Source of the DNA: a virus
Reading direction: 5' to 3' (one strand)
Length of the DNA: 45,951 nucleotides
Virus record (IMG/VR): IMGVR_UViG_3300045988_098044
The translations under genes were made by a program, and so were the position numbers. The number at the start of each line of letters is the position of its first letter. Position 1 is the stretch's first letter. Positions 1-45,951 of the stretch are shown in pieces. The notes under the pieces were generated by a model, which searched no databases, was not told the DNA's origin, and worked only from the letters and a program-made list of their open reading frames with translations.

Positions 1-99
1 GAACATTTGCTCATGCATGGATTAAAAACGGTGGGAATGATTATCAAGCCGCTATCGAAGCAGGATATTCCCCTGCAACAGCGAAGAACGCAAAAAAGA
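1..99. repeat. Terminal direct repeat, copy 1 (identical to 45853..45951)
   Basis: Base-by-base comparison of both ends: 99/99 identical. Confidence 0.95.
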
Positions 100-1604
100 A
101 CATCATTGAAAAGCATGGAGTGAAAGAATATATAGCAGAACTACAAGCCAAAACAGACAAAGAAAATGGCTATGATATTATGAGTCTTGCAGACATACAG
201 CGAAGACGGTCAATGATCGCCACTGGTGCGTTGCAAGATTCTTTTGGATTTACGCCAGACTTTCCAGATCAGTTAAAAGCCATGAACGACTTAGAAAAGG
301 CTTTGACAGTGCAGGCAAAGGAAGAGGAAGAGAAGAAAGCAAGAGAAGAAGCATTAAGAAATAAAACGTACCACATGGACCTTGATATAATCCCCGATGT
401 GTTCCACCCGATGATAAGGGATGTTAGGAATCATGGACATACAGAATATGTCTTGCCGGGGGGACGTGGTTCTGGTAAATCCTCAACGATCCCGAACATC
501 ATTACTGAGCTAATGAGGAACAATCATGATATTCATTGCCTTGTTGTGAGAAAGGTATACAACACTGTAAAGGATTCTGTATTTGCTAAAACAAAATGGG
601 CAATAACAAAGCAGGAGTTTTCAGAGAAAGATTATAAATATACAAGCTCTCCATATGAAATCACAATGAGAGACACAGGGCAAAAGATATTCTTTCGTGG
701 TGCTGACGATAAAGATAAGATTAAGTCTATAGCACCAGAGTTTGGATACATAGGGATTGTATGGTTCGAAGAATTAGACCAGTTTGCAGGACCAGAAGAA
801 ATCAGAAATATTGAGCAGTCCGCCATACGTGGTGGAGATTTGGCATGGATATTCAAAAGTTTTAACCCACCGAAAAGTGCTAACAACTGGGCAAATCAGT
901 ATTTGCAAGAGCCAAAGGAAAACAGGCTCATTACAAGAAGTACATATCTGGACGTGCCGAAAGAGTGGCTAGGACAGCCGTTTATTGACGAAGCGGAACA
1001 CCTAAAAGAAATCAGACCAGAGGCATACGAGCATGAATACATGGGCATTGCTAACGGTAACGGTGGGGCAGTATTTGAATATGTAGAAGTAAGAGAGATT
1101 ACAGACAAAGAAATAGCACAGATGGACCGCATATATCAAGGCGTTGACTGGGGATGGTATCCAGATAAGTACGCATTTACGAGGACATACTACGATGCGG
1201 CAAGGGAAACGATCTATTTAATAGATGAGCATTGCGTAAATAAGCGATCGAATGAGCAGACAGCCGACTGGATAAAGAAAAAAGGCTATAACGATTATGC
1301 AATCATTTGTGATAGTGCAGAGCCTAAATCTGTAGAGGACTATAGAAACTTAGGTCTTGTGGCACAGGCAGCAGTTAAAGGCCCAGGGTCAGTTGAATAC
1401 GGCATGAAATGGCTACAACGTAGGAAGATTGTGATTGACCCACGGAGAACACCATACGCATACAAAGAAATTACAACGTATGAGTATGATAGAGACAAAG
1501 ACGGTAACATAATAAGCGGATACCCAGACAGAGACAATCATGCTATTGATTCGTTGAGATACGCATACAACAGAGTGATCATGAGGAGAGGAGAGAACGC
1601 ATAA
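3..1604 (+). CDS. terL: Terminase: small-subunit-like HTH N-domain fused in frame to a PBSX/Terminase_3-type large subunit. The ORF starts at 45825 across the junction; track ORF 120..1604 is its 3' part.
   Basis: The frame is open from nt 3. Walker A GGRGSGKS lies at 459..482. The N-terminal segment LTQKQRTFAHAW..AAIEAGYSPATAKNA resembles small terminase HTH domains. No stop codon lies between the two parts. Confidence 0.85.
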   Translation, partial: TFAHAWIKNGGNDYQAAIEAGYSPATAKNAKKNIIEKHGVKEYIAELQAKTDKENGYDIMSLADIQRRRSMIATGALQDSFGFTPDFPDQLKAMNDLEKALTVQAKEEEEKKAREEALRNKTYHMDLDIIPDVFHPMIRDVRNHGHTEYVLPGGRGSGKSSTIPNIITELMRNNHDIHCLVVRKVYNTVKDSVFAKTKWAITKQEFSEKDYKYTSSPYEITMRDTGQKIFFRGADDKDKIKSIAPEFGYIGIVWFEELDQFAGPEEIRNIEQSAIRGGDLAWIFKSFNPPKSANNWANQYLQEPKENRLITRSTYLDVPKEWLGQPFIDEAEHLKEIRPEAYEHEYMGIANGNGGAVFEYVEVREITDKEIAQMDRIYQGVDWGWYPDKYAFTRTYYDAARETIYLIDEHCVNKRSNEQTADWIKKKGYNDYAIICDSAEPKSVEDYRNLGLVAQAAVKGPGSVEYGMKWLQRRKIVIDPRRTPYAYKEITTYEYDRDKDGNIISGYPDRDNHAIDSLRYAYNRVIMRRGENA

Positions 1605-1783
1605 TGATGATAAATCTAAAAGATGTAACTTGTATACAAATTGGAAATGTAATGTTAGGCATCAAGGATATAGAAAAAATATCTATCCATGATGGTGGGG
1701 TTTGGCTTACGATTAATGGAGATTTGATACAAGGAGATATAGAAACAAAAATCGGAAACGTTAAACTGATAGCGGTGGAATAG
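1604..1783 (+). CDS. Hypothetical 59-aa protein (below the track length cutoff)
   Basis: ATG overlaps the terminase stop (TAATG). GAGGAGAGGAGAG RBS about 8 nt upstream. The stop abuts the portal ATG (TAGATG). Confidence 0.5.
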   Translation: MMINLKDVTCIQIGNVMLGIKDIEKISIHDGGVWLTINGDLIQGDIETKIGNVKLIAVE

Positions 1784-3202
1784 ATGGGTATAATAAGCAG
1801 AATGAAAGAGATATTAAGTAACCTTTTTAGGCAAAAAGCAAGAGACGAATTTAAGATTGATACTGTTACCAGTCCAGAGATGCAGAGAGCTATAGAAAAG
1901 TGTGCATACATCTATAAGGGCAGTCCGTACTGGTTAGACAAGGACGAACATATCAAGACTATCAACTTTGCAAAAGCGGTGTGTTCGGAGACAGCACGCC
2001 TTGCTACACTTGCAATAGGCGTAGAGATAGATGGCAGTGCAAGAGCTAATTGGTTGCAGGAGCAGATAGACAAGGAACTAGAACAGGTACGACATCACGT
2101 AGAATATGGCTGTGCATACGGTACAGTAGTATTAAAGCCTAACGGCTCAAGTGTGGACTTGATCACGCCAGAAAACTTTATTGTAACAGACGAAAGCAAT
2201 GGAGAGATTCAAGGGATTGTATTTGTGCATCGTGAAATTTCCAGTGATGGCAAGACATACTACACTAAACTAGAATATCACAGATATATTGAGGATGTAT
2301 ATCAGATCACAAATAGGTGCTATGCTTCTAAGGATGCCAACGATACAGGAAAACCGATTGACATAGACGAGACACCTTGGAGGGGAGAACTAGAGGATGT
2401 AGGACTTACAAACCTAAACGGACAACGTCTGTATGCAGTTCTAAGAACACCGCAGGCGAACAATGTAGACTTGCATTGTAGTTTAGGATTGCCTATCTTT
2501 TACGAAGCAATAGAAGAGCTAAAAGATTTAGACACTGCATACAGCAGGAACGCAACAGAGATATTCGACAGCCGAAGAATGTTGTTACTAGACTCCGACA
2601 AGCTGTTAGAGACTGGTACAAGGGTAAATAATACACAGGATGGATTTGAGAGAAGCAAGAAGCGGTTAAGATTGCCAGAGTACGTCAAGAATGTAAATAG
2701 CTCAGACATTAAAGGATTCTATCAAGAGGTAAACCCAAGTCTCAACACGGATACACGATTGACAGGAATCAATGCATTGTTAAGCCAGATCGGCTATAAA
2801 TGCGGATTCTCCAATGGATACTTTGTATTTAACGAAACGGCAGGCATCCAGACAGCAACAGGAGTTGAAGCAGAGCAACAGAGGACGATACAATTTGTTA
2901 AGGACGTAAGAGACAAATTACAAGCCTGCATGGATGATCTGATTGCAGCACTTAATATATTCGCTGATCTGTATCAATTAGCACCAAGAGGACCGTATGA
3001 AACCGTGTATGACTTTGGAGACATTACATACAACGAAGATGAAGATAGAGCGAGATGGTACAGCTATGTTACTTCCAACAAGATTCCATTCTGGTACTAT
3101 CTAGTTAAATTTGAGGGATTCAGTGAAGAAGAAGCAAAAGCACTTGAAGAAGAAGCACAACCGAAAGAGCCAGACTTATTCGGTGCAAGCGGAGAGGAGT
3201 GA
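1784..3202 (+). CDS. Portal protein (SPP1 gp6-like)
   Basis: 472 aa, directly downstream of the terminase. Its N-terminal sequence pattern is typical of Firmicutes phage portals. Confidence 0.85.
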   Translation: MGIISRMKEILSNLFRQKARDEFKIDTVTSPEMQRAIEKCAYIYKGSPYWLDKDEHIKTINFAKAVCSETARLATLAIGVEIDGSARANWLQEQIDKELEQVRHHVEYGCAYGTVVLKPNGSSVDLITPENFIVTDESNGEIQGIVFVHREISSDGKTYYTKLEYHRYIEDVYQITNRCYASKDANDTGKPIDIDETPWRGELEDVGLTNLNGQRLYAVLRTPQANNVDLHCSLGLPIFYEAIEELKDLDTAYSRNATEIFDSRRMLLLDSDKLLETGTRVNNTQDGFERSKKRLRLPEYVKNVNSSDIKGFYQEVNPSLNTDTRLTGINALLSQIGYKCGFSNGYFVFNETAGIQTATGVEAEQQRTIQFVKDVRDKLQACMDDLIAALNIFADLYQLAPRGPYETVYDFGDITYNEDEDRARWYSYVTSNKIPFWYYLVKFEGFSEEEAKALEEEAQPKEPDLFGASGEE

Positions 3203-3206
3203 AAGT

Positions 3207-3437
3207 ATGGGAAAGTACAGGATTGAAAAATACCTTGAATACCTTAATGGCGAAGATGTAAAACTGCCCGAACCATTTACAAAACAAAAAAAGCTGTTGT
3301 ACAACATCTGCAAAAAGGGAGTTACAGGCAGTACAGAAACAGACAAAACATTAACGCAAGAGGGCAAGCCTGCGGATGCGGCAGTAGTTGGAAAGATGCT
3401 AGATGCGGCACTAATGGTAAAAGACCCAGAAGAATAG
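3207..3437 (+). CDS. Hypothetical 76-aa protein carrying a fibre-type motif (DKTLTQEGKPADAAVVGK)
   Basis: ATG at 3207 with GGAGAGGAG RBS. The longer track ORF 3111..3437 overlaps the portal. The motif is shared with the tail fibre gene at 22819..22871. Confidence 0.6.
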   Translation: MGKYRIEKYLEYLNGEDVKLPEPFTKQKKLLYNICKKGVTGSTETDKTLTQEGKPADAAVVGKMLDAALMVKDPEE

Positions 3438-3449
3438 GCAGGTGGGATT

Positions 3450-4667
3450 ATGTTAACACCTACCTATCTCTGGTATGTGCCAGAAAAGGCAGAGAAGCAA
3501 GCAGAAGAGCTACATAACAAGATAGTATCTGTCATTATAGAGCGAATGATGATAAGGCTAGGACGTGGGGAAGATTACCTTTTTACTCCTATTGACAAGT
3601 GGCAGATGGATGTATTGCAGGATGCAGGGTATATCTTGCAAGCGGTACAGGCAGAGATAGCACAAACGACAAAGATAAGTATTGCAGAGATCGCACGCAC
3701 TATGAAAGAAGCAGGAATCAAGGCTCTTGAATGGGATGATACAATCTACAAGAAAGCAGGTCTTGAACCAACACCACTCGGGGAAAGTCCTTATCTACAG
3801 AGACTGTTGCAAAGGGATTATGAAAAGACCAAGGGAGAGATGTATAACTTTACTGGCACGATGCCGAACGCCTGCCATGATAATTATATTAAAGCAGTGG
3901 ATAAAGCATATACACAGACTGCAAGCGGTACAACGAGCTACACAGAAGCGGTCAAAGAAGCTGTTAACGACATTATAGACAAGGGTGCAGATGTAACATA
4001 CCCTAGCGGACGTAGAGACAGCATAGAGACAGCTACAGCGAGAGCGGTCCGTACTGGTGTAAGCCAAATGGCAGCAGATATTACAGATGCACGTATGGAC
4101 GAGATGAACTGGGATATAATTCTCACGTCTGCACATTTAGGAGCAAGAATTGGAGACGGTGGAGACAACTTAACAAATCATTACTGGTGGCAAGGCAAGT
4201 TTTACAGCAAAAGCGGTAATGACCAAAGATTTCCGCCTTTTTCGGTCTGCGGTATGGGAAACGTGCAGGGAATCCATGGGGCAAACTGCCGGCACTCCCA
4301 CGGTCCGGGGGATGGAACAAACAATCCGTTTGAGGACTACGACAGCGAAGAGAATCGCAAAGAATATGAAAAACGGAAACGACAGAGAGAGCTTGAAAGA
4401 CGTATCAGAAAGACGAAACGACAGTTAATCGGCATGAAAACGGCTGTGGATAATGCAAAGGACGAAGCCTTAAAGCACGATCTTGACATGGAGTATCAGA
4501 AAAAGGCGGCACTATTGCAGAAGCAAAACAAAGCCTACAATGATTACTGCAAAGAGAACAATCTTAAGAAGCAGAGCGAACGACTAAACACAGCAGATTG
4601 GAACAGGAGTCAAGCATCATCAGCACGAGGTGCAGCAACACGATACAACAATGCACGAGGTAAATAA
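3450..4667 (+). CDS. Minor capsid / head morphogenesis protein (MuF / SPP1 gp7-like)
   Basis: 405 aa, positioned after the portal. Contains a GANCRHS motif and a basic coiled C-terminus typical of this family. Confidence 0.75.
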   Translation: MLTPTYLWYVPEKAEKQAEELHNKIVSVIIERMMIRLGRGEDYLFTPIDKWQMDVLQDAGYILQAVQAEIAQTTKISIAEIARTMKEAGIKALEWDDTIYKKAGLEPTPLGESPYLQRLLQRDYEKTKGEMYNFTGTMPNACHDNYIKAVDKAYTQTASGTTSYTEAVKEAVNDIIDKGADVTYPSGRRDSIETATARAVRTGVSQMAADITDARMDEMNWDIILTSAHLGARIGDGGDNLTNHYWWQGKFYSKSGNDQRFPPFSVCGMGNVQGIHGANCRHSHGPGDGTNNPFEDYDSEENRKEYEKRKRQRELERRIRKTKRQLIGMKTAVDNAKDEALKHDLDMEYQKKAALLQKQNKAYNDYCKENNLKKQSERLNTADWNRSQASSARGAATRYNNARGK

Positions 4668-4999
4668 TGGATACTATAAACGAAATTGTGGTAGCCTGTG
4701 GGTGGATTATTACAATTGGTGGAGCTATAGGAGTATTGTACACTGCCTATAAGCATTACAAGAAGCCTACAGACGATTTGGAACAGCGAATAGAACATAT
4801 AGAAACAGATATCAAAGAAATTAATCAAAAGCTCAATAGTGACTATAGTACGATCAACAAACAGCAAGACGATATGAACTTAGTCATGAAGAGTATGTTT
4901 AATTTGATTGAGAATAAGATTACTGGAAACAACATTGAGGGTCTAAAAAAAACCAGAGACGATCTGATAAATGCACTGACAACACACGACAAACAGTGA
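4667..4999 (+). CDS. Hypothetical N-terminally membrane-anchored coiled-coil protein
   Basis: TAATG overlap with the upstream gene. Hydrophobic segment VVACGWIITIGGAIGVLYTAY followed by a heptad-like region. Confidence 0.6.
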   Translation: MDTINEIVVACGWIITIGGAIGVLYTAYKHYKKPTDDLEQRIEHIETDIKEINQKLNSDYSTINKQQDDMNLVMKSMFNLIENKITGNNIEGLKKTRDDLINALTTHDKQ

Positions 5000-5211
5000 G
5001 GTGTTTGCTTTTGAAAGTATATGATTTTACCGTACCCGAACTAAATATGTTCCGTACGTATTGCAACTTCACAGATGTTGAAAGAACATTGTTCGAGTAT
5101 CGGGCAAAGAATATACCACTGGATAAATGTGCAGAGCTTATGAACGTAAGTCTGTCTACAGCAAAGAGAATCAGCAGGAGAGTTAATAACAAGATTATTA
5201 GAGTATGTTAG
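4996..5211 (+). CDS. Small HTH protein, sigma-70 region-4-like (possible late regulator); the start may be TTG 5011
   Basis: C-terminal LDKCAELMNVSLSTAKRISRRV resembles a sigma region 4 / LuxR-type HTH. GAGG RBS at 4998. Confidence 0.5.
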   Translation: MRCLLLKVYDFTVPELNMFRTYCNFTDVERTLFEYRAKNIPLDKCAELMNVSLSTAKRISRRVNNKIIRVC

Positions 5212-5220
5212 GAGAAGAAA

Positions 5221-5484
5221 ATGGGAAGTAGAGAATTTTTAGCAGTATGCAAAGCCAAGATTGCAGATTATGTGAATGATCATATTGATAAGACAGATCA
5301 GAAACATCTTACGATCAACGATATATACGTTGTCTGGTATGCTAAGACATTACAGAATCATAAAGCACTTTTAAGCACGACATTATCCGATGGAATGTAT
5401 TATGAAATGACATTTAACGGAGATAAGAGGGAGCTATACATGGATGCTTATAAGAAGTGGGAAAATGTCAAATTTGATATGTAA
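5221..5484 (+). CDS. Conserved small phage protein, function unknown
   Basis: AGGAGAA RBS; 87 aa; co-oriented with its neighbours. Confidence 0.6.
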   Translation: MGSREFLAVCKAKIADYVNDHIDKTDQKHLTINDIYVVWYAKTLQNHKALLSTTLSDGMYYEMTFNGDKRELYMDAYKKWENVKFDM

Positions 5485-5508
5485 TGGACAATGAAAAAAA
5501 GAGGGGGA

Positions 5509-5536
5509 TTGAAAAGGTAAAAATCCATGATACAAT
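5509..5536 (+). promoter_or_regulatory. Sigma-A-type promoter: TTGAAA, 16-nt spacer, TGaTACAAT (extended -10)
   Basis: Read directly from the sequence. Near-identical architecture at 9027..9055 and 27588..27615. Confidence 0.5.
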
Positions 5537-5631
5537 ATAAATGTAACAAGTAATAAGTTGTTGAATAAATTATTATAAGATTTCATTTTTAGTTTTAAAT
5601 GAGAGTGGTTTGTTTCGGAGATACTTTTTCA

Positions 5632-5640
5632 TGTTATAAT
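5632..5640 (+). promoter_or_regulatory. Extended -10 element TGtTATAAT about 65 nt upstream of the tRNA
   Basis: Sequence match only; the -35 is poor. Confidence 0.3.
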
Positions 5641-5704
5641 ACTTTAATCCTTTCTTTATTGTTTTGTTATGTATATAGTACGGTGGATTCCTCACGGAGT
5701 CCGT

Positions 5705-5778
5705 GGAAGTATAACTCAGTTGGTCAGAGTAGTCGGCTCATAACCGACCTGTCACAGGTTCGAGTCCTGTTGCTTCCA
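5705..5778 (+). tRNA. tRNA with anticodon CAU (Met, or Ile2 if lysidine-modified)
   Basis: Hand-folded cloverleaf. Acceptor GGAAGTA/TGCTTCC, D stem ACTC/GAGT, anticodon arm GTCGG-CTCATAA-CCGAC, T arm ACAGG-TTCGAGT-CCTGT, discriminator A. Total 74 nt. Confidence 0.85.
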
Positions 5779-5907
5779 TTTGCTCACTGTTGTGAGCATG
5801 AGAAATCATTTTTGAATTTCCTCAATTTTTTGGTTTAAATTTCATTTTTCAACACGACACCTTTTTTCATCAATTGGTGTTCCCCAATCTTATCCTTATT
5901 GTTCAAA

Positions 5908-5939
5908 CACCATGACCCCTATCATGGTGCTAATTTTTT
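5908..5939 (+). terminator. Intrinsic terminator-like hairpin (CACCATGA / TCATGGTG) with a T-run
   Basis: 8-bp stem and 6-nt loop; TTTTTT follows 4 nt downstream. Confidence 0.45.
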
Positions 5940-5960
5940 AATTTAATATGATACTTTTAT

Positions 5961-5993
5961 GAGACTTTAACGACCTGTTAGAGTCTCTTTTTT
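5961..5993 (+). terminator. Strong intrinsic terminator (GAGACTTTAAC / GTTAGAGTCTC + TTTTTT)
   Basis: 11-bp stem (one G-U pair), 5-nt loop, immediately followed by T6. Confidence 0.7.
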
Positions 5994-5995
5994 AA

Positions 5996-6004
5996 TGCGA
6001 TAAT
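5996..6004 (+). promoter_or_regulatory. Extended -10 element TGcGATAAT just upstream of the cassette
   Basis: Sequence match; lies between the terminator and the RBS of the 6030 gene. Confidence 0.3.
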
Positions 6005-6029
6005 TTACACATAAAAGGGAGGTGGAAGA

Positions 6030-6467
6030 GTGAACGGATATAACTATAATCCTTATGCACCAATGTATCAGCAGGATACAATGCAGTTGCAGGATAGGCT
6101 AAATCAGTTACAGCAAATGCAACAGCAGTACAATAAACCAATGCCAGAGACACAAGTTCCAACACAGAATGTTAATTGGATACAAGTTGCAGGCATAGAG
6201 GGAGCAAAGAACCAGATCGTACAGCCAGGGGCTACAGCATGGATGATGGATAACAACGCACCTTTCTTTTATGTAAAGAGTGTAGATGGAATGGGCAGTG
6301 CAACTTTTAAGGTATTTAGATTCGAGGAGATACCGCCAGAAGCCACGCAGAACGCCCAAAAACAAAATGTAAACTATGATAATAGATATGTTACAAGAAC
6401 AGAGTTTGAAGAACTTCTAGCAAAGCTAGGAGAGCAACCAGAGAAAGGAGAGTTAAGCAATGAGTAA
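6030..6467 (+). CDS. Cassette gene 1: protein with a Q/N/Y-rich N-terminus and a globular C-domain; function unknown
   Basis: GTG start 5 nt after the GGGAGGTG RBS. N-terminal sequence NGYNYNPYAPMYQQ..LQQMQQQYN. Confidence 0.7.
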   Translation: MNGYNYNPYAPMYQQDTMQLQDRLNQLQQMQQQYNKPMPETQVPTQNVNWIQVAGIEGAKNQIVQPGATAWMMDNNAPFFYVKSVDGMGSATFKVFRFEEIPPEATQNAQKQNVNYDNRYVTRTEFEELLAKLGEQPEKGELSNE

Positions 6468-6717
6468 TCCTTTAATGAACATGATAGGCGGTATGATAGG
6501 AAACAACAACCCTATGCAAATGGTACAGCAGGTAATGGGCATGGTAAGAGGGTCTAACAATCCGCAGTCTATGGTTGAGAGCATGGCACAGACAAACCCT
6601 GCGATCAAGCAGGCAATGGAAATGTGCAAGGGAAAGAACCCACAAGAAGTGTTTAATAGCCTATGCCAACAGCAGGGCATGAATCCACAGGATATTGTGG
6701 ACAAAGTGAACAAATAG
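6460..6717 (+). CDS. Cassette gene 2: 85-aa M/Q/N/P-rich protein with five NP-initiated repeats; function unknown
   Basis: AAAGGAGAG RBS. Repeats NNPMQMV, NNPQSMV, TNPAIKQ, KNPQEVF, MNPQDIV. Confidence 0.7.
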   Translation: MSNPLMNMIGGMIGNNNPMQMVQQVMGMVRGSNNPQSMVESMAQTNPAIKQAMEMCKGKNPQEVFNSLCQQQGMNPQDIVDKVNK

Positions 6718-6767
6718 ATATTAAGCGGTGCACAGCTTGGTAAATAAATTTATGGAGGACAACAACA

Positions 6768-7457
6768 ATGAATGAAGCAATGGGACTCACTGCGGCAGAT
6801 GTAGCGGCAGTGACAAGAAATGACGGATATGATAACGGCTTCGGCAACGGTGGTTGGTGGATTTGGATTATCTTAATTGCTTTCCTTTTCTGTGGTAACG
6901 GATGGGGAAGAAATAACGATACCGCAACGACCGCAGGCGAAAATGCTTTCTTATCCGATGAGTTTGTTAAGAGAGATATTTTCAATACAAACCAGAACGT
7001 ATCTAATACAGCTTGTCAGACACAGAGAGACGTATTAGAAAGCAGATACACAACACAGTTAGGATTACAGCAGATGCAGGCACAACAGCAGGCTTGTTGC
7101 TGTGAAACACAGAAAGAAGTGTTACAGAACCGCTATGATGCGGCTTTAATGGCCCAGAATATGCAGGCACAGATGGCACAGTGTTGCTGTGATATTAAGG
7201 AAACAATCCTCGCAGACGGACAGGCTACACGCCAGTTGATGCAGGACAACACAATCCAGAATCTTAGAGATAAACTTGCGGACAGAGATAGAGACTTACA
7301 GTTATCTAACTTCCAGATTTCGCAGGTATCACAGACTAAGAACATTGTGGATGCTGTTAGACCATTCCCAACACCTGCATACATTACAGCAAGTCCTTAT
7401 GTATCCTATAATGGGTATGCATACGGTGGTTGCAACTGCGGAAGTGTAAATGTGTAA
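6768..7457 (+). CDS. Cassette gene 3: membrane-anchored coiled-coil protein with two CCC cysteine triplets and a C-terminal GGCNCG; function unknown
   Basis: GGAGGA RBS. TM segment GGWWIWIILIAFLFCGNGW. TGT-TGC-TGT codons at 7095..7103 and 7182..7190. Confidence 0.75.
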   Translation: MNEAMGLTAADVAAVTRNDGYDNGFGNGGWWIWIILIAFLFCGNGWGRNNDTATTAGENAFLSDEFVKRDIFNTNQNVSNTACQTQRDVLESRYTTQLGLQQMQAQQQACCCETQKEVLQNRYDAALMAQNMQAQMAQCCCDIKETILADGQATRQLMQDNTIQNLRDKLADRDRDLQLSNFQISQVSQTKNIVDAVRPFPTPAYITASPYVSYNGYAYGGCNCGSVNV

Positions 7458-7517
7458 ATAAATCAAGCTTGTTGGAAGAATCCATATCTACTAAGTAGAC
7501 TAGCAATATATTGACGA

Positions 7518-7546
7518 TAGGGTGTCGGGTTCGGCATCCTATTTTT
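7518..7546 (+). terminator. Intrinsic terminator (TAGGGTGTCG / CGGCATCCTA + TTTTT)
   Basis: 10-bp stem including two G-U pairs, 4-nt loop, T-run. Confidence 0.5.
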
Positions 7547-7563
7547 GTTTAGGAGGGAAAATT

Positions 7564-7992
7564 ATGTTAAATGCGGTAAATGTAGCACAGCAGGATGTAA
7601 ACAGTGGTGCAAACGTACTATTTGCGAATACACGATATAGTAGCAGACGTTGTACTTGTAATTATGGGTGGCTGAATCATGTAGAGGGGTCTGGTCTGTT
7701 TACGTTAACGAATAGATCAAACTGTCCTATGACTGTAGAGGTAGAATTTAACGGAAATGTATCCGCTAATGCAGTAGGAGCAACGGCACTTGCTGTAGAG
7801 CTTAACGGAGAAGCTATTGGTGGAACAGAAATGGACTATACAGTAGTTACAGCGAACACATTTCAGAACGTGGGAGCAACAACGGTTGTAACTGTACCAT
7901 CTTGCGGTAGCTTAATCGTAAGCATCGGAAATGTAGGAACAACAGCGGCAATAGTAAAAGATGCGAATATTATTATAAAGCGTATCTCTTAA
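7564..7992 (+). CDS. Cassette gene 4: C1q/TNF-like (BclA C-terminal-domain-like) beta-jelly-roll protein, putative
   Basis: ATG 7564 follows an AGGAGGGA RBS. The beta-rich pattern ..LFTLTN..VEVEFNGNVS..LAVELNGEAIGGT..VVTVPSCGSLIVSIGN..ANIIIKRIS resembles BclA_C domains. Confidence 0.45.
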   Translation: MLNAVNVAQQDVNSGANVLFANTRYSSRRCTCNYGWLNHVEGSGLFTLTNRSNCPMTVEVEFNGNVSANAVGATALAVELNGEAIGGTEMDYTVVTANTFQNVGATTVVTVPSCGSLIVSIGNVGTTAAIVKDANIIIKRIS

Positions 7993-8004
7993 GGAGGTGC
8001 GATC

Positions 8005-8595
8005 ATGATTGAATTTACAAACAATCTTGAAGTAACAAAAACAGAAGATATCTTTGACGAGATCAACAAAAGATATGTAGCGGCTATGATGATACACGGT
8101 CAAATGGCAGACTATTTCAATTTCTTAGGTTTGAAAGGCTACAAAAGATTACATGAATACCAGTTTCTTACAGAAAGTTTGGAAAGACGTGAAATATGCA
8201 GGTATTTTGTAGATCATCACGGCAAGCTTTTAAAAGATTCTTTTAGCGGTACTATAAAAGTGATTCCCGACTCTTGGTATACAGCCAGTAGACTAAGTAT
8301 CGGAAAATCTACAAAGCAGAAAGCCGTAGAGGATGGCTTTATAGAGTATCACAACTGGGAGAAAGAGACAAAAGAAGCCTATGAGAAGTACGCACAGCAA
8401 CTTAGAACGAACGGAAACGTATCGGATGCACTATTTGTAGAATGTCTGGTAAAAGACGTATCTAAAGAGCTAGAAACAGTTGAAAAGATGGTTACTGATC
8501 TAATCTCTGTAGGATACGACATGGTGTATATTACAGAGACACAGGACTGCATACATGAAAAATACAAAAAGAAGCTTAAGGAGGTCAAATTATGA
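8005..8595 (+). CDS. Cassette gene 5: ferritin-like four-helix-bundle protein, putative
   Basis: AAGGAGGTG RBS. By eye, MADYFNFLGLKGYKRLHEYQFLTESLERRE..HHGKLL and ALFVECLVKDVSKELETVEKMVTDL align to ferritin helices A/B and D. The metal ligands are not clearly conserved. Confidence 0.4.
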   Translation: MIEFTNNLEVTKTEDIFDEINKRYVAAMMIHGQMADYFNFLGLKGYKRLHEYQFLTESLERREICRYFVDHHGKLLKDSFSGTIKVIPDSWYTASRLSIGKSTKQKAVEDGFIEYHNWEKETKEAYEKYAQQLRTNGNVSDALFVECLVKDVSKELETVEKMVTDLISVGYDMVYITETQDCIHEKYKKKLKEVKL

Positions 8596-9014
8596 GTGAA
8601 ATCAAACATGTTCTGGAAGAACAGCTAGAAAGAGAAAAAAACTCAGCATTAAAACAGCTCACAACATCTAATCTTGATGCAATGTATAAGATTACAACAA
8701 CATTATGCAATCTGGAAAAGATGGAGCATGGAGACATAGCGGAAACCGTCATGGATGCAGGAGAGAATCTTATTAAGAAGTACAGCAATGGCAAGTATGA
8801 TAAAAATATAGATGCATTGTATGACAACTACTTAAGTGCTAAAATGGCATACAAAGAAAACGGAGATCAAGGACACCGTGATAAACTTATGGAATCGGTC
8901 GGTAGATTGATGGTGGAAGTGTATGATATGCTTTCTTCTATGGTTATTGATTCTGACTTTATGGACGAGAGAAAAGAGATACAGCGACAGATAAAGAAAC
9001 TTGCGGAAATGTAA
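8592..9014 (+). CDS. Cassette gene 6: helical 140-aa protein; function unknown
   Basis: AAGGAGGTC RBS; ATGA overlap with the upstream gene. Confidence 0.65.
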   Translation: MSEIKHVLEEQLEREKNSALKQLTTSNLDAMYKITTTLCNLEKMEHGDIAETVMDAGENLIKKYSNGKYDKNIDALYDNYLSAKMAYKENGDQGHRDKLMESVGRLMVEVYDMLSSMVIDSDFMDERKEIQRQIKKLAEM

Positions 9015-9026
9015 AAAAAGAGGGTA

Positions 9027-9055
9027 TTGAAACGGCATATTTTAGGGTTTACAAT
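9027..9055 (+). promoter_or_regulatory. Sigma-A-type promoter: TTGAAA, 17-nt spacer, TACAAT
   Basis: Read directly. The upstream AAAAAAAGAGGG tract is shared with the promoter at 5509. Confidence 0.5.
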
Positions 9056-9158
9056 AAATATGTAGGAATTATGCAGATTTGCTACAGCCTCCTTGTAAGT
9101 ACAGAGTTTTTTAAGCGTTTTTGGTTGCACGACAACAGGAAAAGAGTTCGAGGCTCGA

Positions 9159-9186
9159 GTGGGGTTCAAGTCCCCACATTTCTTTT
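9159..9186 (+). terminator. Terminator-like GC hairpin (GTGGGG-TTCAAGT-CCCCAC) followed by ATTTCTTTT
   Basis: 6-bp GC-rich stem and T-rich tail. It lies between the 9027 promoter and the scaffold gene. Confidence 0.4.
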
Positions 9187-9261
9187 ACCTTGACTTAGGT
9201 ATATAAGTCTTAATCCATTACCGCAGACATAGCGGTATACAAACAATGTAGGAGGATATAT

Positions 9262-9891
9262 ATGCAGAATTACGAACAGATTTTAGCAGAATTAGGAATC
9301 GAAATCCCAGAAGAGAAAAAGGCAGAGCTTAAAAAAAGACATGCCGAAAATTATAAGACTGTAGCTGATTATAATAAACAGGTAGAGAAAAAAGATGAAT
9401 ACAAAACATCTTTAGACGATGTACAGACCAGATTAGCAGAATTAGAGAAAGAAGATGTTGACGGTCTTAAGACTAAGATTACAACATTAACACAGGAGCT
9501 TGCAGACGAAAAAGAAGCAAGAGCAAAAGAAGCTAAGCAGACAGAGTTAAGAGACAAGGTAAAAGATTTCTTATCTGATAAAAAATTTGTAAATGCAATC
9601 ACAGAAGACTCTATCCGTTCCCAGATGATTCAGAAGTTAGAAGAAGAGAATGGGAAAAATGCAGAAGATGTATTTAAAGAACTTACTACTAAAGATGGGA
9701 AACCAATTGAGAACATCTTGGTTGACGAAAAGAAAGCACCAGCTCCTAATATCCCAAGCTTTACGACTAAGTTCAACAGCGGAGAGCAGAAAAAGGGAAC
9801 ACAGAAGTTAAGGGAAATGTCTTTAGACGACAGAATGAAGCTTAAGGCAGAGGACCCAGACTACTATGCAACCTTATTAAATGACAGATAG
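9262..9891 (+). CDS. Scaffolding protein (Phage_GP20-like)
   Basis: Charged coiled-coil protein of 209 aa, immediately upstream of the capsid gene; AGGAGGA RBS. Confidence 0.75.
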   Translation: MQNYEQILAELGIEIPEEKKAELKKRHAENYKTVADYNKQVEKKDEYKTSLDDVQTRLAELEKEDVDGLKTKITTLTQELADEKEARAKEAKQTELRDKVKDFLSDKKFVNAITEDSIRSQMIQKLEEENGKNAEDVFKELTTKDGKPIENILVDEKKAPAPNIPSFTTKFNSGEQKKGTQKLREMSLDDRMKLKAEDPDYYATLLNDR

Positions 9892-10013
9892 ATAATACCG
9901 ACTCACAGTATGGAAGTGAGCCGCTAACCTAAAAATCCCTTAATAGTTGTAGGTAGATGGGACAAAGATAAGTCCTTATCTATTCTTGTTTAGGGGTAGA
10001 AAGGACTTTTTTT

Positions 10014-11033
10014 ATGCCAAGAACAGGATCATTTGGTGGTTTTGATTTTGACCCAGAGGTTTTCGCTGAGTTTATGTCAGAAAACCCAACATGGAATGAT
10101 GCGATTATTGCATCTGGTGTGTTAGCACAGGACAATACAATCATGGACTTAATCGGAGAAAAAGGAAACGTTGCAACAATTCCTTTTTATACACCGATTG
10201 ATGAACAAGACTCACAGGCTTTGAACAACGATGGAGAAACAAACAATACACCTGTTGAAATAACAGGAAAGAAACAGACTTGCATGTTAATCCAGAGAAT
10301 GAAAGCTTGGAAAGCAAAAGACTTTACAAAAGAGTTAACAGGTGCAGATCCTATGACTCATGTTGCAAACTCTGTTGCAGGATTTTATAAGCAGGTAAGA
10401 ACACGTGACTTAATGACTACAGTTGATGCAGTTTTAAGCCTGTCTGGTATGGAAAACCATATTACAGACTTATCTTTAACTGGCGAGGGCACTGTAGGAG
10501 ATGCAAACAAAATTGATGATACAACACTTATCTTCGCACAGCAGAAAGCTTTAGGAGATTCCGCTGACAAGATGGGATTACTTGTATTAAACTCTTACAT
10601 CTACGCAAAATACAAAGCAATGGGACTTGTTGACTACAATAAATACACTATTGCTAACGCAGTAGAAAGAGAAGTAAATCTTCCTACAATCGGTGGATTT
10701 ATCCCACTGGTAACAGACAGATTTACAGTTGATACAACAGGAACAAACCCAGTATACAAAACTTATATGCTTGGTACAGGTTCAGTATTGACTTGTGATA
10801 AGACTAACTATGAAAATCCTTATTATACAGACTATGACCCAGAAACATCTGCCGGTATTGAAAAGCTGTATACAAAACAGGGTTATGTATTACATCCTAA
10901 CGGATTTTCTATTAATGCTAACAAGATTGCAAAAGAGTCTCCTACAAATGCAGAGTTAGGAGCTAAAGCAAACTGGTCTTTAGCATTTAACCAGAAGAAT
11001 ATCCGCATGGGTGTTATTAAATCCAACGGATAA
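10014..11033 (+). CDS. Major capsid protein
   Basis: 339 aa, follows the scaffold gene; sequence pattern typical of Firmicutes siphophage capsid proteins. Confidence 0.8.
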   Translation: MPRTGSFGGFDFDPEVFAEFMSENPTWNDAIIASGVLAQDNTIMDLIGEKGNVATIPFYTPIDEQDSQALNNDGETNNTPVEITGKKQTCMLIQRMKAWKAKDFTKELTGADPMTHVANSVAGFYKQVRTRDLMTTVDAVLSLSGMENHITDLSLTGEGTVGDANKIDDTTLIFAQQKALGDSADKMGLLVLNSYIYAKYKAMGLVDYNKYTIANAVEREVNLPTIGGFIPLVTDRFTVDTTGTNPVYKTYMLGTGSVLTCDKTNYENPYYTDYDPETSAGIEKLYTKQGYVLHPNGFSINANKIAKESPTNAELGAKANWSLAFNQKNIRMGVIKSNG

Positions 11034-11047
11034 AAAGGAGTGATTTC

Positions 11048-11551
11048 ATGGCAAATTATGTTGACTATGAATATTACAAAACCCTTTTTGGAGAGAAAGC
11101 AATCCCAGAAGCAGACTTTAATCGTCTGGTCTGGGATTCTTGCAAGAAGATAGATAATGCCACGACTGGTGTTGACAATGTGAAGAAACTTAAGATTGCT
11201 TTCCCAACAGATGAAGATGATGCGGAAGCAGTTAAAAGATGCGTTTGTGAGCTTCTGACGATCGCTTATAAGATTGAACAAGCAGAAGCAAGGATTGAAA
11301 CATCACAAGGCTACATCACATTAGAAGATGGAACTGTGATAAGTAAGCAGGTAGCATCTAAGAGTGCAGGAAACGAGAGTATAAGCTATGTGACTTCCAG
11401 TAACGCAGGTACGGCTACATTGATAGATAAGTGTCTGGCAGACAAAGAAGCACAGAAGCAACTATACGATGATAAGATAAGAGATTATCTGTCTGGCATC
11501 ACTGATGCTAATGGAGTTAACTTGCTGTACATGGGAATATATCCAAGATAA
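11048..11551 (+). CDS. Head-tail connector / head completion protein (putative)
   Basis: Position after the capsid gene; AAAGGAGTG RBS. Confidence 0.55.
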   Translation: MANYVDYEYYKTLFGEKAIPEADFNRLVWDSCKKIDNATTGVDNVKKLKIAFPTDEDDAEAVKRCVCELLTIAYKIEQAEARIETSQGYITLEDGTVISKQVASKSAGNESISYVTSSNAGTATLIDKCLADKEAQKQLYDDKIRDYLSGITDANGVNLLYMGIYPR

Positions 11552-11570
11552 AAACGGAGGGATACGATGT

Positions 11571-12023
11571 ATGTATAACGATACAATCACACTTTTTAAT
11601 AGGTATGAAAGTAAATTAGGAGATACATGGTATCCCTCTATTTTGCATAATACGAACCTAAACATGGATAAAGCAAGCATCGTTGCAAAGTACGGTTCTG
11701 ACTCACAGGACAATGCTGTATTAAACGTGCAGTATAGCCTAAAAAGCGGTCAAAAGATGGTAGGGAGTAAATTATGGCTACCTCCTAAAGAATGGTGTAA
11801 ACAGACGAATGATAAGCTGTCAGAAGCACTTACGTTTAGTTCTAAGGCGAATAGTTTTGATTTCTTTATCGTTGACGAATGGGAGAATGAAGAACCGATT
11901 GCAGAGTATGATTATATTGACGGATTCTACGAAGAGATGAAACTTAAGTATGATTATGTCTTTGCAATAACTGGAAGTGCCTTTTACGACATAATCCCGC
12001 ATTTTGAAGTAATGGCTAAGTAG
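11571..12023 (+). CDS. Head closure / head-tail joining protein (putative); start refined to ATG 11571
   Basis: GGAGGG RBS 8 nt upstream of 11571. The track start at 11505 overlaps the previous gene. Confidence 0.55.
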   Translation: MYNDTITLFNRYESKLGDTWYPSILHNTNLNMDKASIVAKYGSDSQDNAVLNVQYSLKSGQKMVGSKLWLPPKEWCKQTNDKLSEALTFSSKANSFDFFIVDEWENEEPIAEYDYIDGFYEEMKLKYDYVFAITGSAFYDIIPHFEVMAK

Positions 12024-12033
12024 GTGGTTATAT

Positions 12034-12501
12034 ATGGCTAAGAAGAAATTAGGAAATGTTAATGTGAATACACAAAACATGAAAGCTAATATCAGTCTGG
12101 CGAGATTCGATGAACAAATACAAAGTGCTCAATATTGGTTAGATAGTCAAGTTATGACCGATATGGTCCCTTATATGCCACACGAAACAGGCACGTTTAT
12201 AAATGTGACAAGGGCAAAAAGTGCTTCACTTGCAGGTACAGGAATGGTATGTGCAGGTACTGGACCGATGGGACGTTTCTTATACTACGGTAAAGGTATG
12301 GTTGATGAACTAACAGGCTCTCCATGGGCGAGAAAAGGTGCTAAGAAAGTATTAGTCACTGAATTTGCAGGACATACAAATGCAAAAGTTGACTTAAGCT
12401 ACCAGAATCCAAAAGCGACTCCAAAATGGTTTGAAACAGCAAAGAAGAATCACGGTAAAGCATGGGTTACTCATGTTAAGAAGCAGGCAGGAGGAAGTTA
12501 A
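12034..12501 (+). CDS. Minor capsid / neck protein (putative)
   Basis: Gene order; AGGTGG RBS. Confidence 0.55.
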   Translation: MAKKKLGNVNVNTQNMKANISLARFDEQIQSAQYWLDSQVMTDMVPYMPHETGTFINVTRAKSASLAGTGMVCAGTGPMGRFLYYGKGMVDELTGSPWARKGAKKVLVTEFAGHTNAKVDLSYQNPKATPKWFETAKKNHGKAWVTHVKKQAGGS

Positions 12502-13007
12502 TGGCAGAAGAAAAGAAACCAGTCAAGTACGACATTGATGGTTTTGACGTGATCACAACAGCATTGCAAGAACTGGTAAATCAATTCCCAGAATTAAGAG
12601 AGGGAGACGAAATTGCATTTTCTACATTAGATGATGCAAGCGGAAAAGCAATGTTCCCAGTAAGCGGTGCAGTGATTGAATCAGAAAAAGAGAGTATCAC
12701 TGGTCACGTTACACAGGTTTGTCTGTATCCATTTTGTGTGATCTACCGTATAAGCGGTGCTAATGCAAAACGTAAGGCAGACACGAAAGAGTGGTTGGAT
12801 AACCTTGGTAAATGGTTGGAAAAGCAAACAATCACAATTAAAAACAACACATATAAACTAGAAGAATATCCAGTGTTGACAGGCAATCGAAAGTTTTTAA
12901 CGATTGACAGACAAACACCTGCATATTTGGACAGTATAAACGAAAACAAGTCTGAGAATTGGGCTATCAATATTTCTGCCCGATATCAAAACGACTTTGA
13001 TAGATAA
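12501..13007 (+). CDS. Tail completion / terminator-type protein (putative)
   Basis: TAATG coupling with the upstream gene; lies immediately before the tail tube gene. Confidence 0.5.
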   Translation: MAEEKKPVKYDIDGFDVITTALQELVNQFPELREGDEIAFSTLDDASGKAMFPVSGAVIESEKESITGHVTQVCLYPFCVIYRISGANAKRKADTKEWLDNLGKWLEKQTITIKNNTYKLEEYPVLTGNRKFLTIDRQTPAYLDSINENKSENWAINISARYQNDFDR

Positions 13008-13074
13008 ATTAACTATTAACTGGTCTACGACATGATGTAGATCACTGACCTTGAAAAGATAAAGGAGAATCATA

Positions 13075-13614
13075 ATGGCAGTTACAACAGGTAAAATTGA
13101 CCGTAAGTATATGGCTCATTTCTTAGATGCAGGCTCTTTGTGCGGTGGTGAAACACCATCCTATGAACGTCTAGGAAAAGACTTAGAAGAGTACAATGTC
13201 GAACTTAATCCCGATACAGAAACAAGTAAAAATATTATCGGAGAATCTACATTCAAACACAACGGATATGAGGTTTCTTCAGAAGCCGACCCTTATTATG
13301 CAGAAGCTGACAGCACATTAAGCCAGAAGTTGCAGGAGATCATTGATAATCGTTACAAAGACGATAATCTGAAAACTACCGCAGTAGAAGTACACCTATG
13401 GAAAGAAGCATCAAGCGGAGCTTATGAAGCATACGCAGAAGATTGTTATATTGTTCCAACATCCTACGGTGGAGACACAAGTGGTTACCAGATTCCTTTC
13501 ACAGTTAACTACGCAGGAAACCGCAGAAAAGGTACTTACAACGTAACATCCGGGACATTTTCAGAAAGTGCTACACAGGACTTAAAAGACAACAGCAAAG
13601 CAGTTTTATCATAA
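13075..13614 (+). CDS. Major tail (tube) protein
   Basis: 179 aa, positioned upstream of the chaperones and tape measure gene; AAAGGAGAA RBS. Confidence 0.7.
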   Translation: MAVTTGKIDRKYMAHFLDAGSLCGGETPSYERLGKDLEEYNVELNPDTETSKNIIGESTFKHNGYEVSSEADPYYAEADSTLSQKLQEIIDNRYKDDNLKTTAVEVHLWKEASSGAYEAYAEDCYIVPTSYGGDTSGYQIPFTVNYAGNRRKGTYNVTSGTFSESATQDLKDNSKAVLS

Positions 13615-13629
13615 CAAGGAGTGCAGGAT

Positions 13630-14043
13630 ATGGAAGAACTTAGACGAAAAGTCAAAACTGGGGCATTAAATGTAATTTTAACGAATGAAAATGATGAGGA
13701 AATCGGAAGATTCTTATTCAACCCAGTTGATTTAAATATCATTAGAAGATATGAAGAGGTAGTTGCAAATCTTGAAAAGATGGAAGTACCAGAAGATGCA
13801 ACAGAAAAAGACATTCTGGAATTATCCGACAGATTAGAAGAACAGATTGATTACTTACTCAACTCTAAAGCTTCTAAATCTATTTTTGCTATCTGCAATC
13901 CGCTGACATTAACAGAAAGTGGAGATTTCTTTATTGAGAATATCATCGTTGAGATTGCGGACGTTATTGAGCAGGTAACAGATCAGCGAATTAAGAAGAA
14001 ACAGGCGAAGATCAAAAGAGCAACTTCTAAATATCACAAATAA
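13630..14043 (+). CDS. Tail assembly chaperone (putative); start refined to ATG 13630
   Basis: AAGGAG RBS at 13616..13621; acidic 137-aa protein before the Gp15-like gene. Confidence 0.6.
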   Translation: MEELRRKVKTGALNVILTNENDEEIGRFLFNPVDLNIIRRYEEVVANLEKMEVPEDATEKDILELSDRLEEQIDYLLNSKASKSIFAICNPLTLTESGDFFIENIIVEIADVIEQVTDQRIKKKQAKIKRATSKYHK

Positions 14044-14619
14044 ATGGAAGCCTGGGAACTTCCAACATCCATAGTAGTTGGTGGCATTAAGTACGATATT
14101 CGTACAGATTTTCGAGCAATTTTGGATATATTAAAAACTTTTAATGATCCAGAGTTTGAGAACGATGAAAAGTGGATTGTTGCTCTTACCATTTTATACA
14201 TTGATTTTGACGAAATGCCACCGCATGACTATGAAGAAGCAAGAGAAAAAGCCATCGAATTTATTGACATGGGTATAAAAGACGATGGGAAGAAAAAACC
14301 GCACACAATGGACTGGGAACAGGACGGTGCGGTTATTATTCCATCGGTTAATAGGGTCTTAGGAAGAGAAATCAGAGCCATGCAATATCTTCATTGGTGG
14401 ACTTTTTTGGGAGCTTATATGGAAATCGGAGAATCCTTGTTTTCACAGATTCTTAATGTTCGCATAAAGAAAGCGAAAGGAAAGAAACTTGATGACTGGG
14501 AACGTGATTTCTACAAAGAGAATAAGAATCTTATTGATTTAGACGTTAAATACACCGAAGAAGAACAAGCAGAAAGAGACAGACTTAATGCACTTCTTAA
14601 TGGACAGAAAGGGGTGTGA
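14044..14619 (+). CDS. Phage Gp15-like tail assembly protein
   Basis: N-terminal pattern LPTSIVVGGIKYDIRTDFRAILDIL is typical of the Phage_Gp15 family; lies directly upstream of the tape measure gene. Confidence 0.6.
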   Translation: MEAWELPTSIVVGGIKYDIRTDFRAILDILKTFNDPEFENDEKWIVALTILYIDFDEMPPHDYEEAREKAIEFIDMGIKDDGKKKPHTMDWEQDGAVIIPSVNRVLGREIRAMQYLHWWTFLGAYMEIGESLFSQILNVRIKKAKGKKLDDWERDFYKENKNLIDLDVKYTEEEQAERDRLNALLNGQKGV

Positions 14620-14623
14620 TTGA

Positions 14624-17600
14624 ATGGCTACACAAAAAGCGGATGGAAGTATTTATATCAAAACAGAGATTGATACAACCGAAGCAAAAGCAAGTGTGAA
14701 AGAAATCGCATCCCTTTTAAAACGTTTATCAAATCAAGTGAAAACCATTGGGAAATCAATGGAAAAAGCCATAAGTGGCGGTATAAAAGCACCAGATATA
14801 AAAGGCATGGATGTTGTCGAAGAAAAAGCAAAGACTGTGGCTGATGAACTGGAAAAGACCGCACAGGCGGAAAAGAAGCTAGAAAGCATAGATATTAAAT
14901 CTAATGCACTAGATACGTTAGATAAAGCTATAGAAAGTACAGGACAGAAGCTTGCAGAGCTAGAAAAAGCACAGATGGATGTATTTAACAGAAATCAAAG
15001 TGCTACAGCTTCTCCTGCGTTTCAAGCAATGGAGAGTGCCGCGGCTAAACTAGATCAGCAATATGAACAGTTGATTGCAAAAAAGAAGCAGTTGGAAACA
15101 TCTACAACAGGAAACACTGGACTTCCTAAGACTGGAAAGCTGACAGGTGGAACAGGTCTGGCAAGTAATGAAAGTGCTAACGCATTAGCTAAACTTAATG
15201 CAGAGATCACAGGCACAGAAACAAAGGTAGAACTGTTAAATAACAGCTTGGAGCAGACAGTACAGGCACAACAAAAGATAAGTGACAGCCCTATCAATAC
15301 TACAGCTTATCAGATTCTTGAACAGACACTACAGCAGGTAGAAGCACAGTTTAATCAAGTGGCACAGACTCAGCAAGAATTGTTTGCAAGAAATCAAAGT
15401 GTTACAAGTTCTCCTGCCTTTATGGCATTGGAGAGTGCGGCAGAGAAGTTGGGCAGGCAGTACGATTCACTGATTGCTAAGAAACGTCAGTTAGAAAGCG
15501 GTGGTGGAACAGTACAAACACCTGCGATCAAGACAGCCCCTATGACTGGTGCATATTCTGCCACGGCATCTAGTGCAAGTCAAAAAGCTTTAGATGCCTT
15601 AAACAAAGAAATAACACAGACAGATGCAAAAGAAAAAGGACTTGTTAACACAAATAGTAGGCTTGGTTCATCATTTAAGAATGTCAGTCAGTCCGCGGAC
15701 AGTGCTAAGACAAAGACAGGCGGTATTTCATCTATCTTTAGCAGGATGGGTGGAGTCGTATCTGGACTTGGAAAACGTCTTGGTGGACTGGCACAGAACT
15801 TCACAAGCACTACAAACAGTGCTAATAATGCAAGATTTTCTATTGGTCGAATGGTCGGTATGAGTATATTATATTCTACCGTTTTTGGAATGATTTCTAA
15901 AGTTAACAGTGGAATCATGACAGGCATCAATAACCTTGCACAGTATTCGTCAGCTACTAATGCTTCGATATCTTCCATGATGTCAGCATTGACTCAGTTA
16001 CAAAACAGTTTGGCAACAGCATTTGCACCGATTTTGTCCGTAGTTGCACCTATATTAACGGCATTCATGAATATGTTATCGAAAGCGATCACGTATGTAG
16101 GAATGTTTATAGCGGCACTGACAGGACAGAAATCTTTTACAAGAGCGAAAGCCGTACAAGAAGATTATGCGGCATCATTGAATAAAACATCCAGTGGTGC
16201 TAATAAAGCGGCAAAAGCCACAAAGAATAACGCAAATGCCACGAAAAAAGCAAATAAAGAGATACAGACATATCTTTCTGGACTTGATGAAGTCCGACAG
16301 TACCAGAAAGAGAAAGATAACGATACCCCTAGTTCTTCTACCCCATCCGCAGGCGGTGGAGGTGGTGGCGGTGGTTACACTGGTCCATCCATTGGAGATA
16401 TGTTTGAGAAAGTTCCTATTGAATCTTCCATTGCAGATATTGCTAAGAAGATTAAGGACCTCATAAAGAAAGAGGATTGGGAGGGACTTGGAGCTTATAT
16501 TGCTAGCGGTATCAACAAAGGTCTACAAAAGATTTATGATGCAATCAACTGGAATAATGTAGGTCCAAAGATAACTTATTTTGTAAATGCATTTACACGG
16601 ACGTTCAATAGTCTTGTAGATCACATAGATTGGGATTTGATGGGACGTACTGTAGGTGCAGGTATTAATACAATTGTTAACACTCTTAATCTTCTGATTG
16701 AGGGAATTAACTGGAAGAACTTAGGGACAAAAATTGGTATTGGTATCAATGGAATGTTTAACGAGGTTGATTGGTCCAACGTAGGACGGTTGTTTGCAAA
16801 CCGTATCAATATACCTTTTCAGATGCTTGCAGGAGCAGTAAATACCCTTAAATGGGATACAATCGGTGAATCTATTGGACACGGGTTAAATGGCGCGATA
16901 GAGCAGATAGACGTTAATTCTATTAGTCTTGGACTTTCTGGTCTGGCAATCGGAATACTTACAACACTGGAAAATGCCTTAGATACTACAAACTGGTCAT
17001 TGCTAGGCACTAAATTAGCACAGCTATTGACTGGAATTGACTGGGTAGGAATCTTAGTAAAAGCAATATCTGTTGCAGGTAAAGCACTCAATGCCTTAAC
17101 TAGTCTTGGAACGTCCTTTATGGATAATTTAGCAAAAGGCATCACAAATGGTACACAGCAGTTTATTAGTAAAGGATTATCAGCACTGACCAATTTTACT
17201 GCAAACTTAAGAAGCAATGCAGGAAAATTAGTAGATTCTGGTCTCCATCTTATGTTAAATCTTGCTAAAGGTATAGCTAATGCCATGCCAGATATCATCA
17301 AAAATGTTCCACAGATCGTTATTAATATTGCAGGAGTCATTAACGATAATGCCCCTAAGATATTGGTCGCAGGAGTACAGCTTATTGCAATCCTGCTAAA
17401 AGGTCTTATACAGTCTATACCAACATTGATTGCAAATGTACCAAAGATTGTGCAGGCAATCGTCAGTGTATTTACAGCTTACAACTGGCTGTCCTTAGGA
17501 AAAAGCTTGATTACTGGTCTTAAGAACGGCATCATGGGTGCAAAATCTAATGCAGTCAATGCAATAAAAAACGTATATAACAGCCTTGTAAATGGTATCA

Positions 17601-18361
17601 AAAATTTGCCTAGCAAATTAAAAGAAATAGGTACTAATGGTGTCAAAAATGTTGGAAGTGGTATCACTGGTAAATTATCAACAGTAAAGACAGCCGCAGG
17701 GAAAATTATTACATATGCAGTCAATGGAATTAAGGGCTTACCTAGTAGTTTAGCTACTAAAGCAAAAGATGCAGTAGTGAAAATGAAAGATAAGTTTACA
17801 AAAGTGGACTGGTTAAGTGTTGGAAAGAACATTGTAAAAGGTATAGCAAAAGGTATTGGAGATTTTGCATGGATTTTGGTTGATAAAATGACAAGTCTTG
17901 CAAGCAAAGCGTTTGATTCAGTAACGAGTTTCTTTGGAATCCATTCTCCATCAAGATTAATGCGAGATAAGGTTGGAAAGATGCTACCAGCAGGTATTAG
18001 TGTTGGTCTGGAAAGAGCATTCCCAGATACAATAAAAACCTTTATGAAACAGTCTAAAGAGTTGGCAAGTATACCATTTAAAACACCAGAGATTGCAACT
18101 GGTAAGATTATACCTGCGAAAGCATCCGCGGTGATCGCACAGAAACAGAGTGGTACAAACAGCAATAATAATGACGTAATTAACTTACTTGAACAGCTAT
18201 TAACAGTTATGAAAGATTTAGAATCAGACAATAACGGTAACAATGGTGGAGATTATCACTTTACCGCACAAATCAATCGCAGAACGTTATTTGATGAATT
18301 TATTGAAGAAGCGAAACTAAGACAAATGAGTAACGGTAGAAACCCATTCAGCCTTGCGTAG
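14624..18361 (+). CDS. Tape measure protein
   Basis: 1245 aa, helical with TM-like central segments, a poly-G run and an internal duplication; canonical position. Confidence 0.9.
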   Translation: MATQKADGSIYIKTEIDTTEAKASVKEIASLLKRLSNQVKTIGKSMEKAISGGIKAPDIKGMDVVEEKAKTVADELEKTAQAEKKLESIDIKSNALDTLDKAIESTGQKLAELEKAQMDVFNRNQSATASPAFQAMESAAAKLDQQYEQLIAKKKQLETSTTGNTGLPKTGKLTGGTGLASNESANALAKLNAEITGTETKVELLNNSLEQTVQAQQKISDSPINTTAYQILEQTLQQVEAQFNQVAQTQQELFARNQSVTSSPAFMALESAAEKLGRQYDSLIAKKRQLESGGGTVQTPAIKTAPMTGAYSATASSASQKALDALNKEITQTDAKEKGLVNTNSRLGSSFKNVSQSADSAKTKTGGISSIFSRMGGVVSGLGKRLGGLAQNFTSTTNSANNARFSIGRMVGMSILYSTVFGMISKVNSGIMTGINNLAQYSSATNASISSMMSALTQLQNSLATAFAPILSVVAPILTAFMNMLSKAITYVGMFIAALTGQKSFTRAKAVQEDYAASLNKTSSGANKAAKATKNNANATKKANKEIQTYLSGLDEVRQYQKEKDNDTPSSSTPSAGGGGGGGGYTGPSIGDMFEKVPIESSIADIAKKIKDLIKKEDWEGLGAYIASGINKGLQKIYDAINWNNVGPKITYFVNAFTRTFNSLVDHIDWDLMGRTVGAGINTIVNTLNLLIEGINWKNLGTKIGIGINGMFNEVDWSNVGRLFANRINIPFQMLAGAVNTLKWDTIGESIGHGLNGAIEQIDVNSISLGLSGLAIGILTTLENALDTTNWSLLGTKLAQLLTGIDWVGILVKAISVAGKALNALTSLGTSFMDNLAKGITNGTQQFISKGLSALTNFTANLRSNAGKLVDSGLHLMLNLAKGIANAMPDIIKNVPQIVINIAGVINDNAPKILVAGVQLIAILLKGLIQSIPTLIANVPKIVQAIVSVFTAYNWLSLGKSLITGLKNGIMGAKSNAVNAIKNVYNSLVNGIKNLPSKLKEIGTNGVKNVGSGITGKLSTVKTAAGKIITYAVNGIKGLPSSLATKAKDAVVKMKDKFTKVDWLSVGKNIVKGIAKGIGDFAWILVDKMTSLASKAFDSVTSFFGIHSPSRLMRDKVGKMLPAGISVGLERAFPDTIKTFMKQSKELASIPFKTPEIATGKIIPAKASAVIAQKQSGTNSNNNDVINLLEQLLTVMKDLESDNNGNNGGDYHFTAQINRRTLFDEFIEEAKLRQMSNGRNPFSLA

Positions 18362-18373
18362 AAAGGAGTAAAT

Positions 18374-18754
18374 ATGGCACAAGATTATATAAAAATCAAC
18401 GGTGTGAAAATATGGCAACCAGATTGTGACATAGCTGTAGCACTCGAAACCACGTATACGCAAGGTTCAACAAGGGCACAGTCTGGAAAAGGGAAATTTA
18501 CACCGATGTTTACGGTAGAGCGTTTCCCATATACGGCTACGGATATTCCAATGTCAGAAGCTTCAAAAATCCTGCAAATGGTAGCAAAAGGAAAACCTTT
18601 TGATTTGCATTATTTTTCTGTGTACCACAATGAATGGAGAACGGCTAAGTTTTATGTCGGACAGGTATCGGACATAAAAATACAAACATTGGAGAAAAAC
18701 AAAGAGAAATTATCTAGTTTTTCGTTCAATGCACAGGGGGTTAACCCGATATGA
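18374..18754 (+). CDS. Distal tail protein-like (small form), putative
   Basis: Position between the tape measure and Tal-like genes; AAAGGAG RBS. Confidence 0.5.
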   Translation: MAQDYIKINGVKIWQPDCDIAVALETTYTQGSTRAQSGKGKFTPMFTVERFPYTATDIPMSEASKILQMVAKGKPFDLHYFSVYHNEWRTAKFYVGQVSDIKIQTLEKNKEKLSSFSFNAQGVNPI

Positions 18755-21700
18755 TAAATGTAAGCAATGAGTTTAAAACTCTAATGTCAGAGAGACAGGA
18801 CTTTAAAGAATACGCAGAAGTAACACTTGCAAATGGCACAGTTTTAGAACTGACAGAAGATGATTTCACAACAACAAACAATAGTCTGGTTGATTCTGCA
18901 GGGGCAAACTCTATTCCTTTAGGAGTTGCCCTTAGCAGAAATGTACAGTTAGAAATCATGAATGACGATGATCACTTGTCTGATTATGATTTCTTTGGTG
19001 CGAAAATCAGACTGTATCTGACGTTTGAATTATCATCTACAATCGAAAAAATTGAATACGGTACATTTACCGTCACTCAGCCAGAAACCTACGGAAGTGT
19101 TGTAACGATTGTTGGATACGATGATATGTATAAAGCGGATAAGACATACAGCACGACATTGACATTTCCTGCGACAGCAAAGAGCGTGTTAATTGATAGT
19201 TGTGATACCTGCGGTATCTTGATTGGAAATAGTAACTTTTTACATAATGACTTCCAGATACCAACCATGCCGTCTAGCGAGTACACACACCGACAAATTA
19301 TAGGTTTTATAGCTATGATTGCCTGCGGAAACGCAAGAATTGACCGTACAGGACATTTACAGATAATGACCTATGATTTTAATTACAATAGCGGTAATGT
19401 TCATACTTTGACTGATTACAACACTCTGACGAATGATACAAACGATGTGCAGGTAACAGGCGTGCAAATGACACGTACTGTCAAAAAAACTGTAACTGAC
19501 GAAGAGGGAAACGAGAATGAAGAAGATGTTGAAGAAACTGTAAAAGTAGGTTCAGACAGCTATATCTTATCTTTGGAGAATCCACTTGTAAAAGGACATG
19601 AGGAAACACTTGTTTCTTGGGTTTATGACAAATTTAAAGCAGTGGCATTCCGTGGATTTACGATGGATTACATATCTTATCCAATTGCTGAGTTTATGGA
19701 CAAGATAAAAGTCACAGACTGGAAAGGGAAAAGTTTCTATTCAGTATTAACAGATGTAAACTTTGTATTCTTTGGGTATACAACACTGCAAAACAGTGCA
19801 GAGTCTCCAATGAGAAATCAAAGTAATTATACATCGAGTGAGCAAAAAGCACTGATTCAAGGAAAAGAGTTAGTTGAACGTGAAAAGACAAATCGTGAAA
19901 AGGCAGTTGAAAAGTTAAATAATACATTAAAAAACAGCTCTGGCATGTATTCTACAGCAGAAAAACAGCCAGACGGCTCTACTATTTACTATTTGCACGA
20001 TAAACCAACAATCGCAGAATCACAGAATGTTATCAAACTAACAGCCGAAGCAATTGGTTTTTCTACGGATGGCGGTAAAAATTATCCATATGGCTTTACA
20101 ATCACAGGCGAAATGATAACACGTTTGCTATATGCAGAGGGAATTGATGCAGATTATATCAACTCTGGTGCGATTACTGTCAAAGATAGTGCAGGAAACA
20201 TTATCTTTCAAGTTGATATGGATACCGGCAAGGTAGTTATCAGTGGAGACAACATTTCTATCGGTGGAAAGAAATTAACCGAAGAAATTGAGGATATAAA
20301 AAAGGCAGGAAATCTAATCCTTAAGATGGATAACGAATACCAAGGTATTAGTGTAGATCACGAGGGAAATTATGTGAAATTTCCAAAAGTGACGTTTACA
20401 GTACAGACGTTTTGGGGGCAGACGGACGTAACAAAAGATACTACCTTTTCGTTTGCAAAATCTGATGGCGTAAACGGTACGTTTGATACATCTAGTAAAG
20501 TTTATACAGTGTCAAGTCTCACAACAGACACTGGATGGATAGATGTTACAGCAACATATATGACATACACAACTAAAAAGCGGTTTAATATCGCAAAAAT
20601 ACGTGACGGTAGTCCAGGCAGAGTGTACTTGTTAGAACCATCTATAAACATTCTGAAAAAAGCACAGGACGGAAGTACAACACCAGATGAAATGACATTT
20701 AAGGCATATTACAGAGATGGCACAAACTCAGCGAAAGTTGAATATCAAGGAATTTTTGTGATAGAAGAATCGAAAGATGGCAAGACATGGGCAAAGACTT
20801 ATGAAAGTTCAAGTGTTGAAAGTTCATTGACGTATTCTTTCTATAATTGCTTAGAGGTTAAGACAGGAGATTATCTGACAACCAATGCAGGAAGTATGAT
20901 TGTGGTCAGCAAACGGAGCATGAAAGATGTGTTGTATATACGATGCAGGCTGTATACAGCAGATAAAAAGACCGTACTTGACGAAGAATCAATACCGTTG
21001 GTTATGGACGTTGAAGCACTGACACACGAAGATATATTTAATCTGTTGACGAACAATGGAGAATGGCAAGGTATTTATCGTGGGTCTGACGGAAAACTGT
21101 ATATAAATTTTACTTATGGAAGAGGTGGAGTGTTAAATTTAGGTGGGAAAGCTACCACATATGGAAACGGAGAACTGCATGTTTACAATATGTGGGATCA
21201 AGAAATTGTGACGGTAGACACTAGAGGGATTTTGGTGTCGAATTATTCCCTACAAAGCGATAAAACTCCACAATCATATATATGCTTGCTGCCAGAATTA
21301 TTCAATGATGGAATGTACGTTTCTAAAAGTAAGGACGGGGCAGGAAAAGCTTCAATAGTAAAACACGATCGTATAAAAGTTAAAAATTCAGAAAACAGTG
21401 TTGGCGCGCCATTTGACTGGGAATCAACAGAGACAAATATAGATTATGAAAGCATATTAATATCTCACGGATTAAACAGTACAGAAAAAGGTCAATTTCA
21501 TGTAAGTATAGGAGAAAAAAAAGAATTTTTTGTTTCTGACTTGGATTCATCATTTTATGGAAATGTAGATATTTCTGGTGGAAATTTGTCTGTTTCTAAA
21601 GATTTTAGTTGTGCAGGGACGAAAAAGAGAATAGTTGATACTGAAAATTACGATATTCGTTCACAGTATTGCTATGAGACAGCAACTCCAATGTTTGGAG

Positions 21701-22053
21701 ATATTGGAACGGCACAAACCGATGAAACTGGAGAATGTTATATAAACATTGATGATATATTTGCAGAAACAGTAAACACAGGTGTTGAGTACCAAGTATT
21801 CTTACAGAAAGAGGGAAAAGGCGACTTATGGGTAGAAGAAAAGACTGACAGTTACTTTATCGTAAAAGGTACTGAAAATCTTAAGTTTTCATGGGAAATC
21901 AAAGCAATTCAGAGAGATTATGAGTTTGAACGACTTGAAAAATTCGACAACTCAGAGAAACAAGAAGTAATTGACTATGAGAAAGAATACATGGAAGAAA
22001 TCAATGATTTAATTAAAGAGCAGGAGGAAATATTAAATGAAACAGTTGAGTAG
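18751..22053 (+). CDS. Tail-associated / baseplate hub protein (Tal-like minor structural protein)
   Basis: 1100 aa; ATGA overlap with the upstream gene; canonical position. Confidence 0.75.
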   Translation: MINVSNEFKTLMSERQDFKEYAEVTLANGTVLELTEDDFTTTNNSLVDSAGANSIPLGVALSRNVQLEIMNDDDHLSDYDFFGAKIRLYLTFELSSTIEKIEYGTFTVTQPETYGSVVTIVGYDDMYKADKTYSTTLTFPATAKSVLIDSCDTCGILIGNSNFLHNDFQIPTMPSSEYTHRQIIGFIAMIACGNARIDRTGHLQIMTYDFNYNSGNVHTLTDYNTLTNDTNDVQVTGVQMTRTVKKTVTDEEGNENEEDVEETVKVGSDSYILSLENPLVKGHEETLVSWVYDKFKAVAFRGFTMDYISYPIAEFMDKIKVTDWKGKSFYSVLTDVNFVFFGYTTLQNSAESPMRNQSNYTSSEQKALIQGKELVEREKTNREKAVEKLNNTLKNSSGMYSTAEKQPDGSTIYYLHDKPTIAESQNVIKLTAEAIGFSTDGGKNYPYGFTITGEMITRLLYAEGIDADYINSGAITVKDSAGNIIFQVDMDTGKVVISGDNISIGGKKLTEEIEDIKKAGNLILKMDNEYQGISVDHEGNYVKFPKVTFTVQTFWGQTDVTKDTTFSFAKSDGVNGTFDTSSKVYTVSSLTTDTGWIDVTATYMTYTTKKRFNIAKIRDGSPGRVYLLEPSINILKKAQDGSTTPDEMTFKAYYRDGTNSAKVEYQGIFVIEESKDGKTWAKTYESSSVESSLTYSFYNCLEVKTGDYLTTNAGSMIVVSKRSMKDVLYIRCRLYTADKKTVLDEESIPLVMDVEALTHEDIFNLLTNNGEWQGIYRGSDGKLYINFTYGRGGVLNLGGKATTYGNGELHVYNMWDQEIVTVDTRGILVSNYSLQSDKTPQSYICLLPELFNDGMYVSKSKDGAGKASIVKHDRIKVKNSENSVGAPFDWESTETNIDYESILISHGLNSTEKGQFHVSIGEKKEFFVSDLDSSFYGNVDISGGNLSVSKDFSCAGTKKRIVDTENYDIRSQYCYETATPMFGDIGTAQTDETGECYINIDDIFAETVNTGVEYQVFLQKEGKGDLWVEEKTDSYFIVKGTENLKFSWEIKAIQRDYEFERLEKFDNSEKQEVIDYEKEYMEEINDLIKEQEEILNETVE

Positions 22054-22237
22054 CTTTATGGTATTAAACATTGACGGCGGAGACAGAGTAACATACACAT
22101 ACAACAAGATTGACGATAGCACAGGCGAACCAATCAGCAGAAATAATAAGGGTAATTTTTATATAGTGGACGATGAACTCAAAAAGCATGTCAAAGCTAT
22201 TAGAGACTTTATCAAGGATAACAAACTGAACGATTAA
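22037..22237 (+). CDS. Hypothetical 66-aa protein
   Basis: AGGAGGAAA RBS; 17-nt overlap with the Tal-like gene. Confidence 0.55.
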   Translation: MKQLSSFMVLNIDGGDRVTYTYNKIDDSTGEPISRNNKGNFYIVDDELKKHVKAIRDFIKDNKLND

Positions 22238-22451
22238 GAGTAATATTATGGCAATTAATATACCTTTAGTACATATCACTATTTATCATTGTTTTTTGTA
22301 TGCAATTAGAACTTTTGCAAGAATCATTAGGTCAAGATGTAAAACCTAAAAGTTAAGATTTTGGTCTAATCTGGAAGCGTTGGTCAAACGGTAGAAGTGC
22401 CGATTGTAGAAAGTATCGAAGCATTATCCGATGGTAAATTAAGGAGGGCAT

Positions 22452-22559
22452 ATGAACGTAGATATGACGTTTTCCGTGTTGTCGGAAAATCTTAGCACAA
22501 AAATAAATACAATCACTACAGAAGTAAAAGAGGTGGATGCAAATGTCAAAGATAAATGA
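22452..22559 (+). CDS. Hypothetical 35-aa ORF
   Basis: Strong AAGGAGGG RBS 3 nt upstream of the ATG (short spacing); overlaps the fibre gene start. Confidence 0.3.
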   Translation: MNVDMTFSVLSENLSTKINTITTEVKEVDANVKDK

Positions 22560-24822
22560 TTTACCGCTGTTATCTAATCCGACAGAAGATATGTATTGTC
22601 TGGTTGGGAAAGATGATTTAAAGAAAGTTCCATGGTCTGCGATTATGGGGCAGATTGGGTCCCCTTATATTGCGACTACTGCCGCAGGTATGACAGACAA
22701 AACAAGGGTCTATGTCTATCAAGGTAGTGAGTCTGGTTACACAAGTGGCAATTGGTATTACTGGAATGGGTCTGCATGGACTTCTGGTGGTACTTATAAT
22801 TCGGTTGCGGTAGACACAGATAAAACACTTACACAATCAGATAAGCCTGCGGATTCGGCTGTAGTTGGAAAGAAAATTGGTTCACTAAAGGAAAATATGG
22901 ATGAAAAATTAATTCACATCAAATCAAAAAATCTAATTAATGTAACAAAAGCAGTCAAAGGCTATCGAGAAAATTATAACGCACAAATCGTAAAAAACGA
23001 TGCGTATGCTTACATAAGAGTTGATGTAGATCCTAACACAACTTATACTGTCAGCGAATCAATAGCAAGAAATGTTTTCATTTACCAACTGTCTAGTGGA
23101 AAAGGCGTCTTACCTGCATACTCTATTGGTTATCCTGATAAAAGTGTTACATTTACAACCGGTGAAAAGACTGATCAAATTTCGTTTAATTTTGAAATAC
23201 CTGCAATTGATAGTATACAAATGGAAAAAGGTACGTCAGCAACTGATTATGAGGCTTTTTTTGATTTTTATAGGTCGAAAGATATAGATTATTTATCAAA
23301 AAAAGAGATGTATGACACTCTGTTTAAAGGATTGTTAACAAAAAAAAGCAGCAAAAATTTGATAGACCAACGCAAAATATTGAAAGGAAAACGCTTTGAT
23401 GAAAACGGAGAAGCATATGATCAAAGCGGTTATGACTCTATAAGGGTAAATGTGTCATCTGGCACAATTTATACATTGAGTAATTCTGAGTCGAACAATG
23501 GTAATATGTTTGTAACAGGGAAAGACATTAACAACAAAACAACATTTTCGACTAATCGTGAATACCCAAATGATTATGTGACATTCACAACAACGGATGA
23601 TACAAGCGAACTTCTACTATCTTTTGAGAGCCGGCAAACGAAAACAATCCAGTTGGAAAATAATCCAAGTAAGACAAACTATGAAGAGTATTATTTATAC
23701 TACACATTGCCGGAATCAATATGTGATGAAATTGGCTTTGAAAACCGAAACATCAAAAAAGAAGTATCTGAAATCAAAATGAAGGCAATAAATGCGACAG
23801 AATATCTCTCACAAGAGGAAGAGTTAATAAAAAAAGTACAAGATTCATTAGACGCTGATAGCATTGTATTTACGCTTGTTACAGATGTGCATGGAACGAA
23901 CAAAAATAACGGGTACATTGTTACGGACGGTTATAAATTTAATAATAATTTTGGATACAAAAATTTTAAAGAGTTTGCAAGAATAGTAAGTAAATTGTCG
24001 CTTAATACAAATTCTGATTTTATCATTAATCTTGGTGATACGATTAATTCTACATCTGACGAAGCTTATTTGGAATCAAACAGTTCGATTCCAGAAGTAA
24101 ACAAAACAGAAATCAAACATAGATACGCCGAATTTACCAGATTTATATGCTACGATTCAATACCTTATTTCTTCTGTAACGCACATCATGAAATGTTTCC
24201 GTTAGAAAATGAAAATCATTTATCAAAATCGGAAATTGCCGGAATTGCGGGGAGAAATAACAAATACATTGAAAAAATATATGATGATGAATCAGATAAA
24301 AATTATTACTTTTTTGACATTCGTAATGTTCGCTTTATAGTATTAGATTCAGTTTGTGACACTCAACCAGGCATCGGAAGAAGTTATTCAGCAGAAGAAT
24401 TATCATGGCTGAAAAATATCGCTCTAAATACGGAGCATAATGTTGTTGTTTTTAGTCACGTTGCAACAAGAGATAATTTAGGCACGAATATATATTCTGG
24501 TGGGGAAGAATTGGCTAAGATTTTAAACGATTTTCATAATGAAAATCATAAAATCTTGGCTTTCTATCACGGTCATACACACTTTGATAACATAGTGTTG
24601 CCGAACGAAAGTGGAGATAAATTTCCTTACATTTCTACGGAAAAATCATGGTGCACTACATATACACCAGATACATCGAGTGTACTTGGGCAACCTACCA
24701 CATATGAAAGAAATTACAACACGTATGAAGAATATTGTATAGACGTAAATGTTTTAAATTCCAAAAACGGAAAAATAAATATTTTTAGATTTGGAGCCGG
24801 AAACGACAGAACAGTTAATTAA
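22543..24822 (+). CDS. Tail fibre / receptor-binding protein with two tandem CBM-like domains and a C-terminal metallophosphoesterase domain
   Basis: Start MSKINDLPLL follows a GAGGTG RBS. Fibre motif DKTLTQSDKPADSAVVGK. MPE motifs DVHG, GDT, NAHHE, SH, GHTH. Confidence 0.8.
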   Translation: MSKINDLPLLSNPTEDMYCLVGKDDLKKVPWSAIMGQIGSPYIATTAAGMTDKTRVYVYQGSESGYTSGNWYYWNGSAWTSGGTYNSVAVDTDKTLTQSDKPADSAVVGKKIGSLKENMDEKLIHIKSKNLINVTKAVKGYRENYNAQIVKNDAYAYIRVDVDPNTTYTVSESIARNVFIYQLSSGKGVLPAYSIGYPDKSVTFTTGEKTDQISFNFEIPAIDSIQMEKGTSATDYEAFFDFYRSKDIDYLSKKEMYDTLFKGLLTKKSSKNLIDQRKILKGKRFDENGEAYDQSGYDSIRVNVSSGTIYTLSNSESNNGNMFVTGKDINNKTTFSTNREYPNDYVTFTTTDDTSELLLSFESRQTKTIQLENNPSKTNYEEYYLYYTLPESICDEIGFENRNIKKEVSEIKMKAINATEYLSQEEELIKKVQDSLDADSIVFTLVTDVHGTNKNNGYIVTDGYKFNNNFGYKNFKEFARIVSKLSLNTNSDFIINLGDTINSTSDEAYLESNSSIPEVNKTEIKHRYAEFTRFICYDSIPYFFCNAHHEMFPLENENHLSKSEIAGIAGRNNKYIEKIYDDESDKNYYFFDIRNVRFIVLDSVCDTQPGIGRSYSAEELSWLKNIALNTEHNVVVFSHVATRDNLGTNIYSGGEELAKILNDFHNENHKILAFYHGHTHFDNIVLPNESGDKFPYISTEKSWCTTYTPDTSSVLGQPTTYERNYNTYEEYCIDVNVLNSKNGKINIFRFGAGNDRTVN

Positions 24823-24867
24823 AGCAGGCTTTAGTTAACCAAAAGAAGTTTTATCAAGTATAAAAAA

Positions 24868-24890
24868 TCCCCCTACAAACTGTAGGGGGA
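24868..24890. terminator. Perfect 10-bp GC hairpin (TCCCCCTACA-AAC-TGTAGGGGGA); the U-run is present only on the minus-strand reading
   Basis: Read directly. An A-run lies upstream on the plus strand, so the T-run follows on the minus strand. Confidence 0.45.
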
Positions 24891-24970
24891 AAGTATAAAA
24901 TTGAAGATTAAGTATGAAAAATCTTCAAATACATATTAACATATATTTCCACAAAATGAAAGGAGAAATT

Positions 24971-25237
24971 ATGAATCTTAAATTACGTTTCAAGAATAAA
25001 GCAACATTAGTAGCATTGGCCTCTTCCTTAATTGCATTTATCTATCAGATTCTAGGAATCTTAGGTATCACAGCACCAATCGCACAGGATGCAGTATCAC
25101 AGCTTGTAGGTATCATCCTTAATATCTTAGTGACTGTTGGGGTATTGGTGGACCCAACAACAAAGGGAATCGGGGATAGCGAGCTTGCAAAGAACAAAAC
25201 AGATATTGCAGAGGTAATCGAATATAAGGAGGACTAA
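24971..25237 (+). CDS. Holin (phi LC3 / Phage_holin_1-like); start refined to ATG 24971
   Basis: AAAGGAGAA RBS. MNLKLRFKNKATLVAL followed by two TM segments; lies immediately upstream of the endolysin. Confidence 0.75.
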   Translation: MNLKLRFKNKATLVALASSLIAFIYQILGILGITAPIAQDAVSQLVGIILNILVTVGVLVDPTTKGIGDSELAKNKTDIAEVIEYKED

Positions 25238-25238
25238 T

Positions 25239-25994
25239 ATGGCAAATACGGTAGACAAGCTTCTTACAGTAGCCAAAGGAGAAGTCGGATACTTAGAGAA
25301 GAAAAGCAACAAGAATCTAAACAGCAAGACAAAAAACGCAGGTAGCAACAACTACACTAAGTATGGAGCATACTTTGGCATTAATGGTACCGATGCCTAC
25401 TGGTGTGACATGTTCGTTGATTGGTGTATGGTGCAGGCATACGGCAGGGATGTAGCAAAAAATCTCTTACATGGATTTAGTGCATACACTCCAACATCAG
25501 CACAAAAATTTAAAGACAATGACCAGTGGCATAAAACACCACGGATTGGAGACCAGATTTTCTTCAAGAACTCTCAAAGAATCTGCCACACTGGGATCGT
25601 GTATGCAGTAACTGATGAGATGGTGTTCACGATCGAGGGTAACACAAGCAACGGAGAAGCAGTTATTCCAAATGGTGGTGCAGTGTGCAAGAAGTCTTAT
25701 GCTTTAGGCAATAGTCGTATCGCAGGATATGGACGACCTAAATATGATAACGTAAAAGTATCATACAGCATTGTAAAAAAGAACTCTTCTAAATCTGCGA
25801 TCAAGTGGTTACAGAAGAAGCTAAACGCAAACTGTACATATGCAAATAATCATCCGCTGTCTGTAGATGGTATCTGGGGAACTAAGACATACAAAGCACT
25901 ACAGAAGTATTGGAAACAGTTGGGTTGGAAGACGACAGGAAGTTACGCAGGAAAGAAAACTTGCACAGCTCTGAAAAAAAATAGAAAAAAGTAG
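25239..25994 (+). CDS. Endolysin: CHAP amidase/peptidase domain plus a PG_binding_1-like C-domain
   Basis: Catalytic-type Cys (YWCDMFV) and His (ICHTGIVY). C-terminal LSVDGIWGTKTYKALQ motif. Confidence 0.8.
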   Translation: MANTVDKLLTVAKGEVGYLEKKSNKNLNSKTKNAGSNNYTKYGAYFGINGTDAYWCDMFVDWCMVQAYGRDVAKNLLHGFSAYTPTSAQKFKDNDQWHKTPRIGDQIFFKNSQRICHTGIVYAVTDEMVFTIEGNTSNGEAVIPNGGAVCKKSYALGNSRIAGYGRPKYDNVKVSYSIVKKNSSKSAIKWLQKKLNANCTYANNHPLSVDGIWGTKTYKALQKYWKQLGWKTTGSYAGKKTCTALKKNRKK

Positions 25995-26111
25995 TTGCAA
26001 TGTCGAAAATGATGTGATATTATAATCATCGTTGGTTACGAAATGTTCCATTTTCGTTCCAACCAAAATTAAAGACAATTGAGTTTATGCGGTTTGAGAG
26101 CATTTTGACCC

Positions 26112-26158
26112 CTTGACTTTTAATCAAGTTGTCCGGGGTTCGAATCCCCGCACGCTCA
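26112..26158 (+). other. attP core: 3' 47 nt of a tRNA-Lys(UUU) (anticodon arm, variable loop, T arm, 3' acceptor strand, discriminator)
   Basis: CTTGA-CTTTTAA-TCAAG / TTGTC / CGGGG-TTCGAAT-CCCCG / CACGCTC-A. No 5' acceptor strand or D arm upstream. Adjacent to the integrase gene. Confidence 0.75.
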
Positions 26159-26166
26159 CTAAAAAA

Positions 26167-26200
26167 GCACGGTTGCCAAATGGCTAAATACCGTGCTTTT
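26167..26200 (+). terminator. Intrinsic (bidirectional-type) terminator: GCACGGT / ACCGTGC, A-run upstream and TTTT downstream
   Basis: 7-bp stem with a 16-nt loop; lies directly after the tRNA fragment. Confidence 0.6.
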
Positions 26201-26331
26201 CTTGTATTTATGCGGTTTTTAAGGGTATGACCTGTCTAAAAATCATACTCTTAAAAGTAATCGAAAGTATCTAAAGTTTAGGGAAGTATTTGTTCCATCC
26301 GTGTTCCATGTTCCATCTGTATTCCAGAAAT

Positions 26332-27510
26332 CTAAGATACCATTTCATTTAGTTGTTCCATTTTTCGTTCCATAGGTTGTTCCACTTTTTGTTCCAAATT
26401 TAAGGCATCATTTACAGCGGATATGCTATCTTCTTTTTCTAACATTAAGTGATTGTATACTTCTAACACAACCTTTTCAGAATCCCCTACAAGACGTGCG
26501 ATCATCTTTATAGAAATCTTAGGAAACTGGTAGCATAAGTTTGTGCAGTAATTGTGGCGGAAGATGTGGCTTGTTAAATCCTCAATAGGACTTTCACTGA
26601 CCGCCTGCATTGCTTTTATGATTCTACCCCACATCCTGCGGAAACCAGATTTTGTCATAGGTTTGTAATCACGATTTATGAATAAGTATTTCCTGCCATC
26701 TTTTCTAAGTTGTTTTATGTAACTAGAGATTGTATCGAATACGTTATCTGGTAACGGTAATGTTCTTTCTCCGTTCTGTATGTTTTTTACTGTTTTTTTC
26801 TTTGGTATGTTGTCTGATATGTCGTGTGATTTGTCGATAGATACTGTATGTGCTTCTAGGTCAAAGTCTGCTTCTGTTAGTGCTAAGGCTTCTCCACACC
26901 GCAACCCACAGCCGTAAATGATATAGACATATATTTTATCCATTAAATTAAAATCTGCCTTAAAAACGGCTTTCTGTTCGTCTGGTGTCAATGGACGTTT
27001 TTCTTTTGCTTTATAATTTATAGTTTCAAAATTGTTGAATATATCTGCAAATGATTGTGCGGAATAAATGCGATCACAGACAGCAGAGTGTAAGACCTGC
27101 TTAAATGTCATAACTATTTGTTGTTGTGTCCGTGATTTGCCTTTAGCACCGTTCAGAATCAATTGTAAGTGGCTTCGCTGTACATCTTGTAGCTTAACGT
27201 ATTTAATGCTGTCAAAATGGACATTAATCACATTGTCGTACATTTTATTTGTATTGTTAGCTCTGTTAGATTCTTTATATAAGACTTTCCATTGTCTGGC
27301 ATAATCAATAAATAGTATATCGGTGTCAACCATTGCTTGCCGTTGGTCTCTTAGTTGTTCATATTCTTTTACTTTCTTTTCGAGGTCCTTAGAGCTTTTA
27401 GCGGACCGCAGGTGTTTATATCTCTTCTTTCCATTATCCTTGTATGTGCCATCCCACACGTTAGTAGAATAGTAACCGTCTTTACCTTTTTTAAATTTAG
27501 CTGTTGCCAT
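26332..27510 (-). CDS. int: Tyrosine integrase
   Basis: 392 aa. C-terminal catalytic region with HIFRHNY.. and ..VLEVYNHL. AAGGAGTG RBS. Adjacent to attP. Confidence 0.9.
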   Translation of the reverse strand: MATAKFKKGKDGYYSTNVWDGTYKDNGKKRYKHLRSAKSSKDLEKKVKEYEQLRDQRQAMVDTDILFIDYARQWKVLYKESNRANNTNKMYDNVINVHFDSIKYVKLQDVQRSHLQLILNGAKGKSRTQQQIVMTFKQVLHSAVCDRIYSAQSFADIFNNFETINYKAKEKRPLTPDEQKAVFKADFNLMDKIYVYIIYGCGLRCGEALALTEADFDLEAHTVSIDKSHDISDNIPKKKTVKNIQNGERTLPLPDNVFDTISSYIKQLRKDGRKYLFINRDYKPMTKSGFRRMWGRIIKAMQAVSESPIEDLTSHIFRHNYCTNLCYQFPKISIKMIARLVGDSEKVVLEVYNHLMLEKEDSISAVNDALNLEQKVEQPMERKMEQLNEMVS

Positions 27511-27587
27511 TGTATCACTCCTTAGTTATAAATTAGTTAAAAATGGGTACAAAAATAACAGCCATACAAGAGTGGTTTTTAAAAAGA

Positions 27588-27615
27588 TTGAAAAATAACA
27601 TAGATGTGTTACAAT
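27588..27615 (+). promoter_or_regulatory. Promoter: TTGAAA, 16-nt spacer, TGtTACAAT (same class as 5509 and 9027)
   Basis: Read directly; it points away from int, into an intergenic region. Confidence 0.45.
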
Positions 27616-27671
27616 ATAAATGAATTTTCTATAATTTAATATTTTATAATCCAACGATGTTATGGAAAAAG

Positions 27672-27713
27672 GAGTTACCGATTCTTATTAGTCTTCACGG
27701 TGGCTCTTTTTTT
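27672..27713 (+). terminator. Intrinsic terminator (GAGUUACCG / CGGUGGCUC + U7)
   Basis: 9-bp stem with two G-U pairs, 17-nt loop, T7 run. Confidence 0.5.
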
Positions 27714-27719
27714 ATACCC

Positions 27720-27748
27720 TTGCGTGACCGCACTGTTAATGATACAAT
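27720..27748 (+). promoter_or_regulatory. Promoter: TTGCGT, 17-nt spacer, TGaTACAAT
   Basis: Read directly. Confidence 0.35.
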
Positions 27749-27792
27749 AATAGTTGGTTAGACTTTATTAAATCAAAAACAGTGTTTTTGGA

Positions 27793-27829
27793 GACTGTAC
27801 CACATTCGGGCGTGGTACGGTCTTTTTTT
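27793..27829. terminator. Terminator hairpin (GACTGTACCAC / GTGGTACGGTC) with T7 on the plus strand; lies 4 nt from the stop of the minus-strand gene
   Basis: 11-bp stem (one G-U pair), 8-nt loop, T7. May act in both directions. Confidence 0.55.
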
Positions 27830-27833
27830 ATTG

Positions 27834-28649
27834 TTATTTAACTTCCCAAGATTTACCGCAGTCTTGGCAAATTGCCATTTGTTTACTGTTAATATCTGTC
27901 TTAGATGATTTCTTTTCTTTGTATTTAGACTTTTTAGGTGTTAATGCCCACAGACCGCCCGTCGCTGCGATCATACCTGCACGCCCCAGACTGTTACCTG
28001 CACGAGTAACGACACTTTTCTTTCTCACTTCGGCTTTACCTTTAGTTTTAGCGGAATCCTGTACAAACTCATATCCTATGTTTAGGCTGTGGCATTTAGG
28101 ACAATATGGTGCATCAAGATAAAATATTTTATAAAAATCTTCGGCTTTTTTGCTGTCTACCTTTTTCAAAATCTCATAGTAAGCATCCCTAGACCTGTCT
28201 TTATCCGCTTTGATTTTGCTTGCATTAAAACCAAAATTACCGTTAAATTTACGCATTTCATAATCATAAGTTAACTGATTAATAGCATCATTTGTATAAT
28301 CAAGTTTGACAATAATATCTTCTTTTGGATTCTCTTCTGCCTTATCAAAACGGCATAAATAGAAGCTGTCTTTTGCTACATAAAGTATATGTGTTAATGT
28401 AGAAAGAAAACCACTATCTGTATATTTACCTGCTGTGATAATTAAATCACTAGGTTCATTAACAATACCTTTTTCTATAGCAATCTCAATCGTTTTTTCA
28501 TCAATTTCATACTGCGGAACTTCATTATCATCAGTAGAAATAGTAGCTAATTCTTTTAATATTTCCTCTGTTGGGCATCCACAATTTGGGCAAGCAGAAG
28601 CTTTTTCAGAGAACTCTTTCCCACATTCAGTACAAGTTATTAATGCCAT
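27834..28649 (-). CDS. Double zinc-ribbon protein with a central globular domain and a C-proximal hydrophobic segment; function unknown (lysogeny-module moron)
   Basis: CTECGK..CPNCGC at the N-terminus. CPKC..CQDCGK at the C-terminus. Strong AAGGAGGGA RBS. Confidence 0.75.
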   Translation of the reverse strand: MALITCTECGKEFSEKASACPNCGCPTEEILKELATISTDDNEVPQYEIDEKTIEIAIEKGIVNEPSDLIITAGKYTDSGFLSTLTHILYVAKDSFYLCRFDKAEENPKEDIIVKLDYTNDAINQLTYDYEMRKFNGNFGFNASKIKADKDRSRDAYYEILKKVDSKKAEDFYKIFYLDAPYCPKCHSLNIGYEFVQDSAKTKGKAEVRKKSVVTRAGNSLGRAGMIAATGGLWALTPKKSKYKEKKSSKTDINSKQMAICQDCGKSWEVK

Positions 28650-28730
28650 GTAACATCCCTCCTTTTATAATGTATAACAAGCAACGTGACAACCACAATA
28701 GCAGGCAAATCGCAGGCTAGAACCCACGGT

Positions 28731-28848
28731 TTTATGCGGTTTGTAAGACTTTTTGCATAGTAGTATGACAGGCAAATGACAGGCAAACATCAATCAACTA
28801 TGCATTTCCTTTTTTAAAAGTCCAAGAAACCACGGTTTTATGCGGTTT
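28731..28848 (+). repeat. Two further exact TTTATGCGGTTT copies (28731..28742 and 28837..28848), each preceded by CCACGGT
   Basis: Read directly. They lie in the 386-bp intergenic region upstream of the zinc-ribbon gene, which also carries a TGACAGGCAAA tandem at 28766..28787. Confidence 0.8.
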
Positions 28849-29035
28849 TCAGCACCATGCAAAAAGTTTTTTAAATTTGTGATTGACAAAACAATGTTTT
28901 TAGTGTATTTTTATTTTCTTTTATATAAATATATAGTATCTAAAGACTATAGTTATATATAACCTATATAGTATTATAATAATTAATATTTATATTTAAT
29001 TAAAAAGAAAAAAATAAAACAAAAAAAGAAAAAAA

Positions 29036-29470
29036 TTAGAGCTGTTTAAATGCAATTAGCTGAGGGGTGTATCCTGTCAGCATTGCAAGTTGCTCTTTTG
29101 TATAATCTTTGTGTTCAAGTATCACTTCGTCTGGTATCAAAAGTTCAGAAGCAAATGTCTGTGCTTCTTGTTCGATAGAGTTCTCATAACAGTTCTTGCC
29201 GAATGAGAAGAAATAAAAATCTTCTTTGTGCAGGACCGCATGACCTAACTCATGAGCTAATACTTCGTAATACTTTTTTTCGTTGTCTAATAATTTTTCG
29301 TTTATGTAAATAAAATCTCTTTCGTGAATCTTTAAATAGCAACCAGATATTTTTTTTAAGTCCCCAATCTGGATGATTATGTCTAATTCTTTTGCAAGCC
29401 TAACAGGGTTTCTGGTTTCGTATTTTTTAATCAAATTGTATACAATAGATTTAATTTGATTATGATTCAT
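29036..29470 (-). CDS. ImmA/IrrE-family metallopeptidase (HEXXH); the track start at 29491 is an alternative
   Basis: HELGHAVLH motif. AAAGGA RBS 9 nt before ATG 29470. Directly downstream of the XRE repressor gene. Confidence 0.8.
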   Translation of the reverse strand: MNHNQIKSIVYNLIKKYETRNPVRLAKELDIIIQIGDLKKISGCYLKIHERDFIYINEKLLDNEKKYYEVLAHELGHAVLHKEDFYFFSFGKNCYENSIEQEAQTFASELLIPDEVILEHKDYTKEQLAMLTGYTPQLIAFKQL

Positions 29471-29487
29471 ACATTCATATCCTTTCT

Positions 29488-29871
29488 TCACTTCTTTTTC
29501 TGTTCAAGAAATATAAGTGACATTTCATATTGAGCTAATATTGCGTCAAGAGATTCATCATCAAGTTTTTCCCCATCGTAGTAGATAGGGTGTCTAGTCC
29601 TGTTTTTAAGTAAATCTCTCATTCTCTCCAGTTCGTCTTTGATGTCTATTACACTGTTATCTTTTTCTTTTTTATCCTCCTCCTTTCCTGTCATGAGGTA
29701 ATCAACTGTTACACCGAAAAAATCGGCAATCTTCTGTAACTTTTTGATGCCTGGTTTACTTCTACCAACTTTCCAATCAGAAAAAGTTGACTTAGAAACG
29801 CTAGCTTCTCTTGCTACATCAGAATCTTTCAGACCTCTTTCGTCACGCAGTTTTTGATAAATTTCGTACAT
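29488..29871 (-). CDS. XRE-family (CI-like) repressor; start refined to ATG 29871
   Basis: HTH segment DVAREASVSKSTFSDWKVGRSKP. The longer track start (29925) would overlap the TTGACA of the rightward promoter. Confidence 0.8.
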   Translation of the reverse strand: MYEIYQKLRDERGLKDSDVAREASVSKSTFSDWKVGRSKPGIKKLQKIADFFGVTVDYLMTGKEEDKKEKDNSVIDIKDELERMRDLLKNRTRHPIYYDGEKLDDESLDAILAQYEMSLIFLEQKKK

Positions 29872-29918
29872 AAAGCACCGCCTTTTTAAAAAAAGTTCCA
29901 AAATCCGTACAAAAACTA

Positions 29919-29947
29919 TTGACAAGTTCTAGAATCCGAATTATAAT
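29919..29947 (+). promoter_or_regulatory. Rightward early promoter, perfect consensus: TTGACA, 17-nt spacer, TATAAT
   Basis: Read directly; lies upstream of the cro-like gene. Confidence 0.7.
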
Positions 29948-29957
29948 ATAACCATAA

Positions 29958-30060
29958 GTTCGGAAAAAAGAACAGCCATTGGTAAGTTCTTGTTATGATT
30001 TTTCTTTACATTTCATATTATAACTGATTTCCGAACTAAAATCAATAGAAACGTTCGGAA
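29958..30060. promoter_or_regulatory. Candidate operators: 8-mer GTTCGGAA at 29958 and 30053, and its reverse complement TTCCGAAC at 30029
   Basis: Three copies within 103 bp between the divergently coded repressor and cro-like genes; degenerate TCCGAA at 29935. Confidence 0.5.
30017..30045 (-). promoter_or_regulatory. Leftward promoter candidate for the repressor: TTGATT, 17-nt spacer, TATAAT
   Basis: Reverse complement read directly. It faces the rightward promoter, with about 56 bp between the predicted start sites. Confidence 0.45.
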
Positions 30061-30070
30061 AGGAGTAAAT

Positions 30071-30265
30071 ATGTATAAAAAATATTGTGCGTTAAGGGAC
30101 AAAAGGAATCTGACAGATTACAGAGTGTCAGAAGATACAGGAATTGTAAGGTCTACGTTTACGGATTGGAAAACAGGAAGAAGTAAACCGGGCATCAAAA
30201 AGTTAAAGGCATTAGCTGATTACTTTGGGGTAACAGTAGATTATTTCTTAGAGGAGAGTGAGTAG
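30071..30265 (+). CDS. Cro-like XRE HTH protein (paralogous to the repressor N-domain)
   Basis: STFTDWKTGRSKPGIKKLKALADYFGVTVDYF compared with the repressor's STFSDWKVGRSKPGIKKLQKIADFFGVTVDYL. AAAGGAG RBS. Confidence 0.8.
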   Translation: MYKKYCALRDKRNLTDYRVSEDTGIVRSTFTDWKTGRSKPGIKKLKALADYFGVTVDYFLEESE

Positions 30266-30403
30266 TGAAGAAAAAGAAAATGAGAAAGCTATCAAGGACA
30301 GCATGAACAACACAGGAAAGAAGCTTAGAAGATAGCAGAAAAGAGGGTGTATATGAATTTTGATGATTTGTTCTATTACCTAAATTACGGCAGAACGAGA
30401 AAA

Positions 30404-30440
30404 CAAAAAAAGAGAGACTTAATGTTTTTAAGAACTCTCT
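30404..30440 (-). terminator. Intrinsic terminator for the minus-strand gene 30486..30740
   Basis: On the minus strand: interrupted stem AGAGAGTTCTTAA/TTAAGTCTCTCT followed by TTTTTTTGTTTT. Confidence 0.55.
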
Positions 30441-30485
30441 TCTTCATACAGCTTATTACTGTGATTATTGCAGTGATAGTAATTG

Positions 30486-30740
30486 CTATTTGTATATGGA
30501 TACTATTAGCGAAATAAGAGCAATGATAACAGAAATAACAGACAAAACAGTGTTGAAAATCACAATACCTTTTGTCCAGAACCATTCTTTACGAATTGCC
30601 TTGATAAGCTGTTTATCATTTTCTAAAAATTTTAAAATTTCATCTTGAACCTTTTGATTTTTGGAATAGTCAGAAGATTTCATTTTATCAATGGTTTCTT
30701 CATCTGGTTTATCAAAATGCGGTAAAGGACTTTTAGACAT
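30486..30740 (-). CDS. Tail-anchored 84-aa membrane protein, counter-oriented within the early region (possible prophage-expressed exclusion factor)
   Basis: AGGAGGTG RBS 5 nt before ATG 30740. C-terminal TM segment IVIFNTVLSVISVIIALISLIV. Extended -10 TGCTATAAT at 30767..30759. Confidence 0.65.
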   Translation of the reverse strand: MSKSPLPHFDKPDEETIDKMKSSDYSKNQKVQDEILKFLENDKQLIKAIRKEWFWTKGIVIFNTVLSVISVIIALISLIVSIYK

Positions 30741-30784
30741 AGTACACCTCCTAAATAAATTATAGCACAGAAAGGAGTACAGAA

Positions 30785-30910
30785 ATGTATATTCCACCAT
30801 TTCAATTAGGAATATTTGTAGGAGCTGTAGGAGTAATTGCACTTGAAATCACAGCTGTATTAATCGACAACTACAGAAGCAAAAAGAGAAGAGAAGCACG
30901 AAAGAAATAA
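30785..30910 (+). CDS. Hypothetical 41-aa membrane peptide
   Basis: AAAGGAG RBS 7 nt upstream; sequence FQLGIFVGAVGVIALEITAVLI followed by a basic tail. Confidence 0.35.
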   Translation: MYIPPFQLGIFVGAVGVIALEITAVLIDNYRSKKRREARKK

Positions 30911-31026
30911 AAATGCCCCATGCGGTAATGGAACTACCACACAGGGCGAATGTAACCACTAACCATAGCTTAGCGGTAAGGAAATTATAACACAATTTTT
31001 TTAACACCGCAAGAAAGAGGTGCGGA

Positions 31027-31275
31027 ATGGAAGATAAAACAAAGCAGTGGAAAGACTTAGAAGAATACTTTGCAACAGAGGTAATTGAGCAAAGTAAACG
31101 GACAGCAAAAAGATGGTTTGCAATCTGGTTAATTACATTCATTGCATTGGTTACGACAAATACAGTGTGGATATATGTGTTCAACTCATATGAATACGTT
31201 CAGCAGGACGGAAGCGGAGTTAACAACTATCACACCGACATTGATGGAGACTTAGAGAATGGGACAAAGAATTAA
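31027..31275 (+). CDS. Hypothetical membrane protein (82 aa)
   Basis: AGAGGTG RBS; central TM segment WFAIWLITFIALVTTNTVWIYVF. Confidence 0.6.
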   Translation: MEDKTKQWKDLEEYFATEVIEQSKRTAKRWFAIWLITFIALVTTNTVWIYVFNSYEYVQQDGSGVNNYHTDIDGDLENGTKN

Positions 31276-31369
31276 AGCTAAGAAGAACGGCAAATACAAG
31301 AAAGTGGCGTTCAGACAGGCAGGAATGAAGAAAAGAGGATACTACCGCAGGAAGAAGCGGAGAAAGTGA
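31259..31369 (+). CDS. Hypothetical 36-aa highly basic peptide
   Basis: GGAGA RBS 8 nt upstream; about half the residues are K/R; fills the gap before the next gene. Confidence 0.25.
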   Translation: MGQRIKAKKNGKYKKVAFRQAGMKKRGYYRRKKRRK

Positions 31370-31376
31370 GGTAAAC

Positions 31377-31595
31377 ATGGAATACCCGAAACCAGTTATG
31401 AAGATGGGAGAGCTTGTGAAAATGGGGTTCCCGAGGTCGTTTCTGGATGAAGCTTATCGGGAACGTGGACAAGACTTTGCACAAAAAGGTGCTAAGAAAA
31501 ATTCTCCAATCTTCTTTGACACTGAGTTGTTTGAAAAATGGAGAGCAAGGAAACAAAGAGAAGAAAACAGAGCATTGAGAGGAGATATGATATGA
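31377..31595 (+). CDS. Excisionase-like / MerR-type HTH DNA-binding protein (putative)
   Basis: MKMGELVKMGFPRSFLDEAY...IFFDTELFEKWR pattern resembles Xis-type HTH_17 proteins. Confidence 0.4.
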   Translation: MEYPKPVMKMGELVKMGFPRSFLDEAYRERGQDFAQKGAKKNSPIFFDTELFEKWRARKQREENRALRGDMI

Positions 31596-31726
31596 GAACA
31601 GGAACAGCAATCATGATTCTGGGACTTGCTTTAACAGGTCTAGGAATCACACCGTTTGTATTCATGGCGTTCTGCACACTCGCAGGTCTGGCAGAAATTA
31701 AAATGGAGCGTGATGGGTGGAAATAA
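31592..31726 (+). CDS. Hypothetical 44-aa membrane peptide; start refined to ATG 31592
   Basis: GAGAGGAG RBS; ATGATATGA overlap with the upstream gene; two hydrophobic segments. Confidence 0.45.
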   Translation: MRTGTAIMILGLALTGLGITPFVFMAFCTLAGLAEIKMERDGWK

Positions 31727-31808
31727 AAAAAGCACCAAGACGTGCATGTCTAAAGTGCTTAACAAAAAATGCATAACAACAGTATAGCAGGAAAAGGAGA
31801 ATGTGACA

Positions 31809-32210
31809 ATGATTATTACAAAAACAGAATTTAAGGATACGGTTAAAGAAATAATCGTTAATGGAATCAGCAACACACAACCAGAGAATATGACAGAGGA
31901 AGAAAATACAAAATCTGACAAAGAGTTAACAATAATGTTGACAGACTACTTTGAAAAGGTAATAAGAAATATCTTTTGTGGAGAACATTGGACGTACAGT
32001 AAAGATGAATTAGCTAATGTTTCGGGTTCAGTTTTAAATGATAGATTTTCTGACAATCCAGAACCATTTGTATTTATGGAAAATTTGGCATGCATTGCAA
32101 GCACTGGACTACTGATTAACATGTTAGAAGAAAAAATGCAGGAAGAAGAGCCACAGGAAAAGGAATTTGACGTAGAAGAGATTCTTAAAGAAGCAAAGGG
32201 GTGCGAGTAG
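31809..32210 (+). CDS. Hypothetical protein
   Basis: AAAGGAGA RBS about 8 nt before ATG 31809. Confidence 0.6.
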   Translation: MIITKTEFKDTVKEIIVNGISNTQPENMTEEENTKSDKELTIMLTDYFEKVIRNIFCGEHWTYSKDELANVSGSVLNDRFSDNPEPFVFMENLACIASTGLLINMLEEKMQEEEPQEKEFDVEEILKEAKGCE

Positions 32211-32212
32211 TC

Positions 32213-32476
32213 ATGATTATCACAGGATACACAAATGAATACGGAACAGTAATCCCTATGGAAGATGCAGACGATTATATCCAAAAGAGAATAAAAGGAA
32301 ATGAAGAAGATAGAGAGTGGTTCATCGACTATATGTGGGATGTACTGGAAAACAATATGGATGAACTCTTAAAACTTAGAGAAGCATTTTTTGACGATGT
32401 ATGCAGTGACAAAGAATGTGACGAGCAGTGGAATGCAATTTCGTATAACGGAGAATATGAACCAGAGGGGAGATAG
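32213..32476 (+). CDS. Hypothetical acidic protein
   Basis: Open frame; the start could be ATG 32213 or GTG 32201. Confidence 0.55.
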   Translation: MIITGYTNEYGTVIPMEDADDYIQKRIKGNEEDREWFIDYMWDVLENNMDELLKLREAFFDDVCSDKECDEQWNAISYNGEYEPEGR

Positions 32477-32481
32477 ATAAC

Positions 32482-33117
32482 ATGGGAATACATGAAAAAA
32501 TGATGCACATACAAACGACATTAAAAGCACCTAAGAATCTGTACAATTCTTTTGGAAATTACAAATACAGAAACGCAGAGGAAATCCTAGAAGCGGTTAA
32601 ACCGCTTCTAGCAGAAAACAAAATGTCAATGTACATAACAGATGATGTGCAGGCGGTAGGAGATCGTGTGTATGTAAAGGCTACTGTAAAGGTATTGGAC
32701 ACTGAAACTGGAGAATGGGTAGAAACATCAGCACTCGCAAGAGAAGCACTTAATAAAAAGGGAATGGATGATTCTCAAATAACAGGTACAGCATCATCTT
32801 ATGCACGCAAGTATGCCTTAAATGGAATCTTCTTACTGGATGATACAAAAGATGCTGATACGGACGAAAACCAGAAAGAACGCAAAGCAAGAGCTGACAA
32901 GCAGACAGATGATAACAACACAGAAGCAATCAGAGCTATGAAGATTTCAAAAATCAAACAGGACACACTTTTAAGCTTGTGTGATGAAATGGCATTTGAT
33001 ATTAACAAGATTCTTGCATCTTATCATCATAAGTCTATTTCAGAAATTACTGAGGGAGAATATCAGTATATCGTAGCAAACAAAGATAAAGCCAATGTAA
33101 GAAAGATTTGGAGCTGA
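32482..33117 (+). CDS. erf: ERF-family single-strand annealing recombinase
   Basis: LKAPKNLYNSFGNYKYRNAEEILEAVKPLL and TGTASSYARKYALNGIFLLDD motifs are typical of ERF. Confidence 0.75.
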   Translation: MGIHEKMMHIQTTLKAPKNLYNSFGNYKYRNAEEILEAVKPLLAENKMSMYITDDVQAVGDRVYVKATVKVLDTETGEWVETSALAREALNKKGMDDSQITGTASSYARKYALNGIFLLDDTKDADTDENQKERKARADKQTDDNNTEAIRAMKISKIKQDTLLSLCDEMAFDINKILASYHHKSISEITEGEYQYIVANKDKANVRKIWS

Positions 33118-33121
33118 TTAG

Positions 33122-33682
33122 ATGGAAACTAAAGCCAAAATTCATGATATATCCATTGATTTTGAAAGCGGTAAGCAGGTTATTTCCCTTGTGTGTGAAA
33201 AAGACATACGAGGGGAATATGACCGACTAAAAGACAAAGAATGTCGGCTTAAGGTTGTTCAGTACCGTGAGGGCAGGTCTTTAGATGCCAATGCATACTT
33301 TCATGTACTGGTTGGAAAGATTGCAGAAGTAACGGATAACAGCAAGGTATATATAAAGAACAAACTCATAGCAGAGTACGGACAGCATGAGATTATAAAC
33401 GGTTCTCTTGTATCACTTCCGTTGGATAACGATATAGAAGTGTACGACCTTGAGTTTTGCCACCTGCAACCGACAGCCAGTACAACTACCAATAAGGCAG
33501 GTAAGTTGTTCAGAATCAATCTGGTAATGCGTGGGAGTCATACCTACAACACAAAGGAAATGTCTGAACTGATAAAAGGAACTGTTGCAGAAGCAAAAGA
33601 GCTTGGAATTGAGACAGCGACACCGCAGGAGATAAAAGAAATGGAAGAAAGGTGGAGAGTAAAACTTGAAAAAGCTAACTAG
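33122..33682 (+). CDS. Recombination-module protein with a NinB/Orf-like RSLDxN motif (putative)
   Basis: REGRSLDANAYFHVLVGKIAE resembles lambda NinB RSLDQNRKLWACLGDVS; lies between the ERF and RusA genes. Confidence 0.35.
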   Translation: METKAKIHDISIDFESGKQVISLVCEKDIRGEYDRLKDKECRLKVVQYREGRSLDANAYFHVLVGKIAEVTDNSKVYIKNKLIAEYGQHEIINGSLVSLPLDNDIEVYDLEFCHLQPTASTTTNKAGKLFRINLVMRGSHTYNTKEMSELIKGTVAEAKELGIETATPQEIKEMEERWRVKLEKAN

Positions 33683-33953
33683 TGTATTTACAGAAAATAT
33701 GGACTGTTGCATTTACACAGGTTCTTACATAGTGGAAAGACATCATATTTTCGGTGGTTCTAATAGGAAGAAAAGTGAAAAATATGGATTTGTCGTACCA
33801 CTAAGGCCAGACTTTCATCCGAACGGTGTACATTTTAACAGAAAAAATGGAGACATAGATACAAAGCTTAAGACGATTGCTCAAACATATTATGAAGAGC
33901 ATATCGGTAGCAGGGAAGAGTTCAGAAAGGAGTTTGGCAAGTCATGGCTGTAA
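33666..33953 (+). CDS. Conserved phage protein with an HNH/zinc-finger-like CxYTG..ERHHIFGGSNRKKSE motif
   Basis: TTG start 6 nt after a GGTGGAGAG RBS. Confidence 0.5.
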   Translation: MKKLTSVFTENMDCCIYTGSYIVERHHIFGGSNRKKSEKYGFVVPLRPDFHPNGVHFNRKNGDIDTKLKTIAQTYYEEHIGSREEFRKEFGKSWL

Positions 33954-34324
33954 CATATACGATTCAAGGCAGACTAGACGGACTTAACACTTTTATTTAT
34001 GCAAACAGGACCAATCCCTACAAAGGTGCCAGATGCAAAAAAAACAATCAAAAAATTTGCAAGGCATACATACCACAATGGCTAAAGAAAAAGCACATAA
34101 AATTCCCAGTGATTCTGGAAATTAAGTGGTATGAAAAGAATAAAAGACGTGATCCAGACAATGTCTTTTCGGCTATTAAGTACATATTAGATAGCTTGGT
34201 AGAAGCAGGAGTGTTCCCAAACGATGGTCAGAAACAGGTAGAGGGTATCGTTAACTGGATAAAGGTTGATGCAAAGAATCCAAGAATCGAGATAACAATC
34301 TACGAAGACGGAGACAAATATTAA
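33944..34324 (+). CDS. rusA: RusA-like Holliday junction resolvase
   Basis: KRRDPDNVFSAIKYILDSLVEAGVFPNDGQKQV matches the RusA-family acidic motif. Confidence 0.7.
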   Translation: MAVTYTIQGRLDGLNTFIYANRTNPYKGARCKKNNQKICKAYIPQWLKKKHIKFPVILEIKWYEKNKRRDPDNVFSAIKYILDSLVEAGVFPNDGQKQVEGIVNWIKVDAKNPRIEITIYEDGDKY

Positions 34325-34335
34325 GCAGGAGGGCA

Positions 34336-35121
34336 ATGATGCAAATAAACATAAATACAGACTGGGAATGGTATGAAAACACAAATGTATTTAGATTGTT
34401 TTATCATTGCCTACTACATACAAATTTAGAGGACAAGCGGTACTGCGGAAAAGAGATAAAGGCAGGACAATTTGTATCTTCGATAACAAGAATCAGTGCA
34501 GAGACAGGATTAACAGAATCGCAGGTCCGAACAGCACTAAAGAAACTAAAGGACACTGGGTATTTATCCACAAAAAGCACAAATAAATACACGATATACA
34601 CAGTTTTCGACTACGAAAAGTACATAGATTGTGGACAAGTTGTAGAAGCAACTGCCAAGGTTGAAAATGGAACAAAAATGGAACAACCAGTGGAACGAAA
34701 AATGGAACAAACAGACAAAAACGCAAAGAAAAATTGCGAGAAATCAAAAGAAAATTGCGAGAAGTCAAACAAAAAAGCATTCATTGATTGCTTTGAAAAG
34801 CTCTGGAAACAGTACCCGAATAAACGTGGTAAGGGGCAGGTATCCGATGCAAAGAAAAAGACTCTGTATGAGATAGGAGAAGAAAAAATAGAAAGAGCCT
34901 TGAAAAGGTATCTGGATGATTTATCTAAGGACAGTAGTTGGAGAAAACCACAGAACGGAAGTACATTCTTTAATTCTGGTTACGTGGATTATCTGGACGA
35001 GAACTACGAGAAACCACCAGAACCGAAGCCACAGCGGAATCCTGCAAGTGTCTTAGAGTGCGAGAGAGACTATGACTTTGATGATTTAGAAATGCAGTTA
35101 CTACATAAGCAATTAGAGTAA
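34336..35121 (+). CDS. Replication initiator / replisome organizer (winged-helix N-domain, DnaD-like C-domain)
   Basis: C-terminal FEKLWKQYPNKRGKG...ALKRYL...W.KPQNGSTFFNSGY pattern is typical of phage replication proteins; iterons lie in the linker. Confidence 0.65.
   Translation: MMQININTDWEWYENTNVFRLFYHCLLHTNLEDKRYCGKEIKAGQFVSSITRISAETGLTESQVRTALKKLKDTGYLSTKSTNKYTIYTVFDYEKYIDCGQVVEATAKVENGTKMEQPVERKMEQTDKNAKKNCEKSKENCEKSNKKAFIDCFEKLWKQYPNKRGKGQVSDAKKKTLYEIGEEKIERALKRYLDDLSKDSSWRKPQNGSTFFNSGYVDYLDENYEKPPEPKPQRNPASVLECERDYDFDDLEMQLLHKQLE
34668..34769 (+). repeat. Ori-like repeats: 4x TGGAAC (34668, 34679, 34691, 34703) and 2x AAAATTGCGAGAA(A/G)TCAAA (34730 and 34751)
   Basis: Read directly; spacings of 11-12 nt and 21 nt; located in the inter-domain linker of the replication gene. 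Confidence 0.7.
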
Positions 35122-35141
35122 GGAAAAAGGAGTGATGGAAA

Positions 35142-35477
35142 ATGTATCAAATGAGTTTTTTTGGTAATGAAACAGCACTTAGAAGCCATTCCATTACCAA
35201 GCAGACTAGAAGAGAATCCCACAAAAAGATTAATAAAGAAGCAATACATATCTTAATTCTTGAACAGCTTGAATACGAAGCTATGACAGCACGAGAGATC
35301 GCAACGGTATTGTATAAGCATAAAAAAGTCTTAGAACCGACAAGGCAGCAGGTACAACCACGGCTAACGGAGTTAGTGCAGGACGGACGTATTGAGGTAT
35401 GCGGTAAACGTCATGACAGTTTGACAGGCAGGAATGTAGCAATCTACAGAAAGGTGGCGGAAGAAGATGGGTTATAA
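35142..35477 (+). CDS. Winged-helix (MarR-like) DNA-binding protein, putative
   Basis: MTAREIATVLYKHK...RLTELVQDGRIEV pattern. Confidence 0.45.
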   Translation: MYQMSFFGNETALRSHSITKQTRRESHKKINKEAIHILILEQLEYEAMTAREIATVLYKHKKVLEPTRQQVQPRLTELVQDGRIEVCGKRHDSLTGRNVAIYRKVAEEDGL

Positions 35478-35853
35478 GAAATTCACAACAGAATTTAAAA
35501 GAAAAGTTGTTGCGGAAAGTAACGCAAGACATGAGGTAAAGAGCGTTGCGAAAGAATACGGCATTGATTCATCCACCCTCTTTAAATGGAAAAAACAGAA
35601 CTTAGATGAAAACAAAGAAGAAAATGCCCCATATTCTCGTGAATACATAAAAATGGTAGTAAAGACAAGACTGACAAAAAACAATACGTCAAAATCTTGC
35701 TCACAAATGTTTAAGATTCCAGAGTATTTGATTACATTTTGGACAGAAAAATTTGGGGATGAAGTAAGAAAAGAAATTGAAGCAGAACGGCAAAGTAACA
35801 AAAGGAAACCTAGAGGTATTCATGTTACATCCAGTGCTGTCTACTGGAAATAA
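35467..35853 (+). CDS. HTH_Tnp_1 (IS3 OrfA-like) DNA-binding protein; no transposase catalytic domain
   Basis: FTTEFKRKVVAES...VAKEYGIDSSTLFKWKKQ. Confidence 0.55.
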   Translation: MGYKKFTTEFKRKVVAESNARHEVKSVAKEYGIDSSTLFKWKKQNLDENKEENAPYSREYIKMVVKTRLTKNNTSKSCSQMFKIPEYLITFWTEKFGDEVRKEIEAERQSNKRKPRGIHVTSSAVYWK

Positions 35854-35870
35854 GAAAAGGAGTTAAAGAA

Positions 35871-36503
35871 ATGAAAGGTTACAAAGCATTTAATAAAGGA
35901 TTGATTTGTAAAGGAAAGAAGTACAAAGAGAATGAAACTTTTGAGGAAGAAAGAGCAGTTCCATGTCACAGAGGTATGCACTTCTGTAAGAATCCGTTCG
36001 ATGTGCTTAATTTTTATGATCTGGTAGACGAGAATGGAGAATTTTCGGATTTTGCAAGAGTAGAAGCACCAGACGATGCAGAGGTAAAAACAGACGATAA
36101 TATCAAATATTGCACAACAAAGCTTAAGATTGGAGCAAAGTTTTCTTTCGCAGGATTTGTTAAAACTTGCGTTGATTTTGCAATTGAGAAAACACAGTCA
36201 GAGAAACCAGACTCTGGGGACTCCGCAAAGATTGGTAGCTCTGGGGACTCCGCACAGATTGGTAGCTCTGGGGACTACGCACAGATTAAAAGCACAGGAT
36301 ACGACAGCATTATTTGTTGTGCAGGGGATGATAGTTGCGTAAGTGCTAAAAAAGGAAGTTGGATTACTCTTGCGGAATGGAAATATAGCTATGAGAAAGA
36401 TAGATATGTTCCTAAGTGTGTAAAGACAGAGTATGTGGACGGAGAGAGAATCAAAGAAGACACGATGTACAAATTAATTGATGGAGAATTTACAGAAGTT
36501 TAG
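35871..36503 (+). CDS. DUF7666-like protein with an internal 9-aa tandem repeat (SGDSAKIGS)
   Basis: N-terminal MKGYKAFNKGLICKGKKYKENETFEE..CHRGMHFCKNPFDV pattern, recalled from phage early regions. Confidence 0.55.
   Translation: MKGYKAFNKGLICKGKKYKENETFEEERAVPCHRGMHFCKNPFDVLNFYDLVDENGEFSDFARVEAPDDAEVKTDDNIKYCTTKLKIGAKFSFAGFVKTCVDFAIEKTQSEKPDSGDSAKIGSSGDSAQIGSSGDYAQIKSTGYDSIICCAGDDSCVSAKKGSWITLAEWKYSYEKDRYVPKCVKTEYVDGERIKEDTMYKLIDGEFTEV
36212..36287 (+). repeat. 27-bp tandem repeat, about 2.8 copies (CTCTGGGGACTCCGCA[A/C]AGATTGGTAG)
   Basis: Read directly. Confidence 0.9.
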
Positions 36504-36517
36504 TAACTAAATATCCT

Positions 36518-36590
36518 CTTTTCTGGTTTGATTCTCTGTCTAAAGAAACTATAAATAATGTTTTTTAGGCAGAGACTCAAGCCAGAAAAG
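36518..36590. other. Long hairpin: 25-nt arms (36518..36542 and 36566..36590) with 3 mismatches, two of them G-U compatible; 23-nt loop
   Basis: Reverse-complement comparison by eye. Confidence 0.7.
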
Positions 36591-36735
36591 GCTTGTTGCA
36601 CAGGATTTTTGTATACCACACGACAACTAAATAAAAGAATCCTCGCAACGCATAAGTACAATATAGCTATTGTATAAGTCATGATTTCCCCTGCTATTAA
36701 CGGCAGGGGAGAGAATGGACAGTAAAGGAGTAAAA

Positions 36736-36870
36736 ATGCAAATTTATAATATAGAAACGAAAGCAATTATAAGCGGAGAAGAAATAAAAGAATTAGATGA
36801 TTGTTGGTTTATCAGTAGTAGATTTTTAGATCAAGCCATAGAAGATTATTTAACAAATAAGGAGGATTAA
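36736..36870 (+). CDS. Hypothetical 44-aa protein
   Basis: AAAGGAG RBS; its stop lies inside the RBS of the next gene. Confidence 0.4.
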   Translation: MQIYNIETKAIISGEEIKELDDCWFISSRFLDQAIEDYLTNKED

Positions 36871-36872
36871 AT

Positions 36873-37373
36873 ATGGGAATTAAAAATCTAACAGAAGCAG
36901 AAGAAAAAGAGTTTTACAGACTTGTTGAGAAGATGAATGGAGAAAAACCAGACAAGGAACAGGGTGTAAAGGTAAGGAAACCACGACAATCAGAAGAATA
37001 TTTTTGTATTAGTAATGATGGAGCTGTTATACAAAGCAGGTGGACGAATGATTCTTTAGATGAAGGAAGATGGGAATTAGGAAACGTCTTTTTCACAGAA
37101 GAGTCAGCGTGGCTTGCCAGAGAAAAAAGAAAAGTAGAAGTTGAACTTGAACGATATGCAAAGGAACACAATGACCCAACACTCGAAGATAGTTATTTCA
37201 TTTTGCATGATGAATACAATGAAGAACTTGATTATGATGTGTGGGCCGATTACAGACCACAGGGAGCGGTGGTATTCACATCAAAACAACTTGTATTTGA
37301 TGCGATCGAGTCAATAGGAAGAGACAGAATCCTTAAATACATCTTTGGGGTAGAAAGTGAGGGGGAGGAATGA
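36873..37373 (+). CDS. Hypothetical protein
   Basis: AAGGAGG RBS; 166 aa. Confidence 0.65.
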   Translation: MGIKNLTEAEEKEFYRLVEKMNGEKPDKEQGVKVRKPRQSEEYFCISNDGAVIQSRWTNDSLDEGRWELGNVFFTEESAWLAREKRKVEVELERYAKEHNDPTLEDSYFILHDEYNEELDYDVWADYRPQGAVVFTSKQLVFDAIESIGRDRILKYIFGVESEGEE

Positions 37374-37668
37374 ATTTTACAAAATCTTACTAAGATTTTA
37401 TGAAAAGATTTTTAGAAAAGTATATAGCGGCAAAGAGGAATCGAAAGAATGTATAGATATAAATGAGATAGATGAAATATACGTTATCGCATTTGATTGT
37501 CTGTACAAAGATGATGGAATAACACCAAATTATGTAATATATCAAGAAAATATGTTGTGTTTAACAAGCATAAATGCTTTATATGAAATTTTAAGAAGCA
37601 AAATCGAAGATGATTATTGCGAATTAGAAAGAGACATTGACGGCTTATTAAATATGTGGAATGACTAA
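37357..37668 (+). CDS. Hypothetical protein (GTG start uncertain)
   Basis: Open frame co-oriented with its neighbours; weak RBS. Confidence 0.45.
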   Translation: MRGRNEFYKILLRFYEKIFRKVYSGKEESKECIDINEIDEIYVIAFDCLYKDDGITPNYVIYQENMLCLTSINALYEILRSKIEDDYCELERDIDGLLNMWND

Positions 37669-37692
37669 CAGGGTTAAATAAAGGAGTTTGTT

Positions 37693-37911
37693 ATGCCAGA
37701 CGAAGAACTAGAAAAACGCATCAAACTTGAACTTGCACTTATTCATCAGTGCAAAGAATCAGACATTATAATTTGCCACATTAAGGTATTAATAGATTGT
37801 TTTAAGTTTTATGTGATTTATAGAATGAAATATTCACTTTGTATGTCAATTACATTAGATGGTTTAGATATTTGTAAAGGAGAAAGAACATGGACGTTAT
37901 CAAACAAATAG
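37693..37911 (+). CDS. Hypothetical protein
   Basis: AAAGGAG RBS. Confidence 0.55.
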   Translation: MPDEELEKRIKLELALIHQCKESDIIICHIKVLIDCFKFYVIYRMKYSLCMSITLDGLDICKGERTWTLSNK

Positions 37912-38117
37912 ATTACATGATAGCTTGCCTAGAGATGGTAAAAGAAGAAATCAATTACAAAAAAAGATGGGAAATGAAAATAAAAATGAGAGAGGATAAC
38001 GACTGGAACTGGTATAAGAAACACAGGACACCAAACAATGCACTTATCAAAGAAAATCTTAGAAATGTTGGAAGAACAGGATTCAAGCTTGCGAAAGATT
38101 TAGAGGTGGGAGAATGA
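37890..38117 (+). CDS. Hypothetical protein
   Basis: AAAGGAGA RBS. Confidence 0.55.
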   Translation: MDVIKQIDYMIACLEMVKEEINYKKRWEMKIKMREDNDWNWYKKHRTPNNALIKENLRNVGRTGFKLAKDLEVGE

Positions 38118-38443
38118 AAATATATTCAAATCGAGCTGATAAAAATGTGGACTGTATCAGAACAAGCATGAGAACAGAAAAACACAATAGTTTGCACGTA
38201 ACATTAAATTTTAGGAGAACTGTTGGTGGACCAGTTACCATGGAAGAAGAAACAGGCAGTGAAGTGAGAATAAACTTTACTGATACTTGCGAACTTGACA
38301 ATTTTATTATGGCACTGACACAGCTAAAGGAAATGACAAAGGGTTACTATGGAAAATGGGAGATTGAAAAGGAGAACGACTATGACAATAGCGGAGCAGG
38401 TAGCACAGTGTTTTTTAGAAAGCATAGAAAAGACAATCAATGA
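38114..38443 (+). CDS. Hypothetical protein
   Basis: GGTGGGAGA RBS; ATGA overlap with the upstream gene. Confidence 0.55.
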   Translation: MKIYSNRADKNVDCIRTSMRTEKHNSLHVTLNFRRTVGGPVTMEEETGSEVRINFTDTCELDNFIMALTQLKEMTKGYYGKWEIEKENDYDNSGAGSTVFFRKHRKDNQ

Positions 38444-38747
38444 AAACAATATGGATGTCGGAGCGTTAGAATCAAATACTTATTATCGTTCTGAAAAAGC
38501 AAAAATGGTAGTGACAGATACAAAGACAGGGATAGTTATTGCAACAATGACCTGTGACATGAATCCAAAAAGAAGAAAACAGGAAAAAGATTTAGATGAT
38601 TATTGCCGTAAAAGAGTATGCCCTGTTTGTATTTTTAAAAATCAAGAACCTTGTATAACGAACAAAATTGCCTATGGAGTAGCTACTAATAAAGAGGTAG
38701 AGGAAAACTATAAAAAGATGTTAGAAGAAGAGGAGCTGAAAGAATGA
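38382..38747 (+). CDS. Hypothetical protein; start refined to ATG 38382 (62-nt overlap with the previous ORF)
   Basis: AAAGGAGAA RBS 5 nt upstream of 38382. Confidence 0.55.
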   Translation: MTIAEQVAQCFLESIEKTINENNMDVGALESNTYYRSEKAKMVVTDTKTGIVIATMTCDMNPKRRKQEKDLDDYCRKRVCPVCIFKNQEPCITNKIAYGVATNKEVEENYKKMLEEEELKE

Positions 38748-39046
38748 TACTAAAAATCTTACTTGTTATCATTGGTGTTTTCTTAGGACTGGTAGTCAGT
38801 GGTTTCTGCCAGTCCGCTAAAGCAAGAGATACGATTACAATGACGTTAGAAGATTATGAACACATGGGAGAAATATTACACAGTCTGCCGATAAGAGAAC
38901 GGCACAAAAGCCTTAAAGGAAAAGACGTGGCGTTATACAGATGTCCTAAATGTAAAAGTTATGTAGCGGAATGGACAGAAGTTTGTGAGTGTGGGAATCG
39001 GTTAGACTGGGGAGAAAGCGAGGTCTTAAGTGTTAATAAAAATTGA
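38744..39046 (+). CDS. N-terminally membrane-anchored zinc-ribbon protein
   Basis: TM segment ILLVIIGVFLGLVVSGF; CPKC...CECG. Confidence 0.55.
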   Translation: MILKILLVIIGVFLGLVVSGFCQSAKARDTITMTLEDYEHMGEILHSLPIRERHKSLKGKDVALYRCPKCKSYVAEWTEVCECGNRLDWGESEVLSVNKN

Positions 39047-39242
39047 TGATGCAACGGCTATAAATATGCAACATGCCGTTAGGTTATATGTTTCTGAATC
39101 AGTAAATGGATATGAGGTAAGTTGTGTGACATTATATAATGTATACACTATCAAGAAATGTGAAACAAGAGAAGAAGCAATAAAAGTGTTGGATAAAATA
39201 CTTAATCAGTATGACAGAGGACAAAAAGTTATCAAGTTATAA
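39030..39242 (+). CDS. Hypothetical protein (GTG start)
   Basis: GCGAGGT RBS. Confidence 0.5.
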   Translation: MLIKIDDATAINMQHAVRLYVSESVNGYEVSCVTLYNVYTIKKCETREEAIKVLDKILNQYDRGQKVIKL

Positions 39243-39254
39243 AGGGGCGTTATT

Positions 39255-39471
39255 ATGAGAGGGAAAGATAATCCGTGCTATGGGTGCACAGAAGCCACAG
39301 GAAGAGCTTATAATTGCCATACCCTATGTGACCGGCTATAAACAGTTTCAAGACGATTGTAAGGCAGAGAAGAACGTTATCAAAAGGAAAAATCCTTATT
39401 ACAAGTCGTTATCTAAAGAAAAATTTATGAAACGGAATGCTTTGAACAGGAACAGGAGGGGAAGAAAATGA
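39255..39471 (+). pseudogene. Cys-rich phage gene split by an apparent 1-nt frame change (39255..39341 in frame 0; continuation 39337..39471 in frame +1)
   Basis: Good RBS and ATG at 39255 give only 28 aa (..PCYGC..CHTLCDRL*). Track ORF 39280..39471 has no RBS. Skipping C39336 joins the halves as ..CHTLCDR-YKQFQDD.. Confidence 0.45.
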
Positions 39472-39926
39472 TTAGTACAGCTAAAGCAATAAAGAAAACC
39501 AGAGAAGCACAAGGAATGACACAAAAAGAACTTGCTGAAAGATGCGGTTATACAGTCACTGATATTAAAGCATATGAACTTGGGGAAAAAGAACCAAAAC
39601 ACATTAATCTTATGACTATAGCAGGAGCATTGGGTGTTACGATGTATGAGATGTTTGAAAGAATGGAAGAGATTGAAGAACCAGAGAATCTAAATCTTGA
39701 TGTTATCAGAAACGCACTAAGTGCCTATAAAGCCATTGTAAAAACTCCATTGGACCAAGTGATAGTAATGGCATTAAAAGAACTTATACAGTACAAAGAG
39801 ACAGGACTAACACCCGATGAAATTAATGGGATGAAAAAAAGACAAGAAAAAATTGATCTCATGGCAATTGAATATGATAATATTTGCGAGAAATACGACA
39901 AACTATATGGAAAGGAGCAAATGTGA
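39468..39926 (+). CDS. XRE-family HTH protein with a C-terminal domain duplicated in the next gene
   Basis: MTQKELAERCGYTVTDIKAYELGEKEP. Confidence 0.7.
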   Translation: MISTAKAIKKTREAQGMTQKELAERCGYTVTDIKAYELGEKEPKHINLMTIAGALGVTMYEMFERMEEIEEPENLNLDVIRNALSAYKAIVKTPLDQVIVMALKELIQYKETGLTPDEINGMKKRQEKIDLMAIEYDNICEKYDKLYGKEQM

Positions 39927-40180
39927 TGTATCAGCAAGAAAAAGAAACACGATTAGATATTGATGATGTCAGAAACGCACTAGAAGCTTATAAAGCTAAT
40001 ATTGTAACACCATTGGACTACGTTATAGTGAAAGCATTAAAAGAGCTTATAGAGTACAAAGATATAGGACTAATACCGCAGGCAATAAAAGATATGGATA
40101 AGATGTATTTAGAAAAGTGCCAACAGGTTAACAGGCTAACGTGTACCTGCGAAATGCTAGAAAGGATGGCTAAAAAGTGA
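39926..40180 (+). CDS. Hypothetical 84-aa protein, paralogous to the C-domain of the upstream gene; start refined to ATG 39926
   Basis: AAAGGAG RBS; TGATG overlap with the upstream gene. Confidence 0.6.
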   Translation: MYQQEKETRLDIDDVRNALEAYKANIVTPLDYVIVKALKELIEYKDIGLIPQAIKDMDKMYLEKCQQVNRLTCTCEMLERMAKK

Positions 40181-40419
40181 GCAATATATTATTTGTAGTG
40201 ATGTATGGTATTGCAAAAACATCACTGGGACTATGCGGAGCAACAACGGCTATATATTTATTAATTTTTTGTGTTGATCTGGTAGTAAATCGTACATTAC
40301 AGGAATTTAAAAATGATAAAAATATACAAAAAGTTTTAAAAATTGCAATGTTATCATCTTATGTATGTGTGTTATCAACTGTATTTTGTGCGATAATTGC
40401 AGGATTTAAAGGAGTTTAA
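40177..40419 (+). CDS. Hypothetical membrane protein (GTG start)
   Basis: Three hydrophobic segments; GTGA overlap with the upstream gene. Confidence 0.5.
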   Translation: MSNILFVVMYGIAKTSLGLCGATTAIYLLIFCVDLVVNRTLQEFKNDKNIQKVLKIAMLSSYVCVLSTVFCAIIAGFKGV

Positions 40420-40420
40420 A

Positions 40421-40588
40421 ATGAATAATCAAGACTTATATACCCTATGTACATTAATACCGCCTATGGATGATTACAGCGGTCACAATATGTATCTATG
40501 CGGTAAACGTGACGGATTCAACGAGTGTGTGCAGACGTTAAAAGAAAATCTGGAAAGCATCAGCGAGGAGCAGGGACATGAATCGTGA
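40421..40588 (+). CDS. Hypothetical 55-aa protein; start refined to ATG 40421
   Basis: AAAGGAG RBS 6 nt upstream. Confidence 0.5.
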   Translation: MNNQDLYTLCTLIPPMDDYSGHNMYLCGKRDGFNECVQTLKENLESISEEQGHES

Positions 40589-40727
40589 TCAGTTCCAAAA
40601 GTGGATAGCCTTATTTGAGTACGTGAACGGCTCATATATACCTTATATCCAGTGCAAGGATAAAGAACACGCATTAAGTTGTATAAATGTCTTAGAACGT
40701 CTGTCAGTGCCTTTTGACGTGATATAA
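40578..40727 (+). CDS. Hypothetical 49-aa protein (below the track cutoff)
   Basis: GAGGAG RBS 8 nt upstream; ends at a bidirectional terminator. Confidence 0.4.
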   Translation: MNRDQFQKWIALFEYVNGSYIPYIQCKDKEHALSCINVLERLSVPFDVI

Positions 40728-40732
40728 AAAAG

Positions 40733-40756
40733 AGCCGTAGGTTAATTCCTACGGCT
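40733..40756. terminator. Bidirectional terminator (AGCCGTAGG-TTAATT-CCTACGGCT) between convergent genes
   Basis: 9-bp stem. An A-run lies on the plus side, so the minus-strand reading is followed by CTTTTTTAT. Confidence 0.7.
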
Positions 40757-40760
40757 TATT

Positions 40761-41003
40761 CTATGCGTTCAAATACAAATTTCTTAATGATTCATTATCT
40801 GGATAATCTAAATCTAACCACTTGCCAAAAGCTTCTGGATTTCTCTTTTCTAGTTCATCCATAATCCAACCACGAACCATGGATAATTCGAGGCTGATTG
40901 GTACATCTTCGGTCATGTCAAATTCTTTTATAAGTTGTTCGGTTGATAATCTGCTTAACATGGCTCTTGCGTTCTTTTCTGCGTTCTTAGTCATATTTCC
41001 CAA
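40761..41003 (-). CDS. Hypothetical 80-aa protein (TTG start)
   Basis: GAGGG RBS 7 nt upstream; last gene of the reverse operon. Confidence 0.55.
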   Translation of the reverse strand: MGNMTKNAEKNARAMLSRLSTEQLIKEFDMTEDVPISLELSMVRGWIMDELEKRNPEAFGKWLDLDYPDNESLRNLYLNA

Positions 41004-41041
41004 CTTTCTGCCCTCGTAACCTCCGGGGTGGGTGGTGTATG

Positions 41042-41302
41042 TTATGCAGGTATTACAAGACTGTCACGATCAGCCTTGACAAGACGATTTTTATTAAGTC
41101 TATCTTTCCACTGTTCAACAAGTGATTCATGGAGCTTTAAGGCTTCTTGCTTGCTGCAGGTTGTATAAGAATCAATTTCTTCAAAATCATCCATATACAT
41201 TACAACGGTTTGGTATTCGTGTAATACTTCCACATAAGCTGTGGAAATAATACATTCTGTTTGATGTAACCAAAATTTGTGTCTTGCGATTACTTTATTC
41301 AT
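41042..41302 (-). CDS. Hypothetical 86-aa protein; start refined to ATG 41302
   Basis: AGGAGGGA RBS 8 nt upstream. Confidence 0.6.
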   Translation of the reverse strand: MNKVIARHKFWLHQTECIISTAYVEVLHEYQTVVMYMDDFEEIDSYTTCSKQEALKLHESLVEQWKDRLNKNRLVKADRDSLVIPA

Positions 41303-41507
41303 TTTCAATCCCTCCTAAAATCTTTTTACAAGCTTCTACATATCCGTCTGGAAGTGTTTCAGTGTTCATCTTCCCACCGTTTGCTCTCCATTCGAGATAT
41401 TTTTTAACTTCTTCTTTTTCTTCTTCCAGTTCGTAAATAAATTCTTCATAAGAAACGAAGTCCTCATTTTCGACTAACTTTTCAATTTCTTTTCTTAATT
41501 CTTTCAT
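41295..41507 (-). CDS. Hypothetical acidic 70-aa protein
   Basis: AGGAGAAAAG RBS; first gene of the reverse operon. Confidence 0.6.
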   Translation of the reverse strand: MKELRKEIEKLVENEDFVSYEEFIYELEEEKEEVKKYLEWRANGGKMNTETLPDGYVEACKKILGGIENE

Positions 41508-41551
41508 CTTCTTTTCTCCTTTTTAAATGTTTTTCGTTTATCTTTAACTAG

Positions 41552-41580
41552 AGTATAAATGATTTTAGTTTAAATGTCAA
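41552..41580 (-). promoter_or_regulatory. Promoter: TTGACA, 17-nt spacer, TATACT (minus strand)
   Basis: Reverse complement read directly. Confidence 0.6.
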
Positions 41581-41603
41581 TGATAAAAATAAACTTTTTT
41601 CGT

Positions 41604-41632
41604 TTGACATATGATATATTTTAAATTATAAT
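41604..41632 (+). promoter_or_regulatory. Promoter: TTGACA, 17-nt spacer, TATAAT (perfect consensus)
   Basis: Read directly; back-to-back with the minus-strand promoter. Confidence 0.65.
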
Positions 41633-41661
41633 GATTTAAAAACAGAAAAGAGGTGTGGTTG

Positions 41662-41907
41662 ATGGAATACAATATAAACTTTACTTACAAGGACAACAAG
41701 CAATTAAAAGAAATCTACAAAGAACTACTAAAAAGGAACGGCATGACAATGACAGAAGCGTCACAGCTCTTAGGATTGTCAACACCGCAGCAGCTAAACA
41801 ACAAATTTAATAATAAAAAAGTATCCTTAAGTGATTTAAAGGATTTTTTGGGTATAATGGGATATGATTACGAGATAATAATAAAAAAGAGATCTGGGAG
41901 CTTTTGA
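41662..41907 (+). CDS. Small HTH DNA-binding protein (putative regulator); start refined to ATG 41662
   Basis: GAGGTG RBS 6 nt upstream; MTMTEASQLLGLSTPQQLNNKF. Confidence 0.55.
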   Translation: MEYNINFTYKDNKQLKEIYKELLKRNGMTMTEASQLLGLSTPQQLNNKFNNKKVSLSDLKDFLGIMGYDYEIIIKKRSGSF

Positions 41908-41923
41908 GTTCTTCCAGATCTCT
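41888..41923. terminator. Bidirectional terminator (AGAGATCTGG / CCAGATCTCT) between convergent genes
   Basis: 10-bp perfect stem; A-run upstream and TTT downstream. Confidence 0.6.
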
Positions 41924-41927
41924 TTTA

Positions 41928-42401
41928 CTATGCAATTCTTGAAACATTGGAAGTCTTTACTTTTTCACTTCCGTATTTTCTTTGAATGTCCTCGAAAGAC
42001 ATTTTCTTTTTATGCCACTTTCCAGATGGCTCTGTTGAGAAGTGCCACTTTTTACGATTCTTAGACCACTTAAAGCCTAACTTCTTTAGCTCTTCTTTGT
42101 ACGGGAATGTATTACCATCTACCCAAATCCAAGAGCCTACTACCTCGATATTTACACCATCGAAAGAAACAATATTATTAATAACATTTCTTAAGGCTTC
42201 GTCTGCCTTGTAATCAAATGTATTTTTCTTTTCTTCTTCTGGTGTCTGCCCTGCCTTGAACATGTCAAACAGTTTCTTGTATTCGGCTGTAATCTCTTGA
42301 CATGTAACAACGTCTCCACCGTTGTCCGGGTGGTTGGCTACCATTAATTTTTTGTATTCTTTTCTGAGTTCCTGTAAGTTTTTGGCTGTAAAATATTTCA
42401 T
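41928..42401 (-). CDS. J-domain (DnaJ-like, HPD motif) protein
   Basis: LRKEYKKLMVANHPDNGGD; strong AGGAGGTG RBS. Confidence 0.75.
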   Translation of the reverse strand: MKYFTAKNLQELRKEYKKLMVANHPDNGGDVVTCQEITAEYKKLFDMFKAGQTPEEEKKNTFDYKADEALRNVINNIVSFDGVNIEVVGSWIWVDGNTFPYKEELKKLGFKWSKNRKKWHFSTEPSGKWHKKKMSFEDIQRKYGSEKVKTSNVSRIA

Positions 42402-42432
42402 GATAACACCTCCTAAATTGTCTAGCAGAGAC

Positions 42433-42600
42433 TTATAAAATCTCTGCTAAGCTAATAACCTGTGATTCTGATAAATTATCCATGACGATCTCGTCTCCTT
42501 TGTGGAGTTCGAATCTGTCTGGAAAAGTTCCGAACCATCCGTCAAACTGATTGTCAATGTAGTATCCTTTTGATTCTAATTTTTTGATTGCTTCTTTCAT
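42433..42600 (-). CDS. Hypothetical 55-aa protein co-transcribed with the J-domain gene (below the track cutoff)
   Basis: AAAGGAGA RBS 7 nt upstream of ATG 42600. Confidence 0.5.
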   Translation of the reverse strand: MKEAIKKLESKGYYIDNQFDGWFGTFPDRFELHKGDEIVMDNLSESQVISLAEIL

Positions 42601-42646
42601 CTTATTATCTCCTTTTCTGATTGCTTTGTTCTCTTAATTTACTTTT

Positions 42647-42675
42647 ATTATACATAAAATCTATGCATATGTCAA
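42647..42675 (-). promoter_or_regulatory. Promoter: TTGACA, 17-nt spacer, TATAAT (minus strand, perfect consensus)
   Basis: Reverse complement read directly. Confidence 0.6.
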
Positions 42676-42683
42676 TGAAAAAG

Positions 42684-42700
42684 TACATAAAAATTATGTA
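42684..42700. promoter_or_regulatory. 17-bp palindromic operator TACATAA-AAA-TTATGTA between divergent promoters
   Basis: Perfect 7-bp inverted repeat; second copy at 43006..43022. Confidence 0.6.
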
Positions 42701-42708
42701 TAAAATTC

Positions 42709-42737
42709 TTGAAGTAAAATTATTGGTATGATATAAT
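42709..42737 (+). promoter_or_regulatory. Promoter: TTGAAG, 17-nt spacer, TGaTATAAT
   Basis: Read directly. Confidence 0.55.
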
Positions 42738-42758
42738 AATTAAAAAGGAGGGAAAAGA

Positions 42759-42989
42759 ATGATAAAATACAAATTAGATGTGCAGGAAGAATTAAAGAAA
42801 AAAGGATACACTTCTTATATAATAAGAAAAAACAAGTATTTAAGCGAGGGAACACTTGCAAAGATAAAGCGAGGAGAACCAATAAATATGAAAAGCCTTA
42901 ATGCTATTTGCTGTATGCTTAGAAAAAATGTAAATGATGTAATAGAAGTAGAAATAACAGATGATGAAAAAATAAAATATTTTATTTGA
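42759..42989 (+). CDS. XRE-family HTH regulator (76 aa)
   Basis: AAAGGAGGG RBS; YLSEGTLAKIKRGEPINMKSLNAICCML. Confidence 0.7.
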   Translation: MIKYKLDVQEELKKKGYTSYIIRKNKYLSEGTLAKIKRGEPINMKSLNAICCMLRKNVNDVIEVEITDDEKIKYFI

Positions 42990-42997
42990 AAAAAGTG

Positions 42998-43026
42998 TTG
43001 ACTTATACATAAATATTATGTATAAT
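42998..43026 (+). promoter_or_regulatory. Promoter TTGACT, 17-nt spacer, TATAAT, with the palindrome TACATAA-ATA-TTATGTA (43006..43022) in its spacer and -10
   Basis: Read directly. Confidence 0.6.
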
Positions 43027-43072
43027 AAAGACAGTTAAAGGAGATAAGCAAAAAGAAAAGGAGATATGAGTC

Positions 43073-43345
43073 ATGAAAAAATTAGTAGAAGAAATCAAAA
43101 AAGAACTTGTAAACGAGGAAATGAGCTTCACAGATTTAGATAACTTCATGATGGAATCTGGATACTACAGTGTATTCGATGATGGAGCTACAGAAAACAT
43201 CAAACAGGATGGGAATGTGGTGTATACAGCTACAGACTCTAACGAGTGCGAAGTGCAGATTTTCTTCGAGATCACAACAGATAACGGAGAAGATGAAGCA
43301 GAAGAAGCATTTTACTTAAAAGTAACAGATGTGCAGGAGTTCTAA
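43073..43345 (+). CDS. Strongly acidic 90-aa protein; function unknown
   Basis: AAAGGAGA RBS; D/E-rich sequence (..DNGEDEAEEAF..). Confidence 0.65.
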   Translation: MKKLVEEIKKELVNEEMSFTDLDNFMMESGYYSVFDDGATENIKQDGNVVYTATDSNECEVQIFFEITTDNGEDEAEEAFYLKVTDVQEF

Positions 43346-43346
43346 T

Positions 43347-44081
43347 ATGAGAACAAAATGGTTAGAAATGCAGGGCAAGACAGTAAACGGATTCAAAATA
43401 TTGGATGTGTATAGAGAAAATAAACGGACAATAGTAAAAGTTGTTTGCCCTGCTTGCGGTAAAGTGTTTACGACAAGAGCGGAACACATAAAGAACGGCA
43501 AAGATTGTGGGTGCACTACCAGAAAAAAGATGAATGATTTAACTGGTAGAAAATTTGGTAGGCTCACAGCAATAGAGCCTACAGGAAAAAAAGCATCTAA
43601 CGGTGCTATTATTTGGAAGTGCATTTGCGATTGCGGAAATGTAAATTTTGTTGACAGCGGAAGTCTTACAAAAGGAAGAGTACAAAGCTGCGGATGTCTA
43701 AGAAAACCGCATGAAATAGAACAGGGAAAAAGGATAGCCGCAGAAACAAAGAAACAGTGCATAGATGGGACTAGCATTAGAAATCTAACAATGAAAATAT
43801 CTAAAGCGAACAAATCTGGTATAAAAGGCGTATCTTGGGACAAAAACAGAAATAAGTGGGTTGCACAAATAACATTTAAAGGTAAAAATTACAATCTTGG
43901 GAGATATAACAATAAAGAAGATGCAAGAGAAGCAAGAGAGAAAGCTGAAAAAGAAATGTTCGGGAAATTTTTAGAAGAGCATAAAGAGTATGTAAAGGAT
44001 AGAAAAGGAGATATGAGTCATGAAAAAAGAATTTTGGGAAAGAGTAAAGTGGGAAAGAATAGTGGATACGAGAAAATATAG
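43347..44081 (+). CDS. AP2-domain DNA-binding protein with N-terminal Cys-rich repeats; start refined to ATG 43347
   Basis: SGIKGVSWDKNRNKWVAQITFKGKNYNLGRYNNKEDA matches the AP2 pattern; FGRLTAIE..WKCICDCGN..SCGC repeats. Confidence 0.7.
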   Translation: MRTKWLEMQGKTVNGFKILDVYRENKRTIVKVVCPACGKVFTTRAEHIKNGKDCGCTTRKKMNDLTGRKFGRLTAIEPTGKKASNGAIIWKCICDCGNVNFVDSGSLTKGRVQSCGCLRKPHEIEQGKRIAAETKKQCIDGTSIRNLTMKISKANKSGIKGVSWDKNRNKWVAQITFKGKNYNLGRYNNKEDAREAREKAEKEMFGKFLEEHKEYVKDRKGDMSHEKRILGKSKVGKNSGYEKI

Positions 44082-44196
44082 ATATGTATTAGACGATGAT
44101 GTAAGACTCGAAAGGCCTTTAATAAAAAGGCTACCAATCGAAGACCTAGACACGACAGCAGCTATTGACGGGTGGGAAGTTGTAAAGGAACTTTAA
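44020..44196 (+). CDS. Hypothetical 58-aa protein (below the track cutoff)
   Basis: Its 28-nt RBS/start region is identical to that of gene 43073. Confidence 0.45.
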   Translation: MKKEFWERVKWERIVDTRKYRYVLDDDVRLERPLIKRLPIEDLDTTAAIDGWEVVKEL

Positions 44197-44198
44197 AA

Positions 44199-45017
44199 AT
44201 GAAATATAGAACAAAAAAGGCTTGTTTGGATTGCGGCAAGCCTTTCTATGGTAGTACAGATAAGTTGTATTGCGACGAATGCGCAAAAAAAAGAAAATCT
44301 AATGTGATGAGGATTAGGGTGTGTAGGATGTGTGGCAAAGAATTTCTTGGAGGCCCTCGAGCTTTTTATTGTCCAGATTGTAGAATTATACGAACCAAAG
44401 AAGCACAAAAAAGATTTAGGCAAGGAAAGACCGCTAAAAGGAAGCTTGGGAGTGTCGATAAGTGCGAGCTATGCGGAAACGAATATATTGTAATGGCAGG
44501 GCGGCAAAAATATTGTTCTGAAAAATGCCAGCACGAAGCAGGCTTATTATTGCAAAAAGAATATAAAAGTGCTTATAATAAAGAGACAGAACAGACAAAA
44601 AAGAAATTGGAAAAGAACAGCAAAAAACAAAAAATTTGCGAATACTGCGGTAAAAAATTCCAATCCAAAGTTGCAAGTAACACTTGTAGTGATTACTGCC
44701 GACACAAACAAGCGCAGATCAGAAACGCAAGGGCGCGGATTAATCGGGGCGAGAAAACAAATCTTGACACGCTGTTGAAAGAAAGAGACGAGTATAGAAA
44801 CAAAGTAAGCAATAATAAAGGAGGTACGCGGATGAATGTAAAAAACAAATATGGGAAAGAAATTGATTTTGACGAAGCGCTAAAATCAATGGATGCAGAT
44901 TTAAGAGAAAGCGTGGCGTATGAATTGAGCCTTTCGTCTGATCAAGAATTTTTTGACAAGTACGCCGAGGCACATAAAAAAAAATTCGGGACCACTTGGG
45001 AACCAGATCGAGAATAA
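44199..45017 (+). CDS. Protein with four CxxCG..(Y)CxxC zinc-ribbon repeats plus a C-terminal module that has its own internal RBS/ATG (44832)
   Basis: Repeats CLDCGK..CDEC, CRMCGK..CPDC, CELCGN..CSEKC, CEYCGK..CSDYC. AAAGGAGG RBS 7 nt before the in-frame ATG 44832. Confidence 0.65.
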   Translation: MKYRTKKACLDCGKPFYGSTDKLYCDECAKKRKSNVMRIRVCRMCGKEFLGGPRAFYCPDCRIIRTKEAQKRFRQGKTAKRKLGSVDKCELCGNEYIVMAGRQKYCSEKCQHEAGLLLQKEYKSAYNKETEQTKKKLEKNSKKQKICEYCGKKFQSKVASNTCSDYCRHKQAQIRNARARINRGEKTNLDTLLKERDEYRNKVSNNKGGTRMNVKNKYGKEIDFDEALKSMDADLRESVAYELSLSSDQEFFDKYAEAHKKKFGTTWEPDRE

Positions 45018-45047
45018 AAAGAGTGTAAACAAAGGCACTTTCTACTA

Positions 45048-45056
45048 TGGTATAAT
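45048..45056 (+). promoter_or_regulatory. Extended -10 element TGgTATAAT
   Basis: Sequence match only; the -35 is poor. Confidence 0.3.
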
Positions 45057-45093
45057 TATATTAGATAATAATCATAGTTGGGAGGTGCCTTTT

Positions 45094-45270
45094 TTGATTA
45101 ATAACAAACTAAAGAATTGCTGTAACGATTGCGTGTACTGCGAGATCGTGACGGAGACAAAGAGAAGAGCAATCCCAGAGAACAAAACAGAAGTGGTACT
45201 GGTAAACATAAAGTGTAGTCATATGTGTGTATGCAGTAAGTACAAGAAAGAGGTGCAGGATGGAAGATAA
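45094..45270 (+). CDS. Cys-rich 58-aa protein (TTG start)
   Basis: GGAGGTG RBS 6 nt upstream; CCNDCVYC..C..C.C. Confidence 0.5.
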   Translation: MINNKLKNCCNDCVYCEIVTETKRRAIPENKTEVVLVNIKCSHMCVCSKYKKEVQDGR

Positions 45271-45430
45271 AAGTGTATGCTGTGCTGAATGTATGTATCT
45301 TTTAGGAAACGATACAAAAGACTACTATGAGTGCAACGTGGGAAAGTATGACAGAATATACAACGCATATCTATGCACCTGCGACAAATATAAAAGCAGG
45401 AATCCAAGCACAAAAGAATATAAGAGATAA
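45260..45430 (+). CDS. Cys-rich 56-aa protein
   Basis: GAGGTG RBS at short spacing; CCAEC..C..CTC. Confidence 0.45.
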   Translation: MEDKSVCCAECMYLLGNDTKDYYECNVGKYDRIYNAYLCTCDKYKSRNPSTKEYKR

Positions 45431-45432
45431 TA

Positions 45433-45524
45433 ACAGATCGTTAGAGGTGGTAAAATTCGTTGCAACCACGCACCCTATGGGTTAAAAGAGATGCAAGAGA
45501 TGTGACGCTTGCCTAACGGTCTGT
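45433..45524 (+). other. 92-nt multi-hairpin element closed by a 12-13-bp stem (ACAGATCGTTAG / CTAACGGTCTGT)
   Basis: The closing stem has one G-U pair. Inner hairpins GTGGT/ACCAC and GCAAG/CTTGC. Intergenic, about 300 nt upstream of the terminase ORF. Confidence 0.5.
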
Positions 45525-45559
45525 TTAAATATATATAAACCTAGAAAGGATGTGAGAAG

Positions 45560-45835
45560 ATGAATCTAAATAGAATTATGCGAAAACTACAAAGAGCAAT
45601 AGTATCAAACGGATTTGTAATAAGTTTAGATACAACACAATTCTATTCAGAGGACCAGAAGCGAATGATAACAATGTACATCCTGTCTATAAAAGTATAT
45701 GAGAATACAAGAAAAGGTTGGAAAGATACACGGTATGAGATACTAAGAACCGCTTCACAGGTCGATATAATTAAATGCTTGTCTGACATATGGGCAAGCA
45801 TACGAGAAAGGAATGGGCAAATAAATGCGGAATGA
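45560..45835 (+). CDS. Hypothetical 91-aa protein immediately upstream of the terminase
   Basis: AAAGGATGTGAG RBS. Confidence 0.6.
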   Translation: MNLNRIMRKLQRAIVSNGFVISLDTTQFYSEDQKRMITMYILSIKVYENTRKGWKDTRYEILRTASQVDIIKCLSDIWASIRERNGQINAE

Positions 45836-45951
45836 ACTTACACAGAAGCAAAGAACATTTGCTCATGCATGGATTAAAAACGGTGGGAATGATTATCAAG
45901 CCGCTATCGAAGCAGGATATTCCCCTGCAACAGCGAAGAACGCAAAAAAGA
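45825..45951 (+). CDS. terL: N-terminus of the terminase ORF (continues at nt 100 of the window after the 99-nt overlap is removed)
   Basis: ATG 45825 is preceded by an in-frame TAA. Same phase as 3..1604, because the 45852 offset is divisible by 3. Confidence 0.8.
   Translation, partial: MRNELTQKQRTFAHAWIKNGGNDYQAAIEAGYSPATAKNAKK
45853..45951. repeat. Terminal direct repeat, copy 2 (identical to 1..99)
   Basis: 99/99 identity. Confidence 0.95.

What the first reader, a model, noticed from the sequence alone, without database searches (positions are those of the whole stretch)
5485..9261. Autonomous ~3.8-kb accessory island (tRNA plus a six-gene cassette) interrupts the head-morphogenesis gene order
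In phages of this type the portal/MuF-like genes are normally followed almost directly by the scaffold and capsid genes. Here there are two insertions. The first is a 545-bp non-coding stretch with promoters, a tRNA and two to three terminators. The second is six co-oriented genes (6030..9014), each with a strong GGAGG RBS, none resembling standard virion proteins. The cassette encodes: (1) a Q/N/Y-rich protein; (2) an M/Q/N/P-repeat protein; (3) a membrane-anchored coiled coil with CCC triplets; (4) a C1q/BclA_C-like jelly-roll; (5) a ferritin-like helical bundle; (6) a helical protein. The cassette has its own terminator upstream (5961..5993), an internal terminator (7518..7546), and a promoter plus terminator-like hairpin downstream (9027..9186). 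That architecture suggests a moron-type unit that can be expressed independently of late transcription. Cys-rich, low-complexity, BclA_C-like and ferritin-fold proteins occur together in spore coat/exosporium assemblies. A surface- or spore-modifying lysogenic-conversion module is therefore one hypothesis. Capsid decoration, or internal cargo such as the ferritin-like cargo of encapsulins, is another. Neither follows from the sequence alone.
Basis: partly seen in the sequence, partly recalled or inferred. Interest (0 to 1): 0.8.

Follow-up and report, generated by a model that had tools for sequence, protein, structure and literature searches.

The report
Optional self-regulated cassette in gut phage
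The tRNA and six-gene block among the head genes of this Anaerostipes phage are real, and they belong to an optional, separately regulated accessory module that many gut Firmicutes phages carry at different genome positions, but what the module does is still unknown.

Summary
There is a 545-bp non-coding stretch with a tRNA(CAU) and terminators, followed by six co-oriented genes under purifying selection (6030-9014).

It is not one autonomous island, though. It has three parts:
- **An insertion hot-spot** carrying the tRNA.
- **A conserved block, P1-P6.** This is the 3' part of a larger module that also includes an upstream sigma-70-region-4-type HTH gene (P0b, 4996-5211).
- **A decayed tRNA/ncRNA hub plus a structured 5'UTR** in front of the scaffold gene.

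The same module (HTH, P1, P2, P3, terminator, P4, then P5 and/or P6) sits inside or next to lysis cassettes, after tail fibres, or at prophage ends in unrelated Firmicutes phages. Some of their hosts are genera not known to sporulate. About 30% of near-identical relatives lack both P0b and P1-P6, so the cassette is dispensable.

The fold guesses were right: P4 is BclA_C/C1q-like and P5 has a ferritin fold, but with an altered iron site. The spore and encapsulin-cargo ideas are disfavoured.

Best reading: a mobile accessory operon, insulated from neighbouring transcription and driven late by P0b, whose products assemble around the hydrophobic, Cys-rich P3. Its function remains unknown.

The parts
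4667..4999 (+). P0a: 110-aa protein with an N-terminal hydrophobic helix and a coiled coil. It overlaps the MuF stop codon.
   Evidence: ORF. Matches phrog_1009 (unknown function), with weak holin/spanin-like hits. It is retained in cassette-less relatives, and a homologue sits next to the lysis genes of phage Ceridwen. Membership of the module is uncertain.
4996..5211 (+). P0b: 71-aa sigma-70-region-4/LuxR-type HTH, proposed as the cassette's dedicated regulator.
   Evidence: 56-57% identical to the L001 and L084 homologues. A profile built from these hits the L104 and L197 HTH proteins at 29.6 and 21.3 bits. The L104 protein matches Sigma70_r4_2/HTH_23, and the positional analogue in L168 matches GerE/Sigma70_r4. 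P0b is present in 47 of 47 cassette-bearing close relatives and in 0 of 23 cassette-less ones.
5221..5484 (+). P0c: DUF6275 gene, variable cargo of the P0b-P1 hot-spot and not part of the module.
   Evidence: PF19791, E = 1.8e-33. Present in only some relatives. DNA-level matches occur in many unrelated phages.
5496..5537 (+). Promoter-like element A: A-rich tract, GAGGG, TTGAAA, 16-nt spacer, TACAAT with an upstream TG.
5704..5779 (+). tRNA with a CAU anticodon. It could be elongator Met or lysidine-modified Ile2; not resolved.
   Evidence: ARAGORN and Rfam at 67.7 bits. G1-C72 are paired, so it is not an initiator (sequence). Also present in cassette-less relatives.
5908..5929 (+). Terminator-like hairpin 1, downstream of the tRNA.
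5950..6004 (+). Conserved control region in front of P1. It consists of a GATACTTTT motif (5950-5958), a hairpin (5961-5987) whose apical sequence AACGACCTGTT is conserved, a T-run, and an extended -10 TGCGATAAT (5996-6004).
   Evidence: The hairpin is reported. The layout is conserved in L001, L084, L075, L070, L068, L077 and L169 even though P1 identity falls to about 36%.
6030..6467 (+). P1: Q/N/Y-rich N-terminus, a small alpha/beta domain (residues 48-100) and a C-terminal helix.
   Evidence: phrog_21718. The AF2 core has pLDDT above 90, with no PDB fold match at E below 0.09. 565 database relatives.
6460..6717 (+). P2: 85-aa protein rich in Met, Gln, Asn and Pro (14% Met).
   Evidence: The L084 homologue matches phrog_22984.
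6768..7457 (+). P3: short N-terminal peptide, Gly-flanked hydrophobic segment, long helical region with CCC motifs, and an LRPxPxPAYxTCSPY plus Cys-rich tail. It is the most conserved member of the module.
   Evidence: phrog_16490. 923 representative clusters, nearly all stand-alone proteins of about 200-290 aa. Alignment and hydrophobic segment. 73-78% identity where portal is about 54%. CAI 0.65 and no ATA codons.
7465..7498 (+). Remnant of the 3' end (…LLEESISTK*) of a roughly 75-aa gene that lies between P3 and P4 in relatives and has been deleted here.
7516..7543 (+). Internal intrinsic-terminator-like hairpin plus U-tract, immediately before the P4 RBS.
   Evidence: An equivalent hairpin with an unrelated stem sequence is present at the same position in 12 of 14 divergent modules.
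7564..7992 (+). P4: 142-aa BclA_C / C1q-TNF-like domain protein with no collagen-like part. It is the most variable member.
   Evidence: Relatives carry PF18573. 10 of 22 family members match it, best E = 7.1e-11. dN/dS is 0.34, the highest in the region.
8005..8595 (+). P5: 196-aa ferritin-fold protein (four-helix bundle plus E helix) with a remodelled ferroxidase site. It is an accessory member of the module.
   Evidence: AF2 pLDDT 82, pTM 0.80. Foldseek against PDB ferritins gives E = 1.7e-4 and TM 0.65-0.84. Against BFVD, a Dps/NapA-like phage protein matches with TM 0.73-0.84. The profile against PDB ferritins gives E = 0.02. Residues R23, H31, E57 and E60 are invariant. P5 is absent from L083-L085, L104, L168 and Ceridwen.
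8592..9014 (+). P6: 140-aa helical protein. Homologues elsewhere carry an R/Y/D/S-rich insert.
   Evidence: phrog_28802. Alignment.
9015..9056 (+). Promoter-like element B, a paralogue of element A, placed in front of the scaffold operon.
9138..9183 (+). Degenerate tRNA remnant (T-arm GGGGTTCAAGTCCCC).
   Evidence: Weak tRNA-like Rfam match. It aligns with the T-arms of intact tRNAs that precede the scaffold gene in relatives.
9186..9255 (+). Structured 5'UTR of the scaffold gene: hairpin, then CTTAATCCATTA, then a second hairpin, then the RBS.
   Evidence: Conserved in 9 lineages, with compensatory changes in both stems. No Rfam family matches it.
9262..9891 (+). Scaffold protein gene, marking the right-hand boundary.
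   Evidence: PF06810, E = 4.5e-13.

Best explanation
The stretch is a composite of three elements.

1. **Hot-spot (5212-6029).** This is a lineage-specific insertion hot-spot. It carries a DUF6275 gene, a promoter, a tRNA(CAU) and terminators.

2. **The module (6030-9014 plus P0b at 4996-5211).** This is one copy of a widespread accessory module that recombination moves between Firmicutes phages. Its order is: small sigma-70-region-4/LuxR-type HTH (P0b), then P1, P2, P3, an attenuating terminator, then P4, optionally P5, then P6.

Inferred mode of operation:
- P0b is made with the late genes, because it is translationally coupled to MuF/P0a.
- The cassette is insulated from upstream transcription by a terminator.
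- It is transcribed from its own extended -10 promoter, which has no -35 element. P0b probably activates this promoter through the conserved GATAC…CTGTT region.
- The conserved terminator after P3 keeps P1-P3 in excess over P4-P6.

The products have no signal peptides. They are predicted to assemble inside the infected cell around P3, which is the Cys-rich, hydrophobically anchored and most conserved member. The BclA_C/C1q-like trimer P4 is the variable outward-facing or ligand-binding part. P5 (ferritin fold, catalytic site remodelled) and P6 are lineage-specific additions.

In several phages the module sits inside or beside the holin/endolysin genes, and it is independent of capsid type and dispensable. 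The most likely role is therefore an envelope-associated accessory function at the end of infection: modulating lysis or egress, or masking or excluding at the cell surface. It is not a capsid-building or spore-modifying function.

3. **Remnant hub (9015-9261).** This is the reduced remnant of a promoter + RAGATH-21 + tRNA hub, followed by a structured scaffold 5'UTR.

Shown: the anatomy, distribution, dispensability, selection, folds of P4 and P5, and conserved cis elements.
Inferred: dependence on P0b, late timing, physical assembly, and the envelope/lysis-linked role.
For: **Real, selected genes.** dN/dS is 0.02-0.10 for P1, P2, P3, P5 and P6, and 0.34 for P4. Each protein matches clusters of 88-355 members.

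**Dispensable, and linked to P0b.**
- 47 of 67 MuF-anchored relatives carry P0b plus P1-P6, and 20 lack both.
- 23 cassette-less loci were examined in detail. Their order is MuF, P0a, cargo, tRNA-Met, scaffold.
- The indel junctions lie at about 4994-5209 and 5784-9142.

**The same module in other genomic contexts.**
- Between a holin (PF05105, E = 1.4e-32) and a CHAP endolysin in L104.
- After an amidase endolysin, at the prophage end, in Phascolarctobacterium L168 and Megasphaera L182.
- After the endolysin in Butyrivibrio phage Ceridwen.
- After tail fibres in L089 and L197.
- Between the lysis and replication genes in C. perfringens phages.

It is retained when TerL and MCP are swapped for unrelated types.

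**Tight packing behind late genes.** Gaps are -4 to 34 nt.

**Conserved cis elements.** A terminator plus extended -10 lies upstream of P1. A hairpin precedes P4 in 12 of 14 modules, with stem sequences that are not conserved.

**P0b HTH type.**

**P3 looks highly expressed.** CAI is 0.65, against 0.62-0.74 for MTP, scaffold and MCP, and 0.42-0.58 for most other genes. P3 has no ATA codons.

**P4 and P5 folds.**
Against: - No protein of the module has a characterised homologue. Pfam, NCBIfam, PHROGs and PADLOC give only unknown-function families.
- No expression data exist, so late timing and P0b dependence are inferences.
- The window's own P0b has no significant Pfam hit. Its HTH assignment is transitive, and the L168 and L182 proteins are only positional analogues.
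- P3's hydrophobic core is only about 12-14 residues, flanked by Gly, with no positive-inside bias. Membrane insertion and topology are therefore uncertain.
- Adjacency to lysis genes could simply reflect the usual moron insertion site at prophage ends.
- In C. perfringens phages the module lies among small genes that may be early genes.
- I only hold about 9 kb on each side of MuF in the cassette-less relatives, so a copy elsewhere in those genomes is not excluded.
Confidence: 0.4

Rival explanations
1. Optional virion accessory. The products decorate the capsid or are packaged inside it. For example, P4 could be a trimeric surface knob and P5 an internal ferritin-like cargo. This would be dispensable in the way Hoc, Soc and Dec proteins are.
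For: - In this phage family the cassette sits between the MuF gene and the scaffold/capsid genes.
- BclA_C/C1q-like trimers are typical surface knobs.
- P3 codon usage resembles that of the major structural genes.
- Decoration proteins are typically dispensable, which fits.
Against: - The module keeps its composition with at least three unrelated MCP types, and in phages named as podo- and siphoviruses.
- In other phages it lies inside or after lysis cassettes or at prophage ends, far from head genes.
- P5 also occurs away from capsid genes.
- It carries its own HTH regulator, an insulating terminator and a hydrophobic anchor protein, none of which is usual for decoration genes.
Confidence: 0.15
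2. Lysogenic-conversion moron. The cassette is expressed from the prophage and changes the cell surface or the spore coat/exosporium of the lysogen.
For: - Insulated terminator-promoter architecture.
- Presence/absence polymorphism.
- Prophage-end position in many genomes.
- Composition reminiscent of coat and exosporium proteins: a Cys-rich protein, BclA_C, a ferritin fold, and Tyr-rich inserts.
Against: - Hosts include Megasphaera and Phascolarctobacterium (prophages on contigs of 205 kb and 546 kb), Solobacterium and Butyrivibrio. To my knowledge these do not sporulate.
- None of P1, P2, P4, P5 or P6 has a signal peptide or lipobox (sequences).
- The co-inherited regulator P0b is translationally coupled to late genes.
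- No NCBIfam sporulation family is matched.
Confidence: 0.1
3. Inter-phage conflict system. The module acts in superinfection exclusion, as an abortive or defence system, or as a counter-defence system carried as mobile cargo.
For: - It is optional, modular and exchanged horizontally, with variable accessory parts: P4 or a Cys-rich alternative protein, P5, P6 or a DUF7841 protein, and small C39-like or M78-like peptidases.
- A hydrophobic anchor protein is a possible effector or blocker.
- It lies next to a hot-spot whose cargo in relatives looks like anti-defence genes (this resemblance is from memory only).
- P4 is the fastest-evolving member.
Against: - No PADLOC family is matched.
- The module has no enzymatic, NTPase or nuclease domain.
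- Defence genes are normally expressed from the prophage, whereas this module appears to be tied to late genes.
Confidence: 0.15
4. Lysis-released cargo, following the logic of Stx or TcdR/holin-dependent toxins. A dedicated sigma-like regulator switches on leaderless proteins late in infection. These proteins reach the outside only through phage lysis and then act on neighbouring bacteria or the animal host.
For: - A sigma-r4-type regulator together with leaderless proteins beside holin/endolysin genes.
- P4 has a C1q/TNF-like fold, which binds ligands.
Against: - The invariant core is P1-P2-P3, and P3 is hydrophobically anchored, so it is unlikely to be a released factor.
- No toxin-like or enzymatic domain was found.
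Confidence: 0.1

Closest known systems
Morons of lambdoid phages (Hendrix/Juhala concept; e.g. lambda bor/lom, HK97 gp15)
   Same: - Extra genes inserted between essential late genes.
- Flanked by a terminator and their own promoter.
- Present in some close relatives and absent from others.
- Exchanged horizontally.
   Different: - This is a 6-8-gene operon with a dedicated HTH gene and an internal attenuator, not one or two genes.
- The regulator is coupled to late genes, so expression from the prophage (part of the moron concept) is doubtful.
- Base composition is barely distinct: GC 0.42 against 0.37-0.41 in the flanks.
Late-regulator-driven cargo released by phage lysis (Stx under Q/PR'; TcdR-TcdE, UviA-UviB-Bcn loci of clostridia)
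   Same: A small sigma-type regulator, leaderless products and a physical link to holin/endolysin genes in several phages.
   Different: - P0b is only about 70-90 aa, containing region 4 alone, whereas group-5 sigma factors are about 180 aa.
- There is no toxin or bacteriocin domain.
- The core product is a hydrophobically anchored protein.
BclA C-terminal domain (PF18573), the C1q/TNF-like trimeric knob of Bacillus/Clostridioides exosporium filaments
   Same: The P4 family matches the Pfam model in 10 of 22 members, and the domain size is about 140 aa.
   Different: - P4 has no collagen-like repeats and no N-terminal exosporium-targeting region.
- It is encoded by phages of hosts that include genera not known to form spores.
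- The window's own P4 is below the Pfam threshold.
Prokaryotic ferritin (Ftn) and the Dps-like proteins already noted in Lactobacillus phages and 'Gratiaviridae' (PMC8008677)
   Same: Four-helix bundle plus a short E helix. Whole-chain structural match with TM 0.65-0.84.
   Different: In the profile alignment, ferroxidase ligand E17 aligns with an invariant Arg (R23), H53 with an invariant Glu (E60), and the conserved Tyr with His (H31). Canonical iron oxidation is therefore doubtful. P5 is also embedded in a non-metabolic module.
RAGATH-21 RNA (RF03097), GP20-b RNA (RF03003) and tRNA clusters upstream of phage scaffold (GP20) genes
   Same: In relatives, the gap between P6 and the scaffold gene holds RAGATH-21 (70.9-91.5 bits) followed by 1-3 tRNAs. 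One relative has GP20-b.
   Different: The window itself has lost RAGATH-21 and the intact tRNAs at this site. It keeps only a T-arm remnant, a promoter copy and a two-hairpin UTR motif that is not in Rfam.
Encapsulin operons with ferritin-like (Flp) cargo next to an HK97-fold shell gene
   Same: In this window a ferritin-fold gene lies close to the scaffold gene and an HK97-type capsid gene.
   Different: - The C-terminus (…KKKLKEVKL) does not resemble the encapsulin targeting peptide as I recall it; this was not formally tested.
- P5 also occurs in module copies far from any capsid gene.
- P5 is absent from many copies of the module.

Membership tests
Moron (autonomous accessory transcription unit in a phage late region) | Present in some closely related phages and absent from others | tested here: met
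   Among relatives retrieved by MuF alone, 47 have the cassette and 20 lack it. 23 cassette-less loci were inspected.
Moron (autonomous accessory transcription unit in a phage late region) | Own promoter upstream and a terminator flanking the unit | tested here: inconclusive
   A terminator at 5961-5987 is followed by a conserved extended -10, TGCGATAAT, with no -35 element. No clear terminator follows P6, because the 9159-9177 hairpin is a tRNA remnant. Promoter activity was not measured.
Moron (autonomous accessory transcription unit in a phage late region) | Expressed from the repressed prophage | not testable with these tools
   This needs RNA-seq of lysogens. Indirect evidence argues against it: P0b is translationally coupled to late genes.
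Moron (autonomous accessory transcription unit in a phage late region) | Nucleotide composition distinct from neighbouring genes | tested here: inconclusive
   GC is 0.42-0.43 over 6000-7500, against 0.36-0.41 in the flanks. The difference is small.
BclA_C domain (PF18573) for P4 | Significant match to the Pfam profile | tested here: inconclusive
   The window's P4 has no hit at E below 0.1. 10 of 22 aligned family members match, best E = 7.1e-11, and homologues carry precomputed PF18573. Membership therefore holds by transitive homology only.
BclA_C domain (PF18573) for P4 | Preceded by collagen-like GXX repeats, as in BclA | tested here: not met
   The protein is 142 aa with no GXX repeats.
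BclA_C domain (PF18573) for P4 | Trimeric C1q/TNF-like jelly-roll structure | not tested
The PDB sequence profile search found nothing.
Ferritin (Ftn/Dps superfamily) for P5 | Four-helix bundle with the ferritin topology | tested here: met
   AF2 pLDDT 82, pTM 0.80. Foldseek against ferritins gives E = 1.7e-4 and TM 0.65-0.84. BFVD Dps/NapA-like phage protein, E = 4.5e-7.
Ferritin (Ftn/Dps superfamily) for P5 | Di-iron ferroxidase ligands (E17, E50, H53 and others) | tested here: not met
   In the profile alignment to archaeal ferritins, E17 aligns with R23, E50 with E57, H53 with E60, and Y24 with H31. All four residues are invariant in 25 homologues. Helices C and D were not confidently aligned.
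Ferritin (Ftn/Dps superfamily) for P5 | 24-mer (or 12-mer) cage that stores iron | not testable with these tools
   This needs oligomer and metal analysis.
Encapsulin-type cargo for P5 | Obligate adjacency to the shell/capsid gene | tested here: not met
   In L169 and L197 the P5 homologues follow P3 and P4' after tail genes or at the prophage end.
Spore coat / exosporium assembly | Restricted to spore-forming hosts | tested here: not met
   The module occurs in prophages on Megasphaera (205 kb) and Phascolarctobacterium (546 kb) contigs, in a Solobacterium MAG contig, and in a Butyrivibrio phage. That these genera do not sporulate is my own knowledge.
Spore coat / exosporium assembly | Homology to named coat/exosporium families (GerQ, CotY/ExsY, CotJC and others) | tested here: not met
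   NCBIfam and Pfam scans gave no such hits for P1-P6.
Known anti-phage defence systems (PADLOC-DB 2.0) | Match to any PADLOC protein model | tested here: not met
   No hits for P0b or P1-P6. P0a has only a weak hit, PDC-M09A at E = 0.0014.
tRNA | Cloverleaf scoring above the Rfam gathering threshold | tested here: met
   5704-5779 scores 67.7 bits against a threshold of 29. The 9138-9183 remnant does not pass.
RAGATH-21 RNA (RF03097) | Match above the gathering score in the window | tested here: not met
   Absent from the window. Present in six relatives at the equivalent site.

The most novel reading that the evidence does not exclude
The module builds a self-assembling protein layer that the phage itself specifies. 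Cys-rich P3 would form an anchored lattice cross-linked by disulfide bonds or metal. The C1q-like P4 trimers would form a variable outer nap, with the ferritin-fold P5 and the low-complexity P1, P2 and P6 as matrix. This would be an 'exosporium-like' coat made late in infection in hosts that do not sporulate. Such a layer could encase or tether progeny, or cover the lysing cell envelope. That would be a previously undescribed class of phage-built supramolecular structure, controlled by a minimal protein containing only sigma region 4.
Probability: 0.08. Interest if true: 0.85.

Novelty: new variant of a known kind. Interest (0 to 1): 0.55.

Why it matters
**Prevalence.** The module is common. 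P3 alone has 923 representative clusters at 50% identity. The window's own alleles were seen on more than 1000 contigs from human-gut data.

**Anatomy.** Until now it consisted of six PHROG families labelled 'unknown function'. This work defines it as one unit with:
- a dedicated regulator;
- an insulated promoter;
- a conserved internal attenuator;
- a conserved core (P1-P3);
- a variable periphery (P4, P5, P6 and alternatives).

**A testable system.** Natural isogenic phages with and without the module exist in Anaerostipes hadrus populations. That makes the question 'what does this widespread gut-phage module do?' directly testable.

**A caution for annotators.** A block inside the head gene cluster is not necessarily structural.

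**Other leads.** The neighbouring intergenic region is flagged as a hub for structured RNAs and tRNAs, and it includes a scaffold 5'UTR motif that Rfam does not hold.

Tried and rejected
- **Family libraries.** Pfam, NCBIfam and PADLOC scans of P1-P6 returned nothing significant. PHROGs returned only unknown-function families.
- **PDB sequence searches.** Single-sequence and profile searches for P1, P4 and P5 gave only marginal ferritin hits for P5.
- **P1 structure.** A confident small core was predicted, but it has no fold match (best E = 0.099).
- **Profile-profile comparisons.** P6 against the DUF7841 protein, and P6 against P5, showed no relationship.
- **P3 family alignment.** The full alignment was too divergent for locus finding, so a sub-alignment was used instead.
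- **Folding 9056-9200 as RNA.** No better than shuffled sequence, z = 0.17.
- **Rfam low-threshold scans.** Scans of 5400-9300 and 9000-9300 gave only chance-level hits apart from the tRNA.
- **Literature.** Searches for RAGATH-21, BclA with prophage, A. hadrus prophages and phage ferritin-like proteins gave no functional information on this module. The supplement of the paper that defined the RAGATH and GP20 motifs is not held.

Rejected interpretations:
- **Essential head-morphogenesis genes.** Cassette-less relatives exist.
- **P0a as the phage's holin.** A Phage_holin_1 gene plus a CHAP endolysin lie at 24914-25994.
- **A tRNA-Met supplied to serve the Met-rich cassette.** P2 is 14% Met, but the tRNA is also present in cassette-less relatives.

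Full report
**Context.** The window is a temperate siphovirus-like phage of Anaerostipes hadrus or a related Lachnospiraceae host. Its proteins match entries from A. hadrus, Anaerostipes sp. and 'Lachnospiraceae bacterium OM02-26' exactly.

The gene order is as follows:
- TerL (120-1604)
- portal (1784-3202)
- MuF-type minor capsid protein 2 (3450-4667; PF06152, E = 6.8e-71)
- P0a, P0b and P0c
- a 545-bp gap
- six ORFs
- a 247-bp gap
- scaffold (9262-9891, PF06810)
- major capsid protein (10014-11033, phrog_247)
- tail genes
- Phage_holin_1 plus a CHAP endolysin (24914-25994)
- integrase (26332-27510, minus strand)
- an ImmA/CI-type immunity pair

**Checking the observation.**
- The tRNA (anticodon CAT) lies at 5704-5779.
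- Terminator-like hairpins lie at 5908-5929, 5961-5987 and 7516-7543. The region has 8 against 3.5 +/- 1.7 in shuffles.
- There are six co-oriented ORFs with Shine-Dalgarno sequences, with overlaps between P1 and P2 and between P5 and P6.
- They are genuine genes. Each is an exact member of a database cluster. Pairwise dN/dS against close relatives is 0.02-0.10 for P1, P2, P3, P5 and P6, and 0.34 for P4.

Four corrections apply.
1. P4 starts at ATG 7564.
2. Generic promoter matches are not enriched. Each lies directly after a stop codon, and together they are the only two matches in 46 kb to TTGAAANGG-N12-16-TACAATA (0 in 100 shuffles).
3. The hairpin at 9159-9177 is not a terminator. It is the T-arm of a decayed tRNA.
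4. The functional unit begins upstream of the stated coordinates.

**What the proteins are.**
- **Library scans.** Pfam, NCBIfam and PADLOC give nothing significant for the six window proteins. PHROGs places five of them in unknown-function families, and P2 through its L084 homologue.
- **P1.** It has a Q/N/Y-rich N-terminus and a small, confidently predicted alpha/beta core (residues 48-100, pLDDT above 90). There is no fold match in the PDB.
- **P2.** It is 85 aa and 14% Met.
- **P3.** It belongs to a large family: 923 clusters at 50% identity, nearly all stand-alone proteins of about 200-290 aa. Its parts are a conserved N-terminal peptide, a Gly-flanked hydrophobic stretch, a long helical region with CCCE…/CCCD… motifs, a Pro-rich LRPxPxPAYxTCSPY motif and a Cys-rich tail. 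The hydrophobic core is short (about 12-14 residues) and shows no positive-inside bias, so membrane anchoring is likely but unproven.
- **P4.** It is a BclA_C (C1q/TNF-like) domain by family-level evidence. Homologues carry PF18573, and 10 of 22 aligned members match it, best E = 7.1e-11. The window copy itself is sub-threshold and has no collagen-like part.
- **P5.** It has a ferritin fold. AF2 gives pLDDT 82 and pTM 0.80. Foldseek against archaeal and bacterial ferritins gives E = 1.7e-4 and TM 0.65-0.84. The best viral match is a Dps/NapA-like protein from a gut siphovirus. The sequence profile against PDB ferritins gives E = 0.02. In that alignment ferritin E17, H53 and the conserved Tyr correspond to invariant R23, E60 and H31, and only E50 (E57) is kept. 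The canonical ferroxidase centre is therefore not conserved.
- **P6.** It is helical. Distant homologues carry an R/Y/D/S-rich insert.

None of P1, P2, P4, P5 or P6 has an N-terminal signal sequence (sequences).

**The cassette is part of a larger, portable module.** Loci retrieved through P4 show this order:
- MuF, P0a, P0b, a variable stretch of 0.1-2.3 kb, P1-P6, a 250-800-bp non-coding stretch, scaffold, MCP.
- The order holds down to 50-60% aa identity.
- It also holds where TerL or MCP has been replaced by an unrelated type (MCP 26-30% against 77-100% identity).
- P3 is the most conserved gene: 73-78%, where portal and MuF are about 54%.

More distant copies (25-36% identity) keep P1, P2, P3, P4 and a P6-like protein, but lack P5.

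In these, the same set of genes lies in quite different places:
- between a Phage_holin_4_1 holin and a CHAP endolysin (L104);
- after the endolysin at the very end of prophages in Phascolarctobacterium and Megasphaera contigs, where a DUF7841 protein takes the P6 slot;
- after the endolysin in Butyrivibrio phage Ceridwen;
- directly after tail-fibre genes (L089, L197);
- between the lysis and replication genes in Clostridium perfringens phages CPD1 and PMQ04.

In most of these copies the first gene is a 66-93-aa helix-turn-helix protein.
- The window's P0b is 56-57% identical to the L001 and L084 proteins.
- A profile built from those hits the L104 and L197 proteins.
- The L104 protein matches Sigma70_r4_2/HTH_23.
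- The L168 positional analogue matches GerE/Sigma70_r4.

Optional extras include small C39-like or M78-like peptidase genes, a Cys-rich alternative to P4, and a roughly 75-aa gene between P3 and P4. The window retains only the last 30 nt or so of that gene.

**Is it dispensable?** The P4-anchored set is biased, because every locus in it contains P4. I therefore retrieved relatives through MuF alone (at least 93% aa identity).
- Of 67 loci with enough downstream DNA, 47 carry P0b plus P1-P6. The other 20 carry neither.
- 23 such loci were inspected. They read MuF, P0a, variable cargo, tRNA-Met, scaffold, MCP. Scaffold identity is 91-95% in the 21 loci that hold the whole gene (80% over a partial hit in one cut by the contig end), and MCP is up to 99% identical.
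- DNA alignment places the two indels at about 4994-5209 (P0b) and about 5784-9142. The second begins right after the tRNA and covers the terminators, P1-P6, promoter copy B and the 5' part of the tRNA remnant.

P0b and P1-P6 are therefore inherited or lost together, even though hot-spot cargo and the tRNA separate them. The tRNA belongs to the backbone, not to the cassette.

Synonymous divergence is far lower in P0b-P6 (dS 0.02-0.07) than in portal, MuF and P0a (0.26-0.51). This indicates that one cassette allele has recently spread by recombination among otherwise diverged phages.

**Conserved control elements.** Upstream of P1 the window has, in order:
- GATACTTTT (5950-5958);
- a hairpin (5961-5987) whose apical part AACGACCTGTT is conserved;
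- a T-run;
- an extended -10, TGCGATAAT (5996-6004), about 12 nt before the Shine-Dalgarno sequence.

The same layout, with the -10 as TGCCATAAT, TGTAAAAAT, TGCAAAAAT, TGCGTAAAAT (one extra base) or TGCTAAAAT, precedes P1 in L001, L084, L075, L070, L068, L077 and L169. In L084 it sits in the 90-nt gap between P0b and P1. So P1 has a terminator-insulated promoter without a -35 element, which is the kind that usually needs an activator. P0b is the obvious candidate, but this is an inference.

Between P3 and P4, a strong hairpin plus U-tract lies immediately before the P4 ribosome-binding site in 12 of 14 divergent modules. Their stem sequences are unrelated, so the feature is conserved by position. 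This implies graded expression, with P1-P3 above P4-P6.

P3 has the codon usage of a highly expressed gene. Its CAI is 0.65, against MCP 0.74, scaffold 0.70, MTP 0.62 and 0.42-0.58 for most other genes. P3 also has zero ATA codons, like scaffold and MTP.

**The flanks.**
- **Left flank.** The P0b-P1 interval is a hot-spot. In relatives it holds DUF6275, a 181-217-aa protein, a 91-106-aa protein, reverse-strand HNH-like genes, or small 'GGRGGSSG' proteins.
- **Right flank.** In relatives, the gap between P6 and the scaffold gene holds RAGATH-21 RNA (RF03097, 70.9-91.5 bits) followed by one to three tRNAs. One relative has GP20-b.
- **What the window keeps on the right.** Only promoter copy B, a T-arm remnant and a two-hairpin motif around CTTAATCCATTA, just before the scaffold ribosome-binding site. 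The motif shows compensatory changes in both stems across nine lineages and matches no Rfam family.

**Interpretation.** The evidence supports an optional, horizontally exchanged operon with its own regulator.
- It is probably switched on late. P0b overlaps P0a, which overlaps MuF. Elsewhere the module follows late genes with gaps of 26-34 nt.
- Its products, which lack signal peptides, are likely to assemble around P3.
- It is independent of capsid type, dispensable, and repeatedly found within or beside lysis cassettes. These points argue for an envelope-associated accessory role at the end of infection rather than capsid construction. That functional step is inferred, and I give it about 0.3.
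- Overall confidence in the stated explanation is 0.4. The anatomical statements alone I would put above 0.85.

The spore/exosporium idea is disfavoured by host range, and the encapsulin-cargo idea by P5 copies far from capsid genes. Optional virion decoration, an inter-phage conflict system, prophage-expressed conversion and lysis-released cargo all remain open as rivals.

**Novelty.** The parts were already catalogued as unknown-function PHROG families, and ferritin/Dps-like phage proteins have been noted before (PMC8008677). What appears to be new is the definition of the unit:
- its regulator;
- its conserved cis elements;
- the split into core and periphery;
- its mobility between genome positions;
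- its natural presence/absence polymorphism.

I rate it a new variant of a known kind, namely phage accessory (moron-like) cassettes.

Noticed in passing
L068:11558-11630, L070:11592-11665, L083:2364-2439, L084:10121-10205, L001:5745-5831, L077:10731-10802: RAGATH-21 RNA (RF03097, 70.9-91.5 bits) lies just downstream of the last cassette gene and upstream of 1-3 tRNAs and the scaffold gene in relatives. It is preceded by an anti-Shine-Dalgarno-like CCTCCTTTCT stretch. It is absent from the window.
   Followed up: partly
L068:11727-11799, L069:11729-11801, L072:11732-11801 (also L070:11929-11999, L073:10252-10323): A low-scoring tRNA at the same position in nearly identical phages differs mainly in its anticodon: ATC, AGC and AGT in one group, ACT and TTT in another. 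This could be anticodon switching, or a tRNA-like element with a hypervariable loop.
   Followed up: no
window 9186-9255 and the equivalent 5'UTRs in L001, L067, L068, L070, L074, L077, L083, L084: A two-hairpin motif flanks CTTAATCCATTA directly upstream of the scaffold (GP20) ribosome-binding site. Both stems show compensatory changes. No Rfam family matches it, so it may be an undescribed cis-regulatory element.
   Followed up: partly
window 45437-45520: Skipping-rope RNA (RF02924, 60.7 bits against a gathering score of 36.7) near the right end of the window.
   Followed up: no
window 26098-26158: A weak tRNA-like match (32.6 bits), not called by ARAGORN, lies between the endolysin and the integrase gene. 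It is probably the attP core copying the 3' part of a host tRNA.
   Followed up: no
L004:7391-7936, L281:10562-11215, L286:10838-11491; L071:5997-7068; L068:6960-8065 (minus strand): The hot-spot between P0a/P0b and the tRNA carries changing cargo. One item is a 181-217-aa protein that, from memory only, resembles DUF2829/Tad2-type anti-defence proteins. Others are small proteins starting with GGRGGSSG, and reverse-strand HNH-like genes.
   Followed up: no
window 1784-4999 versus 4996-9891: There is a sharp drop in synonymous divergence among close relatives: dS is 0.26-0.51 for portal, MuF and P0a, but 0.02-0.07 for P0b-P6 and scaffold. This marks a recombination boundary near the P0a/P0b junction.
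   Followed up: partly
window 6768-7457, 9262-9891, 13075-13614: ATA codons are completely absent from P3, scaffold and the major tail protein, and nearly absent from MCP. Other genes have 12-45 per 1000 codons. This matters if the CAU tRNA is really a lysidine-modified tRNA-Ile2.
   Followed up: partly
window 7465-7498: This is a remnant (…LLEESISTK*) of a roughly 75-aa gene that sits between P3 and P4 in L001 and L067-L077, and after P4 in L089. The gene has been deleted in the window's lineage.
   Followed up: partly
L232 (Clostridium phage CPD1) 894-2153: In CPD1 the integrase gene is annotated between the 'minor capsid protein' gene and the presumed capsid genes, which is an unusual position. 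A small collagen-like protein gene lies at 4438-4740.
   Followed up: no

Follow-up and report, generated by a model that had tools for sequence, protein, structure and literature searches.

The window analysed here, a stretch of 45,951 nt, comprises the entire genome of a temperate phage, in attP form (37% GC), in which terminase and structural genes are followed by a lysin gene (25239-25994), attP, int, a lysogeny module, ERF, RusA and rep. Phased copies of one hexamer, TGGAAC (GTTCCA on the opposite strand), lie on both sides of the attP core and in the 3' end of the integrase gene, and are found again inside the replication gene. Both arm-type sites and origin iterons inside a gene are well known from textbooks, and the question raised by this locus is which of the two each array represents and why they share a motif. 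A sequence-only reading of the window had offered a choice, where either all of the repeats are origin iterons, with a second copy coupling replication to the integration region, or they are recombination arm sites that were copied into rep. Binding arrays and copying are both retained here, and the choice is replaced by a split: two known site types, the arm sites of a Tn916/Tn1549-like integrase (Int) and the iterons of a replisome organizer (Rep), are likely to share TGGAAC and to have been linked by sequence exchange. The split is preferred because the rep array sits at the iteron position of the Rep family and the attP arrays at the arm-repeat position of the Int family, and because the attP arrays persist in phages without this Rep.

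Two phased TGGAAC arrays in one genome

On the plus strand, GTTCCA starts at 26045, 26056, 26292, 26303, 26310, 26355, 26367, 26379 and 26391 and ATTCCA at 26321, giving nine exact copies and one variant within 352 nt of attP and the int 3' end. In the linker of rep, TGGAAC starts at 34668, 34679, 34691 and 34703. The 352-nt segment holds nine of the 17 GTTCCA copies of the window, and the rep array has four TGGAAC inside 45 nt, where the maximum in shuffled sequence was two in each case (n = 300 shuffles). With up to one mismatch, TGGAAC-N6-TGGAAC matches six times in the window against 0.22 expected by chance, and five of these six matches fall inside the two arrays.

The four-unit blocks of the two genes are nearly identical, as the sequence-only reading had noted: positions 26353-26389 match the reverse complement of 34674-34710 at 34 of 37 positions without gaps (best of 100 shuffled windows, 26), and one more unit aligns past a 1-nt indel, the spacing being 12-12-12 in int and 11-12-12 in rep. 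The coordinates reported in that reading all hold, apart from a 1-nt offset in a quoted string, and this includes the positions of six further hexamers in the attP region, which are non-coding and lie on both sides of the core. It had also been claimed that the repeat is translated in the same sense in both genes, giving Int the C-terminus ...NLEQKVEQPMERKMEQLNEMVS* and Rep the linker ...ENGTKMEQPVERKMEQTDKN...; these peptides are correct and units 2-4 share a frame in both genes, but the first rep hexamer is read as AAT GGA ACA, out of frame with units 2-4.

The attP region and its integrase

The tyrosine integrase (392 aa; 26332..27510, minus strand) has a catalytic domain recognised by PF00589 (E = 5.7e-18, aa 174-355) and by the integrase family PHROG_1 (E = 7e-49), and its catalytic part is closest to Tn1549 Int (6EN0, E = 2e-13). 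About 65 N-terminal residues, which are presumed to bind arm sites, precede the core-binding domain; the catalytic domain extends to about aa 355, and the last ~21 aa read through into the arm-site block. A single-sequence AlphaFold model of the N-terminal domain gives two long strands and a helix in a beta-beta-alpha layout (pLDDT 68), where an arm-binding domain is expected to have three strands and a helix. A Pfam search with this domain returned no match, and a Foldseek search with the pLDDT 68 model returned none at E < 0.5, with AP2/ERF (1gcc) appearing only at E = 5. In IMG/VR this integrase is found at 70 loci, forming clades at 93-99% and ~74% amino-acid identity.

In prophage-form relatives the lysin gene is followed by a GTTCCA pair, a tRNA-like segment and then host DNA, and this phage/host junction therefore places the core at ~26112..26161 (plus strand), a segment of identity with the 3' part of the host tRNA-Lys(UUU) gene, from the anticodon stem to the 3' end. 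A tRNA-Lys(ttt) gene adjoins int at three loci (L153, L154 and L157). The repeats differ from the core and lie within a few hundred bp on both attP arms, two sites to its left and eight to its right. On the lysin side, the P-arm pair (TGGAACgaaaaTGGAACa on the minus strand, 11-nt spacing; 26045..26061) remains beside the core in attR of prophage-form relatives and is conserved throughout the attP-form relatives. The core is separated from the P' arm by a GC-rich hairpin with flanking A and T runs (AAAAAAGCACGGT...ACCGTGCTTTTCTT; 26162..26205), a probable bidirectional terminator, which was read from the sequence and is missed by a simple scan (loop of more than 8 nt); analogous hairpins occupy the equivalent place in distant Int relatives. 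The core-proximal cluster of the P' arm (26292..26326, minus strand) is non-coding and consists of GTTCCA at 26292, 26303 and 26310 and ATTCCA at 26321 (spacings 11, 7 and 11), and a core-proximal cluster of three to four sites is found in all Int clades. The int-proximal block of the P' arm (26355..26396, minus strand), which is nearly identical to the block in rep, places four TGGAAC at 12-nt spacing in the last 22 int codons. Among 60 unique int sequences its hexamers are invariant and its spacers variable, and relatives have two to four copies.

The attP hexamers are probably arm-type sites, with the N-terminal domain of Int as their putative binder, because the motifs of relatives differ and track that domain. 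In distant Int relatives (Lachnospiraceae genomes, 38-50% identity, same tRNA-Lys target), the int stop codon is directly followed by two pairs of 11-nt-phased direct repeats with other motifs, and then by the hairpin and the tRNA gene. The arm motif is TGATAC at L152, GTAGACA at L154, GCGGACA at L155, L156 and L157, and TGACGACA at L159, and in Clostridium phage phiCs5676-1 the core is the same, the repeats read TGGACA and TGAGACA, and the rep gene is unrelated; five other motifs are found at the equivalent position among Int relatives. The motif tracks the N-terminal ~35 residues of Int, where ...K(R/H)RKRLVS is common to the three GCGGACA loci, and DGYYSTNVWDGTYKDNGKK, in the N-terminal region, to the three TGGAAC Int clades. 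In the 10 kb upstream, the distant relatives have no second cluster of their own arm motif, and a general rule of the Int family, by which arm motif and Rep iteron are the same, was rejected on this ground.

The ten hexamers between 26045 and 26396 would be the arm sites of a heterobivalent integrase, two on the P arm and four plus four on P', all in the same orientation around a tRNA-Lys core. In the intasome they would be bound by the N-terminal domain of Int, which would connect the arms with the core. Known arm-type sites of heterobivalent tyrosine integrases include P1-P2 and P'1-P'3 of lambda Int, the DR2 repeats of Tn916 Int and P1-P7 of mycobacteriophage L5. The sites of the window resemble these in being short direct repeats, distinct from the core, which flank a core in a tRNA gene; they lie within ~350 bp, abut the int 3' end and change motif with the Int N-terminal domain. 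They differ from them in that there are ten sites in a single orientation, in that the int ORF runs on through four of them, and in that the motif and a 45-nt block match the phage's own predicted origin iterons.

The C-terminal tail of Int appears to be a variable read-through into the first arm cluster, and not a conserved protein feature, because the distant relatives stop at ...ALNF*, ...ALAM* or ...ILAI*, at a position equal to window residue ~371 and directly before the repeats. Tails vary among relatives (LEQKVEQPMERKMEQ..., LEQKMEQRKEIAS, LEQPMERKMEQ) because the copy number of the array varies independently from two to four units, and in the clade at 74% identity (clade B) the int ORF continues for ~40 more codons through the next arm cluster. 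The int ORF of the window would have lost the usual stop of the family and come to read through the int-proximal block, with the tail as a by-product, a case which indicates that the lengthening of an ORF across binding sites can be inconsequential.

The replication gene and its probable iterons

By its PHROG and Pfam matches, rep (34336..35121, plus strand) encodes a replication initiator or replisome organizer of 261 aa, which has an N-terminal winged-helix domain, a linker and a C-terminal DnaD-like part. The PHROG matches (270, 2514, 186 and 345; replication initiation, DnaD-like and O-like) indicate only remote similarity to the O-like and DnaD-like families, and Pfam matches for the winged helix (aa 46-89) are weak and below cut-offs. 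At least 92 loci in IMG/VR carry this Rep at 82-98% identity, and the relatives given in the homologue listing for Rep were all at least 84% identical.

Four TGGAAC with 11-12-12-nt spacing (34668..34708, plus strand) lie in the Rep linker, a position common to the iterons of the Rep family, and are predicted origin iterons. They are followed by an A- and purine-rich tract (34709..34790, plus strand), which is 55% A, 70% AT and 72% purine, where the whole rep gene is 62% AT. This tract contains two 18-nt repeats, AAAATTGCGAGAA(A/G)TCA, and is a candidate unwinding region. The 18-nt repeat is present in zero to two copies in relatives, and a purine-rich tract lies 3' of the iterons in every Rep-family relative examined.

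That the rep hexamers serve as origin iterons of the replisome organizer is judged likely, because all Rep relatives examined have ~11-nt-phased repeats after the winged-helix domain and then a purine tract. In relatives selected by protein (46-53% identity in the N-domain), repeats with a period of ~11 nt begin directly after the N-domain (...NYxxYQ...) and are followed by a purine-rich tract, with motifs that differ, for example CAAATCACAG in six copies and GGTGGCGAACA. These other motifs led to rejection of TGGAAC as a universal iteron of the family, since only the architecture is universal. An IMG/VR scan for TGGAAC arrays, where the matches listed were mostly unrelated tandem repeats, gave among those listed at least four distant Rep lineages (L212, L165, L220 and L162) with four to five TGGAAC at 11-nt spacing at the same linker position. 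Compared with the N-domain of the window, theirs show 24-31% identity, their hexamers are read in all three frames, and the GC content of the loci is 54% (L212), 32-33% (L165 and L220) and 38.5% (L162). In the L220 lineage the array is kept in six phages from different samples, and the flanking DNA, covered for up to 10 kb on each side, contains neither a second array nor an Int homologue.

Lambda ori lies in gene O, and its iterons are ~19 bp long. The Rep family, with its conserved architecture and lineage-specific motifs, is likened to lambda O and SPP1 gene 38, where phased direct repeats in the inter-domain linker of the initiator are likewise followed by an A-rich tract; the repeat of the window differs from that of lambda in its shorter unit, with a 6-nt core and an 11-12-nt period. 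The four rep hexamers would form the origin, where the winged-helix domain of Rep would bind phased iterons within its own gene, as in these two phages.

Sequence exchange between rep and the int 3' end

The two blocks share their spacers (aaaaa / aaccag / gaaaaa) and a 12-nt period, features which are absent from the other TGGAAC-type Reps. Some int tails also carry flanking sequence of the rep linker: at L015, L027 and L039 the tail contains AACGCAAAGAAA, of which 12 nt match the rep post-array flank exactly (0 of 300 shuffles), and at L043 it contains CAGAAGAAAA, with 10 nt of the same flank (9 of 300 shuffles). The relation by copying that had been proposed for the two blocks is upheld by this flank and by their 34/37 identity, and the shared 45-nt block is, judged by its sequence, a genuine copy. 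The direction of the exchange is a different matter. Arm sites copied into rep had been put forward as one possibility, and the opposite direction, with the rep linker as donor and the int 3' end as recipient, is the most likely one, because the copied flank belongs to the purine tract of the Rep family; such transfer has probably taken place more than once. The int-proximal four-unit block may thus be derived, or repeatedly converted, from the rep linker by ectopic recombination between TGGAAC arrays. Within a genome, the spacers of one block do not follow those of the other (2.63 mismatches to the block of the same genome vs 2.72 to those of others, p ~0.28, permutation test), so there is no sign of continuous homogenisation, and ongoing concerted evolution was rejected on the basis of this test.

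Independence of the arrays under module exchange

Several phages of Int clades B and C with a different early region (contigs of L046, L050, L056, L060 and L062-L064, seen as L280-L288) encode anti-repressors, an SbcC-like protein, RecT, another replisome organizer and a DnaC-like loader. At attP the 4+4+2 arrangement of TGGAAC is complete in these phages, and the ~20 kb that reach from int across the replication genes contain no further TGGAAC cluster; iterons were also sought inside the alternative replisome organizer gene of L282, and none were found. The attP arrays are independent of this Rep, because these phages keep them. For the converse case, no phage with this Rep and a different integrase was found among the loci examined, and for this reason the independence of rep-array selection from Int rests on family-wide positional homology. 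Contigs that seemed to lack int were considered as such a case and set aside, as they are prophages trimmed at one end, which still have the P-arm pair and core at attR.

Functional coupling and other readings of the shared motif

Among the alternatives, a functional coupling of the two systems survives best and is held to be possible, if doubtful. Here, Int and Rep would compete or cooperate on the same sites, so that integration and replication would be mutually exclusive at the DNA level: Int on the origin iterons would damp replication during lysogenisation, and Rep on the P' block would occlude Int in lytic growth. There is a modest chance that this amounts to a DNA-level interlock between lysis and lysogeny, sustained by repeated gene conversion involving the int 3' end and the rep linker. 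Binding of Int and Rep to each other's sites is predicted to be physically likely because the two blocks are nearly identical, spacers included, and a protein that recognises one should recognise the other. Coupling also agrees with the conservation of both arrays in the 44 loci that hold both and with the apparent recurrence of the exchange, and it would account for a shared motif that is otherwise unexplained. Use of the same hexamer by two unrelated DNA-binding domains is an unlikely coincidence if it has no function, which counts against a reading as two separate systems.

Against coupling stands the finding that each array persists without its partner, since the attP arrays are retained where the Int module occurs without this Rep, and TGGAAC Reps of the L220 type keep theirs without such an Int or a second array; neither system therefore needs the other. 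The sequence-only reading had envisaged a comparison of the arrays across relatives. In this comparison both arrays persist, their spacers do not co-vary within genomes, and their copy numbers, which range over two to four units, vary independently.

A second alternative, which is improbable, takes the int-proximal block as a second Rep locus and not as an Int site. The gp38 protein of SPP1 has two sets of direct repeats as binding sites, one in oriL, which lies inside gene 38, and one in a distant oriR, and collision of a fork with gp38 at oriR has been proposed as the trigger of a switch (PMC6316719). By analogy, the block would be an auxiliary origin, or a Rep-bound fork barrier that triggers a theta-to-sigma switch. 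As in SPP1, the genome has a second copy of the repeats of its initiator gene at a distance of kilobases, and the block apparently came from the rep linker, with part of its flank in some relatives. The second copy in the window differs from oriR in that it coincides with an attP arm, persists without its cognate Rep and lacks the A-rich candidate unwinding tract. An array of the oriR kind should co-occur with its cognate initiator, and the block, with its invariant hexamers, is kept in phages of Int clade C, and of clade B in part, whose replisome organizer is a different one and which lack a TGGAAC origin. This independence from Rep argues against a purely SPP1-like oriR, as does the contiguity of the block with hexamers on both sides of the core, an arrangement seen in other attP sites of the Int family. 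Other TGGAAC-type Rep lineages, moreover, do not have a second array.

Conservation and selection at the DNA level

Both arrays persist in ~150 related phage loci and are present in every relative examined. Their hexamers are essentially invariant among the unique sequences compared (74 of rep, 60 of int), and the wobble position of Glu codons is polymorphic at none of seven sites inside the hexamers and at 27 of 42 elsewhere in the two genes (Fisher p = 0.002). Selection on the hexamers is best understood as acting on DNA and not on the peptide, because the spacers of the int array vary freely and the hexamers do not, and because the synonymous Glu sites are invariant. The earlier interpretation of the hexamers as protein-binding arrays in DNA agrees with this invariance, with the non-coding copies and with the use of several reading frames. 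An origin of the repeats as a protein-coding or low-complexity A-rich by-product, where MEQ-type peptide repeats would be selected without a role in DNA binding, is suggested by the similar peptides from units 2-4, which share a frame in both genes, and is hardly credible, since six hexamers are non-coding, the first rep hexamer lies in another frame, distant Reps read TGGAAC in all three frames, Glu wobble positions are fixed in the hexamers and polymorphic elsewhere, and Int tails vary in length and sequence in a family that normally stops before the array. As the sequence-only reading had held, coding constraint by itself does not explain the similarity of the arrays, and it was excluded by the synonymous sites, the non-coding copies and the multiple frames.

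Implications for integration and replication

A full-text literature search found no paper treating arm-type sites and iterons together, and an attP arm that is identical in sequence to the phage's own predicted origin has, as far as this search could show, not been described. The Int N-terminal domain and the winged-helix domain of the initiator, which are unrelated, are predicted to target one and the same 45-bp sequence, and crosstalk between integration and replication is therefore directly testable. The case documents the turnover of arm-site and iteron motifs together with their proteins, and sequence exchange between short repeat arrays inside one genome. The phage group is abundant in human-gut metagenomes, with more than 3,000 Rep relatives in a large protein collection, and a cultured relative of the integrase module exists in Clostridium phage phiCs5676-1 of C. 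scindens.

Repeats and a hairpin around attP

The window holds four exact copies of TTTATGCGGTTT, all on the same strand, and two of these flank the attP core, one on each side (26084-26095 and 26207-26218). The other two (28731-28742 and 28837-28848) lie within 24-nt repeats, AGAAmCCACGGTTTTATGCGGTTT, upstream of the minus-strand ORF at 27834-28649. When up to one mismatch was allowed, TTTATGCGGTTT gave seven matches in the window, where 0.27 were expected, and its P-arm copy is kept in the attR, the phage/host junction, of prophage-form relatives. This repeat is a candidate site that may be bound by an accessory factor, a directionality factor or a regulator.

The core and the P' arm are separated by a strong hairpin (26162-26205), with A and T runs at both sides, which probably serves both int and the lysis operon as a bidirectional terminator. 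Distant relatives of the integrase have equivalent hairpins.

In several relatives (L044, L050, L056, L062 and L065), an additional pair of hexamers is found in the opposite orientation (GTTCCA in the int sense) at 11-nt spacing, about 110 nt past the P-arm pair and close to the 3' end of the lysin gene (e.g., L044, 11591-11602). The window has only degenerate counterparts of this pair, TGGAAA/TGGAAG, at 25911 and 25926. In the distant relative L152, from a Lachnospiraceae MAG, the int 3' end with its TGATAC arm repeats is present twice (11099-11125 and 11503-11525), the second copy being about 400 nt downstream of the first. This duplication may be what is left of a second element that integrated in tandem.

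Repeat turnover in the Rep linker

The linker of the replication protein carries a second repeat type, a direct repeat of two AAAATTGCGAGAA(A/G)TCA units (34727-34765) encoding KNCEKS/KENCEKS, which is dispensable, since relatives carry 0, 1 or 2 copies. Across the Rep-family relatives (L510-L518), the iteron motif changes while the architecture is constant, running from the N-domain through repeats of ~11 nt to a purine-rich tract. This turnover makes these lineages a good data set from which to read out the recognition code of the winged helix.

Lysogeny switch region and phage-encoded tRNA

Two operator-like palindromes, TCCGAAy...rTTCGGA (29935-29966 and 30030-30061), lie between the divergent repressor (29488-29925, minus strand) and cro-like gene (30071-30265, plus strand), and the switch region is spanned by a 130-nt inverted repeat (70%; 29662-29791 versus 30151-30280). 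Elsewhere, the phage encodes a tRNA-Met (CAT) at 5704-5779, amid the morphogenesis genes.
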